The notes below the pieces were generated by a model. That model did not search any database and had not been told where the DNA came from. It worked only from the letters and a program-made list of their open reading frames with translations. A program made the translations under genes and the position numbers. This document shows, piece after piece, positions 1-32,000 of a stretch of 32,000 bases of DNA (positions are counted from its first letter, which is position 1; each line of letters opens with the position of its first letter). This stretch comes from an uncultured Verrucomicrobiota bacterium (GTDB lineage: Bacteria; Verrucomicrobiota; Verrucomicrobiia; Limisphaerales; UBA8199): NCBI GenBank assembly GCA_942493075.1, contig OW818681.1, positions 4,156,964-4,188,963 on the forward strand. The letters are read 5' to 3'.

Positions 1-96
1 TAACTCTCGGCCCTGATGACCTGCTCAAGCACCACGCGTGTGATTGCCTCGTAGATTTCACCTATGGCTGCTCCTGCCAGAGGTTGTGAATGTTGG

Positions 97-3000
97 TTAG
101 GTCTGCTCGGGTGGTTGCATTCGGCGGGTGTCGGGCTCCTGGGCCTGTTGCCAACCGTCGTCGTAAAAAAACTGGTCCACTTTGCCCGCCGGATTTTGGA
201 TGCAATGGATTTTGAAATCCGCAGTCTCGGCGTGCTCCACGATGTAAAGCCAGTAGAGGTCGCCCAGTTCCTGAGCTTTCAGAAACTCGGTGCGAGTGAG
301 ACCGACCCCGGTGTCGGTCCAAATATCAGAGAGGGACTTGACCTCGATGTAGCGCAAGATGCCCCCCGTGGCGGGGTCGCGACTTTCGATGTCGTATCCC
401 GGATGGGTGTGTGGCATTTCGTGGGGTTCGCACTGCAAGCTCTTCTCGAACTCGAGGACTCGCTGGATACCTGCATTGTTGATGGCCTGCCGACGCTGCT
501 GCAACTCAGGATCGGGGTCCTCGTCTGAGGGGGTGGGATCTTTGACTACGTAACTGCGCAGTTTTCCGCGGCGTGGTTGGCGAGGTTGCTGCCTCCCTGG
601 ACATTCCCCTGCCCCTCCCTCGCCATTACCATGCCGGGGTGAGGTTCCTGTCATCGTGAGAGTTGAACCGCCATGAACACCCGTGCCGTTCCGCCCCCCT
701 CCATTGTCCTTCTGAGGCGAAGGCGAACTGGTAGGTGGATTCAAGGGGGACTGGATTGACACTGAGGGCTGGGCGGGGGGAGGACTGTCAGGTGCACCGG
801 CCGGCTGTGGGTTGGTTACAGAAAAATCCTGGGCGGATTGATCACCGATGGTCCTTATGGCCTGCCCGGCCGGAGCCGACTCCGCAGGCGGAGACTCCAG
901 GTTTGGGAAACCAAGTGCGTCGAGCATGGCGGCGGCTTCAGCCAACGACTCGGCGGCCAAGACGTCTCTTAAGCCGGGAGCCAAGCGACCGGGTTCCTCG
1001 TCGGGGTAGAGAGCGAGAGCCAATTCCCGGGCGATCTGTGCCCACGGAATGCTATCGTCATGTGAAACGAAGAGAAGCAGGTTTCCGTCCGACCGAAATA
1101 GGGCCGGACAATCCTCGGGAGTTGAAGCGAGTTTACTGCCGAATGCATCCAACTCATAGGAAATGCGGAGGGTCACGACAGACTCGAAACGGATCGACTT
1201 GAGCTTCGCCAGTTTATCTGCGGGATTGGAATGCGCGAGTTGAGCATCAAGCACGCGTGCGAGCTGAAGAGAACGTTCCTCAATGCGTGCAACCAGTTCC
1301 AGGTTGGGGGTGGGGTACGAGCATTCGAGGAGTAGAATGTTGACAGTTCCGGCGAGAGTTCGAACCCCGGCGGCGGTCATGGCTTTGGCCGTGCCTAGCA
1401 AGCGCGGGATCGCATTCGATTTGAGAAAACCCTGGAACTTTGATGCCAAACCAGCACGGTCCTCAAAAAACAGCCACGTGGGAGGAGCCAGGACATGAGT
1501 GCTATTGGGGATGCATTTGACTTCAGCCAGGGAAGCAAGGTCGGAGGTGGTGCACTGACCATGTTCGAGAGTTGACTCAAGCATAGCCCAGCAAGCGAGG
1601 CATACGGCACGTGCCTCGTCATCCAGTTGCCGGTTTTTGGAACCGAACTCGTCGGCCAACCCGGCTAGGACGCGAAAAGCATCTTTGTGGGTGGGAGTCT
1701 CTCGGACGCCAATTGCATTAAAAAGGTCATTGAACTTGCGGAGTTCAGGCCCAAGTTGATGGCGGAAGCGGCCAAAGGGATGGGCAGTCCAAAAGACGGA
1801 AGCAGGCCTAACGTAATGGCCATCGGGCAAGCGAAGGCATGGTTGTCCTCTCAGGCGCAGGATGTCGGAATCGTCCGCGTTGTTGTTGAGGAAGTTGTAA
1901 ACCTCCTGGTTTACAGTGTTGCCGGATGAGGCGCAGTGAAGAAGATGATCCACGACTAAAGCCAAGGGAGGCGTGGACTTCAGGCCAAGAGCGCTAAACA
2001 AAGCCGAGGCAGTATTTTGAACAGAGCGATCAACATCCAGGAACTGAGCCTGCGAACTGAAGAGATAATCCTGAAATGTGGCATAAAGCTCAGAGGGGCT
2101 GAACCACTGAGTGGCGTTGCCTCGAGCAGGGAGCCACGCTAAGGACTTGAGAGGGGACAAGGCGTCGGTTCCGGTAGAAGTTGTCTGCAGGCGTGCAGCA
2201 AGGTGGGCAAAGATGGTACGTATGGCAGTGGCTGTGCTGTCACTTGGGGGAGATTGAACTATTTCCTGAACATGGGTGACGATGTTCTCGAAACGAGGGC
2301 TTTCCACGATGCCCAACCAAGAGAATAACTCGTTGGTAACAGTGGCATGCTCCGTCGGCACAAGGGCCTGCGGAACGTGATTCCCAAGGACCTCGACAAT
2401 AATTGCACTTGGGAAGTAGACTTCAGCGGGGCGGCGGAACTGGCCGTCGGCACACTCGATTAGGGGCAACTGAGCCAAGGCAGAACGGATCTCCGGGTCC
2501 TCAGCAATCTGGCTCCGATTTGTAGCGAGAAGCAATGTGGCTGCTCTAAGTTTATCTGCCGCCAAGTCGTCCTGCCTCAAAGCAGGGATCAGGTGCCGTG
2601 ACACGTAGACTGAGAAGGATAAATCCTGAATCCCCAGTTCACGGAGGAAATCATGATGTGAAGATAAGGCCTTAACATCCAAAATGGCGGCGAGTTGAAG
2701 GGGATCAGCAAAATCCCCGGGCAGTGAGAGTTTTGTCAGGGGATTGTAACCGCCGGCGCTTGGAAAAACGGGGAGGTCGGCGAGTCCTGTGATCAGTGTT
2801 TTATTATCGAGAATTTCCGTCCGGCGATCCACAAACCAGGCGATGAGTTTAGGCACTGTGATGCGGCCTTCCTTTACTGCCAAAGCAAAACCTTCTGCTC
2901 CGAGGTTGTGAATTACACCGATGGCCTCCGAAGAGCCAAAACGAGGACAAAGGGATACAAAAAGATCGAAAGTGGTCGTTTCTGTCGAGGCGAAAAGCAG

Positions 3001-4692
3001 TGTTGAGCCCAAATCCAGGAACATCGTTTCGGTGGCCTTATCGGAAGTGCGGTAAACCAAATTGCACGGACACAGACTGCCGTCGCGACTGACAGCAAGG
3101 GAGAGGTTAGCCAGAGAGTTGACGACGGTAACGGCCAGATGATGTTGATGCGGGCCGAAGGAGCGGCGACCCAGCAGGAGATTGATTTCATCCCAGAGAG
3201 CACGGATAGCGCCAGGAGTTTGCAACCATGAGGGCCATTCGCCTTTGGAAAAAGTCCTGGTGAGTCCGGCGAACTGTAACTGCCTAATCAGGACGTCAAT
3301 AGTCAGTTGGCGCACGCCAACTTCTTTGGATATGAGGAGGTTCTGATGGGGACGCAGATCCTCGTGGACACAGTTAATGCCGATTGACTGCAAAACGGGC
3401 AAGGCGTTTTTTTCCTCCGACTGCTGAAGGTAGTAAACCTCAGCAGGACTGCACCACTGGTTCAAATGATTGAAGACGAGAGGCTGGGTGCCAAGCGAGG
3501 GGGCGAGTTTAGTCCAGAATTGCTTGAACATCTTCTCGGCGCGACCGGCATCCGCCTCCTGCGCGACCTGAAAGATGCGTGAGAGGAGAGACCAGACCCT
3601 CTGGTGGCCGAGGGTGTCGCGCAGTTGGTAAAACGAGGAGGCGAAGGCGTCAGCGGCGGCGGCCAGAGCTGCTTTGTTCCACTGGGATTGGTAATCCTGC
3701 TCGAAGATAATGCGTTTGCGATCTTCAGAGGGGTAGAAGTCGGCATTGATGTGAAAAGGCAGACCGGTTCTTTGCTGGGTAGGCAACGTGGCGCAAAGCA
3801 GGCCGGATTGTAGTTCGCCGGCCGGAATGGCGATGAGAATGCCGGAGGAACGCTTAGGCTCGATCCGAGTTGGATGCTGAGTACGAATTTCATCTGCTCG
3901 TGCTGCGAAGCCACCCCGGAGCAGATGCCAGATGACGTCGGGGGAACCGTCCCCCAGGCTCAAAACAAGTGTATTTCCTTGCTTCACCCGTTCCAGATGG
4001 CGAATTAGATTGCCGTTCCTCTTGATGTGGACAGTGTCGATACTCTTCAGGAAGAGCATCGCAGTGGAAAGGGCCGTCTCCAACTCGGCCAAGAGGGCGA
4101 CCGGCGTGTCTCGGGTGACGGGTTCGGCGCGGAGGCCCTGGCGCATGGAAGAATGGGCGTCGAGGGCCCAGGGCAGGTAGAAGCGTGTGCCGGGCAAGTC
4201 CACGGGTAGGCAGCGTGAACAACCGCCACACTGTGCGATGCGTTTGTCGGGCGCTGCAGTCTCGTCGATGATCCAATGACGGCCAGACGAGATAAGTTCC
4301 GGGCGGTCTGTAATCTGGTAAACGGAGATGAAGCCGATGCCGAAGGCACCCGTGGTGTTGGCTTCGTGGCGTTTGTCTGCGCCCGCAACAATCCTGAAGC
4401 GATGGAAATCGCAACGGTGGGAACCGTGTGACGGTTCATTTCTCCAGTGGCATTCTTGTTCCTCGGGCTTAAGGCAGTCACTGAACTGGCCATTGTTTTC
4501 GACGATCAAAGCGTCGCCGCAAATGTTGAAGGTGAAGTGGGTGACGCCCGCGACGTCATCGGCATTCTGGAGCAACTCGTGAGCAAGAGTCGCGAAACCC
4601 TTTAGGTTGCGGAGCTTGGCGCCGAGGTCCTCGAGGTAATCGAGTTCGCGGCCAAAGTGAATGAGAGGTGCTGGAGCAGGTGGGTCAGGCAT
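97..4692 (-). CDS. 1531-aa sacsin-type GHKL ATPase with C-terminal DUF3883-like (PD-(D/E)xK fold) domain
   Basis: ATG at 4692, 2 nt after the stop of the upstream nuclease gene. The N-terminus has the GHKL N-box ELLQNADDV and G-box GAFGIGFISVY (sacsin/Hsp90-like pattern). A P/S/G-rich low-complexity linker lies at roughly nt 565-830. The C-terminal ~170 aa carry GYDIES...RYIEVKS...YWLYIVE, the D...ExK pattern I associate with DUF3883. Confidence 0.8.
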   Translation of the reverse strand: MPDPPAPAPLIHFGRELDYLEDLGAKLRNLKGFATLAHELLQNADDVAGVTHFTFNICGDALIVENNGQFSDCLKPEEQECHWRNEPSHGSHRCDFHRFRIVAGADKRHEANTTGAFGIGFISVYQITDRPELISSGRHWIIDETAAPDKRIAQCGGCSRCLPVDLPGTRFYLPWALDAHSSMRQGLRAEPVTRDTPVALLAELETALSTAMLFLKSIDTVHIKRNGNLIRHLERVKQGNTLVLSLGDGSPDVIWHLLRGGFAARADEIRTQHPTRIEPKRSSGILIAIPAGELQSGLLCATLPTQQRTGLPFHINADFYPSEDRKRIIFEQDYQSQWNKAALAAAADAFASSFYQLRDTLGHQRVWSLLSRIFQVAQEADAGRAEKMFKQFWTKLAPSLGTQPLVFNHLNQWCSPAEVYYLQQSEEKNALPVLQSIGINCVHEDLRPHQNLLISKEVGVRQLTIDVLIRQLQFAGLTRTFSKGEWPSWLQTPGAIRALWDEINLLLGRRSFGPHQHHLAVTVVNSLANLSLAVSRDGSLCPCNLVYRTSDKATETMFLDLGSTLLFASTETTTFDLFVSLCPRFGSSEAIGVIHNLGAEGFALAVKEGRITVPKLIAWFVDRRTEILDNKTLITGLADLPVFPSAGGYNPLTKLSLPGDFADPLQLAAILDVKALSSHHDFLRELGIQDLSFSVYVSRHLIPALRQDDLAADKLRAATLLLATNRSQIAEDPEIRSALAQLPLIECADGQFRRPAEVYFPSAIIVEVLGNHVPQALVPTEHATVTNELFSWLGIVESPRFENIVTHVQEIVQSPPSDSTATAIRTIFAHLAARLQTTSTGTDALSPLKSLAWLPARGNATQWFSPSELYATFQDYLFSSQAQFLDVDRSVQNTASALFSALGLKSTPPLALVVDHLLHCASSGNTVNQEVYNFLNNNADDSDILRLRGQPCLRLPDGHYVRPASVFWTAHPFGRFRHQLGPELRKFNDLFNAIGVRETPTHKDAFRVLAGLADEFGSKNRQLDDEARAVCLACWAMLESTLEHGQCTTSDLASLAEVKCIPNSTHVLAPPTWLFFEDRAGLASKFQGFLKSNAIPRLLGTAKAMTAAGVRTLAGTVNILLLECSYPTPNLELVARIEERSLQLARVLDAQLAHSNPADKLAKLKSIRFESVVTLRISYELDAFGSKLASTPEDCPALFRSDGNLLLFVSHDDSIPWAQIARELALALYPDEEPGRLAPGLRDVLAAESLAEAAAMLDALGFPNLESPPAESAPAGQAIRTIGDQSAQDFSVTNPQPAGAPDSPPPAQPSVSIQSPLNPPTSSPSPQKDNGGGRNGTGVHGGSTLTMTGTSPRHGNGEGGAGECPGRQQPRQPRRGKLRSYVVKDPTPSDEDPDPELQQRRQAINNAGIQRVLEFEKSLQCEPHEMPHTHPGYDIESRDPATGGILRYIEVKSLSDIWTDTGVGLTRTEFLKAQELGDLYWLYIVEHAETADFKIHCIQNPAGKVDQFFYDDGWQQAQEPDTRRMQPPEQT

Positions 4693-4694
4693 GG

Positions 4695-5636
4695 CTAGAC
4701 GGGGTCGCGGAGGGGATACTTATTGGGCTGTGAGGGGCAGTTCCAGCGAATGTCACAGATGTCGCAGGTCTTATCGTCTGGCAAACTAGCGCCAGTTGGC
4801 GCGGGCCATGATTGGGTTTGGCAGCAGGTCGCAATGTCTGCCGCCGTGATGTCAAAGGCTGCCAGTGCCTGCTGAACAAGAACGGGGGTGCCGTCAGTTG
4901 CCACACCGGCGCGCATGAAATCCACCACGTGGACCGCCGGCAATGGGCGAGTGGTAATCGGAGGTTGGCCGGGCTTCTGTTTCAGTTCGTTGAGAAAATA
5001 CAAGACTGCCCGGCGGGGGTAGTTACCCGTTTTGACCCGATAGAGTTGAGCGTAGACACTCATCTGCCATTCATAATCCAAGAGGGATGTGGAAGAGAGG
5101 GGTGGTTTGTCCGTGCCCTTGTAATCCCAGATCTCCCTCTCCCCTACGGCATCTGAGGCCAGAACATCGACTACCCCTCGAAGGATATAGGTGCTCCGTT
5201 CTGATTCGAGGCGGTATTCGGTGTCCAGCACACGGGGATACAAGGTCGGGCCTTCGATGTTGTTGAAGGCTTTGAGCACCTCCCTGGCCTGCTCGGCCAC
5301 GCGAGGTGAGGCTGGCCGAACGCCGTGGGCGCGCATGGCGCGATCCACTTCGAAGAAGTAAGCATCAATGTCGGTATCCGTGGGAAACGTTCCAGGGGGA
5401 TGGCCGAACAAACCGCTGAAGTGACGATGACATCGGTCTAGCACCTGATGGATCATCTGGCCGAAGTAGACCTGAACGGCTTGGGCCGGAACGAAGCCAT
5501 CATTTCCGAAGTAGCCGTATTGGCGGCGACACTTGCGGAAAGAGATGATGTCGGATGTGAGACTGAGCCGGGGACGAATCAAGGTGGCAGCGCGGGGGGT
5601 GACGAGTCCCGCAGGAAATAGATTGGCAGCGCTCAT
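4695..5636 (-). CDS. Cas4/RecB-family PD-(D/E)xK nuclease with 4-Cys (Fe-S type) cluster
   Basis: ATG at 5636 overlaps the helicase stop (ATGA, 5633-5636). The longer start at 5681 in the ORF track would overlap the helicase by 49 nt. One N-terminal Cys (FRKCRRQYGY) plus C-terminal CDICDIRWNC (C-x2-C-x5-C). VVDVLASD...EIWDYKGT gives D...(D/E)xK. QMSVYAQLY matches the RecB-family QhxxY motif. Confidence 0.8.
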   Translation of the reverse strand: MSAANLFPAGLVTPRAATLIRPRLSLTSDIISFRKCRRQYGYFGNDGFVPAQAVQVYFGQMIHQVLDRCHRHFSGLFGHPPGTFPTDTDIDAYFFEVDRAMRAHGVRPASPRVAEQAREVLKAFNNIEGPTLYPRVLDTEYRLESERSTYILRGVVDVLASDAVGEREIWDYKGTDKPPLSSTSLLDYEWQMSVYAQLYRVKTGNYPRRAVLYFLNELKQKPGQPPITTRPLPAVHVVDFMRAGVATDGTPVLVQQALAAFDITAADIATCCQTQSWPAPTGASLPDDKTCDICDIRWNCPSQPNKYPLRDPV

Positions 5637-7894
5637 AAGACGTTTGTTCTGTGTTTCAGCCAACCCGCGCTGGGGCCGCACGGGATGGCGTCCTTGTTGA
5701 AGTGCGTGGCGGTTCCCAGGAAGATCAAAGCGTATTCCGCACGAGAGTAGGCGACGTAATACTGCCGGACCATATCCATTTGGGCGCGTTCGCCTTCGGG
5801 CCTACGGAGAAAACTTCGGGCCGGATTGGCGGGATATTGAGAGAACAGTGTTTCGAGGCGATGACTCTTGCCGACCTCGGCGCCTTCCCCCATGTGGCCC
5901 ACGAAGACATACGGGAATTCCAATCCTTTGGACTGGTGCATGGTCATGATAGGCACCATGCCCGCCGGGCATATCACTTCATCGTTTTCCTCATCGTTCA
6001 TGCCCACATCCATGATGTAGGTGAGGAAGAGATGGTAGAATGAGTTTAACCAACCGCCGACCACTTCGCCCGGGTAGGTGCTGGAGGCTCGCATGGTACC
6101 GCGAGTGACATTGGGCCGTGCCAAACCAGTAGCCGGATCCAAGACAGGGGTGGAGTTGTAAGCCTCCAAAAGCTTGGTCAGGCGTGCGAAACGAACCCGG
6201 CGCACGGGGTCGTTCTGCCACGTGGAGAACGGTTCACAACTCATTAGGTAATAGGTCAACTCTTGCAGGTTGCAGTCGAAGTATTCACCGGGTTTCGCGA
6301 GGATGGCGGCGCGGCATTGGGCGACATAAGCGGTGAGGGCGGGGTTGGCGGCCGCAAGGGCGTCGTAGGTGGTGCGAAAATCCGCCTCAGCGGCTGGAAT
6401 AGAATTCTTGTTAGCCGGATCCTGGGCGTAACGGCGTTGGGGGTCCACGACTGCCAGAATGGCACCCAGCAAACCCTGAACCTCCTCCTGCTCCATGAAG
6501 GTTTTGTTGCGCGGGTTATAGACGGAGAGCCCCCGTGCTTGCAAAGCGGCAGCAAAGGGGCCGGCATTGCGAGGAGACTCTTTGGTGCTCTTGAGCAGGA
6601 GACAGCACTCGTTGGGATCGTTTACCTTGCCAGTGCTGATCAAGTCAGCGACGGTTTGAGCAAACAGATCGGCGACGTCGCCGAGTTTAGCGCCAACGAG
6701 TCTGCCGATCGCCGGATAGGTTTGAGGAATGAGCTTGCGAGCAACGACCGGAGGTTTGGGCGACCGCGCTCCGGGGGTCAGCATTAATGGGAATGCGGTA
6801 ATGTAGTCGTTGATGAAATCAACGATATCGGTATGGGAGCGGAAGTTATCAACCAGACTGTAGCGCGCAACCGTGGAAGGATTCAGGCCGAGGAACGCCT
6901 GACAGGCTCGATCGAACGTGACCATGCACTCGACCGAGCCGCCCCGGAAGCGATACATGGCCTGGTCATCGTCACCCACAACAACGAGATTATGAGGCGC
7001 GCGACGGGCGAGTTGGAAGTAAATTTCCTCCTGCATGGGGTTGGTATCCTGGTATTCGTCCACGAGGACCCACTGGATGCCCGGGTTGGCAGGGGATCCG
7101 TCGCCGGTGAGAAAGGACTGGCCCAAGGGGGTGCTGAGGAAGCTCAGGAAACGGCCCTGGAGTTGTGAGAAATCGCAACGATAATTGTTAAGCAGGTGCT
7201 TAACATATTCGTCGTAGAGATCGGCCAACCGAGCCAATTGTCCGCCGACCGCCCGCAAGCCCGTGACTGAAACGCGATCTTCAACCATGCGGTTGAGCAG
7301 CACAATCAGGGCACTGGTGGTATTCCAACGGCTGGGGGGGTAAGCCCTCGTAGGTTGCCATTGCAACGGAGTAAACATCCAAGGGAAGGCGCCCCAGAAA
7401 GTGATTTCAGCGGGAGCATTGGGTGCCTTGACCAGACTCATGTGTTCGCGGACAAAGAGCGCCTGCTCGAACTCATCCATGAGGCGGACGTTCTGATAAT
7501 TGGGCGCGCGGAATTCCTGCAGGAGATCGTTGGCCAATCCATGCAAAGTGCCGACGCGCAATTTGGAAACGTCGATCACCACCAAAGAGGGATCGGCAGC
7601 CACCAGCCGAGCGCGGTAGTTAAGAATGCGGTCTTCGAGATTCTTAGCAGCCTTTTCTGTGAAGGTAGTGACAAAAACAGATTCCGGCGGGACGCGTTGG
7701 GCTTGCAGAGGATCGCCACTGACGTAGAGGAGGCGAAGGACCATGACGGTAAGGACTTCGGTCTTGCCTGAACCCGGGCCGGCGAGGACCCAGGCCGGGC
7801 CTTGCGGATGGCGGACAATGGCCTCCTGCTGGGGCGTGAGTTGTTTGGTTGCACCAGGCGGGTAGAGAATGGCGAGGAGTTCGGTGATGGTCAT
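5633..7894 (-). CDS. UvrD/PcrA/Rep-family SF1 helicase
   Basis: Walker A AGPGSGKTEV. Motif Ia TFTEKAAKNL. Motif II VLVDEYQDTN. Motif III VVGDDDQAMYRFRGG. DNFRSH. Motif V MHQSKGLEFPYVFV. Motif VI YVAYSRAEYAL. The ATG at 7894 overlaps the HTH gene stop (ATGA). Confidence 0.92.
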   Translation of the reverse strand: MTITELLAILYPPGATKQLTPQQEAIVRHPQGPAWVLAGPGSGKTEVLTVMVLRLLYVSGDPLQAQRVPPESVFVTTFTEKAAKNLEDRILNYRARLVAADPSLVVIDVSKLRVGTLHGLANDLLQEFRAPNYQNVRLMDEFEQALFVREHMSLVKAPNAPAEITFWGAFPWMFTPLQWQPTRAYPPSRWNTTSALIVLLNRMVEDRVSVTGLRAVGGQLARLADLYDEYVKHLLNNYRCDFSQLQGRFLSFLSTPLGQSFLTGDGSPANPGIQWVLVDEYQDTNPMQEEIYFQLARRAPHNLVVVGDDDQAMYRFRGGSVECMVTFDRACQAFLGLNPSTVARYSLVDNFRSHTDIVDFINDYITAFPLMLTPGARSPKPPVVARKLIPQTYPAIGRLVGAKLGDVADLFAQTVADLISTGKVNDPNECCLLLKSTKESPRNAGPFAAALQARGLSVYNPRNKTFMEQEEVQGLLGAILAVVDPQRRYAQDPANKNSIPAAEADFRTTYDALAAANPALTAYVAQCRAAILAKPGEYFDCNLQELTYYLMSCEPFSTWQNDPVRRVRFARLTKLLEAYNSTPVLDPATGLARPNVTRGTMRASSTYPGEVVGGWLNSFYHLFLTYIMDVGMNDEENDEVICPAGMVPIMTMHQSKGLEFPYVFVGHMGEGAEVGKSHRLETLFSQYPANPARSFLRRPEGERAQMDMVRQYYVAYSRAEYALIFLGTATHFNKDAIPCGPSAGWLKHRTNVL

Positions 7895-8097
7895 GGCAGC
7901 AAATCCTTTGTAGGGACCTTGAGGGCCTTGGCGATTTTGGTGAGGGTAGAGAGGCGGACATCCACATCGCCGCGCTCGATGCGGCCGATGGTGCGGACGG
8001 GAAGAGCGGCGGCCTTGGCGAGGTCGCGCTGCAGCCAGGCGCTGCCCTCACGTCGTTGTTTAATGGATTGGCCGACTTGTTGGGCGAGGGGTTTCAT
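7891..8097 (-). CDS. XRE-family helix-turn-helix transcriptional regulator (68 aa)
   Basis: WLQRDLAKAAALPVRTIGRIERGDVDVRLSTLTKIAKAL is a typical Cro/C1-type HTH. It is the first gene of a four-gene coupled unit. Confidence 0.85.
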   Translation of the reverse strand: MKPLAQQVGQSIKQRREGSAWLQRDLAKAAALPVRTIGRIERGDVDVRLSTLTKIAKALKVPTKDLLP

Positions 8098-8137
8098 AGA
8101 AAAAGCAAAAACCCGAGGGACATTTGTGTCCTTCGGG
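8098..8137 (-). terminator. Intrinsic terminator after the 621-aa gene
   Basis: On the minus strand: CCCGAAGGAC-ACAAAT-GTCCCTCGGG (10-bp stem with one A:C mismatch) followed by TTTTTGCTTTTTCT. The T-tract ends at 8098, and the XRE ATG begins at 8097. Confidence 0.7.
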
Positions 8138-8184
8138 TGGGTGGTTGAGATTTATTATTTAGCGGAGGTAGTAATCTGGGCGCG

Positions 8185-10050
8185 TCAAGCTCCATTCGTG
8201 CGTGTGATGAGCCCAAGGTTAGCAAGCGATTGTGTCACAGTCGCCAGCGTGCATACCTCGAAACCAGCTAGTTGGAATGCTTGCTTTTCCTCGGGGCCGT
8301 AACCTCCTTCTAAGACGGCGATGCCTTGCTTCACTTGATTGGATTTGAGTCCATCTGCCGATAGGCGGTAGCGGGCCATGGAAAGGTGTGCGCAAAACTC
8401 CCGCGTCTTATGTCCACAATCGGCTGGCGCCTTCATGCCTGATATGAAAACAGGGATTAATTGGTCCGCCCTGCGGACGCAAAGGCTTACGCGCCAGTTT
8501 CCGGCCTGGTCGCTTTGCGAGCAGTCCGTCACGAGTGTCGGTATTTCCTCGTCCTCTAGAACCGATACGCCATCTGCCCAGCGGCACTTCTTGAAGATAG
8601 CGCGCACTAGTTCTTCTAAGGGATTTATTGCCGATTGTGGGCCAATAATCCTGTGCGTCTTGCGGAGGAGGTAGCTCGTCCTCAGGTTCTGGGTGTCGAG
8701 GTCTTTAGGAATCAGACGGGCGATTGCGCGCAGCAGTAGGGCATATCGTGGCGCACCCTTTATGGGGCGTCTGTTGCTGTAGATCCCACGAATGTCATTG
8801 CGCGTTGCTTTTAGGGTGGCGTCTGAATTGTTGATCGCGGTTACGAGAGGGTAGGTGCCTAGGCCAGTCGCTTCGATTAACATCTCCGCAAACTGATTGT
8901 ACTCGTATGACGGTGTTACGGATGTGTACTGTGCCCAGAGTGCCTTAGCAGAAGCTTGGCGCAGCTTTGTGATGTCCTTTACGGAAGGTGCGCTTTTGAT
9001 TGCTTCCAGTGCCTCTAGGACTTGGGCCGAAGCGGCGAAAAGTGTGCGGGTGCGATCAAGGGCTTCCGAGAGAGCCTCGTGGTTGACCCCCAGGGTGTTT
9101 GCCTTCCGGGCAGCGAGGAAGAGTTCGAGGTCCTCTGAGGGGTGGGCAACAGTTTCGCCTGCCATGCCCTCCTCTATATGCTTGATGAGAAAGGCAAATT
9201 GCCCGTTTCTGTCCTCAATAGGAAGGCGGTGCAGAGCCTTTAGTACCTTGAGGTGGTTTGGGTCTTTAACTTCTATGGTCCATGCTTCTAAGGTCCTAAC
9301 AATCGCGTCGCATGAACCGAGTTCTGGGAACAGGAGACTTACGAGCGCGATTTGGAGCATCGCATTACGCAAACGCTCAAAGTTGTTCGACAAGTGAGTA
9401 TGGAGTTGAATTTTTGAGCAGAAGAGTCTCTCCGACGTCCAAAGGTCGAGTTTAGCATTTTTCGGGAAGGCCGTCGGAGTTAGTGGTGTGCGGATCGAGG
9501 CACGCAGTGGGGCGAGCGAGCCAAGATCGGTTTTGATGCTACGGAGCGCTGCGTGAATCTTATCTGTGCCGGTTACGCGTAGCGACTCGGCCCTGGATAG
9601 GTCTGCTTGTAGTTTCTGGTGGTTGAATAGAACGCATTCGTCGAACAGTTCGCGAAAGGAACGAAGAAAGTCGGGGTACCAACCGGCAGCGCGGTATTCG
9701 TTGCCTGAGAATTCTGCCTCAAATACTACGCATGTGCTCGTTGATTTTGGAATATAGCGTTTGAGGTCACACAGTTCTGAAACGGTTCTCCAAAATTTCG
9801 CGTGACTGGTCTCTTTGCTGTCCCAGTAGCAGACATGAAGGAAGTTCGAAGACGTTGTGTCGACAAGGAAGTCCGGGATAGTATAGATAAGCCGCTTATA
9901 CTGGTGGGGCTTGTGGCAGATTGTCGCGTGCTTGCAGAGGGATTGGCAGTTATGGCGCTCGCGATTGGGCTCGTACTCAATATTTCTGGTGTAAATGCCC
10001 TCGAGCGCCAACCACGTCAGCGCTTCGTAAAAATCAGCTCTGAAGCTCAT
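8185..10050 (-). CDS. 621-aa hypothetical protein, possible N-terminal PD-(D/E)xK nuclease domain
   Basis: ATG at 10050. I recognise no family. The N-terminus has a helix containing Glu (FYEALTWLALEG), then IPDFLVD, then 16 residues, then WDSKE (PD...DxK spacing). The rest looks helical. GC is visibly lower than in the flanking genes. Confidence 0.6.
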   Translation of the reverse strand: MSFRADFYEALTWLALEGIYTRNIEYEPNRERHNCQSLCKHATICHKPHQYKRLIYTIPDFLVDTTSSNFLHVCYWDSKETSHAKFWRTVSELCDLKRYIPKSTSTCVVFEAEFSGNEYRAAGWYPDFLRSFRELFDECVLFNHQKLQADLSRAESLRVTGTDKIHAALRSIKTDLGSLAPLRASIRTPLTPTAFPKNAKLDLWTSERLFCSKIQLHTHLSNNFERLRNAMLQIALVSLLFPELGSCDAIVRTLEAWTIEVKDPNHLKVLKALHRLPIEDRNGQFAFLIKHIEEGMAGETVAHPSEDLELFLAARKANTLGVNHEALSEALDRTRTLFAASAQVLEALEAIKSAPSVKDITKLRQASAKALWAQYTSVTPSYEYNQFAEMLIEATGLGTYPLVTAINNSDATLKATRNDIRGIYSNRRPIKGAPRYALLLRAIARLIPKDLDTQNLRTSYLLRKTHRIIGPQSAINPLEELVRAIFKKCRWADGVSVLEDEEIPTLVTDCSQSDQAGNWRVSLCVRRADQLIPVFISGMKAPADCGHKTREFCAHLSMARYRLSADGLKSNQVKQGIAVLEGGYGPEEKQAFQLAGFEVCTLATVTQSLANLGLITRTNGA

Positions 10051-10074
10051 ATTTCATATCGTGTAAGCAACCAT

Positions 10075-10254
10075 TCACAACCGATCTTCAGGTGAATCTG
10101 CGTATTGCACCGGCAACGCCACGCCCTTATGACAGGCAGACAGAAGTCCAGATTCTGCGCCAAACCTATGCAATTCTCGTTTGAATGGCCAGATACCGTG
10201 AAAAGAGATGTTTGACAGTGAGTTGGTCTTGAGTGGGTATGTGGTTGGGTTCAT
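10075..10254 (-). pseudogene. Relic (or 59-aa mini-ORF) derived from the 3' end of a second herA-like gene
   Basis: Hand translation gives MNPTTYPLKTNSLSNISFHGIWPFKRELHRFGAESGLLSACHKGVALPVQYADSPEDRL*. The segment IWPFKRELHRFGAESGLLSACHKGVALPVQ matches the intact HerA C-terminus IFPFKRELQVMGIGQAILSASYKGVPLPVQ at 18 of 30 positions. The ATG at 10254 overlaps the 102-aa ORF stop (ATGA). The ORF is below the 60-aa cut-off of the supplied track. Confidence 0.7.
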
Positions 10255-10559
10255 TTATTCTTGAGGAATCCCGTAGGAACATACTTGCGCAGGTACTGGC
10301 GGTAGAGAGTTTTGAAGCGTTCTTGCGAACAAGAAAACTTGAGTGTAACCCGCAAGTGTTTTAGAAGGGCAGTGGGCGTCTTTAGGTTCGGACCGTAATG
10401 GTCAATCAGAAAGGCCATGACTTGGTGGTCCTCGAGCGATCGAGGATTGTGTCTGGTATTCGCTTTCATGGCTTTCAGAAGGAAAGAACGACAGCACGAC
10501 TGAGCCTGCTTTCGTGAGTGATGAGGGCGTCTTACCTTGGCTGTACCTCTACTTCGCAT
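10251..10559 (-). CDS. Small hypothetical protein (102 aa; may start at the internal Met MKANT, nt 10469)
   Basis: The ORF begins 5 nt after the herA-like stop. The C-terminal ~70 aa look protein-like (SLEDHQVMAFLIDHYGPNLKTPTALLKHL). I recognise no family. Confidence 0.45.
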   Translation of the reverse strand: MRSRGTAKVRRPHHSRKQAQSCCRSFLLKAMKANTRHNPRSLEDHQVMAFLIDHYGPNLKTPTALLKHLRVTLKFSCSQERFKTLYRQYLRKYVPTGFLKNK

Positions 10560-10564
10560 AAATG

Positions 10565-12355
10565 TCAGAATTCCGGAATTTGCACAGGCAACGGCACGCC
10601 CTTGTAGCTCGCCGAAAGTATGGCCTGACCGATCCCCATGACCTGCAATTCCCGCTTGAACGGGAAGATGTCGTTGCTGGCCGTGTGGACAGCGGCCTGG
10701 CGTTCGTCCTCGTTGCCGAGGGCCATGGTAATCTCCGTGTTGATCTGGCTGAGGATGCCTTGGTCAATTTCGGTGACCTGCTGCGAAACGACAGTGAGGC
10801 CGAGGCCGAACTTCCGGCCCTGGCGGGAGATGTCGCGGAAGACGGAACCGAATTTCATCCGGGCCGGATTCAAAATGGAGGGAGCTTCCTCGATGATGAT
10901 ATTGACGGCAGGAAGATCGTTGATGTTCCGCAACGTGCCGTCCGGCCCACGGTAAGGTGAATCCGGCGCGGACAACCGTTCCTTCAGGATGTTTTTCAGG
11001 GTGTCCTGCAGGGGAATATGGCGGTCAATCTCACCTGGTTGGCCGTTTGCGCCGACGAAACTTGGCCAGTCACGCGCGCTCTTGAGAGCCTTGCGAAGCG
11101 CAAAGATGGTGCGGGCAACGACGGTGGTCAGCAGAAACTGTTCGGTCTCGGTCATCAGAGACGTATCCACATCCAGCACCCGCCCACGTTCTAGTGCGAG
11201 GACGATGTCCGCCAACGAGGAACTGTATTGCTGGGCGTTGGGGACAAGGTTGGACCGGTTGCCGCTCAGGAAACCCAACCGGCGGTTGATGCCTGCCAGT
11301 GAGGTTTTGTGAATCACGTTGTCATCAGCGACGACATCGCCATTGAGCACACCGGAGATCCAGTTCTCACCCTGCATATCGCCTATGATCTCGGCGGCAG
11401 CAGACATGATATCGGTGAACTCCATGATGGAGATGATATCCTGCGGGGTGATGTCGCGCCGGTGGAGGCGAACGCGACGGCCGTGGGTGCCGATGACGGT
11501 ATCGGCCTGGATGGCGGTTTCATCACGACAGGAAAGGTAGAAGAAGGGTTCGACAAGGCCGGTGCGTTGCTCGGGGTTCATAGCCGCCACGATGCGGGTA
11601 ATGCCGCCGGGGGAACCGGGTTTCCATTTGGCGAACTCATCGTGCGGGTCCACGGCGAACAGTGAAACCAAACGGTCCTTGGGTCCCCACTGAGCGCGGG
11701 CCGTGCCGAACAGGCGGAGGTTATTGGCGTAGATGCTATCAATGAGCACCATGAGGTTGTTGCTCTTGCCCGTACCCGTCCGACCAAAGATGCCAAGGTG
11801 GTGCGCGAAGTATTCGCCGGGAATTGAGATCCTGACAGTGGACAAGGAATGCTCGCCAGCTAGGAGATTGCCGATGAAAACACCCGTGCCGAGTTGGGAT
11901 TGCAGGATAGCGGCGAGGCAGAGCTCCTGGCGTTGGGCGGCCTGCGGGCCGCCGAAACCAACCTTGTAAACTTTGGTGAGGTGGGCCGGAAGTTTGCGCG
12001 GCGTGCGGAAATGCCAACGGCCGTTTTCATCCACTTCGGCATAGCCAAGCAGAGAACCGGTAAGGCGAAGCAATTTATCGCGGTCGAAGTCATCCGCGTA
12101 AAAGGCATCGGCGAGAGAAATCTCGTTCTTGGCCATGAAGTCCATGTCCTCATCGCGGCGAAGGACGTTGGCGTATTCCGTCATGCGGAACAGGTAAACG
12201 CGGTCGCCGCCACGGTCGGACGGGATGAGAAAAAGGTCGCCGATAGAGGTATCGAGGTTGCGGGCGAATACCGTTATCTGGGTGGTAGAAGCCATGGCCA
12301 GCACGCCGAAAAACTGGTCCTGCGCCAACGTTTGGGTGAGTTCCTGGTAGGTCAT
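10565..12355 (-). CDS. herA: HerA/FtsK-superfamily ATPase (DUF87-type, HerA-like)
   Basis: Walker A GIFGRTGTGKSN. Walker B-like VNIIIEEAPS. About 600 aa. The ATG lies 3 nt after the NurA-like stop, which is the classical nurA-herA pairing. Confidence 0.85.
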   Translation of the reverse strand: MTYQELTQTLAQDQFFGVLAMASTTQITVFARNLDTSIGDLFLIPSDRGGDRVYLFRMTEYANVLRRDEDMDFMAKNEISLADAFYADDFDRDKLLRLTGSLLGYAEVDENGRWHFRTPRKLPAHLTKVYKVGFGGPQAAQRQELCLAAILQSQLGTGVFIGNLLAGEHSLSTVRISIPGEYFAHHLGIFGRTGTGKSNNLMVLIDSIYANNLRLFGTARAQWGPKDRLVSLFAVDPHDEFAKWKPGSPGGITRIVAAMNPEQRTGLVEPFFYLSCRDETAIQADTVIGTHGRRVRLHRRDITPQDIISIMEFTDIMSAAAEIIGDMQGENWISGVLNGDVVADDNVIHKTSLAGINRRLGFLSGNRSNLVPNAQQYSSSLADIVLALERGRVLDVDTSLMTETEQFLLTTVVARTIFALRKALKSARDWPSFVGANGQPGEIDRHIPLQDTLKNILKERLSAPDSPYRGPDGTLRNINDLPAVNIIIEEAPSILNPARMKFGSVFRDISRQGRKFGLGLTVVSQQVTEIDQGILSQINTEITMALGNEDERQAAVHTASNDIFPFKRELQVMGIGQAILSASYKGVPLPVQIPEF

Positions 12356-12358
12356 ATT

Positions 12359-13549
12359 CTAGATGCCAGTCATGTGAACCTGCTCGGGGTCTTCGAGAAA
12401 TGCGCCCCGCAGCAACCCTTCCTGCTGGGCGTACTGAAGGAGCAAATCGCGAGCGGTTTTGCGCTCCTGTTTGGTGAGGCTGGCGCGCCGATGGGCGGCG
12501 TGCATGGGATACGGGTAACCGTAACTGCGCACCTCATGACAGGTGAAGTCCAGCTCCTCAAAGAACCGTGCTTCTTTTTCATCGTCGCCGGCCAAATGGG
12601 TCTGCCACCAGGCAGCGTCCACGTCCACGCGCATGGGAAAGGCCGTGGCCTCGAACTTGAACAGGTAAGACACACTGAGTTTGGGTGGGATTTCCCGGTC
12701 TTTGAGGAAAGAGAGGGGCGTGTCACCTAAGGCCTCGGAGGGGAGACGCAAAAACCAGTGCGATTTGAGACCGTGTTTATCGCGGGCCAGCCGACCGATG
12801 AAATCGCCGTTGGGGATGTTGTGTGATTTGCACAACGCGACGATGCCGGTGTTTTGTTCGTTCGCCTTGGTGATCAGGTAGCGCTTCAAGAGTTCAGGCA
12901 GATAAGGGGAATCGCCGAGAAGGAAATAGACCAAGGACGTATCCATGATCAGATACCTGGGTTTCTGCTGAAGGAGATGAATGGCCATACCCAATTCCGC
13001 CAGCGAACGGAGGAGGTAAGCGTGCGTCGCAACCTGCGAAGCATGAGAGATGGCGAAGTTGGCCCAAGTCACCTGCGACGGCTTGAGCGACTTGCCAAAC
13101 TGAGAGTAAACGGCGCAATAGTCCGACTCTTTGACCAATTCTTCTAGGCCCAGTCCGACGAGCGACTCTAAAAATGTTTTGTAAGCATCGGTCAACGCCT
13201 TGGGTTGATCCTGCAAAACAATGTGGCGTTTCAGCAGTGGCCCAAGACCACCCACCGCCGCCATCTTGCTTTGACGGGCACTCTGGGTATCGTAGGTGAC
13301 GCCGGCCGCGGTGGCGAAATGAACGAACACATCATCTTGTTGGATGATGGGGAACTCTCCTGAACCATCCACGGCACAAATGCGAAAATCCTGATCGAGG
13401 GTCGTGGTGTGCCGATACGGTCGGATGCGCTGAGCAAGAGTGTTGATCTCCTTATCCGTGGGTTTTGCGCCCTCGATGGCTCGCTTGAACTGCAGAATTG
13501 CTGCTCGCGAGGAGTCCAGCAAAGCCCGGTCTAGGAGGTCGAAGTCCAT
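12359..13549 (-). CDS. nurA: NurA-like 5'-3' nuclease
   Basis: N-terminal ICAVDGSGE (the NurA DGS motif). A second LIMDTSLVYF motif stands in for DGSL. C-terminal YGYPYPMHAAHRRASLT fits the NurA GYPyxLxxAH pattern. It sits 10 nt downstream of the DpdA-like gene and 3 nt upstream of herA. Confidence 0.75.
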   Translation of the reverse strand: MDFDLLDRALLDSSRAAILQFKRAIEGAKPTDKEINTLAQRIRPYRHTTTLDQDFRICAVDGSGEFPIIQQDDVFVHFATAAGVTYDTQSARQSKMAAVGGLGPLLKRHIVLQDQPKALTDAYKTFLESLVGLGLEELVKESDYCAVYSQFGKSLKPSQVTWANFAISHASQVATHAYLLRSLAELGMAIHLLQQKPRYLIMDTSLVYFLLGDSPYLPELLKRYLITKANEQNTGIVALCKSHNIPNGDFIGRLARDKHGLKSHWFLRLPSEALGDTPLSFLKDREIPPKLSVSYLFKFEATAFPMRVDVDAAWWQTHLAGDDEKEARFFEELDFTCHEVRSYGYPYPMHAAHRRASLTKQERKTARDLLLQYAQQEGLLRGAFLEDPEQVHMTGI

Positions 13550-13559
13550 GATTACATGC

Positions 13560-15776
13560 TCAGTTTGGTGTTCCTGTGAGTTTGCTGAAAAGTCGGAAGA
13601 ACCACCAGGTATTGTGAAACCCCCTCCGCCGGTTGCGATTGTTGCGGCGGAAGATCACAACGTCGATACCGGTGGATTTGCAAACGGCGCAGGGACAATT
13701 GCGCCAGGGTGCATCTTCAAGAAGGCGGCGATAATGAGGCTCGTTGCGAGGGTCGCCCCCCATGAGTTGGTCATATGCGACCACCTGTTTGAGGGTCGAG
13801 TCGATGTCGAGTTTGCCTTGATCAAAAGCGCGTAACGCCTGAAGTGATTTCTGCTCCTCCTTGCGCAGTCGTTCGAGGGTCCACCCTTTCTGAGTTAACT
13901 TGGATGCCTTGGCCGTGAACGAATCGCCACCCTCGCGTTGGAGTGGAGGCACGCGAAGTGCCGCGTAACGCCATTTCTCCTCCAACTCTGCTTCTTCGCC
14001 ATTGCTGGTTTTGGGATTGAGCGTGGCGATAAACCGGTCCACGTCACCAACGTAGTAGTTTGAAGTGGCAGACAACCACGCCTGGCGGAGAAAACGAGCG
14101 CTATCAATGCTGTTCACCCCGGCATCAGAAAAGGCCGTGATGGCTTCAGGGCGGGCGACGCCGAAAAGGTGAATTTGAACGCCCGGTTTACGAATACGAT
14201 TTACGCCTTCGAGCACCGAAAGGATCTCGGTTGTCTTCGAGCGGACCAATCCGCCAAGAGCAATGTATTTGTATCCCATGTCCTGCTGCTGCTTGAACAT
14301 CTCGACTTGGGATTCGACGTCGTATCCCTGACAGCCAGCTATCGGAGTAAAATTGGATCCGCGCTTTTTGTGGGATTGGATAAAATCTTTGGCGTTATCG
14401 AGCGTGATTTTCCAGCGGCGCTTGCCTTCTGTTAAGTCATCTTCCTCATACGCTGCGAGGTGGTCGCGTTTCTCAAATAGGTCACGCGGATAGGTCCGCC
14501 CCTTGACCAAAGGGAGGCCTTCTTTCGTCAGACGTTCGAACTCATCTTTGCTGATGCGCTCTTCGCCACCGCCGGGTTTGAGGATGGCATAGACGGGGCG
14601 ACTCAGATGGGCGGGAATGATAAGGTGATCGATGGAGACGCCGTAGTCGAAATCCAATGATTCATAAAAATCCAATGTCTCCTCGGTCTCGTAGGGCGGG
14701 ACTTCCTCATCAATATAGTTGAATGCGCCACAATCGCCCATGACCGGGAAGTTGCGAGGCACGCGCACATGACGATGGATGCCAATCTTGCGGATGCGCT
14801 CTTTCTTGGTCTGATTATCTTCGATGACAGACTTGCTTACGAGAATGCCATCGTAGTTGGGCGATGGATAAATTTCATGGGCGTAAACATCATGAACGTA
14901 GGGGTCGCGGCCCTCTGTGATGCCGTCGCAGAGAAAATCATAATCCGGATCAACGCGGTCATCCCACTCGGGAATGAAGTATTTCATCCGAGCCTTGGGG
15001 CGGGGAGTGAAGAAGGTGAAGCGCTGGCGCTCCTGCTCCACCAGGTGTGGCGCTTTGGAGGTTTTGACAGATTCGCTTTTGGGTTGATCGAAAAACGCGA
15101 GGACATCGGTAGCCGGGTCGCGCAACTTCTGGGGCAAGTGCGGATCTCCAGCGAGCAACTTCAACAGGCGCGCCGCGAGTTCGCCTTTGAGCCCAACCAG
15201 CCCGCAGGAAAAGCGTTTGGCCTCCGGGTTGGAGAGGGTGACGACGCGGAGGTTGGGCAAGCGCGGAATCTTCTTGGCCGGTCCCTGACCGCAGAATAAA
15301 AGGGTGAGGCCACCGAACTTCACACTGGCATCGAGTTGGCAGGCTTGCAGGTAATTGTCGCCGAGCAAGATCAGTCCCAGATCGTAGGCCTGTGCGACGG
15401 TGTTTCGGAAATCCTGCGGGATATTGAGGGTATCGGCCCAGGAGCGGATCTCTTTGCTCCCCATGGTGGCAAAGGTGCACTCGTAGGGGGCGATCTTGCG
15501 ATTCTCGGGGATTAGGCCGTAGCCGGCGCTGAGAATGAAGAGTTGATGGTTGATTGTTGAGAGTTGAGAGACAGAACTGAGAGACTGGATGCCGCGCATG
15601 AGGCGGACGTGCTGCTCACCAGAGTACAGTTGCCCTGCGGGGGTCAGAAACTGCTTAAGTTCCCGTTCCTTTTGCCGCACGTGCGCAGGTCCCTTCTGAA
15701 AATCCGCGAGGCTGATGGAATTCTCAGGCGCATGGACCTTTTCGCCTGTGCAGGATGTAATGATTAGTAGCCTCAT
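13560..15776 (-). CDS. Fusion protein: N-terminal DUF6884-like domain + C-terminal TGT-superfamily (DpdA/archaeosine-TGT-like) transglycosylase
   Basis: I prefer the ATG at 15776 (MRLLIITSCTGEK); the track uses a TTG at 15785. The N-terminus has ITSCTGEK...QLYSGEQH...ILSAGYGLIPENRKIAPYECTF (DUF6884-like pattern). The C-terminal half has TGT landmarks: VMGDCGAFNY (cf. DSGGFQ), YIALGGLV, IHLFGVARPE...VNSIDSARF (catalytic Asp region), and the Zn motif CPCAVC...(x21)...H (CxCxxC...H). Confidence 0.8.
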   Translation of the reverse strand: MRLLIITSCTGEKVHAPENSISLADFQKGPAHVRQKERELKQFLTPAGQLYSGEQHVRLMRGIQSLSSVSQLSTINHQLFILSAGYGLIPENRKIAPYECTFATMGSKEIRSWADTLNIPQDFRNTVAQAYDLGLILLGDNYLQACQLDASVKFGGLTLLFCGQGPAKKIPRLPNLRVVTLSNPEAKRFSCGLVGLKGELAARLLKLLAGDPHLPQKLRDPATDVLAFFDQPKSESVKTSKAPHLVEQERQRFTFFTPRPKARMKYFIPEWDDRVDPDYDFLCDGITEGRDPYVHDVYAHEIYPSPNYDGILVSKSVIEDNQTKKERIRKIGIHRHVRVPRNFPVMGDCGAFNYIDEEVPPYETEETLDFYESLDFDYGVSIDHLIIPAHLSRPVYAILKPGGGEERISKDEFERLTKEGLPLVKGRTYPRDLFEKRDHLAAYEEDDLTEGKRRWKITLDNAKDFIQSHKKRGSNFTPIAGCQGYDVESQVEMFKQQQDMGYKYIALGGLVRSKTTEILSVLEGVNRIRKPGVQIHLFGVARPEAITAFSDAGVNSIDSARFLRQAWLSATSNYYVGDVDRFIATLNPKTSNGEEAELEEKWRYAALRVPPLQREGGDSFTAKASKLTQKGWTLERLRKEEQKSLQALRAFDQGKLDIDSTLKQVVAYDQLMGGDPRNEPHYRRLLEDAPWRNCPCAVCKSTGIDVVIFRRNNRNRRRGFHNTWWFFRLFSKLTGTPN
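15541..15568 (+). repeat. NGTTGAR heptamer micro-array (4 units) inside the DpdA-like CDS
   Basis: agttgat ggttgat tgttgag agttgag. The first 13 nt (agttgatggttga) are identical to 27151-27163. On the minus strand it is read in frame as part of SLSSVSQLSTINHQL. Confidence 0.7.
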
Positions 15777-15991
15777 GAACAACAAAACAACACATTCTCA
15801 AGAACTTAGAGTTACATAGAGTATTTGTGCAGGAGGCACAAGGATAAGCGGGCGAAGACCCGTAAAACTAGTTAACCGAAACAAGGATGATTAAGGAAGC
15901 TGGTTGGAGATCGCAAGGAGAATAGAATCGTTTGCTGACATTCACCTACCAGAATGGCCCGACAACGACGAAATAGAAGAAACAAATGCGT

Positions 15992-16663
15992 CTAGGGCTG
16001 TAGAAGCTTATTTTGGTCCAAAAGTTTCTGCAAAATGCGAGTTGCTAACTCGGTAGCAGGATCAAACGAACACGGCAGGGTTCCCGCAGCGGCGCAACCC
16101 GCAACGTCCTCGGGGCGGTAGCGAACCCCACCATTCTTTTGCAGCCGCTGGACGTGCTCTTCAGAGACCCCATCTTGCAGGAGTGCTTCGCATATGGATT
16201 TAACCCATTCCGCGTCACCCTCTCTTTCTGCGGGCCAATCTTGGAGAACTGCCAGATCAATTCCGGCATATCTGAACACCGCCAAAACGAACGTTGCACA
16301 TGTAAGACCGACTCCGGTGTCACCCAAGAGCCACCGTCCGGTTTCATCATCGAAGCAGTCGGATGGCGCGCTGAAGCCGTAAGGCATACCAGCGCGATTG
16401 GCTTTAAGAACCTGACGACAGCGGACGGCTACTTGCAGAGCCCTTACTGTGTGGATTGGGGGATCTACCCAAAGGTAATGTGGCTTGGGATTCCGCTCAC
16501 GGAGGTCATGATGCCATGCCAAGTCAGCAAGTTTGATCTCATCCTTTAAATCTGTTTGGAACAGGATTCCTAAATGCTGCTGGCCATTTCCCATTAAGGC
16601 AATGGCTACTGCAGCATTCCGAATCTCATTAAATCCACGCTCCTCCTGTGAGTAGACCCGCAT
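15992..16663 (-). CDS. Hypothetical protein (223 aa)
   Basis: The ORF looks protein-like in composition. It has a conserved-looking His (LAWHHD) and Cys (GLTCATFVLAVF), faintly reminiscent of a papain-like/NlpC-type fold. This is not supportable beyond hypothetical. Confidence 0.6.
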   Translation of the reverse strand: MRVYSQEERGFNEIRNAAVAIALMGNGQQHLGILFQTDLKDEIKLADLAWHHDLRERNPKPHYLWVDPPIHTVRALQVAVRCRQVLKANRAGMPYGFSAPSDCFDDETGRWLLGDTGVGLTCATFVLAVFRYAGIDLAVLQDWPAEREGDAEWVKSICEALLQDGVSEEHVQRLQKNGGVRYRPEDVAGCAAAGTLPCSFDPATELATRILQKLLDQNKLLQP

Positions 16664-16687
16664 TTTGCTTGATACTCCTGTGCTGGC

Positions 16688-17362
16688 CTAGGGCTCAAGC
16701 CCTGTGAGCAAATCATCATCCCACTCCCTGCGCTCTTTGATGAGAGACTCAGCTTGCCGGAACAAGTGCGCGCGCGATGGCAGCTTCGATTTTGCGGGTA
16801 GCGTCGCGGTCAACAAACCCACAAGCAAGTTGGTGGAGAGTGTAGCATAATTCGTGTTTGCAACTATAGAATCCACGTCGGCAAATCGACCCCTACGAAA
16901 GAATTGATCTATGCGTTCATAAAGCAGGTCCAAAGCCGCATGCACGCGACCCTGTTTGTCTAGCCTGATCATCGGCTCAAAGAACTGGCTCCCTGAACGG
17001 TCCGGCGTTTCCGTGCAAACCATCGAGCGCTTAGGTAAATACCTGCGCTCGTACCCCAACTCCAAGAGGCGTGAGGCGTGGAAAATGTTGTGAGACAATT
17101 GTTTTGCGCAGAAGCCGAAGTCTTCATCCTTGGTGAAGACCTCAAAGACATCTTCATCTGGGAGTGCGCAAGTGCAAAATTGGGAGAAAACAGATAGGTA
17201 ATTCTCCTTAGCGGCCTGCTGTTGACGTCCCGGATTTAAGAAAACGACACGGCCAGTGGGTTGTGTTTCTCCGGAACGAGTTCTTCTGGTGGAATCCCGC
17301 CAGAGATCTTTGACAGACAAAGGAAAAAATTCTCTTGTGTAAGATATCGGAACCTCATTCAT
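16688..17362 (-). CDS. Hypothetical protein (224 aa from the Met of MNEVPISY)
   Basis: The ATG at 17362 gives an ATGAATGA overlap with the stop of the upstream 232-aa ORF (17355-17357). The track start at 17419 would overlap by 65 nt. I recognise no family. Confidence 0.6.
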   Translation of the reverse strand: MNEVPISYTREFFPLSVKDLWRDSTRRTRSGETQPTGRVVFLNPGRQQQAAKENYLSVFSQFCTCALPDEDVFEVFTKDEDFGFCAKQLSHNIFHASRLLELGYERRYLPKRSMVCTETPDRSGSQFFEPMIRLDKQGRVHAALDLLYERIDQFFRRGRFADVDSIVANTNYATLSTNLLVGLLTATLPAKSKLPSRAHLFRQAESLIKERREWDDDLLTGLEP

Positions 17363-18053
17363 TGTTACCTTGCCTCCCTGGAATAATTGTTGGGATTTTT
17401 GCCTTAGCTTGGAGTTCACTCTGAGCAGTCCTCGATTTAAGCATTGCGCGCTCGCACTGCTTCATGAGGAGCTGGATGTCATCCTCGTCAATCGAGAGGC
17501 TGAGGACGTGGTCTCCTTGGGGGTCGTCGTAACGGACAATGAGCGTGTGCGAAATGACCGTGCCACGCAGCTGTGTGGCGTCGTCACTGAATACAGGACG
17601 GATATCAGTGAGAATGCGGGCGCGCTGGAGGAGTTCAGCATGCTCATACGAAAGATCGAGGGCTTTGGCTGAGAGATAAATAATCTCTGAGTTGAAGAGG
17701 TTCTTAACTTCTCGCTCTACACCTTTCCAAGCCTCAAATTGCTCGTGTGTCCAACCAGACTCAGACGGGTCCAACGCAAGTCGGAGAGCGCCGAAAATCT
17801 GATTAGGGTTGATATTCAGATTCCTTAGCACCCCGTGCAGTGCTAGCAATTGGCGAAGGATGGGCTCACTTGCAGACCCCGAGGCGGGCCCTAGAGCAGC
17901 GGCGATCGCCTCCTGCAGTTTACCGGGCGAAACTGGCTCTTGAGGCAAGCTGTTGAGGTGTTGAGTCAGCCTTTGGACGGTTTCTGAGCCAAGTTCAGAA
18001 ATCAATGCCAAATCGGCCTTATGCTGCGCTTGCAGCCTAATCTGGGGTTCCAT
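17355..18053 (-). CDS. Hypothetical protein (232 aa)
   Basis: First gene of a three-gene lower-GC cluster. An AT-richer 244-nt intergenic region lies upstream. I recognise no family. Confidence 0.6.
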   Translation of the reverse strand: MEPQIRLQAQHKADLALISELGSETVQRLTQHLNSLPQEPVSPGKLQEAIAAALGPASGSASEPILRQLLALHGVLRNLNINPNQIFGALRLALDPSESGWTHEQFEAWKGVEREVKNLFNSEIIYLSAKALDLSYEHAELLQRARILTDIRPVFSDDATQLRGTVISHTLIVRYDDPQGDHVLSLSIDEDDIQLLMKQCERAMLKSRTAQSELQAKAKIPTIIPGRQGNNE

Positions 18054-18297
18054 GTCAGTTATTAAGCATGTCGGTTTAGCCGGATATTACAGTTATTGCG
18101 ACTTCACGCAAGAGCATGCATGATTTTTCAGAGAACTGCTCTAAATGACCAACAGACAGCTTCATCTCTCGTCAGTTAAGTATTTGGCATAAAGAAAGTC
18201 AAGGCCCTGAAGTTGACCGCCCCAGAGCGAAATTCAAGCTCATTTCCGCACTTTCATACGTAATCGTGGCTCATGAACCGGCTTTGTCAATCCGAGT

Positions 18298-19137
18298 CTA
18301 ATACCTATCCTCGTTCAAGCTCCTGTCGAGTTGCGCTGAGGCAACTATGGCGAAGGCTGAGTGATTGTGGATGCTTTCCTGGTTAACGGCGCGGACTTCG
18401 AACCAGGTGATGCGTTTGTCTTTCTTTAAGAGGTGGGCGGCGTTGCGGACGACGTCCTCGACGAAGACTGGGTTATCGAAAGCTTGCATGGTGACGTGGC
18501 GTTCGTCAGGACGTTTTAGAAGGGGATAGACGGGAGCGGATGCGGAACGTTCGGCGATATCAATGAGTTCCTCGATCCAGATGAGTTCCCATAGACCGTT
18601 CGTGCGCTTGGGACGGACCGTGACGGTGACCTGTCCCCGCTGATTGTGGGCACCGTAGTCACTGATTTCTTTGGAACAGGGGCAAAGGGTGGTGACTGGC
18701 ACTTTGACACGAAGAAGGAAGTCGTCCGTCTTTCCGTTGGACTGGCCGATAAAGGTGCAGCGGTAGTCCATAGGTGCCTGGGACCCAGACACGGGTGCGG
18801 TGCGGGTTAGGAAGTATGGAAATTCGACCTCGATGTGGGCGGCTTCCGAATCGAGATGCTGCTTAAGATCATGGAGGATGGCAGGCAGGGTTCGCATGGT
18901 TACCTCGCCCTGGTGCCGGCTGAGAATTTCGAGGAACCGGCTCATGTGGGTGCCTTTGAAGTGGTGCGGGAGGCTTACCGACATGGAGATAGTGGCGACC
19001 GTTTGTTGCTTTTGATTCTGACGGTCGAGGACGGCAATAGGAAAAGAGAGGTCGCAGATGCCAACGTTATCTATTGGCACGCCGCGGCGGTCTTTGGTTT
19101 TCTGGATGTCGGGTAACTGGCGAGCGGGAGATTTCAT
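18298..19137 (-). CDS. folE2: GTP cyclohydrolase I type 2 (FolE2/IB)
   Basis: IDNVG...LPHHFKGTHMSRF is the FolE2 signature. About 280 aa. It starts 3 nt after the queD stop. Confidence 0.88.
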   Translation of the reverse strand: MKSPARQLPDIQKTKDRRGVPIDNVGICDLSFPIAVLDRQNQKQQTVATISMSVSLPHHFKGTHMSRFLEILSRHQGEVTMRTLPAILHDLKQHLDSEAAHIEVEFPYFLTRTAPVSGSQAPMDYRCTFIGQSNGKTDDFLLRVKVPVTTLCPCSKEISDYGAHNQRGQVTVTVRPKRTNGLWELIWIEELIDIAERSASAPVYPLLKRPDERHVTMQAFDNPVFVEDVVRNAAHLLKKDKRITWFEVRAVNQESIHNHSAFAIVASAQLDRSLNEDRY

Positions 19138-19140
19138 GAA

Positions 19141-19596
19141 TCAATCCCAGTATTCGGCCCAGGAGCAACTGGTTTCCCAAAGGCGAACTTTCACTACGCG
19201 AACCGTGGAACGTAAAGGATAGGGTGCGGCGGGGTCGGCGGCGTAAGTCGCGAGCTTGGCTTTGACGACGTCATGGATTGTCTTGGCCATGACTTCGGTA
19301 GTGGGATCCATGCATTCAAAAGCCACCACGCGATCACCGAACGCAGCCTTCAGGGGTGTGAAGTTGGGGTCCTGAGTGTTGACGCAGATCGCGTGATCGA
19401 GTGTTTTAAGATAATCGTTAAGGCTGGCTTTGAGAGCCTTGAAATCACAGACCATCTCGTTGGAATCGAGCGTGTCCGCTTCAATTACGACTTCAACTTT
19501 GCGGCTGTGGCCGTGGGGGAATTTGCACAGGTCGGGGTGCTTTGAAAGCATGTGTCCGTTCTCGATTTCGAAGGTTTTACAGATGCGGTATGGCAT
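19141..19596 (-). CDS. queD: 6-carboxy-5,6,7,8-tetrahydropterin synthase
   Basis: FEIENGHML...CKFPHGHSRKVEVVI (His triad of the PTPS/QueD family). 151 aa. It directly abuts the queE stop. Confidence 0.88.
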   Translation of the reverse strand: MPYRICKTFEIENGHMLSKHPDLCKFPHGHSRKVEVVIEADTLDSNEMVCDFKALKASLNDYLKTLDHAICVNTQDPNFTPLKAAFGDRVVAFECMDPTTEVMAKTIHDVVKAKLATYAADPAAPYPLRSTVRVVKVRLWETSCSWAEYWD

Positions 19597-20289
19597 TTAG
19601 GTTCCTCGTGTGTGGCCAAAGAGTTCGACGTGAAGACGGTTGCAATAGCGGTAGCCATGGCGTTTGCAGACGTCCAAAAGGGTTTCGGCTCGACCGCGAA
19701 GCACGGCTGTTGATGTGCCCTCGGGCATGAGCAGGATTTTTGCTGGCGGGACTTTTTGACGGAGGTCGTGCAGGAGGGATTGGATTTCCTGAACATCCGA
19801 GGCGGAGTTGACTACGAACTTGAGCTGATATGTGTAGTGATCGAGCCACTCGGAGATTACGGCTGGGTGCCGCCTTAGGTTTTCATGCTTCTCGCGCCAA
19901 GCCGTCGGCAGCCGGTTATCCGGAGCTGAGTTGCTGAGCTTTGGACTGAGTGACGCGAGATCGCAGATGATGCCATTCGGCGGGACGGTTGCCGCCGTCT
20001 CGATGGTTATATGTTTCCCTGCCTGGCGAAGAGCTGCTGCGAGTTCGTGAATTCCCTTGGCGATCATCGGCTCGCCGCCGGTTAGAACGCAATGCTGAGC
20101 GGGGAAAGAATCCACCTTGCGGAGAATTTCGTCCGGAGCCATGTCTTTGCCTTCCGGGTCCCACGAGGCGTACATGGTGTCGCACCAGTTGCAGCGGAGG
20201 TTGCAACCGGAGGTCCGAATAAAAACGGACGGGACGCCCGTGAGTTCGCCTTCGCCCTGGATGGAATAGAATATCTCCGATATAAGCAT
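19597..20289 (-). CDS. queE: 7-carboxy-7-deazaguanine synthase (radical SAM)
   Basis: True start is the ATG at 20289 (MLISEIFYSIQGEGELTGVPSVFIRTSGCNLRCNWCDT). The 91-codon N-terminal extension in the track runs through queC and is rejected. Confidence 0.9.
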   Translation of the reverse strand: MLISEIFYSIQGEGELTGVPSVFIRTSGCNLRCNWCDTMYASWDPEGKDMAPDEILRKVDSFPAQHCVLTGGEPMIAKGIHELAAALRQAGKHITIETAATVPPNGIICDLASLSPKLSNSAPDNRLPTAWREKHENLRRHPAVISEWLDHYTYQLKFVVNSASDVQEIQSLLHDLRQKVPPAKILLMPEGTSTAVLRGRAETLLDVCKRHGYRYCNRLHVELFGHTRGT

Positions 20290-20290
20290 T

Positions 20291-20995
20291 TCAGGCCCCG
20301 ATGGTGGGAGCAGGCTTAGGCGGCAGTGGAGATGTTTCTGCGTAGGTGGTTGGGTCAGAGAGACCGGCGAGCATGAACGCCTCCCGACGCTCGACGCAAG
20401 TGCCGCAGGTGCCGCAGTGTATTGCTCCGCCCTTGTAGCAGGACCAGGTTTTGGAAAAATCGACGCCGAGCTCGTAGCCGCGGCGGGCGATTTCCGCTTT
20501 GGTGAAGCGAATGAAGGGGCGGAGAATCTGGATTTGGGCGTAGGTTCCAAGGCGGATGGCATCGGCCATGGCTTTCATGAAATCCTCGCGGCAGTCTGGA
20601 TAGATGGCGTGGTCTCCGGCGTGGGCAGCTATGACGAGGCCCTGGGCCTCAATCGATTCGGCAAACCCGCCAGCAATTGAGAGCATGATGCCGTTGCGAA
20701 AGGGAACAACGGTCTGCTTCATCGTTTGCTCCTCATAGTGACCGTCGGGGACAGTGCCACCTGACTTGAGGAGGTCAGATTTGAAAAGCTGGGAAACGAA
20801 GTCGAGTTGGATGGTACGATGGGAGATTCCGAGTTGGTCGCAGTGGTAGGCAGCGAAAGGGATCTCCCTGTGGTTGTGCTTGGAACCGTAGTCGAAGCTG
20901 AGGGCGCCGACAACTTGATAGGCCTGATTGGCTTCGTAGAGGGCGGCAACCGAGTCCATCCCACCGCTAACAAGAACTACGACTTGGGTTTTCAT
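20291..20995 (-). CDS. queC: 7-cyano-7-deazaguanine (preQ0) synthase
   Basis: True start is the ATG at 20995 (MKTQVVVLVSGGMDS, PP-loop SGGxDS). C-terminal Zn-binding CGTCGTCVERREAF. Confidence 0.9.
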   Translation of the reverse strand: MKTQVVVLVSGGMDSVAALYEANQAYQVVGALSFDYGSKHNHREIPFAAYHCDQLGISHRTIQLDFVSQLFKSDLLKSGGTVPDGHYEEQTMKQTVVPFRNGIMLSIAGGFAESIEAQGLVIAAHAGDHAIYPDCREDFMKAMADAIRLGTYAQIQILRPFIRFTKAEIARRGYELGVDFSKTWSCYKGGAIHCGTCGTCVERREAFMLAGLSDPTTYAETSPLPPKPAPTIGA

Positions 20996-20999
20996 CGCA

Positions 21000-21440
21000 T
21001 CATGAATGGAGAGTAGTGACCGGGTCTGGGTGCTCTGCAGTGACGGTAAGGGATAAGCCTCCTCGCGGAACAAATTTGCCTTCGATCTTTATGCGCCGTG
21101 GGCGGCAAGCCTTAACCAGGTCGTCGAGGACGCTGTTTATAACCTGCTCGTTGAACGAGTGCACGTTGCGGTACGAGGACAGGTAGAGCTTGAGGGACTT
21201 GGTCTCGATGCAAAGCTTGTCGGGGATGTAATCTACGAGAATCTCTGCGAAATCGGGCTGGCCGGTGACCGGGCAGAGGGAGGTAAAATCGGGACAGTCG
21301 AGACGGATGGAATAGTCGCGGTTCGGTTTGGGGTTTGGGAACGTTTCGATCGTGGCCGACTGCGGAGACTTGGGGAACGCCGCCTCGGAGTTTCCAAGAA
21401 GCGTCAGACTGGCGTATTTCTTATTTCGGGACCGTTTCAT
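21000..21440 (-). CDS. queF: NADPH-dependent 7-cyano-7-deazaguanine reductase (preQ0 -> preQ1), unimodular type
   Basis: True start is the ATG at 21440 (MKRSRNKKY). It has the catalytic-Cys motif SLCPVTGQPDF and the QueF motif IETKSLKLYLSSYRN. The upstream 163 codons of the track ORF are R/H/P-rich shadow sequence. Confidence 0.88.
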   Translation of the reverse strand: MKRSRNKKYASLTLLGNSEAAFPKSPQSATIETFPNPKPNRDYSIRLDCPDFTSLCPVTGQPDFAEILVDYIPDKLCIETKSLKLYLSSYRNVHSFNEQVINSVLDDLVKACRPRRIKIEGKFVPRGGLSLTVTAEHPDPVTTLHS

Positions 21441-21680
21441 TTCGTGGCCGTCAGCATGGCATTTTTCTTCGCAAGAGAAAATTGAAATCGCGCGAGGAAT
21501 GGAGGGTGGGCATACGGGCGGGAGGAGGGGGCAGTGCGACAGGGGGACGGGGGTAGGGTGTGACATTTGCTGGCATAACCGGTAGGATCGGGTATGCGAC
21601 AGAAGCGACTCGGCCCAAAACAGGCGGCACGCGGGAAGAATGAGGGGGATTTGTGGGCGCATGGTTACGGTCGGGCGGCG

Positions 21681-22649
21681 ATGGAACGGATGATGCGGAT
21701 TCATCGAAAGATCGAGGATCGCGAATACCCGAACTGCACCAAGATGTCGGCGGAGTTTGAAGTCAGCGTGCGGACGCTGAAGCGGGATATCGAGTTCATG
21801 AGGGATCGGTTGGAGTTGCCGATCGCTTTTGATGTGCCGAAGAATGGCTACTTTTTCACCAAGTCGGTGCCGCATTTCCCGAGGGTTCCCCTGACTGAAC
21901 GGGAGATTGTGGGGTTGTTCGTAGCGCAAAAGACGATCGCGCAGTATCAGGGGACTTCACTTCAGCCGGTTCTGGATTCCGCTTTCCGGAAAATGACGGC
22001 GCAATTGGATGATAGCGTGCAGTTCTCGCTTGATGGGGTGGATGAGGTGATGTCGATCCGTCCGTTTGCACCTGGGGATGCGGAGCTGGAGACGTTTGAG
22101 ATCCTGACCCGAGCGGTTCGCGAGCGGCGCGTGGTGCGGTTTGTGTATCGGAAGCATGGGGAGCAGAAGCAACTGCAGAAGTGTGTGCATCCGTATCGGG
22201 TGGCTTACGTGAATAATCAGTGGACGCTTTTTGCGCGTGACCCTAAGGCGGGTGCGCTGGTGCGGAAGTTCATCCTGGCCCGGCTGAGCAAGCCGGAGTT
22301 GTCGGCGGAAAAGTTTAGCGTTTCTGAGCGGTTCGATCTGGACAAGGAGTTGAGTGGCAGCCTGGGGGTGTTCAAGGGGAAGGATGATTACGAGGTGGTG
22401 GTGGAGTTCGATGCCTGGGGTGCGGATGATGTCCGGGGCCGGCTCTGGCATCCGAGCCAGGAGTTGACCGATCACCCAGGGGGCGGGCTTACCTTAAAGA
22501 TGCGTTTGAACAGTTTGGAGGAGGTGGAGCGGTGGGTGCTCGGTTATGGGAGGCATGCGACGGTTGTGGGGCCGGCGGAGCTGAGGGAGAGGGTGCGGGG
22601 TGTGGCCAGCGATTTGGTGAAGAGGTATGGGGGAAAAGCTAAAAGCTGA
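21681..22649 (+). CDS. WYL-domain transcriptional regulator (wHTH-WYL-WCX architecture)
   Basis: MERMMRIHRKIEDREYPNCTKMSAEFEVSVRTLKRDIEFMRDRLELPI is a DeoR/HTH_11-like N-terminus. The central part has VVRFVYRK...VHPYRVAYVNNQWTLFA (WYL-like SH3 strands). The start is ambiguous: ATG 21594 is in frame, and I prefer 21681. The gene is divergent from queF. Confidence 0.8.
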   Translation: MERMMRIHRKIEDREYPNCTKMSAEFEVSVRTLKRDIEFMRDRLELPIAFDVPKNGYFFTKSVPHFPRVPLTEREIVGLFVAQKTIAQYQGTSLQPVLDSAFRKMTAQLDDSVQFSLDGVDEVMSIRPFAPGDAELETFEILTRAVRERRVVRFVYRKHGEQKQLQKCVHPYRVAYVNNQWTLFARDPKAGALVRKFILARLSKPELSAEKFSVSERFDLDKELSGSLGVFKGKDDYEVVVEFDAWGADDVRGRLWHPSQELTDHPGGGLTLKMRLNSLEEVERWVLGYGRHATVVGPAELRERVRGVASDLVKRYGGKAKS

Positions 22650-22820
22650 AGGCTAAGGGATGAAGGCTGAGGGCGGAAGGCTGGGGATGGACACGGACAG
22701 GCACGGACGGACACAGAGCGCGAGGGGCGGGGCGACAGTGGGCGGCACGGACTGACACGGACCTGCATGGACAGGCACACGGACGGTGGACAGTGCGACG
22801 GTAGGCAGTTCGCCAGCGGG
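22634..22820 (+). repeat. Composite micro-repeat block A (RAAGGCT heptamers, ACGGAC-type units, CAGTGCG units)
   Basis: aaaagct aaaagct gaaggct aagggat gaaggct gagggcg gaaggct. This is followed by atggacacggacaggcacggacggacac...cacggactgacacggacc...ggacaggcacacggacgg, then gacagtgcgacggtaggcagttcgccagcggg. The WYL gene stop TGA (22647-22649) lies inside gcTGAaggct. Confidence 0.8.
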
Positions 22821-23038
22821 AATGCACGGGCGGGGGCATGGGTCCGCCTACGCTGAAGCTTCTGCGCGACACGCGGGTGCAGGGGTTGCTAACTCCTGCC
22901 AGGTGCGGACGGAGTCCGCGAAAAATTTTCCTCTGTGTCGCGGAAGCCGGGCCGACGGGAGGCCCGGCGAAATTTTTTGGCGTTTGGTGCCTGGTGCTGC
23001 CCACATGCGACCGCCACGGCGGGAGCCGCGCAAATCTG

Positions 23039-23112
23039 CCAAGGGGGCAGTCACCGGCTGGCAAATTAGATGCCGCACTATCCCGACGGGTCGGGAGGTG
23101 ACTGCCCCTTGG
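23039..23112. other. 16-bp inverted repeat with structured 41-nt spacer
   Basis: ccaagggggcagtcacc (23039-23055) pairs with ggtgactgccccttgg (23097-23112), with one bulged G. The spacer contains its own hairpin cccgac-gg-gtcggg. Confidence 0.6.
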
Positions 23113-23542
23113 CCAGAGTCATAGGAGGGTCGGCTCTTCGTGGTGGGTGGTGTTTGCATTCCTGAGGTTTGGCGTTCGGGTCGGTGGTGCTCGAAGTAGT
23201 TGAGAGTTCCGAGTTGAGAGTTGAAGGTTGGGCGTGGCACTCCTGCGGTTTCGCGTTTGGGTCGGTCGTATAAACCAATTCCTGGCCGCACTTGTGGCAG
23301 TGGGTCCAACCACTGCCAGCGGGATACCAGTTGATGCCGCACTGGGCGTGCCCGGGCGGGTGCTTTGCCCGGTAGGCGGCCTGGCGTGCGAGGCGGCGGG
23401 AGAGCTTTTCGAATTCCTTTTTTCGTTTGGCCTCGACCTTTGCTTGAAGGGCGTCCGCCTTCGCCTGGCTACGGCGCGACAAGGCGGCTTGCTCGGCGTC
23501 GCGTATGTGCTGTTCGAAAGGGAGGAAGGTTTGGGAGTTCAT
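23078..23542 (-). CDS. Hypothetical protein with coiled-coil N-terminus and Zn-ribbon-like HxxC...CxKCG segment
   Basis: I prefer the ATG at 23542 (MNSQTFLPFEQH). It contains the motif CGINWYPAGSGWTHCHKCGQ. The C-terminal third is built from a duplicated TDPNAKPQEC segment flanking a heptamer array, so the native C-terminus is uncertain. Confidence 0.5.
   Translation of the reverse strand: MNSQTFLPFEQHIRDAEQAALSRRSQAKADALQAKVEAKRKKEFEKLSRRLARQAAYRAKHPPGHAQCGINWYPAGSGWTHCHKCGQELVYTTDPNAKPQECHAQPSTLNSELSTTSSTTDPNAKPQECKHHPPRRADPPMTLAKGQSPPDPSG
23198..23232 (+). repeat. NGTTGAR heptamer micro-array (5 units) inside a CDS, flanked by 33-nt direct repeats
   Basis: agttgag agttccg agttgag agttgaa ggttggg. 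Flanks 23156-23188 and 23237-23269 are identical at 28 of 33 positions (gcattcctgaggtttggcgttcgggtcggtggt vs gcactcctgcggtttcgcgtttgggtcggtcgt). Confidence 0.8.
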
Positions 23543-23660
23543 AGGGGTGTGGTGACTGGATTGACCGGATTGACGGGATTTAAGGGCTCGAGCGTAGGAA
23601 CACATGAGAGAGTTGAGCGGGGAGGCGGCTTGCGAGACCGCCTCCCCTGCCCCGTTGCGT

Positions 23661-24116
23661 TTAGTCTTCGTCGGGTAGCATGACGGTGATGGCCGGGGCT
23701 GGGTTGTCGATGTCGAGCGGGCCTGCGGTGGCGATCAGCTTTGTCAGGCGGGCGGGTTTGTTATCGGAGTTGCGGACGTAAAGCGCCACAGGGAGCCTTC
23801 GGCTGGTTGATGGTTGAGTGTTGAAAGTTGAATGTTTCAGGATGGCAAAGCGGAGCATCCAAACGACGTCCCACAAGCGGCCGGCTTCATCTTGGGCAGT
23901 CACTCCAGGCGGAACGGCAACGCATTCTTCATAAACTCCGCGTGTGATGAAGACGGGGAAGCGGATACCGGCTTCCTGTGCGGTCTTGGTGACGTCGATT
24001 TGGAAGCCGTCGGCGATGGCCTGGGCGCGGGTGTAGGTGTAGATGAGTTCAAAGTTGAAGGTTGAAGGTTGATCGTCCGGATCACTAAGGGGCGGTTGAG
24101 GGTCTTGAGAGTTCAT
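23661..24116 (-). CDS. Hypothetical protein (151 aa) of mobile-element type
   Basis: The core YTRAQAIADGFQIDVTKTAQEAGIRFPVFITRGVYEECV...RLWDVVWML looks like a conserved small globular protein. I recall similar proteins next to radC/anti-restriction genes but cannot name the family. It contains two in-frame heptamer arrays. Confidence 0.65.
   Translation of the reverse strand: MNSQDPQPPLSDPDDQPSTFNFELIYTYTRAQAIADGFQIDVTKTAQEAGIRFPVFITRGVYEECVAVPPGVTAQDEAGRLWDVVWMLRFAILKHSTFNTQPSTSRRLPVALYVRNSDNKPARLTKLIATAGPLDIDNPAPAITVMLPDED
23805..23832 (+). repeat. NGTTGAR heptamer micro-array (4 units) inside a CDS
   Basis: ggttgat ggttgag tgttgaa agttgaa. On the minus strand it is read as HSTFNTQPST in the middle of the 151-aa protein. 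Confidence 0.75.
24053..24073 (+). repeat. NGTTGAR heptamer micro-array (3 units) inside a CDS
   Basis: agttgaa ggttgaa ggttgat. The 17-mer aagttgaaggttgaagg (24052-24068) is identical to 27221-27237. On the minus strand it is read as QPSTFNFEL near the N-terminus. Confidence 0.75.
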
Positions 24117-24135
24117 AGAGGGGATTGGTTAGGGG

Positions 24136-24657
24136 TTAGGCGTAGAAGTAGCCGAGTTCGCGCAAGCTGGCGTGGCCGGGGTTTCCCATGATGACATGAT
24201 CGAGGACTTCGACTTTGAGGAGCTGTCCCGAGCGGATAAGGTCGCGCGTGACTTTGATGTCAGCTTCGCTTGGGGTGGGTTCTCCGCTCGGGTGGTTGTG
24301 CATGAGGACAAGCGCGGCGGCGGAAGTCATGACGGCAAGGCGGAACACGGTGACTGGATGAACCAAGAGGGTGTCATGAGTGCCCATGGTGACGATTTGA
24401 TGGGCCTTAATCCGATGACGGGTGTTGAGTAACAACACGGTGAAGCATTCGCATTCGGGGTTGAAATAAGGGTTGGGAGTGACATGGAGGCGCCAGTAGT
24501 CGGCGGCTTTCTGCGGAGTGTCGCAGATCTGCAGGGTTTCTGGCGTGGGGCATTCGCGGAGCGGGACAACCTTATACTCGTGAGGCTGCGCTGCGAATTG
24601 GAACGGCTTAACAATGTCGTCCAGGCCGGGGAGTTGGGGAGTAAAAGCGGTGTTCAT
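24136..24657 (-). CDS. radC: RadC-like JAB/MPN-domain protein (DUF2466 family)
   Basis: HDTLLVHPVTVFRLAVMTSAAALVLMHNHPSGEPTPSEADIKVTRDLIRSG contains the HNHPSG...S..D JAMM-like motif typical of RadC homologues on mobile elements. Confidence 0.88.
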   Translation of the reverse strand: MNTAFTPQLPGLDDIVKPFQFAAQPHEYKVVPLRECPTPETLQICDTPQKAADYWRLHVTPNPYFNPECECFTVLLLNTRHRIKAHQIVTMGTHDTLLVHPVTVFRLAVMTSAAALVLMHNHPSGEPTPSEADIKVTRDLIRSGQLLKVEVLDHVIMGNPGHASLRELGYFYA

Positions 24658-24709
24658 GTGAATAATTGATTAAGAGAGGCTGCCTCAGCGAGGCAGCCCT
24701 ACCTTAAAA

Positions 24710-25162
24710 TCAGGCGGCTTGGAGGTCGTTTGCGGTGCGGGCGGCCGTGGCCATGTGGCTGCCGTATTTTTCGCGGGGGTCCTGGTTCGAGCCGGTGCTG
24801 AACTGGCCGCAAGGGTGCTGCCAGCATTTGCGGATGTTGTTCCAGTGGAATCCGAACTGGGAGAGCTGTCCGCGGAGTTGCTCGGCGGGCTGCTCGGGGA
24901 AGGTGACCCAGACCCACTTGCCTACTACTTCGGCAAGCTCGTAGGCCTGGGGAAGCCACTCGCGAAGCATGCCCAGGACTTCATCGGTGGGGAGAGTGCG
25001 GTTGGCCTCGCGCTGTTCGAAGTTCACGTAAGGCCGGGGGCGTTTGCCATGGGCCGTTTGCTGCTGGTGTTGGCTGTTTCCGCTAGACTGCTCGGGACGG
25101 AAGCTGAGCCCTGAAACTGCTGTTCTGTTTTCTGTTTGTTTGTTGTTGGATTTAGTTTTCAT
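24710..25162 (-). CDS. Hypothetical protein (150 aa from the Met of MKTKSNNKQ)
   Basis: I prefer the ATG at 25162, with an A-rich leader. The N-terminus is K/N/Q-rich and looks disordered. The C-terminal core is GKWVWVTFPEQPAEQLRGQLSQFGFHWNNIRKCWQHPCG. I recognise no family. Confidence 0.6.
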   Translation of the reverse strand: MKTKSNNKQTENRTAVSGLSFRPEQSSGNSQHQQQTAHGKRPRPYVNFEQREANRTLPTDEVLGMLREWLPQAYELAEVVGKWVWVTFPEQPAEQLRGQLSQFGFHWNNIRKCWQHPCGQFSTGSNQDPREKYGSHMATAARTANDLQAA

Positions 25163-25373
25163 GGTGTTTTTTTTTGTGGTGTAGCGGCTTTGCTCCGCTT
25201 GCTGCTCGGTCCGGTCTTTCGCCCTTTCACCCCTTGGCACGCGCATTAGGGCGGCACGCGGGAGTAATCTTCAGAGGGCACCGCGGTTTTTGCCCCCTAA
25301 TGAGAAAGCGGGCGGTGAAGGGCGAGAGACTGGACCACCTTGCAGCAGAGGGAGCACACCGCAAAAAAACACC
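25163..25373 (+). other. ~211-nt near-continuous imperfect hairpin (structured RNA or single-stranded-DNA element)
   Basis: By hand folding, 25163-25231 pairs with 25314-25373 (about 53 bp, including a 20-bp run 25211-25231/25314-25333). The apical part has cattaggg/ccctaatg (8 bp) and cgcgg/ccgcg (5 bp). All four non-Watson-Crick pairs in the stems are G:T on the + strand (25177:25361, 25199:25348, 25213:25331, 25218:25326). On the minus strand these would be A:C. Confidence 0.75.
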
Positions 25374-25581
25374 TGAAGAACCTAACAAACTTCAGAAAAG
25401 AGAGCGGGCAGAGTGGAGGCGGAGCCCGATTCTGAAGCTTCGAACAAGGTGAGCTGATCAAAGGTGTTCGGGAAAGAGGGTGAATAAGTTTTATTACGGA
25501 GTGTCATTGGATGTCACACCGGGTGGGGTATCGTGGGCTCAAATACCAGAAAAGCTGGAAGTCTGAGAACCAACTAATGAT

Positions 25582-25845
25582 ATGAAACCGACCAATAGAG
25601 GAACACCAACCAGAAGCCCGGAAACCAGTGACCGGCGGCAGGAGCAGACGCCTGAACAATGGTGGGCGGGATTGAGTCTGTCCGAACGGAGAGCCGTGCA
25701 GATGCTTGGAGGGATGATCGAGGAGGTAACGGAAAAGGCGTGGATTGATATCCGCCGGGAGGGCGGAGTTGTTCGTGTGCGGTTCCTTGAAATCATGCAC
25801 CCGCCAAGGCCGGGCAGTCTCAGAAGGAGGGTGATGGGTTCATAG
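25582..25845 (+). CDS. Small hypothetical protein (87 aa)
   Basis: ATG ORF with plausible composition (EQWWAGLSLSERRAVQMLGGMIEEVTEKAWIDIRREGGVVRVRFLE). It is the first ORF of a + strand gene string. There is no homology-based support. Confidence 0.4.
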   Translation: MKPTNRGTPTRSPETSDRRQEQTPEQWWAGLSLSERRAVQMLGGMIEEVTEKAWIDIRREGGVVRVRFLEIMHPPRPGSLRRRVMGS

Positions 25846-25958
25846 CCGGACCGTGAGCATCGAGAAATGAGAATTGCCGAACGCAGGGAGTTGAGGAGTT
25901 GGGTGGGGGTGAGGGATGCTCCTTCTGAAACTGGCGTGCGGCGCATCCCGAGGTCCTT

Positions 25959-27152
25959 ATGTCTAGCCTCATTCAAAAGCGGTTTACGAATCCGGAGACG
26001 TTCCGGAAGATCCGCCCGGACTTGCTCTGGGCGTGGCTGAAACAATCGGAGGGGTATTTCAACAAGCGCGGGCTGGTGCTGCCAGCGAGTGGCGAGAGCC
26101 TGGGTGCGGATGCGTTTAGTCCGCGACTCGATTATGACGGGCTGGCGCGCGTGTTCATGGAGCCGACTGCAGATATGCCGAGCGAGTTGGTGGAGGGTCT
26201 GCACATGGTGCATGAGATGGGGAGGCCGGCGCGGGTGGATCGGATGCTCCAGGAGGCCTGCAGGAGCGGACTCGACTTGGGCCTGGGCGAGGACGCGACG
26301 CCGGCGGATATCGCCGTGAAGTTGCTTTTGCTGGATCCGAAGGCTTTGGAGGATCTGTGCAACTGCGACGTGATGACGCGGCGACGGAGCTTCGAATACT
26401 TCACAACGGATGCGGTGCCGGTGCCACAGTTTGAAGGGCCTACGCTGGAACAGTTGCGATTGCTGGAGGAGAAACTGAACGCGTTTTACGTGGCGTATCG
26501 ACGTGGTGGCGGGACGAGGGTGTTTTCTTATTGTCACCAGAAAGTGGGGCAGCCTAGCCCGGAATGGTTGTTTCTCGTGCGGCATGGGGGCTTGTTCCGA
26601 AGGGAGGAAGCAATGGAGAACGGTGAGCCGACAGCGGTGGTGTACCGTCCGAGGAAGTATGCCGTGCTGAAATATGACGTGAGTCGCGGGGAGATGGGTG
26701 TCTGCTGTGGGGAAAGCCGCGAGCGAAAAATCCTACTGAAGCTGTTTGGGAAGGTGCTTTTCGGGCGGGACAATTTCTTTCCGGGCACAGCGAAGTTTGA
26801 TCTGGGACCGCTGATCGCCCGGGGACGCGCGGCGCTTGCGTGGGCTGATGTGCCGCCGATCGAACAGGTGCGTTTGACGGACCTGGAGTTTTACCGGCGA
26901 GAGGCACCCTGGCGGCGAGTGATTCAGCAGGCGGAGGATTTGTTTTCGTTGATCGAGCATGGAGAGCTTTGCTGGCCGCGTGATGTAGCAGAGATCACGA
27001 GTGCGACTTTCACGGTGAAGTTTTCGCGGCAGAGCCGAGCACGGCGAGTGACGATCGTGCCGTGCAATAGGGCGCTGTATTCACGCGATGAGGATAGTCC
27101 GATCCTGGAGCGGTGGATGGCTGCACGGGGATTAATTCAACCGCTCAATTAG
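25959..27152 (+). CDS. Hypothetical protein (397 aa)
   Basis: Long ATG ORF with normal composition. I recognise no family. The stop TAG (27150-27152) overlaps the first unit of a heptamer array. Confidence 0.7.
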   Translation: MSSLIQKRFTNPETFRKIRPDLLWAWLKQSEGYFNKRGLVLPASGESLGADAFSPRLDYDGLARVFMEPTADMPSELVEGLHMVHEMGRPARVDRMLQEACRSGLDLGLGEDATPADIAVKLLLLDPKALEDLCNCDVMTRRRSFEYFTTDAVPVPQFEGPTLEQLRLLEEKLNAFYVAYRRGGGTRVFSYCHQKVGQPSPEWLFLVRHGGLFRREEAMENGEPTAVVYRPRKYAVLKYDVSRGEMGVCCGESRERKILLKLFGKVLFGRDNFFPGTAKFDLGPLIARGRAALAWADVPPIEQVRLTDLEFYRREAPWRRVIQQAEDLFSLIEHGELCWPRDVAEITSATFTVKFSRQSRARRVTIVPCNRALYSRDEDSPILERWMAARGLIQPLN

Positions 27153-27237
27153 TTGATGGTTGAGAGTTGAGGGATCAGGGAGCGGAAGGGTTGAAGGGGC
27201 TAGCCGAACTAACTGGTCGAAAGTTGAAGGTTGAAGG
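27151..27237 (+). repeat. Micro-repeat block B (NGTTGAR heptamers in two clusters)
   Basis: agttgat ggttgag agttgag gg ... gggttgaagggg ... aagttgaaggttgaagg. Confidence 0.8.
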
Positions 27238-27336
27238 AGGACAGGCATGAAACTGGAAGCCGAAGGCGGGTATGAACAACCTGATCGAGAGCGGAATCGG
27301 GGAAGGAAGGTGAATTTTTGGAGTGGGTTGGAGGGA

Positions 27337-28494
27337 ATGTCGTCTGGTGTGGGGTTGATGGCGGATTGGGAGTTTAGGCTGGGAGCATCGGTGGAGGTGA
27401 TCCGTCCATTCCTGGAGGTGACTGGGGAACGGTCGGAGACACTCCCCTGCCCTGCAGTTGCATCGTGCGGGTGCCGGCATGCTGTCAGGGAGACGCGCCG
27501 GGGTGAGTTGGTGGCGGCTTGTTGCTGTGAGGAGGATTGTGGGACTTACCTGATCGAGGCTGCGGATGTTCTATTTCACGGAATCAATCAGGAGCTGTTC
27601 GGACGCGCAATCTGCCAAGGGCTGGGGTTTGAAGAGCCGGGCGCGGCGGCATACGTGAGCCGTGGGTTGCGAGAGATTGGCAGATACGCGGCTGTGGCGG
27701 TGCCAGTGTATTTCAGCATGGAGGATTCGACTGGGCTGCTGCGGGAGATTGCAAAGATGCTTGGCCAACGAGAGGGTCCGTTTCTGGTGCTGACTCCAAC
27801 TGGGCGCAGTTGGGGCGGCGAAGTGGAGGTCCTGGCACGGCCGCATGCGGGCGGGCACGTGGCGCTGTCGAGTGTGATTGCTCATGAGCAATGCGGCATG
27901 GGAAAGATGGAACGGACTGGACAGATGAACCATGCGGTGTTCCGGGCGAATGGGATGCTTGAGCCGATGCTGCGGGAGTTCGGAAGAAAGATCGCCTCCC
28001 TGCGCGATGCCGGGGGGACGCTGCGGAGTATTCACCGGGAGATCGCAGCGGTGCGGAGCGAGTATGTGGAGCTGCGAAGCGCGAAACAGCAGCTTGAGAA
28101 GTTGCTGGGAGAAGGATTGTTGGCATTCGCGCGGAAGGTGGATGCAACGTCGTTCAAGGTGGTGTGCACCGTTCTGGCCGAGGGCGATGTGGCTAAGGCG
28201 AGTCGAACGCTGGGAATGCCTGATGGCTCGGTGCGATCGCTGATGCGGAGGTGGAACGGGATGGGCAAGGAATACCGAATGATGCTTGAGATGGTGCGCT
28301 GGAGAAAAAGAACGGGGCTCAAAGAGGCGGTTCCGCTCAAGAACCATGTGTTGCTCGGCGAGACGAAGAACTCGGATTATCCCGAGGTGATGGCTGATCT
28401 GCTGGAAAAGGTGACGGAAATGAGTGGCGAGAACTGGCAGGAAAAGGCTGACGAACTTGAGGAAATGCTAAGGGAGATGACGGGGAAAGGCTGA
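27337..28494 (+). CDS. Hypothetical protein with Cys-rich N-terminal region and C-terminal HTH-like segment
   Basis: I prefer the ATG at 27337, preceded by ggaggga; the track start at 27247 lies within the repeat block. Cys cluster CPAVASCGCRH...CCCEEDCG. Coiled-coil IAAVRSEYVELRSAKQQLEKLL. HTH-like LAEGDVAKASRTLGMPDGSVRSLMRRW. The stop TGA lies inside ggcTGAaggct. Confidence 0.65.
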   Translation: MSSGVGLMADWEFRLGASVEVIRPFLEVTGERSETLPCPAVASCGCRHAVRETRRGELVAACCCEEDCGTYLIEAADVLFHGINQELFGRAICQGLGFEEPGAAAYVSRGLREIGRYAAVAVPVYFSMEDSTGLLREIAKMLGQREGPFLVLTPTGRSWGGEVEVLARPHAGGHVALSSVIAHEQCGMGKMERTGQMNHAVFRANGMLEPMLREFGRKIASLRDAGGTLRSIHREIAAVRSEYVELRSAKQQLEKLLGEGLLAFARKVDATSFKVVCTVLAEGDVAKASRTLGMPDGSVRSLMRRWNGMGKEYRMMLEMVRWRKRTGLKEAVPLKNHVLLGETKNSDYPEVMADLLEKVTEMSGENWQEKADELEEMLREMTGKG

Positions 28495-28553
28495 AGGCTA
28501 AAGGCTAAAGGCTGAAGGGGGACAGTGCGGCAGTGCGCCAGTGCGACTGGGGG
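28486..28553 (+). repeat. Composite micro-repeat block C (RAAGGCT heptamers + CAGTGCGN octamers)
   Basis: aaaggct gaaggct aaaggct aaaggct gaagggg ga cagtgcgg cagtgcgc cagtgcga ctggggg. Confidence 0.85.
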
Positions 28554-28566
28554 CGCCTGACTTTTG

Positions 28567-28995
28567 TTAAGCTAACTTGTCGTTGACTCTGCCGGGTAAC
28601 CGGCGGATTGAACTCCAGTATTCTTCCCTGACATCATCATCAATTTCAATCGGGCTGCGGCCTCCGTAAAGCCTATCACTGCCATCTTTCTTCGGACCTG
28701 AAATCCAATAGTCCTCGCCGGATTCGAGATCGTAATAGTTGGACTTGAAACCAGCTCCTTTGAGGCTCTGAAATTTCTTACCACCATAGTAAAGAGTGCG
28801 GCCCGTCTTTGAGAAGGTGACACGGCCGATTCGAGCGGAGCCAGCCAGGTCGCCTGCTTTGCACTCGATGTACATGATGCGCCCGGCATTGGCGGCGCTC
28901 TTCTTTGTGGGTGCAGAGCCGATTCCGCTGCCCTGAGCGCCACTCTCCATCACCTCGGCCAAGGCGGCTGCTTTCCTGGTTGGACCTTTAGGCAT
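28567..28995 (-). CDS. Conserved hypothetical small protein (142 aa from the Met of MPKGPTRK)
   Basis: ARIGRVTFSKTGRTLYYGGKKFQSLKGAGFKSNYYDLESGEDYWISGPKKDGSDRLY...IEIDDDVREEYW resembles a widespread small protein of unknown function that I recall seeing in many bacterial genomes. The track start at 29031 is a TTG. Confidence 0.65.
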   Translation of the reverse strand: MPKGPTRKAAALAEVMESGAQGSGIGSAPTKKSAANAGRIMYIECKAGDLAGSARIGRVTFSKTGRTLYYGGKKFQSLKGAGFKSNYYDLESGEDYWISGPKKDGSDRLYGGRSPIEIDDDVREEYWSSIRRLPGRVNDKLA

Positions 28996-29040
28996 GCTCC
29001 ATGGTTTAACGAATCGGAGCGTTGTAGGCAATGCTGTTCA

Positions 29041-29161
29041 GTTAACGCTTCACGAACTCCAAACGATTTTTTAAACGATTTTTTCAAAAATCGTTAACGG
29101 CTGGTTAGCAGGAAGTTGGCTTCAAATTTCGACCGTTTTTTCGGGTTTCCAAACGATTTCC
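29041..29161. promoter_or_regulatory. AT-rich divergent control region with AAACGATTT iteron/operator-like repeats
   Basis: caaacgatttttt (29060), taaacgatttttt (29072) and caaacgatttcc (29150) are direct repeats. aacgattttt (29074-29083) and aaaaatcgtt (29086-29095) form a 10-bp inverted repeat. An outer gttaacg (29041) pairs with cgttaac (29092). The region lies between divergent genes. Confidence 0.6.
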
Positions 29162-29242
29162 GGTAAGGGTGTGAAGAGCAATGCAGAAAGTAAAAGGCAA
29201 AAAGGAGCGGGCGACACCAATGCACGCCGCGACGGATATCAG

Positions 29243-29515
29243 ATGACGGAGGCTGGGGCGCGGGTATTGGTGGGTCGGCTCGGCCTGGCAATGGCGTTGG
29301 GGGTTTCTCTCCGAACTGTAGATCGAATGCTCGCCTGCGGCGACATCGTCCCGGTGAGGCTTCGAGGGTTGGTTCGGTTCTATGTACCCGATGTAGTGCA
29401 GTCGCTGAGCGAAAGCTCGGATGTGCGCAAGCATGGAAGGAAAGCGGTGGACGGTGGGCGGTGGACTGTGGCCGGTAAGGAAGCGGCGGTGGAAGGAGGG
29501 ATTAAGGGAGTATGA
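29243..29515 (+). CDS. Excisionase/AlpA-like HTH DNA-binding protein
   Basis: From ATG 29243: MTEAGARVLVGRLGLAMALGVSLRTVDRMLACGDIVPVRLRGLVRFYVPDVV is the typical HTH_17/Xis-like pattern. The stop overlaps the next ATG (ATGA at 29512-29515). Confidence 0.7.
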   Translation: MTEAGARVLVGRLGLAMALGVSLRTVDRMLACGDIVPVRLRGLVRFYVPDVVQSLSESSDVRKHGRKAVDGGRWTVAGKEAAVEGGIKGV

Positions 29516-30006
29516 AAACCATTGTCGCGATAGATCCCGGGATGTCGGGCGGTGTCGCCGTCTGGTGGGGTGGAAGGGTCGAATGCTGGCCGATGCCGGA
29601 AACGCAGGGCGATTTGCTCGAGCGTCTGCGCGAGATCCACAAGGCGGCTCTTCTCGAAGCGGAATCACATGGGGGATCAGAGCTCGCTTGCGTGCTGGAA
29701 GAAGTGGGCGGGTTTGTCGGGAAAGCACAGCCGGGCTCAGCCATGTTCCGATTCGGTGAGCATTGCGGATTTATCAAGGGGGTTGTGCAAGCGCTGGGCA
29801 TTCGGCTGGTCCTGGTGCGTCCCCAGGTTTGGCAAAAGGGCTTTGGACTGGGCACGGCTTCTTCGTGCGCCAGCAAGACGGAGTGGAAAAACAAACTCAA
29901 GGCGGAGGCGCAACGTCGATTTCCTCATCTGAATGTGACCCTCAAAACGGCGGATGCGCTGCTGATACTCGACTACGCGCTACGTGGAGGGGACACGAAG
30001 AGGTGA
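29512..30006 (+). CDS. RuvC-like (phage-type) Holliday junction resolvase
   Basis: MKTIVAIDPGMSGG (first catalytic Asp), VLEEVGG (Glu), and C-terminal TADALLILDYAL (Asp). About 160 aa. An SD-like aagggag sits 2 nt upstream of the ATG. Confidence 0.7.
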   Translation: MKTIVAIDPGMSGGVAVWWGGRVECWPMPETQGDLLERLREIHKAALLEAESHGGSELACVLEEVGGFVGKAQPGSAMFRFGEHCGFIKGVVQALGIRLVLVRPQVWQKGFGLGTASSCASKTEWKNKLKAEAQRRFPHLNVTLKTADALLILDYALRGGDTKR

Positions 30007-30122
30007 CGGATGGGACTGATGGGACGGACCTAACCGCTAACTACAACACAATTTTGGGAACGGCGCGCTCGGGCGAGCACGCCCTACCAGCAACAAAAAC
30101 AAAGAACAGAAAGACAGGAAAC

Positions 30123-30881
30123 ATGAAGATCAAAGGAAATGGCAGCAACTTCGAGGCGTGCCCGGAATTCACTGGCAAAGCCGTGTGTGTGGACGTGACT
30201 CCTCTGCGGAAGCAGCAAAGTCAATTTGGTGAACGCGATGTGTTCAAGGTGGTGTTCGAGGTGGACATGGATAAGGAGGACGGCAGCCGGTATTGCGTTT
30301 GGTCGCAGAACTTCACGCCTTCACTGAATGAGAAGGCGAACTTCCGCAAATTCCTCCGGTCCTGGTTTGGGCGCGATCTGATGGAGAGCGAGATGGCGGA
30401 GTTTGACACCGAGACGCTGATCGGCAAACCGGCGCAACTGGTGGTGGTGCACGAACACAAGGATGGCCAGGTGTATGCCAACATCGCCGCAGTCCTACCT
30501 GATAAGAGTCCTGATCGAACGGGGCTGAAACCTTCCGGCAAATTCACGCGGCGCAAGGATCGTCCGGCGGATGACGGCGGTCAGAAGCCGGAGAGCGGTG
30601 GGCAAGGCGGGTATCGTCGGGCCCAGGGTGCCAGTCCAGAGAACCGAGGGCAGAACGCGGGTGGCACTGACCACGGGGCTGTGAAGGTGCATGTGGGCAA
30701 GTACAGCGGGATCGAGCTTCGAGACCTGAATCCTGAGGCGGTGCAAGCGCTGGTGGATAAGTGGCTGCCGACGGCAAAGGCAAACGCCAAGCCGACGGCG
30801 GATGATCGGCGACTGATGGCGGCGCTGGAGTGGTGGGCGGCGGAACGCGCGCGTGGAGAGGAGGACAACGTTCCGTACTGA
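30123..30881 (+). CDS. Phage-type hypothetical protein, possible OB-fold/ssDNA-binding (DUF669-like) N-terminal domain
   Basis: I prefer the ATG at 30123 with an A-rich leader; the upstream in-frame part of the track ORF overlaps the resolvase gene. FTGKAVCVDVTPLRKQQSQFGERDVFKVVFEVD...GKPAQLVVVHEHKDGQVYANIAAVLP has an OB-like strand pattern. The middle is G/R-rich and looks disordered. Confidence 0.55.
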   Translation: MKIKGNGSNFEACPEFTGKAVCVDVTPLRKQQSQFGERDVFKVVFEVDMDKEDGSRYCVWSQNFTPSLNEKANFRKFLRSWFGRDLMESEMAEFDTETLIGKPAQLVVVHEHKDGQVYANIAAVLPDKSPDRTGLKPSGKFTRRKDRPADDGGQKPESGGQGGYRRAQGASPENRGQNAGGTDHGAVKVHVGKYSGIELRDLNPEAVQALVDKWLPTAKANAKPTADDRRLMAALEWWAAERARGEEDNVPY

Positions 30882-30893
30882 AGCGCGCGCGCT

Positions 30894-31027
30894 GGTTGAG
30901 GGTTGAAAGTTGAGTGTTGAAGGACGGAAGACAGTAGGCGGTGCGCCAGTGCGACGGTGGGCAGTGGGACGGAGCGACGGTGGACAGCACACGAACACAA
31001 CACGGACGGACACAAACGAACACGGAC
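30894..31027 (+). repeat. Composite micro-repeat block D (NGTTGAR heptamers, CAGTGCG-type, ACGGAC/ACGAAC-type)
   Basis: ggttgag ggttgaa agttgag tgttgaa gg ... ggtgcgccagtgcgacggtgggcagtgggacggagcgacggtggacag ... cacacgaacacaacacggacggacacaaacgaacacggac. Confidence 0.85.
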
Positions 31028-31088
31028 TTGGGAATGGCGGGGCGGCAGGTGAGCCGCTCCGCCAAATTTAGAAGAAAGCGAGAATACT

Positions 31089-31976
31089 ATGACATTGATT
31101 GAACGACAGGCGCCGAGCCATTGGTATCTGAGGGATGGACGGCCTTTTCATGAAATTGCGAATGCCAGTGGCACTGGCAATAGACCGGTGACGCTGCGGG
31201 ACGCGCGGAAGGTGATGGCGTTTCCGAGTGTAACGAATGTGCTTGGGGTGCTGGCCAAGCCTGGCTTGGACGCGTGGAAGATCGAGCAAGGAATCATGGC
31301 GGCGTTGACGCTGCCGCGCGTTCCGGATGAGCCGCTGGATGTTTTCGCGCGTCGGGTGGTGGACGACATGGGTGAGCAGGTAGAGAAAGCCGCCGACTTC
31401 GGGACGGCGATTCACAATGCCTGTGAGGTGTACGCGCTCAACAAGCAGATGCCGACTGATCCGAAGCTGCGAGCGCATCTGGAGCCGTGGCGAAACTGGT
31501 TTGATGCGAACGTGGAACGGATCGGGTGCATTGAGCAGGTGTTCGTTCACTCCGAGCACGGCTATGCCGGGCGAGTGGACATGGTGGCACTTCTGAAGAG
31601 CGCCAGCGGCGGCGCTCCCTACTGGGCTGTGGTGGATTTCAAAACGCAGAAGGTGAAACGGTCTGCGAAGGGTGAGCCTAAGCCGGTGTTTTATGAGACC
31701 TGGCCGCTGCAATTGGAAGCGTATCGGCAAGCCGTGCTGGTGAGTGGAGCTAAGAATGTCACGGGGCTGGTGTCAGTTGTGATCGATAGCTCCGTGCCTG
31801 GGCCGGTGCATGTGAAGGTGTGGGGTGAAGGCCGGAAGTCTGAGAGCGGAGATCGGAGGTCAGAAACCGAAGAGTATTTCGGGGCGTTCAGGGCGGCGCT
31901 GGCATTGTGGAAATATGTGAAGGGGTATGACCCGGTGGATCCGCAATTGGGCTGCGGGAATCCGAGCCTGAATTAG
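31089..31976 (+). CDS. PD-(D/E)xK (RecB/Cas4-like, phage exonuclease-type) nuclease
   Basis: FGTAIHNACEVY (motif I), YAGRVDMVALL (Asp), WAVVDFKTQK (DxK) and LQLEAYRQAV (QxxxY). Confidence 0.7.
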   Translation: MTLIERQAPSHWYLRDGRPFHEIANASGTGNRPVTLRDARKVMAFPSVTNVLGVLAKPGLDAWKIEQGIMAALTLPRVPDEPLDVFARRVVDDMGEQVEKAADFGTAIHNACEVYALNKQMPTDPKLRAHLEPWRNWFDANVERIGCIEQVFVHSEHGYAGRVDMVALLKSASGGAPYWAVVDFKTQKVKRSAKGEPKPVFYETWPLQLEAYRQAVLVSGAKNVTGLVSVVIDSSVPGPVHVKVWGEGRKSESGDRRSETEEYFGAFRAALALWKYVKGYDPVDPQLGCGNPSLN

Positions 31977-32000
31977 CGAACGCGGTGGCGCGGCCCGACA

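Follow-up and report, generated by a model that had tools for sequence, protein, structure and literature searches.

Tiamat reportedly came out of the original anti-phage screen of Millman et al. 2022, and its eukaryotic relatives are plant NO VEIN and human sacsin, because of which any insight into how Tiamat is licensed reaches wider. PADLOC has only TmtA models for Tiamat and so lists it as a single-gene system, and defence-system catalogues now score tmtA alone. Its biochemistry and a survey of its gene neighbourhoods have been presented by Yuan et al. (bioRxiv, doi 10.64898/2026.09.30.754977). According to that preprint, the neighbours of tmtA include genes for SF1 helicases, nucleases, methyltransferases and HTH proteins; in Types I-H and I-I, which may also have a DNA methyltransferase, helicase and nuclease form one fused protein, and Type I-G has a NERD-helicase. 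The TmtA of Bacillus cereus prefers ssDNA in vitro, and in earlier work, as summarised in the preprint, it protected against phage; an analogy between Tiamat and MutL-UvrD is also drawn there.

Two modification-based systems are likewise relevant here. The Dpd system (dpdA-K; PMC10164549) is a mobile island with DpdA, preQ0 synthesis genes and several helicases, and MADS, the methylation-associated defence system (PMC13662399), has m6A as its mark and two ATPase-nuclease modules, one of them with the HerA-like MAD8. The text of the Tiamat preprint does not mention Dpd, TGT, queuosine, HerA or NurA, and our literature search found no paper pairing a Tiamat operon with a 7-deazaguanine island. 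The context of the operon described below therefore appears to be new, and two questions, how Tiamat discriminates self from foreign and what executes restriction in Dpd systems, meet in one locus.

A four-gene operon ending in tmtA

In a 32,000-nucleotide stretch of DNA (the window) from an uncultured Verrucomicrobiota bacterium, the first-pass annotation had called a translationally coupled unit of four genes for an XRE-family HTH protein, an SF1 helicase, a Cas4-type nuclease and a GHKL/DUF3883 giant. Pfam and motifs bore out these domain calls, and all four ORFs are on the minus strand, transcribed in that order (Table 1). The coupling also held when the sequence was read directly: the HTH stop and the uvrD start share the ATGA at 7891-7894, the uvrD stop and the nuclease start share another at 5633-5636, and 2 nt (4693-4694) separate the nuclease gene from tmtA. 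Because of the second overlap, the nuclease start was placed at ATG 5636 and not at the upstream GTG 5681, and the resulting length agrees with those of homologues (314-316 aa).

Table 1 Features of the operon and its surroundings, listed in the direction of the minus strand
Feature	Position	Strand	Description
folE2-queD-queE-queC-queF	18298..21929	-	preQ0/preQ1 supply; Pfam GCHY-1, PTPS, Radical_SAM, QueC, QueF
DpdC'-DpdA fusion	13560..15785	-	DUF6884/DpdC-like domain fused to DpdA DNA transglycosylase
NurA-fold nuclease	12359..13549	-	396 aa; AlphaFold model pLDDT 88
HerA ATPase	10565..12355	-	Pfam DUF87 and HerA_C; PADLOC HerA and mad8 (mad8 E 4e-16)
Restriction-fold protein	8185..10050	-	621 aa; two restriction-endonuclease-like folds (predicted); ~600-aa slot between herA and HTH operon
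Palindromic hairpin and T-tract	8098..8138	-	Abuts HTH start codon (ATG 8097)
XRE-family HTH	7891..8097	-	68 aa; overlaps uvrD by 4 nt
uvrD	5633..7894	-	UvrD/PcrA-type SF1A helicase, 753 aa
Cas4/AddB-type PD-(D/E)xK nuclease	4695..5636	-	313 aa; four-Cys cluster (predicted Fe-S)
tmtA	97..4692	-	1531 aa; sacsin/Hsp90-type GHKL ATPase, DUF3684 core, P/S/G-rich linker, C-terminal NOV_C (DUF3883) PD-(D/E)xK
Second TGT-family gene (TGT2), convergent	1..16	+	3' end only inside window

The same annotation had found no named system to fit the unit, which proved wrong for the key gene. The giant matches the PADLOC profile PDLC03969 of Tiamat along its whole length (E = 0, 1497.6 bits; residues 15-1524 aligned to positions 11-1509 of the 1563 in the profile), and by this match it is the known anti-phage protein TmtA. 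Pfam recognised SACS (4e-15), DUF3684 (1e-7) and NOV_C (2e-14, residues 1409-1496) in it, and the sacsin crystal structures 5v44-47 match residues 17-143. Across 31 homologues, the GHKL boxes ELLQNADD and GAFGIGF, with residues E39, N43, D45, D46 and G115-F121, are invariant, and so are the nuclease residues D1434, E1450 and K1452; the P/S/G-rich linker, at about residues 1265-1380, is disordered. Both the ATPase and the NOV_C nuclease, the two domains required by the strict Tiamat curation of the preprint, are present. The protein therefore shares with Tiamat the domain order, the full-length PADLOC match and the catalytic residues, whereas tmtA here is the last gene of a coupled operon in a probable 7-deazaguanine modification island. 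The best explanation of these features is an HTH-controlled Tiamat operon.

No full-length TmtA homologue was found in 60 relatives searched, and 400 genomes of the phylum gave just a weak C-terminal match in one of them. A scan of genome contigs recovered only three TmtA loci, none of Dpd type, and a plasmid search returned four weak matches, the best being a solitary tmtA on a Calothrix plasmid.

The helicase and nuclease partners of TmtA

The UvrD protein carries the Pfam domains UvrD-helicase (1e-44) and UvrD_C (4e-10) and the motifs GPGSGKT (Walker A) and DEYQD, and the solved proteins closest to it are PcrA, UvrD, Rep, AddA and RecB. The nuclease gave no match in a PDB sequence search but is covered by Pfam PDDEXK_1 almost from end to end (2e-17, profile positions 7-247 of 247). 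In an alignment of nine split or fused homologues, its residues D157, D171, K173, Q191, Y195, C291, C294 and C300 are invariant and fall into the motifs D...DxK, QxxxY and a C-terminal CxxCx5C, and the N-terminal Cys of the four-Cys cluster is kept in eight rows, the ninth being truncated at that point. Together, UvrD and the nuclease are colinear with single UvrD-PDDEXK proteins of ~950 aa that adjoin other TmtA genes, the nuclease corresponding to the C-terminal domain of these fusions. Since such fusions exist elsewhere, we argue that the two proteins work together, and the best explanation for the partner of TmtA is a split AddA/RecB-like helicase-nuclease. The locus also shows that Tiamat may have a one-protein or a two-protein helicase-nuclease beside it. 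Physical complexes among these proteins are conceivable; a complex prediction for UvrD with the C-terminal fragment of TmtA (residues 1385-1531) scored 0.01, which speaks neither for nor against binding.

A UvrD-family gene is found less than 10 kb from tmtA in 21 of 38 sequences (the window's own locus and 37 fetched contigs, near-duplicates among them) and directly beside it in about 17. Like the helicase-associated forms of Tiamat in the preprint, the locus has an SF1 helicase of UvrD/RecB type, a PD-(D/E)xK nuclease, a DNA-modifying enzyme and an HTH gene (sometimes present there) beside tmtA. Unlike them, it has the helicase and nuclease as separate genes, with a UvrD only 28% identical to the fused form, and in the place of a methyltransferase it has the transglycosylase DpdA together with a pathway for base synthesis.

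AddAB/RecBCD and Cas4 offer a further parallel, in that a UvrD-type SF1A motor goes together with a nuclease of the RecB family that has a four-Cys cluster of AddB/Cas4 type; in contrast to AddAB/RecBCD, however, one motor and one nuclease occupy two genes here, there is no Chi-recognition subunit, and the linkage is to a defence gene instead of recombination genes. Two named systems were rejected on gene content. UvrD matches the GajB models of Gabija (E 2e-31), but GajA is absent among the scanned island proteins, and Hachiman matches at the helicase level only.

The operon as part of a Dpd-like island

Upstream of the operon, the DpdC'-DpdA fusion was identified by NCBIfam NF041059 (419 bits, cut-off 200) and by the PADLOC models DpdA (2e-114) and DpdC (3e-10). 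With the que genes, it suggests that the island probably marks the host's own DNA with 7-deazaguanine. With BLASTP, a GYPYP motif was all that tied the 396-aa protein to NurA, and it was the fold search that made the connection, the top Foldseek matches of its model being NurA 2ygk (E 2e-10), HerA-NurA complexes and TdpAB 8wfd. The 621-aa protein had no match in Pfam, PADLOC or NCBIfam, and Foldseek with its AlphaFold model (pLDDT 89) returned nothing clear. VIA-align nevertheless related its residues 476-615 to Can2, Cdn1 and AF1548 (Z 8.6-9.8) and residues 1-190 to Bse634I and Cfr10I (Z about 7). The ~600-aa slot evolves fast, and the proteins filling it in other loci can barely be aligned with the 621-aa protein. 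Before the window (ORFs of L018; Pfam and PADLOC) are TGT2, a Hel308-like helicase, an HTH gene, a DEAD helicase and, at the island edge, an integrase. The best explanation of this arrangement is an island of roughly 20 genes in which the operon would be the conserved distal end and not a free-standing unit.

Compared with Dpd (PMC10164549), the island shares DpdA, preQ0 synthesis genes, a DpdC-like domain, several helicases and a mobile setting, but no DpdB was recognised and the DpdC-like domain forms a fusion with DpdA. Of the 16 island proteins compared with the PADLOC models, none matched DpdB, DpdD, DpdE, DpdG, DpdH, DpdI or DpdK, and the DpdF and DpdJ models gave weak, helicase-level matches; canonical Dpd restriction genes were accordingly rejected as the identity of the operon. 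For three small orphan ORFs (15992-18053) the coverage was by Pfam. In the place of dpdD-K stand NurA-HerA, the protein with two restriction folds, UvrD, the Cas4-type nuclease, TmtA, TGT2 and the Hel308-like and DEAD helicases. With MADS (PMC13662399) the island has in common a large multi-gene, modification-based organisation, an XRE regulator, more than one ATPase-nuclease module and a HerA matching mad8. The mark there is m6A versus 7-deazaguanine here, and OLD-like MAD3-MAD4 stand against Tiamat, UvrD and the Cas4-type nuclease. A BREX-related capture system with TGT and HerA (PMC12839542) was also rejected, for it needs PglZ and BrxC-like genes and neither had a match among the scanned island proteins.

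That the operon lies in the same orientation beside DpdA, NurA and HerA, as first annotated, is not peculiar to the window, since synteny with Dpd and preQ0/preQ1 genes was found in every Dpd-type locus examined. The series DpdC'-DpdA, NurA, HerA, ~600-aa protein, HTH, UvrD, nuclease and TmtA is co-directional in six loci with TmtA proteins 45-59% identical, and in L103 and L104 the que genes lie directly upstream of the DpdA fusion, again co-directionally. Of the five other Dpd-type loci sampled through TmtA, four have the block of TGT2, helicases, HTH and integrase after tmtA. In L105, which has UvrD and the nuclease and lacks TmtA, TGT2 follows the nuclease gene, and the fetched stretch ends inside TGT2. 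Among viral contigs, a scan for the NurA family yielded a single locus, which is truncated.

The main rival reading takes the operon for an independent Tiamat system with its helicase-nuclease partner, akin to the helicase-associated subtypes of the preprint, which shares one mobile defence island with a separate Dpd/NurA-HerA system and is heedless of the 7-deazaguanine mark. TmtA is indeed separable from the rest, because L105 is an otherwise complete island without it and because tmtA is solitary among housekeeping genes in L023 and on the plasmid. In L022 and L030, TmtA and a UvrD-nuclease occur with no recognised modification gene in the available flanks. The cataloguing of Tiamat as a single-gene system, the operon's own HTH gene and terminator-like hairpin, the GmrSD insertions in L105 and the P0006 contig, which imply that the HTH junction tolerates cargo, and the general clustering of defence genes in islands all fit independence as well. 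However, gene order and orientation are fixed across all ten Dpd-type loci, and three further loci chosen through NurA homologues, blind to TmtA, keep UvrD and the PDDEXK nuclease in 3/3 and a sacsin-type GHKL giant in 2/3 (in one giant, HNH replaces the PD-(D/E)xK nuclease domain) at 49-65% NurA identity and with differing domain fusions. The near-constant presence of a DNA methyltransferase in sister TmtA loci also argues against it, and we consider independence unlikely, though deserving of serious attention.

Methyltransferase-linked relatives and a proposed mechanism

The nearest relatives of the TmtA protein (51-57% identity) adjoin N6_N4 methyltransferases and form one clade with the Dpd-linked proteins (100% support). 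In sister TmtA loci a DNA methyltransferase is nearly always found in place of DpdA, and the layout of fused UvrD-PDDEXK, TmtA, N6_N4 methyltransferase and ResIII was recovered many times; other TmtA clades carry methyltransferases too. Two methyltransferase-linked TmtAs are nested among the Dpd-linked ones in the tree, but an AU test did not reject a single origin of the latter (p = 0.075). An exchange of TmtA between the two contexts is therefore not upheld by phylogeny, our claim is limited to the statement that partners differ among close TmtA relatives, and the six TmtA-sampled loci may be one inherited island and not a repeated association.

The first-pass annotation had left two alternatives, an independent system and the restriction arm of a modification-dependent one. 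The Dpd synteny and the methyltransferases of sister loci lend better support to the second, synteny being what speaks for dependence on the modification. On balance, we think it likely that the operon serves a Dpd-like modification system as a restriction or effector arm. TmtA would act as a clamp, a dimeric GHKL ATPase equipped with a PD-(D/E)xK DNase. DNA without the island's mark would be recognised and nicked by TmtA, UvrD would load at the nick and unwind, the single strands would be cut by TmtA and the Cas4-type nuclease, and NurA-HerA would process the resulting ends, so that a MutL-UvrD-exonuclease logic would be directed at foreign DNA. It can be tested whether the deazaguanine mark shields host DNA from the Tiamat-UvrD-nuclease machine.

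More tentatively, Tiamat, UvrD and the Cas4-type nuclease could form a portable restriction engine that does not itself read a mark and is licensed by interchangeable modification modules, m6A/m4C methyltransferases in some other islands and a 7-deazaguanine module (DpdA, NurA-HerA) here, an idea that we hold to be quite possible while stopping short of calling it probable. If it is true, the island is a Dpd system whose restriction arm is of an entirely different make, and its TmtA is the first GHKL-nuclease immune protein governed by a deazapurine mark. Apart from this idea, near-identical Tiamat genes are seen in combination with different DNA-marking chemistries, which can help catalogues to delimit Tiamat subtypes. 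Since Tiamat reportedly defends by itself, the operon could also function independently of the modification genes.

The likeness to mismatch repair also admits a housekeeping reading, in which a MutL-like nicking ATPase, UvrD and an exonuclease repair transglycosylation damage or abortive intermediates (abasic sites, nicks) with no defence effector. A GHKL ATPase with an endonuclease domain paired with UvrD, plus a nuclease, does mirror a mismatch-repair excision set, the preprint itself likens Tiamat to MutL-UvrD (doi 10.64898/2026.09.30.754977), and the DpdA linkage is conserved. Yet, unlike MutL-UvrD, the locus has no MutS-like sensor, a nuclease of PD-(D/E)xK fold and a place in a mobile island. 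Ordinary methyltransferases, which make no such lesions, are also found with members of this TmtA clade, B. cereus TmtA protects against phage (as summarised there), and the genes, judged from the loci recovered, are sporadic and island-borne with an integrase at the edge. We therefore regard a repair function as very unlikely.

Slightly less probable still is a modification-dependent (type IV-like) nuclease unit aimed at foreign DNA whose modifications have nothing to do with the mark of the island. GmrSD_N genes stand beside the operon in two loci, and a neighbouring gene in L100 encodes DUF3883/NOV_C with EVE, a modified-base reader domain. Against this, Pfam and PADLOC found no EVE, SRA, YTH or DUF262 reader domain in the four operon proteins, and the consistent partner is a modifying enzyme and not a reader.

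The HTH gene and its upstream hairpin

Small controller (C) proteins of restriction-modification systems hold back expression of the restriction unit, in level or in time, behind that of the modification genes. The HTH protein of the operon (Pfam HTH_3, E 9e-11) matches the PADLOC models HTH_VI and the R-M 'Control_protein' (E 8e-8), and in size and position it seems to resemble such a controller. An HTH gene precedes the helicase gene in eight of nine other Dpd-type loci, no HTH being called in L106. A GmrSD_N gene lies between HTH and helicase on the P0006 contig and before the HTH gene in L105.

The first-pass annotation had the unit begin right after an intrinsic terminator. A hairpin at about 8111-8138 followed by a T-tract does lie at the HTH start (-17 kcal/mol, z = -4.4; 0/200 shuffles fold as well), termination being one of several roles open to it; one internal mismatch had kept it out of the results of a simple terminator scan. 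The hairpin could be an intrinsic terminator or insulator, a candidate operator for the HTH protein, or both, and with its T-tract it putatively marks the operon as a separate transcription unit. We infer that the HTH protein, with the hairpin or palindrome, may hold a dangerous unit at low or delayed expression relative to the modification genes, much as a C protein would. The stem sequence and T-tract recur in four other loci (five in all) with two compensatory pairs, and they accompany the HTH gene also where a GmrSD insertion lies upstream of it. The palindrome core occurs once more, there without a T-tract, in the promoter region of the island's other HTH gene.

The giant gene encodes a Tiamat protein

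The operon comprises four minus-strand genes in the order HTH, UvrD helicase, Cas4-type nuclease and giant gene (tmtA), and its description in the first-pass annotation was confirmed, because ORFs, junctions, upstream hairpin, Pfam domains and alignments all agree. The sequence contains the claimed ATGA overlaps at 7891-7894 and 5633-5636 and the 2-nt gap (4693-4694) between the nuclease and giant genes. Likewise, Pfam and conserved motifs agree with the domains named there, namely an HTH, a UvrD helicase, a PD-(D/E)xK nuclease and a giant protein combining GHKL and NOV_C/DUF3883 parts. The second overlap places the nuclease start at ATG 5636, consistent with homologues of 314-316 aa in other loci, and the C-terminal Cys cluster, D157, D171, K173 and QxxxY are conserved in an alignment of nine nucleases.

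The same annotation found no named system matching these genes. This fails for the key gene, because residues 15-1524 of the giant protein match the PADLOC TmtA model PDLC03969 (E = 0, 1497.6 bits) and because a preprint of October 2026 reports Tiamat neighbourhoods (doi 10.64898/2026.09.30.754977). At the sequence level, the giant protein is thus identified as Tiamat (TmtA), a named anti-phage system. According to that preprint, purified Tiamat from B. cereus hydrolyzes ATP and cuts ssDNA efficiently, its nicking of dsDNA is weak, and prokaryotic Tiamat genes often stand next to genes for SF1/SF2 helicases (many of them nuclease-fused), DNA methyltransferases and regulators of the HTH or WYL type. 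TmtA has at least 600 homologues. In an alignment of 31 homologues, the GHKL motifs and the nuclease residues D1434, E1450 and K1452 of TmtA are invariant. A clade-specific Cys/His set inserted in the GHKL domain (C73, C81, C94 and H97; C155, C158 and C161) is also invariant in 31/31, which suggests one or two putative zinc sites; the accessible text of the preprint (doi 10.64898/2026.09.30.754977) makes no mention of this set.

Features of the operon, its island and compared loci (bare coordinates are window positions; L018, DNA of the same genome before the window start; L003, L017, L099 and L105, other loci compared)
Feature	Position	Strand	Description
HTH gene	7891-8097	minus	68 aa; Pfam HTH_3
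UvrD-type helicase gene	5633-7894	minus	753 aa; Pfam UvrD-helicase + UvrD_C
PD-(D/E)xK nuclease gene	4695-5636	minus	313 aa; Pfam PDDEXK_1
Giant gene (tmtA)	97-4692	minus	1531 aa; Pfam SACS + DUF3684 + NOV_C
TmtA Cys/His set	protein residues 73-97 and 155-161	minus	gene 97-4692; alignment of 31 homologues
Gene for 621-aa protein	8185-10050
ORF after herA	10251-10559		102 aa
TGT2 (second TGT-family gene, beyond tmtA)	before window start (L018); last 16 nt = window 1-16
Hel308-like helicase	before window start (L018)		846 aa
HTH gene and helicase gene	before window start (L018)		helicase 766 aa
Integrase	before window start (L018)		edge of island
Tyrosine-recombinase genes	L018:12169-13494; L018:9268-10557		island's far end
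Palindrome in hairpin	8115-8134		GGACA-CAAA-TGTCC
Second palindrome copy	L018:16373-16392; G000:C1:4153372-4153391	minus	without T-tract
Inverted repeat, copy with ATGTGTAGTT and TATTACACAT arms	L018:16400-16440	minus
Same inverted repeat	L017:17850-17885
Same inverted repeat	L099:21080-21115
Island without tmtA	L105:13040-21194		Dpd/NurA/HerA island with HTH, UvrD, nuclease
Distant tmtA and the genes it follows	L003:4451-14191		Verrucomicrobiota MAG

A probable divided helicase-nuclease

When homologues of the giant protein were checked for helicase and nuclease neighbours, a UvrD-family gene was found within 10 kb of the TmtA gene in 21 of 38 sequences (the window's own locus and 37 other TmtA-bearing contigs, several incomplete and a few near-duplicates) and directly adjacent in about 17. 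In most of the contigs with UvrD, helicase and PDDEXK_1 are a single protein of ~950 aa. Because the window's UvrD and nuclease align colinearly with this fusion, the pair is, as judged from the alignment, an AddA/RecB-like helicase-nuclease divided into two genes, and the gene fusion in other contigs is good evidence that the two would act together.

The operon lies in a recurrent Dpd-type island

In contigs encoding the nearest TmtA homologues, an array recurs whose order the window matches exactly: a DUF6884-TGT fusion (~700-750 aa), a 396-aa protein, HerA (596 aa), an orphan of ~600-645 aa, HTH, UvrD (~755 aa), PDDEXK (~315 aa) and TmtA, beyond which lie a convergent TGT (~315 aa) and Hel308-like helicase (~850 aa), then a divergent HTH gene and a DEAD helicase (~775 aa). 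Within the window, folE2, queD, queE, queC and queF lie upstream of the DpdA fusion; in two other contigs que genes directly abut this fusion, and all genes are co-directional through tmtA. The DpdA portion scores 419 bits against an NCBI equivalog cut-off of 200. The 396-aa protein is modelled confidently (pLDDT 88), with NurA, HerA-NurA complexes and TdpAB as its top structural matches. The predicted structure of the 621-aa protein (pLDDT 89) contains two restriction-endonuclease-like folds with a helical region connecting them. Since the occupants of this slot in other loci are barely alignable and share only weak C-terminal similarity, it looks like a rapidly evolving cassette for specificity or nuclease function. 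This protein has 18 homologues; at least two of them match NurA-family members in the length of their longest contig and so probably lie on the same contigs. In addition, PADLOC DpdC models match the 102-aa ORF after herA through their C-terminal part only (E 1e-7), and the DpdC N-terminal part matches the domain fused to DpdA; the ORF is missing from other loci, in which the ~600-aa gene directly follows herA. The far end of the island is flanked by two tyrosine-recombinase genes, and the 52 kb examined contained no tRNA gene.

Linkage sampled through NurA

Six Dpd-type loci carry TmtA by construction, because they were found through it, and this bias is why loci were also sampled through NurA. 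For about 110 representatives of the NurA-like protein, identity ranges from 32% to 93% and exceeds 48% in all except two; three long contigs with NurA identities of 65%, 55% and 49% were taken from this set. UvrD and PDDEXK immediately follow the ~600-aa gene in 3/3. The giant gene is a divergent sacsin-type in one, a sacsin-ATPase with HNH in another and missing from the third (L105). The HNH form, on the contig of P0228 (JGI 3300072015), is a 1469-aa sacsin-ATPase protein in which an HNH domain replaces the PD-(D/E)xK nuclease, encoded after an HTH gene and a UvrD-PDDEXK fusion; it is a Tiamat-like effector swap within the same island type. In L105, convergent RadC and TGT2 genes come directly after the nuclease gene. 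This locus also has a GmrSD_N insertion in front of the HTH gene, and the P0006 contig has one that separates HTH from uvrD. All ten Dpd-type loci encode the helicase-nuclease and nine of them a GHKL giant, with constant order and orientation.

Similar TmtA genes with different partners

The closest TmtA relatives outside the Dpd-type set, P0008 (57%) and L015 (51%), belong to the same clade of the tree (100% support). Their neighbours are a UvrD-PDDEXK fusion and an N6_N4 methyltransferase, and the window's UvrD shares only 28% identity with theirs. At locus L017, UvrD is 68% identical and TmtA only 47%. Evidently, similar TmtA genes have exchanged partners; a single Dpd-linked TmtA clade is not formally rejected (AU test, p = 0.075). 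Elsewhere, TmtA is combined with methyltransferases, ResIII/RE_endonuc helicase-nucleases, RadC or HerA modules. The distant tmtA of L003 follows SIR2-like, NurA, HerA and DruA genes, a further recurrence of NurA-HerA beside Tiamat. On the contig of P0008 (ENA ERZ1426828), MksB, MksE, MksF and DUF7281 genes, a Wadjet-like condensin, lie directly upstream of the UvrD-PDDEXK fusion, TmtA and methyltransferase.

Proposed role of the operon

The main rival reading, an autonomous Tiamat system co-inherited within the island, draws on the operon being a separate transcription unit, on the existence of solitary tmtA genes and on the TmtA-free island of L105; we consider it rather unlikely. The best-supported reading, which we regard as fairly probable, treats the four genes as a Tiamat operon that includes a split UvrD/Cas4-type helicase-nuclease and would provide a DpdB-less, Dpd-like 7-deazaguanine island with an effector arm. 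Drawing on B. cereus Tiamat biochemistry, the MutL-UvrD analogy and restriction-modification logic, we infer that TmtA would nick unmarked DNA, UvrD would unwind it, TmtA and the Cas4-type nuclease would cut the single strands, and NurA-HerA would resect the resulting ends. The giant gene and the general theme of its neighbourhood are already known. The searchable Tiamat preprints and the Dpd and BREX-related papers make no mention of a Tiamat-Dpd association, and the composite of Tiamat, split UvrD and Cas4-type nuclease under an HTH regulator within a deazaguanine/NurA-HerA island appears undescribed. It is of interest because it provides a testable handle on how Tiamat tells self from foreign DNA.

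Hairpin and HTH control

The 68-aa HTH protein matches PADLOC restriction-modification 'Control_protein' models, and its gene overlaps the first enzyme gene, as those of restriction-modification C proteins do. Directly before its start, folding predicts a hairpin with an 11-bp stem followed by a T-tract (-17 kcal/mol, z = -4.4). The unit had been said to begin after an intrinsic terminator; the hairpin and T-tract stand, and they may be a terminator, an operator or both. The stem (…GAAGGACA-N4-TGTCCTTC…), T-tract and ATG spacing recur in four other loci, where two of the pairs are compensatory, so its presence here is no coincidence; in L105 it remains with the HTH gene despite the GmrSD gene inserted upstream. 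Its palindrome core, GGACA-CAAA-TGTCC, occurs just twice in the 6.5-Mb genome; the second copy lies ~11.7 kb away, between the divergent genes for the Hel308-like helicase and the other HTH protein of the island. Conservation at the sequence level and this second copy point to an operator, the T-tract to a terminator or insulator. Moreover, a different inverted repeat, ATGTGTAATT-N9-10-AATTACACAT, is conserved in the divergent promoter region between the Hel308-like helicase and second HTH genes in three loci and is probably the operator of the second HTH regulator; the copy in the window's own genome has the arms ATGTGTAGTT and TATTACACAT.

What the first reader, a model, noticed from the sequence alone, without database searches (positions are those of the whole stretch)
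10251..15776. DUF6884::TGT(DpdA-like) fusion coupled to NurA and HerA: candidate non-canonical 7-deazaguanine DNA modification/defence operon
Seen in the sequence:
- A 738-aa protein has a C-terminal half carrying the TGT-superfamily landmarks: GDCGAF, ALGGLV, HLFGV...IDSARF, and Zn motif CPCAVC...H.
- This is fused to an N-terminal DUF6884-like domain.
- Ten nt downstream comes a NurA-like nuclease (VDGS, GYPYPMHAAH). Three nt after that comes a HerA-like ATPase (GRTGTGKSN). A 102-aa ORF follows after 5 nt.

Established knowledge:
- DpdA-type TGT homologues exchange guanine in DNA for preQ0.
- In the described dpd islands DpdA works with the ParB-like ATPase DpdB. DpdC and the DpdD-K helicase/nuclease genes provide tailoring and restriction.
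- NurA-HerA is a DNA end-resection nuclease/translocase pair.
- HerA partnered with other effectors (Sir2, DUF4297) acts in phage defence.

Inference:
- No DpdB, DpdC or DpdD-K equivalents are visible here.
- HerA could supply the ATPase function and NurA the nuclease function. That would be a combination I do not know to have been described.
- The alternative is that the TGT domain acts as a base-excising effector on foreign DNA.
- A complete precursor operon lies 2.5 kb away.
Basis: partly seen in the sequence, partly recalled or inferred. Interest (0 to 1): 0.88.

Follow-up and report, generated by a model that had tools for sequence, protein, structure and literature searches.

The report
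DpdB-less deazaguanine defence island with NurA-HerA
This is a previously undescribed variant of the known Dpd system, which marks a bacterium's own DNA with 7-deazaguanine: here the two marking enzymes are fused into one protein and are linked, in many bacterial phyla, to a NurA-HerA DNA-degrading machine instead of the usual partner genes.

Summary
The 738-aa protein is a true DpdA: it passes the NCBIfam equivalog model (419 bits, cut-off 200) and matches solved DpdA 7UI4 at E 9e-119. The catalytic Asp residues and the Zn site are conserved. It is followed by a NurA-fold nuclease, found only by structure, a HerA ATPase and a small ORF. A queF-C-E-D-folE2 operon lies 2.5 kb upstream.

The N-terminal "DUF6884" domain is the DpdC-type domain, so a DpdC equivalent is present. 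The 102-aa ORF is a stand-alone copy of the DpdC C-terminal domain. No DpdB is present.

The unit is larger than reported. DpdC::DpdA, NurA, HerA, a ~600-aa unknown protein "X", a UvrD-like helicase and a PD-(D/E)XK nuclease recur in that order across at least seven phyla. NurA and HerA occur together in 14 of 76 related loci.

Sister clades pair the same fusion with DpdB-like/DndB, DpdE/F/G or other modules. The closest solved analogue of the NurA-HerA pair is TdpAB, the restriction arm of a phosphorothioate system.

Best reading: a Dpd-type modification-restriction island with a swapped restriction module. It is a new variant of a known kind and has not been tested experimentally.

The parts
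13560..15776 (-). dpdC::dpdA fusion gene (738 aa)
   Evidence: Searches give the family matches. One search gives E 9e-119 to solved DpdA 7UI4. The family is large: 1439 hits, of which the 120 best listed are nearly all full length.
15147..15776 (-). DpdC-type (DUF6884/YaaA-superfamily) domain, aa ~1-210, with the CxxxK (C9-K13) and LSAxxG (L82-G87) motifs
   Evidence: Pfam DUF6884 scores 37.6 bits. PADLOC DpdC gives E 3e-10. BLASTP gives 26% identity to DpdC P0260 residues 1-112. The motifs are invariant, and their definition comes from PMC11701544.
13560..14993 (-). DpdA DNA-guanine transglycosylase domain, aa ~262-738. Key residues are D348, D383, Q483, G508-G509, D558 and the Zn site C694/C696/C699/H721.
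   Evidence: The residues were mapped by hand onto S. Montevideo DpdA D95, D130, H181, G206-G207 and D256, using the alignment and the residue roles in PMC10164549. All are invariant.
12359..13549 (-). NurA-fold nuclease (396 aa), with D61 in the VDGS motif and a C-terminal GYPYPxHAAH motif
   Evidence: The AF2 model has pLDDT 87.7. Foldseek top hits are NurA 2ygk, HerA-NurA 9x1n and TdpAB 8wfd_G. There is no sequence-profile hit. All four NurA-side context look-ups land on DpdA-carrying DNA.
10565..12355 (-). HerA/FtsK-type hexameric ATPase (596 aa), with Walker A G191-S198 (K197) and Walker B-like IIIEE at aa 486-490
   Evidence: Pfam DUF87 and HerA_C match, as do PADLOC HerA models. The nearest solved sequences are archaeal HerA 4d2i and 9x1l.
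10251..10559 (-). Small ORF encoding a stand-alone DpdC C-terminal domain. It is 102 aa as listed, but the real start is probably M31 at 10469, giving 72 aa.
   Evidence: PADLOC matches DpdC positions 219-296 of 299 at E 1e-7. It is 40% identical to residues 256-312 of DpdC P0260. It is absent from all 80 related loci.
8185..10050 (-). Protein X (621 aa), a fast-evolving ~600-aa component that follows HerA in related loci. Its function is unknown; it may contain a PD-(D/E)XK-like domain.
   Evidence: An HMM of locus cluster c13 hits it at E 1.4e-13. It has 19 homologues. The AF2 model has pLDDT 89.1. It has no significant PDB match; the partial hits are restriction-endonuclease-like folds. In L083 a homologue sits beside unfused DUF6884, TGT and a DEAD helicase.
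5633..7894 (-). UvrD/PcrA-type superfamily 1 helicase (753 aa)
   Evidence: Pfam UvrD-helicase gives E 1e-44. It is present in 21 of 80 related loci, usually directly before the PD-(D/E)XK gene.
4695..5681 (-). PD-(D/E)XK nuclease (328 aa), paired with the helicase
   Evidence: Pfam PDDEXK_1 gives E 2e-17. It is present in 19 of 80 related loci.
18298..21440 (-). preQ0/preQ1 precursor operon: queF (21000-21440), queC (20291-20995), queE (19597-20289), queD (19141-19596) and folE2 (18298-19137)
   Evidence: Pfam matches are and gene starts. Que genes lie next to the fusion in about 29 of 80 loci.
97..4692 (-). Tiamat-type TmtA (sacsin-like plus NOV_C, 1531 aa), starting 2 nt after the PD-(D/E)XK gene. 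It is possibly associated with the system and possibly just a neighbouring defence gene.
   Evidence: PADLOC TmtA scores 1497.6 bits. Similar genes lie next to the fusion in the P0002 locus. tblastn also finds TmtA-like matches in L010, L013 and L015.
21594..22649 (+). WYL/WCX-domain transcription regulator, divergent from queF. It is a possible regulator of the island.
   Evidence: Pfam WYL and WCX match, as does PADLOC WYL. It was not found in related loci.

Best explanation
The locus is a variant of the Dpd 7-deazaguanine modification-restriction system.

**Modification arm (inferred from homology)**
- FolE2, QueD, QueE and QueC make preQ0.
- The DpdA domain of the fusion exchanges guanine in the host's DNA for preQ0 by the TGT double-displacement mechanism. 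D558 would be the nucleophile and D348 the general acid/base.
- The fused DpdC-type domain converts DNA-bound preQ0 to 7-amido-7-deazaguanine. The stand-alone DpdC C-terminal domain may assist.
- No DpdB is needed, or its ATPase role is taken over by another motor.

**Restriction arm (inferred from context and structural analogy)**
- A HerA hexamer threads DNA to the NurA nuclease.
- It works together with protein X and a UvrD-like helicase/PD-(D/E)XK nuclease pair.
- Together they degrade DNA that lacks the mark, as DpdD-K do in Salmonella and as the HerA/NurA-like TdpAB complex does in the phosphorothioate Tdp system.

Homology, gene linkage and residue conservation are shown here. The chemistry, the self/non-self logic and the division of labour are inferred.
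For: **The enzyme looks active.** It passes the DpdA equivalog threshold. It matches the solved, biochemically characterised DpdA at E 9e-119, with all catalytic and Zn residues conserved.

**Both parts of DpdC are present.** The DpdC-type domain and the DpdC C-terminal ORF are both found. PMC11888242 lists DUF6884 as the domain of dpdC.

**Precursor supply is linked.** preQ0 genes are adjacent here and in about 29 of 80 related loci. YhhQ-type preQ0 transporters occur in others.

**The gene order is conserved.** DpdCA, NurA, HerA, X, UvrD and PD-(D/E)XK keep this order across Chloroflexota, Planctomycetota, Verrucomicrobiota, Pseudomonadota, Acidobacteriota, Bacteroidota and Bacillota. The DpdCA-to-NurA gap is 11 nt or less, or an overlap, in 10 of 14 loci.

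**The link holds from the NurA side.** All four NurA-side look-ups lead back to DpdA-carrying DNA.

**The partner module is interchangeable.** The same fusion is paired in sister clades with DpdE/F/G, with DndB plus UvrD/PD-(D/E)XK, or with other modules. This is the pattern expected of one modification enzyme with swappable restriction modules.

**Modules are shuffled.** NurA, HerA, UvrD and PD-(D/E)XK are 58-76% identical to those in L081 and L087. The fusion itself is only 42-43% identical there.

**The nuclease looks functional and has a restriction precedent.** NurA keeps an invariant D61 and C-terminal His residues. Among the NurA hits, the highest TM-scores are to chain G of the TdpAB complex (8wfd). 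Tdp is a modification-linked system.
Against: - Nothing has been tested experimentally, and no 7-deazaguanine has been shown in this DNA.
- In the only reconstituted system, DpdA needs the DpdB ATPase (PMC10164549). None is present here.
- NurA and HerA sit in the slot that DndB-like genes occupy in cyanobacterial relatives, and the two are mutually exclusive. They could therefore be modification accessories rather than restriction factors.
- queF (a true nitrile reductase motif, ETKSLKLY) belongs to the operon. The operon may therefore be the housekeeping queuosine operon, or the inserted base could be preQ1.
- Three non-conserved ORFs (15992-18053) separate the que operon from dpdCA.
- Protein X has no recognisable function.
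- NurA-type catalytic residues were inferred from conservation, not from a residue-level superposition.
Confidence: 0.62

Rival explanations
1. HerA, with or without NurA and X, is part of the modification machine, not the restriction arm. In this reading it replaces DpdB as the ATP-driven partner that lets DpdA reach and flip guanines in duplex DNA. Restriction is carried out by the UvrD-like helicase/PD-(D/E)XK pair alone.
For: - DpdB-type (DndB family) genes and NurA/HerA never co-occur among 76 related loci: 14 loci have one, 19 have the other, and none has both.
- NurA-HerA-X occupy the position directly after the fusion, which c5-DndB-c12 occupy in cyanobacteria. UvrD/PD-(D/E)XK is shared by both types.
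- The genes are tightly coupled, with gaps of 10 nt and 3 nt.
- DpdA requires an ATPase in vitro.
Against: - A modification accessory has no obvious need for a nuclease with conserved catalytic residues.
- Firmicute and other clades of the fusion have neither DndB nor HerA, so the fusion may need no dedicated ATPase.
- L083 has only DUF6884, TGT, a DEAD helicase and X.
- Known HerA-NurA-type pairs, in archaeal repair and in TdpAB, degrade DNA.
- The mutual exclusivity follows clade boundaries, so it may reflect shared ancestry only.
Confidence: 0.2
2. The locus is not a self-marking restriction-modification system. In this reading the transglycosylase acts on invading DNA, either marking it or removing bases. 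NurA-HerA and UvrD/PD-(D/E)XK then process the damaged or marked DNA, giving a modification-triggered (type IV-like) or base-excision defence.
For: - The fusion includes a DUF6884 domain. A member of this family, YfjM, was reported among interactors of DNA lesions (PMC11701544).
- End-resection enzymes would suit nicked or abasic DNA.
- A GmrSD_N (type IV-like) gene lies inside the system in the closest relative.
Against: - Dedicated preQ0 synthesis or uptake genes are linked to the fusion in many loci. This points to stoichiometric base insertion.
- All residues used for base exchange are conserved with a DpdA known to modify the host's own DNA.
- Canonical Dpd genes (DpdE/F/G, DndB/DpdB-like) accompany the same fusion in sister clades.
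Confidence: 0.08
3. The gene neighbourhood reflects only a defence island. In this reading DpdC::DpdA, NurA-HerA, UvrD/PD-(D/E)XK and Tiamat are independent systems that happen to sit together.
For: - The window is a defence or mobile-element hotspot. It carries Tiamat TmtA, a WYL regulator, RadC and DUF6573.
- The modules show different degrees of divergence.
Against: - The same order and near-zero gaps recur across seven or more phyla.
- The NurA-like and X families were found only beside DpdA-type genes in every context examined.
- Neither family has any hit in defence-system or Pfam libraries as an independent system.
Confidence: 0.07

Closest known systems
Dpd system of Salmonella enterica serovar Montevideo (dpdA-K). 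The sources held are PMC10164549 and PMC5699537; Thiaville 2016 was not readable here.
   Same: - The DpdA is orthologous, with identical catalytic Asp residues and Zn site.
- DpdC-type chemistry is present.
- preQ0 genes are linked.
- The overall logic is a modification arm plus a multi-gene helicase/nuclease arm.
   Different: - DpdC and DpdA are fused, and the DpdC C-terminal domain is a separate ORF.
- There is no DpdB.
- No DpdD-K homologues are in the window. They are replaced by NurA, HerA, X, a UvrD-like helicase and a PD-(D/E)XK nuclease.
- H181 of DpdA is Gln here (Q483). From memory, not checked here, tRNA TGTs also have Gln at this position.
TdpABC phosphorothioate system (An et al. 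2025, cited in PMC12914056; structure 8wfd)
   Same: A HerA-like hexamer plus a NurA-like nuclease are encoded next to a single-enzyme DNA-modification gene. Among the NurA hits, chain G of 8wfd gives the highest TM-scores for the NurA model (0.52/0.57).
   Different: - The mark is a phosphorothioate made by TdpC, not a 7-deazaguanine.
- There is no sequence-level similarity.
- Tdp has no X or UvrD/PD-(D/E)XK genes.
- My description of TdpAB's role rests on the cited paper's title, on context and on my own knowledge. The paper itself was not held.
Archaeal/bacterial HerA-NurA double-strand-break end-resection complex
   Same: The nuclease has the NurA fold. HerA has DUF87 and HerA_C domains. 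The two genes are adjacent and coupled. The nearest solved HerA sequences are archaeal repair HerA.
   Different: - There is no Mre11-Rad50 neighbour.
- Scores are far below the NCBIfam equivalog cut-offs (51.8 versus 970 bits).
- No NurA sequence profile matches.
- The pair is embedded in a DNA-modification operon.
BREX-related capture (BRC) system (PMC12839542)
   Same: It combines a HerA/FtsK translocase with a TGT homologue and lacks DpdB and DpdC. It shows that TGT-HerA pairings have been noticed before.
   Different: BRC is built around PglZ, a BrxC-like DUF6079, a STAND NTPase, DUF4007 and GNAT. None of these is present here. BRC has no NurA, no DpdC domain and no UvrD/PD-(D/E)XK.
HerA-effector defence systems (HerA-Sir2, HerA-DUF4297)
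   Same: A HerA ATPase is paired with an effector in a defence context. PADLOC HerA models hit the C-terminal ~90 residues.
   Different: The effector is NurA, not Sir2 or DUF4297. The hits are partial. The link to DNA modification is absent from those systems.

Membership tests
Dpd system / DpdA | Protein passes a curated DpdA model | tested here: met
   NCBIfam NF041059 equivalog scores 419.3 bits against a cut-off of 200. PADLOC DpdA scores 380 bits.
Dpd system / DpdA | Catalytic Asp nucleophile, Asp general acid/base, base-recognition residues and the structural Zn site of solved DpdA | tested here: met
   The alignment to 7UI4 and the residue list map D95 to D348, D130 to D383, G206-G207 to G508-G509 and D256 to D558. 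The Zn site is C694/C696/C699/H721. H181 is replaced by Q483. All are invariant in 23 homologues.
Dpd system | DpdB (DndB/ParB-like ATPase) partner | tested here: not met
   No DndB/ParB/DpdB hit for any ORF of the window that was scanned with Pfam, PADLOC or NCBIfam. tblastn with DndB-like proteins from related loci also finds nothing. The rest of the genome was not visible.
Dpd system | DpdC (DUF6884/YaaA-superfamily enzyme that converts preQ0-DNA to ADG-DNA) | tested here: met
   The N-terminal domain matches PADLOC DpdC at E 3e-10 and Pfam DUF6884 at 37.6 bits. The 102-aa ORF matches the DpdC C-terminus. Enzymatic activity was not tested.
Dpd system | DpdD-K restriction genes | tested here: not met
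   No PADLOC DpdD-K hit in the window. DpdE, DpdF and DpdG are found next to the same fusion in other clades.
Dpd system | dPreQ0/dADG present in genomic DNA, with restriction of unmodified DNA | not testable with these tools
   This needs LC-MS/MS and transformation or phage assays.
NurA nuclease | NurA (RNase H-like) fold | tested here: met
   The top 12 Foldseek hits are all NurA or NurA-like chains. 2ygk gives E 2.5e-9 and 8wfd_G gives TM 0.52/0.57. The model has pLDDT 87.7.
NurA nuclease | Match to a NurA sequence profile | tested here: not met
   No hit in Pfam, NCBIfam, PADLOC or PDB sequences, even with a 28-sequence profile. PGAP does name a 34%-identical homologue NurA.
NurA nuclease | Catalytic Asp/Glu/Asp/His metal site | tested here: inconclusive
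   D61 is invariant, and E185, D203 and H353 are at least 90% conserved. They lie on the expected secondary-structure elements. No residue-level superposition was possible.
HerA/FtsK ATPase | DUF87 central domain, HerA_C, and Walker A/B motifs | tested here: met
   PF01935 scores 46.7 bits and PF05872 23.8 bits, both above cut-off. GRTGTGKS lies at aa 191-198 and IIIEE at aa 486-490.
HerA (repair or anti-phage equivalogs) | Passes the NCBIfam equivalog cut-offs | tested here: not met
   The best score is 51.8 bits against a cut-off of 970. HerA_antiphage_2 scores 42.8 against 850.
Tdp system | TdpC-type phosphorothioation enzyme next to the HerA/NurA-like pair | tested here: not met
   No PAPS-reductase/DndC-like or other sulfur-modification domain was found in any scanned ORF of the window. 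The modification enzyme here is DpdA.
BRC (BREX-related capture) system | PglZ, BrxC-like DUF6079, STAND NTPase and DUF4007 alongside HerA | tested here: not met
   None of these domains appears in the window.

The most novel reading that the evidence does not exclude
DpdC::DpdA, HerA and NurA form one physical machine. The HerA hexamer threads duplex DNA past both the transglycosylase and the nuclease. It supplies the ATP-driven DNA opening that DpdB provides in canonical Dpd, and it decides between "modify" and "degrade", as Type I/III restriction-modification enzymes do. This would be a HerA-NurA complex re-purposed as both writer-loader and eraser for a 7-deazaguanine mark. It would also explain why DpdB and HerA/NurA are mutually exclusive.
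Probability: 0.2. Interest if true: 0.82.

Novelty: new variant of a known kind. Interest (0 to 1): 0.62.

Why it matters
- **How Dpd restricts.** How Dpd systems tell modified from unmodified DNA, and which protein cuts, was still described as open in the papers I could read (PMC5699537; PMC10164549 calls the rationale for the system's complexity not understood).
- **A simpler system to study.** This variant offers one fused writer enzyme and a structurally tractable HerA-NurA effector. Two of its components have solved homologues (7UI4 for DpdA; NurA and HerA-NurA complexes).
- **A direct test of the DpdB requirement.** The variant lacks DpdB, so it shows whether DpdA can work without it. 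That question matters for using DpdA enzymes as DNA-labelling tools.
- **Swappable modules.** One modification enzyme family is combined with at least four different effector modules. This parallels the Dnd/Ssp/Tdp phosphorothioate systems.
- **New families for annotation.** The NurA-like protein and protein X are absent from Pfam and PADLOC and could be added to defence-system annotation.

Tried and rejected
- **Sequence-profile searches for NurA.** Pfam, PADLOC, NCBIfam and PDB (single sequence and 28-sequence profile) gave nothing. Only the structure prediction resolved it.
- **The 102-aa ORF in plasmids.** No match. Its identity came from the exhaustive HMMER search instead.
- **Promoter and terminator scan.** The counts were no higher than in shuffled sequence, so it was not used.
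- **tRNA and Rfam scans.** Both were empty. There is no preQ1 riboswitch and no tRNA integration site in the window.
- **Source genome.** The record could not be identified.
- **Papers not held.** Thiaville 2016, Yuan 2018 and the 2024 MMBR review could not be read. A description of this variant there cannot be excluded.
- **Rejected: a phage-borne anti-restriction module.** Only 4 of 2.9 million IMG/VR contigs, and one weak hit among 50,697 phage records, encode a relative.
- **Rejected: NurA-HerA-X as an independent module on cyanobacterial plasmids.** Both plasmids turned out to carry DpdA/TGT genes as well.

Full report
**1. What is in the sequence**

All genes of interest are on the minus strand.

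The 738-aa protein is encoded at 13560-15776. Its start at 15776 is fixed by homologues that begin with the same MRLLIITSC. The protein has two parts.

- **C-terminal part (aa ~262-738).**
  - It passes the NCBIfam DpdA equivalog model, at 419 bits against a cut-off of 200.
  - It matches PADLOC DpdA at 380 bits and Pfam TGT at 32.6 bits against a cut-off of 26.3.
  - A profile of the family matches the solved DNA-guanine transglycosylase DpdA of S. Montevideo (7UI4) at E 9e-119, over essentially its whole length.
- **Catalytic residues.** I used that alignment and the residue roles published for 7UI4 (PMC10164549).

| S. Montevideo DpdA | Role | Window protein |
|---|---|---|
| D95 | general acid/base | D348 (GDCGAF) |
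| D130 | base recognition | D383 |
| G206-G207 | Gly-rich loop | G508-G509 (ALGGLV) |
| D256 | nucleophile | D558 (SIDSARF) |
| Zn site | structural | C694/C696/C699/H721 |
| H181 | base recognition | Q483 (Gln instead of His) |

  All of these are invariant in 23 diverse homologues.
- **N-terminal part (aa ~1-210).**
  - It matches Pfam DUF6884 at 37.6 bits against a cut-off of 30.
  - It keeps both DUF6884 signature motifs, CxxxK (C9-K13) and LSAxxG (L82-G87).

- **NurA-like protein (396 aa, 12359-13549), 10 nt downstream.**
  - No sequence profile recognises it.
  - An AlphaFold model built on 28 homologues has pLDDT 87.7.
  - Its 12 best PDB matches are all NurA or NurA-like chains. They include S. 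solfataricus NurA 2ygk (E 2.5e-9), T. kodakarensis HerA-NurA 9x1n, P. furiosus NurA 3tal and TM1739.
  - The highest TM-scores among them (0.52/0.57) are to chain G of the TdpAB complex, 8wfd.
- **HerA (596 aa, 10565-12355), 3 nt further on.**
  - Pfam DUF87 and HerA_C both score above cut-off.
  - Walker A is GRTGTGKS, with K197.
  - The nearest solved sequences are archaeal HerA.
- **The 102-aa ORF (10251-10559), 5 nt further on.**

The precursor operon is queF-queC-queE-queD-folE2, at 18298-21440.

**2.

*(a) The DUF6884 domain is the DpdC-type domain.*
- PADLOC DpdC models match aa 2-175 of the fusion to positions 3-187 of a 299-position DpdC profile, at E 3e-10.
- PMC11888242 lists DUF6884 as the Pfam domain of dpdC.
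- A full-length DpdC (P0260; PADLOC DpdC 113 bits over positions 3-312) aligns to aa 1-112 of the fusion at 26% identity.

*(b) The 102-aa ORF is not an orphan.*
- Its residues 36-92 are 40% identical (E 4e-14) to residues 256-312 of that same DpdC.
- The exhaustive HMMER search found only a handful of relatives. Seven of the nine are proteins of 51-103 aa, and one is this DpdC.
- In this locus DpdC is therefore split. Its core is fused to DpdA, and its ~60-aa C-terminal domain is a separate gene that probably starts at M31 (10469).
- This small gene is lineage-specific. It is absent from all 80 related loci.

*(c) The conserved unit extends beyond the reported coordinates.* See section 3.

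**3. Comparative evidence**

*Size and spread of the family.* The fusion is a large family, with 1439 hits. Nearly all of the 120 best hits listed are full-length proteins, 41-82% identical. Relatives were found at 269 places in the one-genome-per-species collection. I fetched 80 loci with 10-kb flanks, searched them with all window proteins and clustered their ORFs.

*The recurrent architecture.* It reads: [folE2/queC/queE/queD], DpdC::DpdA, NurA-like, HerA, a ~600-aa protein X, then a UvrD-like helicase and a PD-(D/E)XK nuclease. It occurs in Chloroflexota, Planctomycetota, Verrucomicrobiota, Pseudomonadota, Acidobacteriota, Bacteroidota and Bacillota.

Counts among the 76 loci that have a fusion ORF:

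| Feature | Loci |
|---|---|
| NurA and HerA together | 14 |
| of those, also X | 11 |
| of those, also UvrD | 10 |
| DpdCA-to-NurA gap of 11 nt or less, or an overlap | 10 of 14 |

*Protein X in the window.* The 621-aa protein at 8185-10050 is a divergent member of the X family (HMM E 1.4e-13).

*The link seen from the other side.*
- Two NurA-like homologues looked up in metagenomes both sit between the fusion and HerA.
- Two cyanobacterial plasmids with NurA-like, HerA and X genes both also carry DpdA/TGT genes.
- An X homologue in L083 sits with an unfused DUF6884 protein, a TGT and a DEAD helicase.

*Closest relative.* In the locus of P0002 (82% identical) the order is queF-C-E-D, a Tiamat-like protein, the fusion, NurA, HerA, X, HTH, GmrSD_N, UvrD and PD-(D/E)XK.

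*Other clades of the fusion.* On a distance tree of the fusion, the NurA-HerA architecture occupies largely one clade plus a Firmicute branch. Other clades carry different partners:
- In cyanobacteria, a DndB-family gene, which is the DpdB family according to PMC11888242. It comes with UvrD/PD-(D/E)XK, with DpdE-DpdF-DpdG, or with a 1650-aa protein.
- In Firmicutes, a second TGT paralogue, a DpdH-like ATPase and a Vut_1-family (YhhQ-type) preQ0 transporter.

DndB-like genes and NurA/HerA never co-occur.

*Module shuffling.* NurA, HerA, UvrD and PD-(D/E)XK are 58-76% identical to those in L081 and L087. The fusion is only 42-43% identical there.

*Viral sequences.* The family is almost absent from them.

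**4. Most likely mechanism**

What is shown:
- an apparently active DpdA with a fused DpdC-type domain;
- precursor genes linked to it;
- a conserved, tightly coupled set of motor and nuclease genes.

What is inferred:
- The fusion writes preQ0 into host DNA and converts it to ADG.
- NurA-HerA, X and UvrD/PD-(D/E)XK form the restriction arm.

The restriction role rests on four points.
- The partner module is interchangeable with DpdE/F/G in sister clades.
- NurA keeps conserved candidate catalytic residues. D61 is invariant; E185, D203 and H353 are at least 90% conserved.
- A nuclease has no obvious role in modification.
- The nearest solved analogue is TdpAB, the HerA/NurA-like pair encoded beside the single modification gene tdpC of a phosphorothioate system. 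The Tdp mechanism itself is taken from my own knowledge and from the cited title, because that paper was not held.

Two things keep it alive: DpdA requires DpdB in vitro, and DndB and HerA/NurA are mutually exclusive and occupy the same position. Against it, some clades of the fusion have neither gene, and the exclusivity follows clade boundaries. I put it at about 0.2.

The "base-excision effector" reading and the "chance defence-island neighbours" reading are less likely, for the reasons given under the rivals.

**5. Comparison with what is known**

- The locus works like Dpd, and its DpdA and DpdC parts are members of those families. It fails the DpdB and DpdD-K membership features, so it is a variant and not a canonical dpd island.
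- Its NurA has the fold but no sequence-profile membership. Its HerA is far below the equivalog cut-offs.
- A TGT-HerA pairing has been published for the BREX-related capture system (PMC12839542). That system has a different core (PglZ, BrxC-like, STAND, GNAT), no NurA and no DpdC.
- Full-text searches for DpdA with HerA, NurA with deazaguanine, and HerA with NurA and transglycosylase found no description of this combination.
- Three key Dpd papers were not readable here.

**6. Verdict**

The feature is real, conserved and phylogenetically widespread. It is a new variant of a known kind of system. It has clear and cheap experimental tests. It also bears on two questions: how Dpd restricts, and whether DpdA needs DpdB.

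Noticed in passing
window 97-4692 (-): A 1531-aa Tiamat-type TmtA (PADLOC 1497.6 bits; sacsin-like ATPase plus NOV_C) starts 2 nt after the PD-(D/E)XK gene. A similar giant gene lies directly upstream of the fusion in the closest relative's locus. tblastn also finds TmtA-like matches in L010, L013 and L015. It may be a recurrent partner rather than a chance neighbour.
   Followed up: partly
window 15992-18053 (-): Three ORFs of 223, 243 and 232 aa lie between folE2 and dpdCA. They have no Pfam, PADLOC or NCBIfam hit, except that the 232-aa ORF was not run against NCBIfam. No homologue occurs in any of the 80 related loci, so they look like a lineage-specific insertion into the island. The 223-aa ORF weakly matches phrog_11836, which has unknown function.
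   Followed up: partly
window 21594-22649 (+): A WYL/WCX-domain regulator is transcribed divergently from queF. It is the type of regulator often found controlling defence islands. It is not conserved in related loci.
   Followed up: no
window 23661-24657 (-): DUF6573 and RadC-like JAB genes lie just beyond the island. I know these gene types from integrative and conjugative elements. G+C rises from about 0.52-0.57 inside the island to about 0.59-0.62 here. This hints that the island lies on or next to a mobile element.
   Followed up: no
window 21000-21600: No preQ1 riboswitch or any other Rfam family was detected upstream of the que operon. The queF has the NADPH-binding QueF motif (ETKSLKLY), so it should be a true nitrile reductase. 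It is open whether the operon serves tRNA queuosine, DNA modification or both, and whether preQ1 could be the inserted base.
   Followed up: partly
L045, L064, L067, L070, L072, L073, L080 (Firmicutes); L085 6159-7082: Many loci of the fusion family carry a second, short (~300 aa) TGT/DpdA-like paralogue, often between DEAD-box helicase genes. These loci would then encode two transglycosylases. Its role is unknown.
   Followed up: no
L083 5794-11824: A minimal-looking version of the system has an unfused DUF6884 protein (248 aa), a TGT (479 aa), a DEAD helicase and protein X, with no NurA or HerA. It ties X to DpdA independently of NurA-HerA.
   Followed up: partly
L081 and L087 versus the window: NurA, HerA, UvrD and PD-(D/E)XK are 58-76% identical to the window's proteins, but the fusion is only 42-43% identical. 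The window's fusion also has two insertions (about aa 392-452 and 577-600) that most relatives lack. This suggests the writer gene or the effector module has been exchanged.
   Followed up: partly
L065 (Candidatus Hodarchaeota MAG) 2596-7599: A contig assigned to an Asgard archaeon encodes a DpdA relative with folE2 and queC upstream and UvrD/PD-(D/E)XK downstream. The tblastn match covers only the DpdA half (query residues 254-734). This is either horizontal transfer into archaea or a binning artefact.
   Followed up: no

Follow-up and report, generated by a model that had tools for sequence, protein, structure and literature searches.

An undescribed covarying hairpin family at the start of opposite-strand gene cassettes in phage-like islands of Verrucomicrobiota

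In a 32,000-nt stretch of DNA from an uncultured Verrucomicrobiota bacterium (the window), a long hairpin meets the start codon of a gene on the opposite strand, which raises the question of which strand the structure serves and in what form, DNA or RNA. An earlier note, made from the sequence of this stretch, had described a structured RNA or a single-strand promoter of conjugative-element type. With RNA parameters, 25163-25373 forms a single, nearly unbroken hairpin on the + strand, with a minimum free energy of -120.1 kcal/mol (shuffles: mean -77.4, z -10.0, 0/200 as good), compared to -106.1 kcal/mol (z -7.6) for the - strand, and DNA parameters likewise place the + strand lower (-62.4 vs -58.2). 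The hairpin is real, both by this measure and by compensatory changes kept in dozens of genomes. The hand-folded stem of ~53 bp grows to ~80 pairs in the computed fold, and the four G:T pairs reported for the + strand become six G:U pairs there as against two on the - strand, an asymmetry in the direction described. The T9/A7 helix, the apical helices of 8 bp and 5 bp and the long arm segment (here a 19-nt arm pair, 25208-25226 / 25318-25336) were all recovered. The base of the stem does contact the ATG at 25162 but does more than touch it, with TTTTCA (25156-25161) paired to TGAAGA (25374-25379) and T25162 bulged, and the fold that includes this basal extension (25155-25380) reaches -126 kcal/mol. 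As the pairing runs across the ATG, the start codon and the first codons lie within the basal helix (Table 1); the 5' base holds CAT (25160-25162), the complement of the start codon of the first cassette gene (P0001), with C and A paired and T bulged.

Table 1. Hairpin parts and adjoining genes, in positions of the window
Feature	Position	Strand	Basis or remark
Full structured element	25155..25380	+ (template of abutting gene)	Includes basal helix spanning the start codon; fold and family conservation
Conserved 5' base, GTTTTCA-T-GGTG-T9	25155..25175	+	Consensus GTTTTCAT / GGTCTTTTTTTT
Conserved 3' base, A7-CACC-TGAAGAA, partner of 5' base	25363..25380	+	Consensus aAaaa.gAcc / TGaAaAc
Conserved core, covariance model R1 (134 positions, 39 pairs)	25206..25338	+	R1 match
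Duplex box CGCCCTTTCACC, conserved in sequence	25220..25231	+	Pairs with 25314-25324; alignments
Duplex-box partner GGTGAAGGGCG	25314..25324	+	Alignments and covariation table
Apical motif GGGAGTAATCTTCAGAGGGCACC, nearly invariant	25260..25282	+	Invariant alignment columns
P0001, 150 aa, unknown family, first cassette gene	24710..25162	-	ATG inside hairpin base; 191 relatives
RadC-like JAB protein, second cassette gene	24136..24657	-	PF04002, E 6.6e-34
DUF6573 protein, third cassette gene	23661..24116	-	Alongside P0001 in 54/81 related loci
175-aa protein, unknown function, fourth cassette gene	23078..23605	-	12 related loci
First gene of rightward main axis (towards replication and head genes)	25582..25845	+	Same orientation as folding strand

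The hairpin is present as a single copy in the 6.53-Mb host genome (blastn and covariance model) and belongs to a family distributed across the host order (Verrucomicrobiota subdivision 3), in which model R1 matches 35 of 151 genomes, about a quarter. At the core in this window, R1 scores 139.2 bits on the + strand vs 27.4 bits on the - strand. Members are about 137-222 nt long with ~70 base pairs, and their pairing is maintained by substitutions on both sides: 27 of 42 pairs are compensatory amongst 18 homologues and, across 75 distinct sequences, 36 of the 39 pairs in the R1 core vary on both sides, with 92.1% of cells paired and a covariation score of 0.534 vs 0.17 in shuffles (0/500 as high) and 0.05-0.09 in slid controls. 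The basal helix follows the pattern GTTTTCA-T-GGTC-T8 ... A6-8-GACC-TGAAAAC and holds the opposite-strand start codon in >100 loci, the stem beginning with zero gap after CAT in most members; the exact motif GTTTTCATNNNNTTTTTT is found a single time in the window, as it is in each of >100 related loci.

Other parts of the element are conserved in sequence. The pairs of helix 2, formed by the duplex box, are close to invariant (CG:68, CG:59, CG:66, UA:63), and the apical motif is composed of an internal loop (GAGUAR / GGGCA), a 2-bp mini-stem and a YNYR tetraloop (UUCA 50, CUCG 7, UUUA 6, UUCG 3 and UACG 3 across the family), around which a 37-nt blastn core has 86-92% identity to relatives. 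A by-eye comparison of the apical loop with K-turn and sarcin-ricin motifs gave no convincing match. No Rfam 15 family, including radC RNA (RF01754), STAXI (RF01728) and 6S RNA, was matched at gathering scores in the whole window, and searches at E up to 10 returned only MIR898 (30.7 bits vs a gathering score of 75) and an lncRNA fragment. The region had no blastn match amongst 72,556 plasmids or amongst phages. The hairpin is a member of an undescribed covarying family that heads opposite-strand gene cassettes in phage-like islands, which encode capsids and bear integrases.

In this genome, the host of the hairpin is a 56-kb island integrated at tRNA-Leu and flanked by 55-bp att repeats, which encodes an integrase, TerS, TerL, portal, scaffold, major head protein and an Ad1 adaptor, as well as a replication module with an NGO0469-family initiator, a PrimPol/D5 helicase and a PIF1 helicase. 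This capsid-encoding, phage-like setting replaces the conjugative leading region that the earlier note had envisaged. Signatures of VirD4, VirB4 and MOBH/MOBP/MOBF relaxases are missing from the genome (PF02534, PF07514, PF03135, PF03432 and PF08751 absent in a profile search), the sole TraG-D_C match (PF12696) lies 1.5 Mb from the island, and no Rep/HUH, relaxase or SSB gene was recognised among the scanned island genes (Pfam, PHROG, NCBIfam). No tail genes were recognised in the island either, where several ORFs are unannotated. The island may be a capsid-forming phage satellite (cf-PICI-like), a type with an integrase, a replication module and head and packaging genes of its own but without tail genes; its length of 56 kb and the unannotated ORFs make this assignment tentative.

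The folding strand has a constant relationship to this gene order. It always coincides with the G-rich strand of the main axis: in each of the 22 relatives that were mapped it points the same way as TerL, portal and capsid genes, and here, as the + strand, it is the G-rich strand of the island and is oriented like the replication and packaging genes. Folding-strand GC skew is +0.126 over the cassette, whose genes are on the opposite strand (positive in 98% of loci), and +0.117 over TerL, which is on the same strand, while the skew of the island in this window reaches +0.25. When GC skew is read as the product of cytosine deamination, the G-rich strand is the one that is longer single-stranded. 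In most relatives the cassette and hairpin lie reversed between TerL and portal; in this window and in two relatives (L066 and L069) they are located at the head of the replication module. Several unrelated gene families are found behind family hairpins, and some related elements possess a second copy in the same orientation at a distance of 1.4-5 kb, both copies being followed by genes.

The P0001-RadC-DUF6573 cassette is among the most repeated gene sets of these genomes. P0001, with the motif VVGKWVWVTF...GFHWNN.RKCWQHPCG, has no family in Pfam or NCBIfam and one marginal PHROG match, and its Atlas neighbours are hypothetical proteins of Verrucomicrobiota and Uroviricota, plus a RadC-fused form. 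Its structure model (pLDDT 64.7) had no fold match in the PDB (best E 0.37), and DUF3560 matched at a TM of just 0.25; the fold gave no function. A clear Shine-Dalgarno sequence is missing from most island genes, which makes a Shine-Dalgarno test of the cassette uninformative.

Based on the G:T pairs of this one sequence, selection had been proposed to act on the folded + strand, the template of the abutting minus-strand genes, and this is borne out across the family. Under RNA parameters the template strand folds more stably than its complement in 62 of 63 members (-102.2 vs -89.9 kcal/mol), and DNA parameters give the same result for 60 of 61. Template and mRNA-sense folds contain 324 vs 98 G:U pairs and 13 vs 86 A.C 1x1 mismatches, respectively, and the fixed core structure has 128 G:T and 46 A:C. 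The basal 20 nt show the bias most strongly, with 93 vs 6 G:U and 0 vs 15 A.C. Mutation bias resulting from the extreme GC skew of the island was rejected as the main cause of the G:T pairs because the asymmetry is unchanged in loci almost without skew: strand bias and flanking GC skew are uncorrelated (Spearman rho ~0) and, in loci with a skew <0.03, the energy difference between strands is still -11.4 kcal/mol. Frpo1 and Frpo2 of the F plasmid, folded as a control, are asymmetric in the same direction. It is on the template strand of the gene with the embedded start codon that selection maintains the fold, and this argues against a role as an mRNA leader.

Promoter signals that could accompany such a fold are scarce. 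No site with sigma-70 -35/-10 boxes was detected within 25000-25700, and the arms of family members reach 8/12 box matches in only 2/61 and 1/61 cases, below shuffles. The rRNA promoters of the host carry TTGACA-N16-18-TAAGAT or TAAGGT, and because such boxes are present there and missing from the stem, the host sigma-70 RNA polymerase is not an obvious reader of the hairpin. In 63 of 66 loci, the 500 nt ahead of the cassette hold no sigma-70-type duplex promoter. Sigma-54 (GG-N10-GC) and ECF-type boxes, searched by eye in the conserved apex and arms, had no consistent spacing.

The tentatively preferred reading, itself less likely than not, is that the hairpin works as a single-stranded-DNA start signal for the cassette. 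One-directional replication of the island would expose the G-rich strand, and on the exposed strand the hairpin would rebuild a duplex where the cassette (P0001, RadC, DUF6573 and the following genes) begins. A polymerase may then take this duplex as the start of an RNA, as transcript and/or primer, reading leftward into the cassette, such that an anti-defence-like, opposite-strand cassette would be switched on only while the island's own unidirectional replication exposes that strand. An RNA started in the hairpin duplex would carry a short A-rich leader only; a transcript from the duplex form of the DNA would include the whole hairpin, with the start codon buried. To an observed structure with its covariation, strand bias, embedded start codon, co-orientation and island setting, this model adds a single-stranded DNA state, recognition by a polymerase and a start site, all of which we infer. 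A more specific version, in which the element is a promoter or primer site in a dsDNA, capsid-forming island, is read without recognition of sigma-70 boxes and couples the cassette to replication, is somewhat more doubtful.

Several observations point towards this single-stranded-DNA model: the fold (z -10) with its covariation, the template-strand selection also seen in the proven ssDNA promoters Frpo1/Frpo2, the link to gene starts with several gene families and two co-oriented copies, a folding strand that is G-rich over both the cassette and TerL, and the loci without a duplex promoter upstream of the cassette. In size, too, the rod-like stem of ~70 bp is comparable to ssi, sso and Frpo elements (PMC9849209, PMC5714925). 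Against the model are the absence of -35/-10 boxes from either arm, the failure to recognise a Rep/HUH, relaxase or SSB gene, and the dsDNA packaging genes (TerS, TerL, portal) together with a theta-type NGO0469 initiator; the island has no obligatory single-stranded entry stage. Some traits are RNA-like, namely G:U at ~7% of pairs and some UUCG/UACG tetraloops (an argument of PMC2864571), and the swaps of G.A to A.G and A.C to C.A in the apical internal loop also look RNA-like. The earlier suggestion of an ssDNA promoter is partly supported: the structure, the selection on the template strand, the Frpo-like asymmetry and the paired copies agree with it, while the non-conjugative setting and the stems free of sigma-70 -35/-10 boxes do not. 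Of the outcomes that the note had named as refuting it, a phage-like element lacking conjugation genes is half borne out.

Conjugative plasmids (Frpo), rolling-circle plasmids (sso) and ssDNA phages have hairpins that work only on one exposed strand, setting the time of the earliest gene expression or priming synthesis of the second strand, and the Frpo/ssi ssDNA promoters reportedly go back to work by Masai and Arai in 1997 (cited in PMC9849209 and PMC11541004). The single-stranded-DNA model shares the logic of these elements, though the hairpin is not a member of any of their families. Frpo and ssi elements are ssDNA promoters in the leading regions of conjugative plasmids (Frpo1/Frpo2 of F, ssi of ColIb-P9), and Frpo stems reconstitute canonical -35 (TTGACA) and -10 (TATAAT) boxes (PMC9849209, PMC11541004); F has two copies, likewise ahead of genes (PMC9849209). 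The likeness includes a long template-strand stem-loop just upstream of small early or anti-defence-type genes, a template-strand fold that beats the mRNA-sense fold (checked on F itself), the two co-oriented copies a few kb apart in related islands and, as proposed for the hairpin, a gene readable only from the exposed strand. Despite this, the stem does not rebuild -35, -10 or UP boxes, and without sigma-70 boxes the hairpin is therefore not a member of Frpo. Further, it has no sequence similarity to plasmids, its host is a capsid-encoding phage-like island without a T4SS or relaxase, its apex is strictly conserved, and it includes the start codon, whereas the F hairpin ends ~45 nt upstream of a Shine-Dalgarno leader.

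The sso of rolling-circle plasmids and the ssi/minus-strand origins of ssDNA phages are imperfect hairpins of 150-250 nt, specific in strand and orientation, with conserved loop elements, located on the displaced strand and active as single-stranded DNA only (PMC5714925). Similarly, the folding strand of the hairpin is the G-rich strand expected to be exposed; however, neither a rolling-circle Rep nor a double-strand origin was recognised, the island instead having an NGO0469-type initiator and PrimPol/D5 helicase, and the tight coupling to a start codon is a property of the hairpin that sso and ssi do not share. Structured motifs near radC, antirestriction, integrase and SSB genes of mobile elements have also been reported as radC RNA (RF01754) and STAXI (RF01728), for the latter of which the authors raised a single-stranded-DNA function (Weinberg et al. 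2010; PMC2864571). The hairpin is likewise a conserved structured motif adjoining mobile-element genes of that kind, but it was not matched by their Rfam models even at E up to 10, those motifs belong to Proteobacteria and Enterobacteria, and the hairpin is a single 70-bp rod favoured on the strand opposite the gene.

The strand-bias data apply equally to a close rival, only slightly less probable than the single-stranded-DNA model, in which a + strand RNA, antisense to the cassette, takes up the fold. Such an RNA would derive from transcription of the main axis (read-through of TerS-TerL in most relatives, the WYL regulator gene here), and its hairpin would cover the leader, start codon and first codons, silencing or processing the mRNA through kissing loops and/or RNase III when the main operon is on, with the C.A mismatches keeping the mirror hairpin of the mRNA weaker so that ribosomes open it. 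The peak of the bias at the translation start is expected if the mRNA copy must stay openable. As the folding strand is oriented like the TerL, portal and capsid genes and the cassette, in most mapped relatives, lies reversed between TerL and portal, late transcription would make this antisense RNA, and in L094 the terminator behind the cassette functions in the cassette direction only. The apex is also suggestive of RNA, with 66 of 69 tetraloops fitting YUNR and with non-Watson-Crick swaps in the loop, as is the ~7% G:U, which is typical of structured RNAs; the UUCG or UACG tetraloops of some members stabilise RNA, not DNA (PMC2864571).

Scans of the antisense strand, which covered sigma-70-type promoters and intrinsic terminators, do not favour the antisense RNA. 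Promoter-like sites upstream of the hairpin are no more frequent than the shuffle level, occurring in 5/67 loci within 170 nt and 3/65 loci within 800 nt (both below shuffles). No intrinsic terminator was found in the hairpin region, where T-runs stand 5' of the stem on both strands, and without a terminator behind it the hairpin is not a stand-alone sRNA gene, though a read-through RNA is compatible with this. In this window, the read-through would have to extend at least 2.5 kb across antisense genes. Locking the anti-start-codon segment in the basal helix is a poor antisense design, 70 bp of near-perfect dsRNA would be an RNase III substrate, and a cis-antisense pair does not need strict conservation of the apical sequence. 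Known cis-antisense RNAs over translation starts (FinP/traJ, IS10 RNA-OUT/RNA-IN, SymR/symE) have in common with the hairpin a stable structure opposite the start codon, a mirror hairpin in the mRNA and YUNR-type recognition loops, but the Verrucomicrobiota hairpin is two to three times longer, lacks a promoter or terminator of its own and has its anti-start segment paired rather than exposed.

An improbable explanation is a structured 5' leader of the cassette mRNA, a - strand RNA that would hide the start codon and so control translation. In >100 loci the basal helix does take in the start codon, the A-rich leader and codons 2-3, a buried start codon is a classical design for translational control, and the - strand RNA still folds strongly, both here (-106 kcal/mol, z -7.6) and as a family mean (-89.9). 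Nonetheless, in 62 of 63 members the mRNA-sense fold is less stable than that of the template, its G:U and A.C counts are similar (98 vs 86) where the other strand has the 324 to 13 pattern of a functional strand, the deficit is largest in the very helix that holds the start codon (G:U 6 / A.C 15 vs 93 / 0), and local mutation bias does not explain the difference. In this respect, the strand test corrects the mRNA-leader reading that is natural for such hairpins.

Very little weight is given to a folded single-stranded recombination site of the integron attC or CTX-phage attP type that would move the P0001 cassette between island positions. The strand-specific fold, the two island positions at which cassette and hairpin occur and the presence of tyrosine recombinases would accord with it, but the base lacks an R/L-box-like core (GTTRRRY), the element sits at the 5' end of a gene and includes its start codon, it is far longer than attC, second copies stand ahead of other genes within the same gene array, and nothing resembling a cassette array was observed. 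A dispersed palindromic repeat (MITE, REP or ERIC-like) or a functionless chance palindrome, for which an imperfect palindrome of ~200 bp and the weak match to the generic hairpin model MIR898 as sole Rfam similarity could be cited, is hardly credible, being contradicted by the single copy in the host genome, a constant position and orientation relative to the start codon within one element family, the strand bias and the strong covariation. Two further candidates were set aside: a retron ncRNA, as a long hairpin upstream of + strand genes, since no reverse transcriptase is among the neighbours, and an origin, telomere-resolution or pac site, since the copies stand in front of different genes, the apex does not form a palindrome and the island is an integrated one.

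What is new at this locus is a strand-specific control element tied base-for-base to start codons, and the same strand logic as in the plasmid and ssDNA-phage hairpins inside islands that package dsDNA in their own capsids. If the element acts as DNA, the reach of single-strand promoters or primers would widen to a further, new class of mobile elements, with replication of the element itself as a new trigger; expression and replication would then be linked in a setting other than conjugation or ssDNA phages. If it acts as RNA, it would constitute an unusually long antisense lock on the P0001, RadC and DUF6573 cassette. For either form, model R1 and the motif GTTTTCATNNNNTTTTTT provide a searchable marker for these islands, and a search of IMG/VR with the apical motif matched one viral contig (L055).

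On the + strand, positions 25163-25373 of the window fold into a single near-continuous hairpin of -120.1 kcal/mol (RNA parameters), compared with a mean of -77.4 kcal/mol for shuffled sequences (z -10.0; 0 of 200 equally good). The long hairpin folded by hand in the earlier note is thus borne out by computation, and its proposed arms were recovered by a repeat finder. The predicted advantage of the + strand also holds, the - strand of the same interval reaching -106.1 kcal/mol (z -7.6; RNA parameters), with values of -62.4 and -58.2 kcal/mol for the + and - strands under DNA parameters; the approximately 80 pairs include six G:U pairs on the + strand versus two on the - strand. The stem had been described as touching the ATG of the minus-strand gene, and while the abutment is correct, the two do not merely adjoin, since pairing runs on across the start codon (25156-25161 paired with 25374-25379, T25162 bulged) and places the ATG inside the basal helix.

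In blastn, the 381-nt region matched 14 of the 45 same-family genomes, which carry at most five copies each. A covariance model of the hairpin core (R1; 134 positions) matches once in its own genome. In an order-wide sample, 35 of 151 genomes have R1 matches; in the sampled remainder of the phylum only three of 151 do, its own genome counted. The hosts belong to Verrucomicrobiota subdivision 3 (Limisphaerales/Pedosphaerales). The Rfam search proposed in the earlier note returned no family, plasmid and phage DNA held nothing similar to the hairpin region, and a single IMG/VR contig carried a match. Compensatory changes, for which the note had also proposed a test, are abundant: RNAalifold on 18 homologues gave 42 pairs with compensatory double changes in 27, and in the model alignment of 75 distinct sequences pairing covers 92.1% of cells and 36 of 39 pairs have two-sided changes. 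The covariation score for these sequences, somewhat favored by an alignment fitted to R1, is 0.534; shuffles score 0.17, none of 500 reaching the observed value, and sliding the partners gives 0.05-0.09. The lower stem was analyzed by folding each sequence individually.

Conservation differs along the hairpin. One helix below the apex flips from G-rich to C-rich in one whole subfamily and is therefore structural only, while sequence is conserved in a duplex box (CGCCCTTCAC / GTGAGGGCG) and in the apical motif GYGG-GAGUAG-UC-UUCA-GA-GGGCA-CCRC. In the apical internal loop (window 25260-25282; columns 96-156 of alignment A4), subfamilies differ by non-Watson-Crick changes that are correlated (G.A to A.G, A.C to C.A, and GGGAG/AGAGGG to GGAAG/AGAAGG), a hint that the loop forms a specific three-dimensional motif or is bound by a factor.

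Both strands of 63 full hairpins were folded and the strand serving as template of the abutting gene (T-sense; the + strand in the window) was compared with the mRNA-sense strand (M-sense).

Strand comparison across the hairpin family (counts are taken over related sequences and overstate independent events)
Measure	T-sense	M-sense
Mean energy, RNA parameters (kcal/mol)	-102.2	-89.9
More stable strand, RNA parameters	62/63	1/63
G:U pairs	324	98
A.C 1x1 mismatches	13	86
Mean energy, DNA parameters (kcal/mol)	-54.7	-50.2
More stable strand, DNA parameters	60/61	1/61
Wobble cells, fixed core structure	128 (G:T)	46 (A:C, wobble if on M-sense)
G:U pairs, basal 20 nt	93	6
A.C mismatches, basal 20 nt	0	15

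A functional strand is expected to be rich in G:U and poor in A.C, a pattern seen in T-sense (25 to 1) but not in M-sense (about 1 to 1), and selection on the template strand of the adjacent genes, as had been suggested, is upheld. The basal counts place the strongest bias around the start codon, and its direction is constant in every subfamily. Because the GC skew of the island is extreme, mutation bias was tested as a cause of the G:T excess; mutation bias alone was rejected, the energy difference being uncorrelated with flanking skew (rho about 0) and still -11.4 kcal/mol at loci with skew <0.03. As a positive control, Frpo1 and Frpo2 of plasmid F have asymmetry in the same direction under DNA parameters (template strand, -119 and -125 kcal/mol; mRNA-sense, -112 and -114 kcal/mol). 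The hairpin is a real, selected structure, and the strand that folds is antisense to the gene.

The hairpin is also tied to the start of the opposite-strand cassette within a phage-like island. The CAT complementary to the opposite-strand ATG directly abuts the main stem (zero gap) in 14 of 19 and subsequently 52 of 63 homologues, and the family base reads GTTTTCA-T-GGTC-T8 ... A6-8-GACC-TGAAAAC, where TGAAAAC is the partner of GTTTTCA. The window has a single exact copy of the motif GTTTTCATNNNNTTTTTT, as does each of >100 loci. Full-length hairpins stand before homologues of P0001, the first cassette gene (R1 match just upstream in 61 of 80 P0001 loci), and shorter variants precede unrelated small proteins likewise starting MKT or MNT. 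In several elements, two copies lie 1.4-5 kb apart in the same orientation; a short subtype with the same apical motif (base GTGTTCAT...ATGAAC; L022, L023, L066:13596-13731, L067:14043-14178, and L069:5703-5839) stands ahead of another small protein (MNTxN...), co-oriented with the first hairpin and 1.8-4.8 kb downstream of it.

Features of the hairpin and the surrounding island (window coordinates unless stated)
Feature	Coordinates	Strand	Remarks
Hairpin	25155-25380	+	R1 core 25206-25338
P0001	24710-25162	-	150 aa, no family; left of hairpin
RadC-like JAB protein		-	left of hairpin, cassette
DUF6573		-	left of hairpin, cassette
Small unknown proteins		-	left of hairpin
QueF-like, QueC, QueE, QueD, FolE2		-	preQ0/preQ1 pathway set; left side
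DUF6884::TGT fusion		-	left side
396-aa ORF		-	no Pfam match, adjoins HerA; left side
HerA		-	left side
UvrD + PD-(D/E)XK nuclease		-	left side
Sacsin/NOV protein		-	1531 aa; left side
WYL-domain regulator	21594-22649	+	sole + strand gene of left arm
Tyrosine integrase, HTH regulator, helicases			far left of island
Orphan genes		+	right of hairpin
NGO0469-family phage replication initiator	29763-30881	+	372 aa; NCBIfam NF046043, 97.6 bits (cut-off 75)
PD-(D/E)XK exonuclease	31089-31976	+	adjoins initiator; right side
PIF1 helicase; PrimPol/D5 helicase		+	right side
TerS, TerL, portal, scaffold, major head protein, Ad1 head-tail adaptor		+	right side
Three ORFs between TerL and portal	L003:6511-8766	-	145, 175, 136 aa
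Left 55-bp direct repeat	genome 4148995-4149049 (window -7968)		integrase adjoins
Right 55-bp direct repeat	genome 4205331-4205385 (window +48368; L003:16368-16452)		3' part of tRNA-Leu(CAG) gene

The direct repeats and the tRNA-Leu copy define the element as a 56.4-kb integrated island. A 25-nt partial repeat copy at genome 4147801, beside a second, weak integrase-like ORF, suggests the remnant of an older insertion. The island itself (window, L002:~10000-19964, and L003:1-16400) carries head and packaging genes, no tail genes were recognized among its Pfam and PHROG matches (several ORFs lack annotation), and, judged by gene content, it may be a capsid-forming satellite-like element, unusually large at 56 kb. 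Defense-type cargo includes Dpd-like deazaguanine genes, HerA with the neighboring ORF, UvrD with PD-(D/E)XK, and the sacsin/NOV protein. The conjugative leading region envisaged in the earlier note is not there, as VirD4-type coupling protein, VirB4, and MOBH, MOBP/Q, and MOBF relaxase signatures are absent from the whole 6.53-Mb genome and the sole TraG-D_C match lies 1.5 Mb distant.

Among 81 related loci searched by tblastn with the island proteins, the conserved core comprised P0001 (81), DUF6573 (54), TerL (38), TerS (34), portal (29), scaffold (27), capsid (26), Ad1 adaptor (21), initiator (20), and PrimPol (15). For the P0001 family (window gene and loci L056-L135), the genome collection contains 191 relatives. 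One MAG has nine or more copies spread over separate contigs, and the islands are thus highly repeated within genomes. The cassette heads the replication module in the window, L066, and L069, while in most relatives it lies reversed between TerL and portal (L057, L060, L073, L083, L086, L094-L096, L101, L121, L123, and others), an unusual location for a separate transcription unit. No R1-family hairpin lies between TerL and portal in the island of the window, although relatives have the cassette there, and the three ORFs in that gap had no match in PHROGs, the one library scanned.

The + strand GC skew is +0.1 to +0.33 over the whole island (genome 4147000-4205000) regardless of gene direction, the flanking chromosome having the opposite sign, and relatives are likewise skewed strand-wide (about +0.12). 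T-sense is G-rich both in the cassette region (+0.126, with positive values in 98% of loci and T > A) and in the TerL region (+0.117), a skew that spans the strand and does not follow coding direction. In the established deamination reading, GC skew marks the strand more often single-stranded in unidirectional replication, and the observed skew is compatible with such replication of the element.

The folded molecule could be either DNA or RNA. Tentatively, and at less than even chances, the hairpin would act by analogy as a single-stranded DNA start signal for a transcript and/or primer on the exposed T-sense strand. The geometry is that of Frpo, ssi, and sso (template strand, ~70 bp duplex, multiple co-oriented copies before genes), the base at the presumed start is A/T-rich and G.T-rich, the folding strand is the one that skew marks as exposed, and scans for sigma-70-type sites reveal no obvious duplex promoter for the cassette. 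Neither a sigma-70 site nor an intrinsic terminator was found by consensus scan at 25000-25700, and upstream sites were infrequent on M-sense (3 of 66 loci within 500 nt) and T-sense (5 of 67 within 170 nt; 3 of 65 within 800 nt). Against a DNA signal, a single-stranded stage is not obligatory and sigma-70 boxes are missing from the stems (sites matching ≥8/12 positions: T-sense 3' arms, 2/61; M-sense arms, 1/61; shuffles, 4.2). Boxes at -35/-10 rebuilt in the stem are the hallmark of Frpo (PMC9849209, PMC11541004), and although both host rRNA operons use such promoters (TTGACA-N16-18-TAAGAT or TAAGGT), the hairpin family lacks this defining feature, so the Frpo-type identity proposed earlier does not stand. 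The hairpin would resemble Frpo, ssi, and sso in its working without the features that assign membership to any of them.

It is only slightly less probable that the folded form is instead antisense RNA. About 7% of the pairs are G:U, the apical loop shows the G.A/A.G and A.C/C.A swaps, and YUNR fits 66 of 69 loops. UUCG or UACG loops, present in some members, stabilize RNA and not DNA, an argument applied to STAXI (PMC2864571). T-sense runs along the main gene axis in 22 of 22 mapped loci and late transcription would traverse the hairpin in that direction in most relatives, with the terminator closing the L094 cassette (11330-11385) predicted to act in the cassette direction only. Conversely, sigma-70-type promoter and intrinsic terminator are both missing, the anti-start segment sits paired, and the duplex is of RNase III size; the scans do not support a stand-alone antisense sRNA gene. 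The likeness to a FinP/RNA-OUT-type antisense lock would similarly be one of working and not of membership, and neither the radC motif nor the STAXI motif is matched. An mRNA leader is improbable, as the strand test contradicts it for the R1 family (M-sense is the weaker fold), and a recombination site is very improbable.

P0001 had no fold match in PDB, and a P0001-like domain is fused to RadC in an Atlas cluster. Transcription from the WYL gene would cross the cassette antisense and then enter the hairpin, and a WYL homologue again adjoins a hairpin in L066 and L069.
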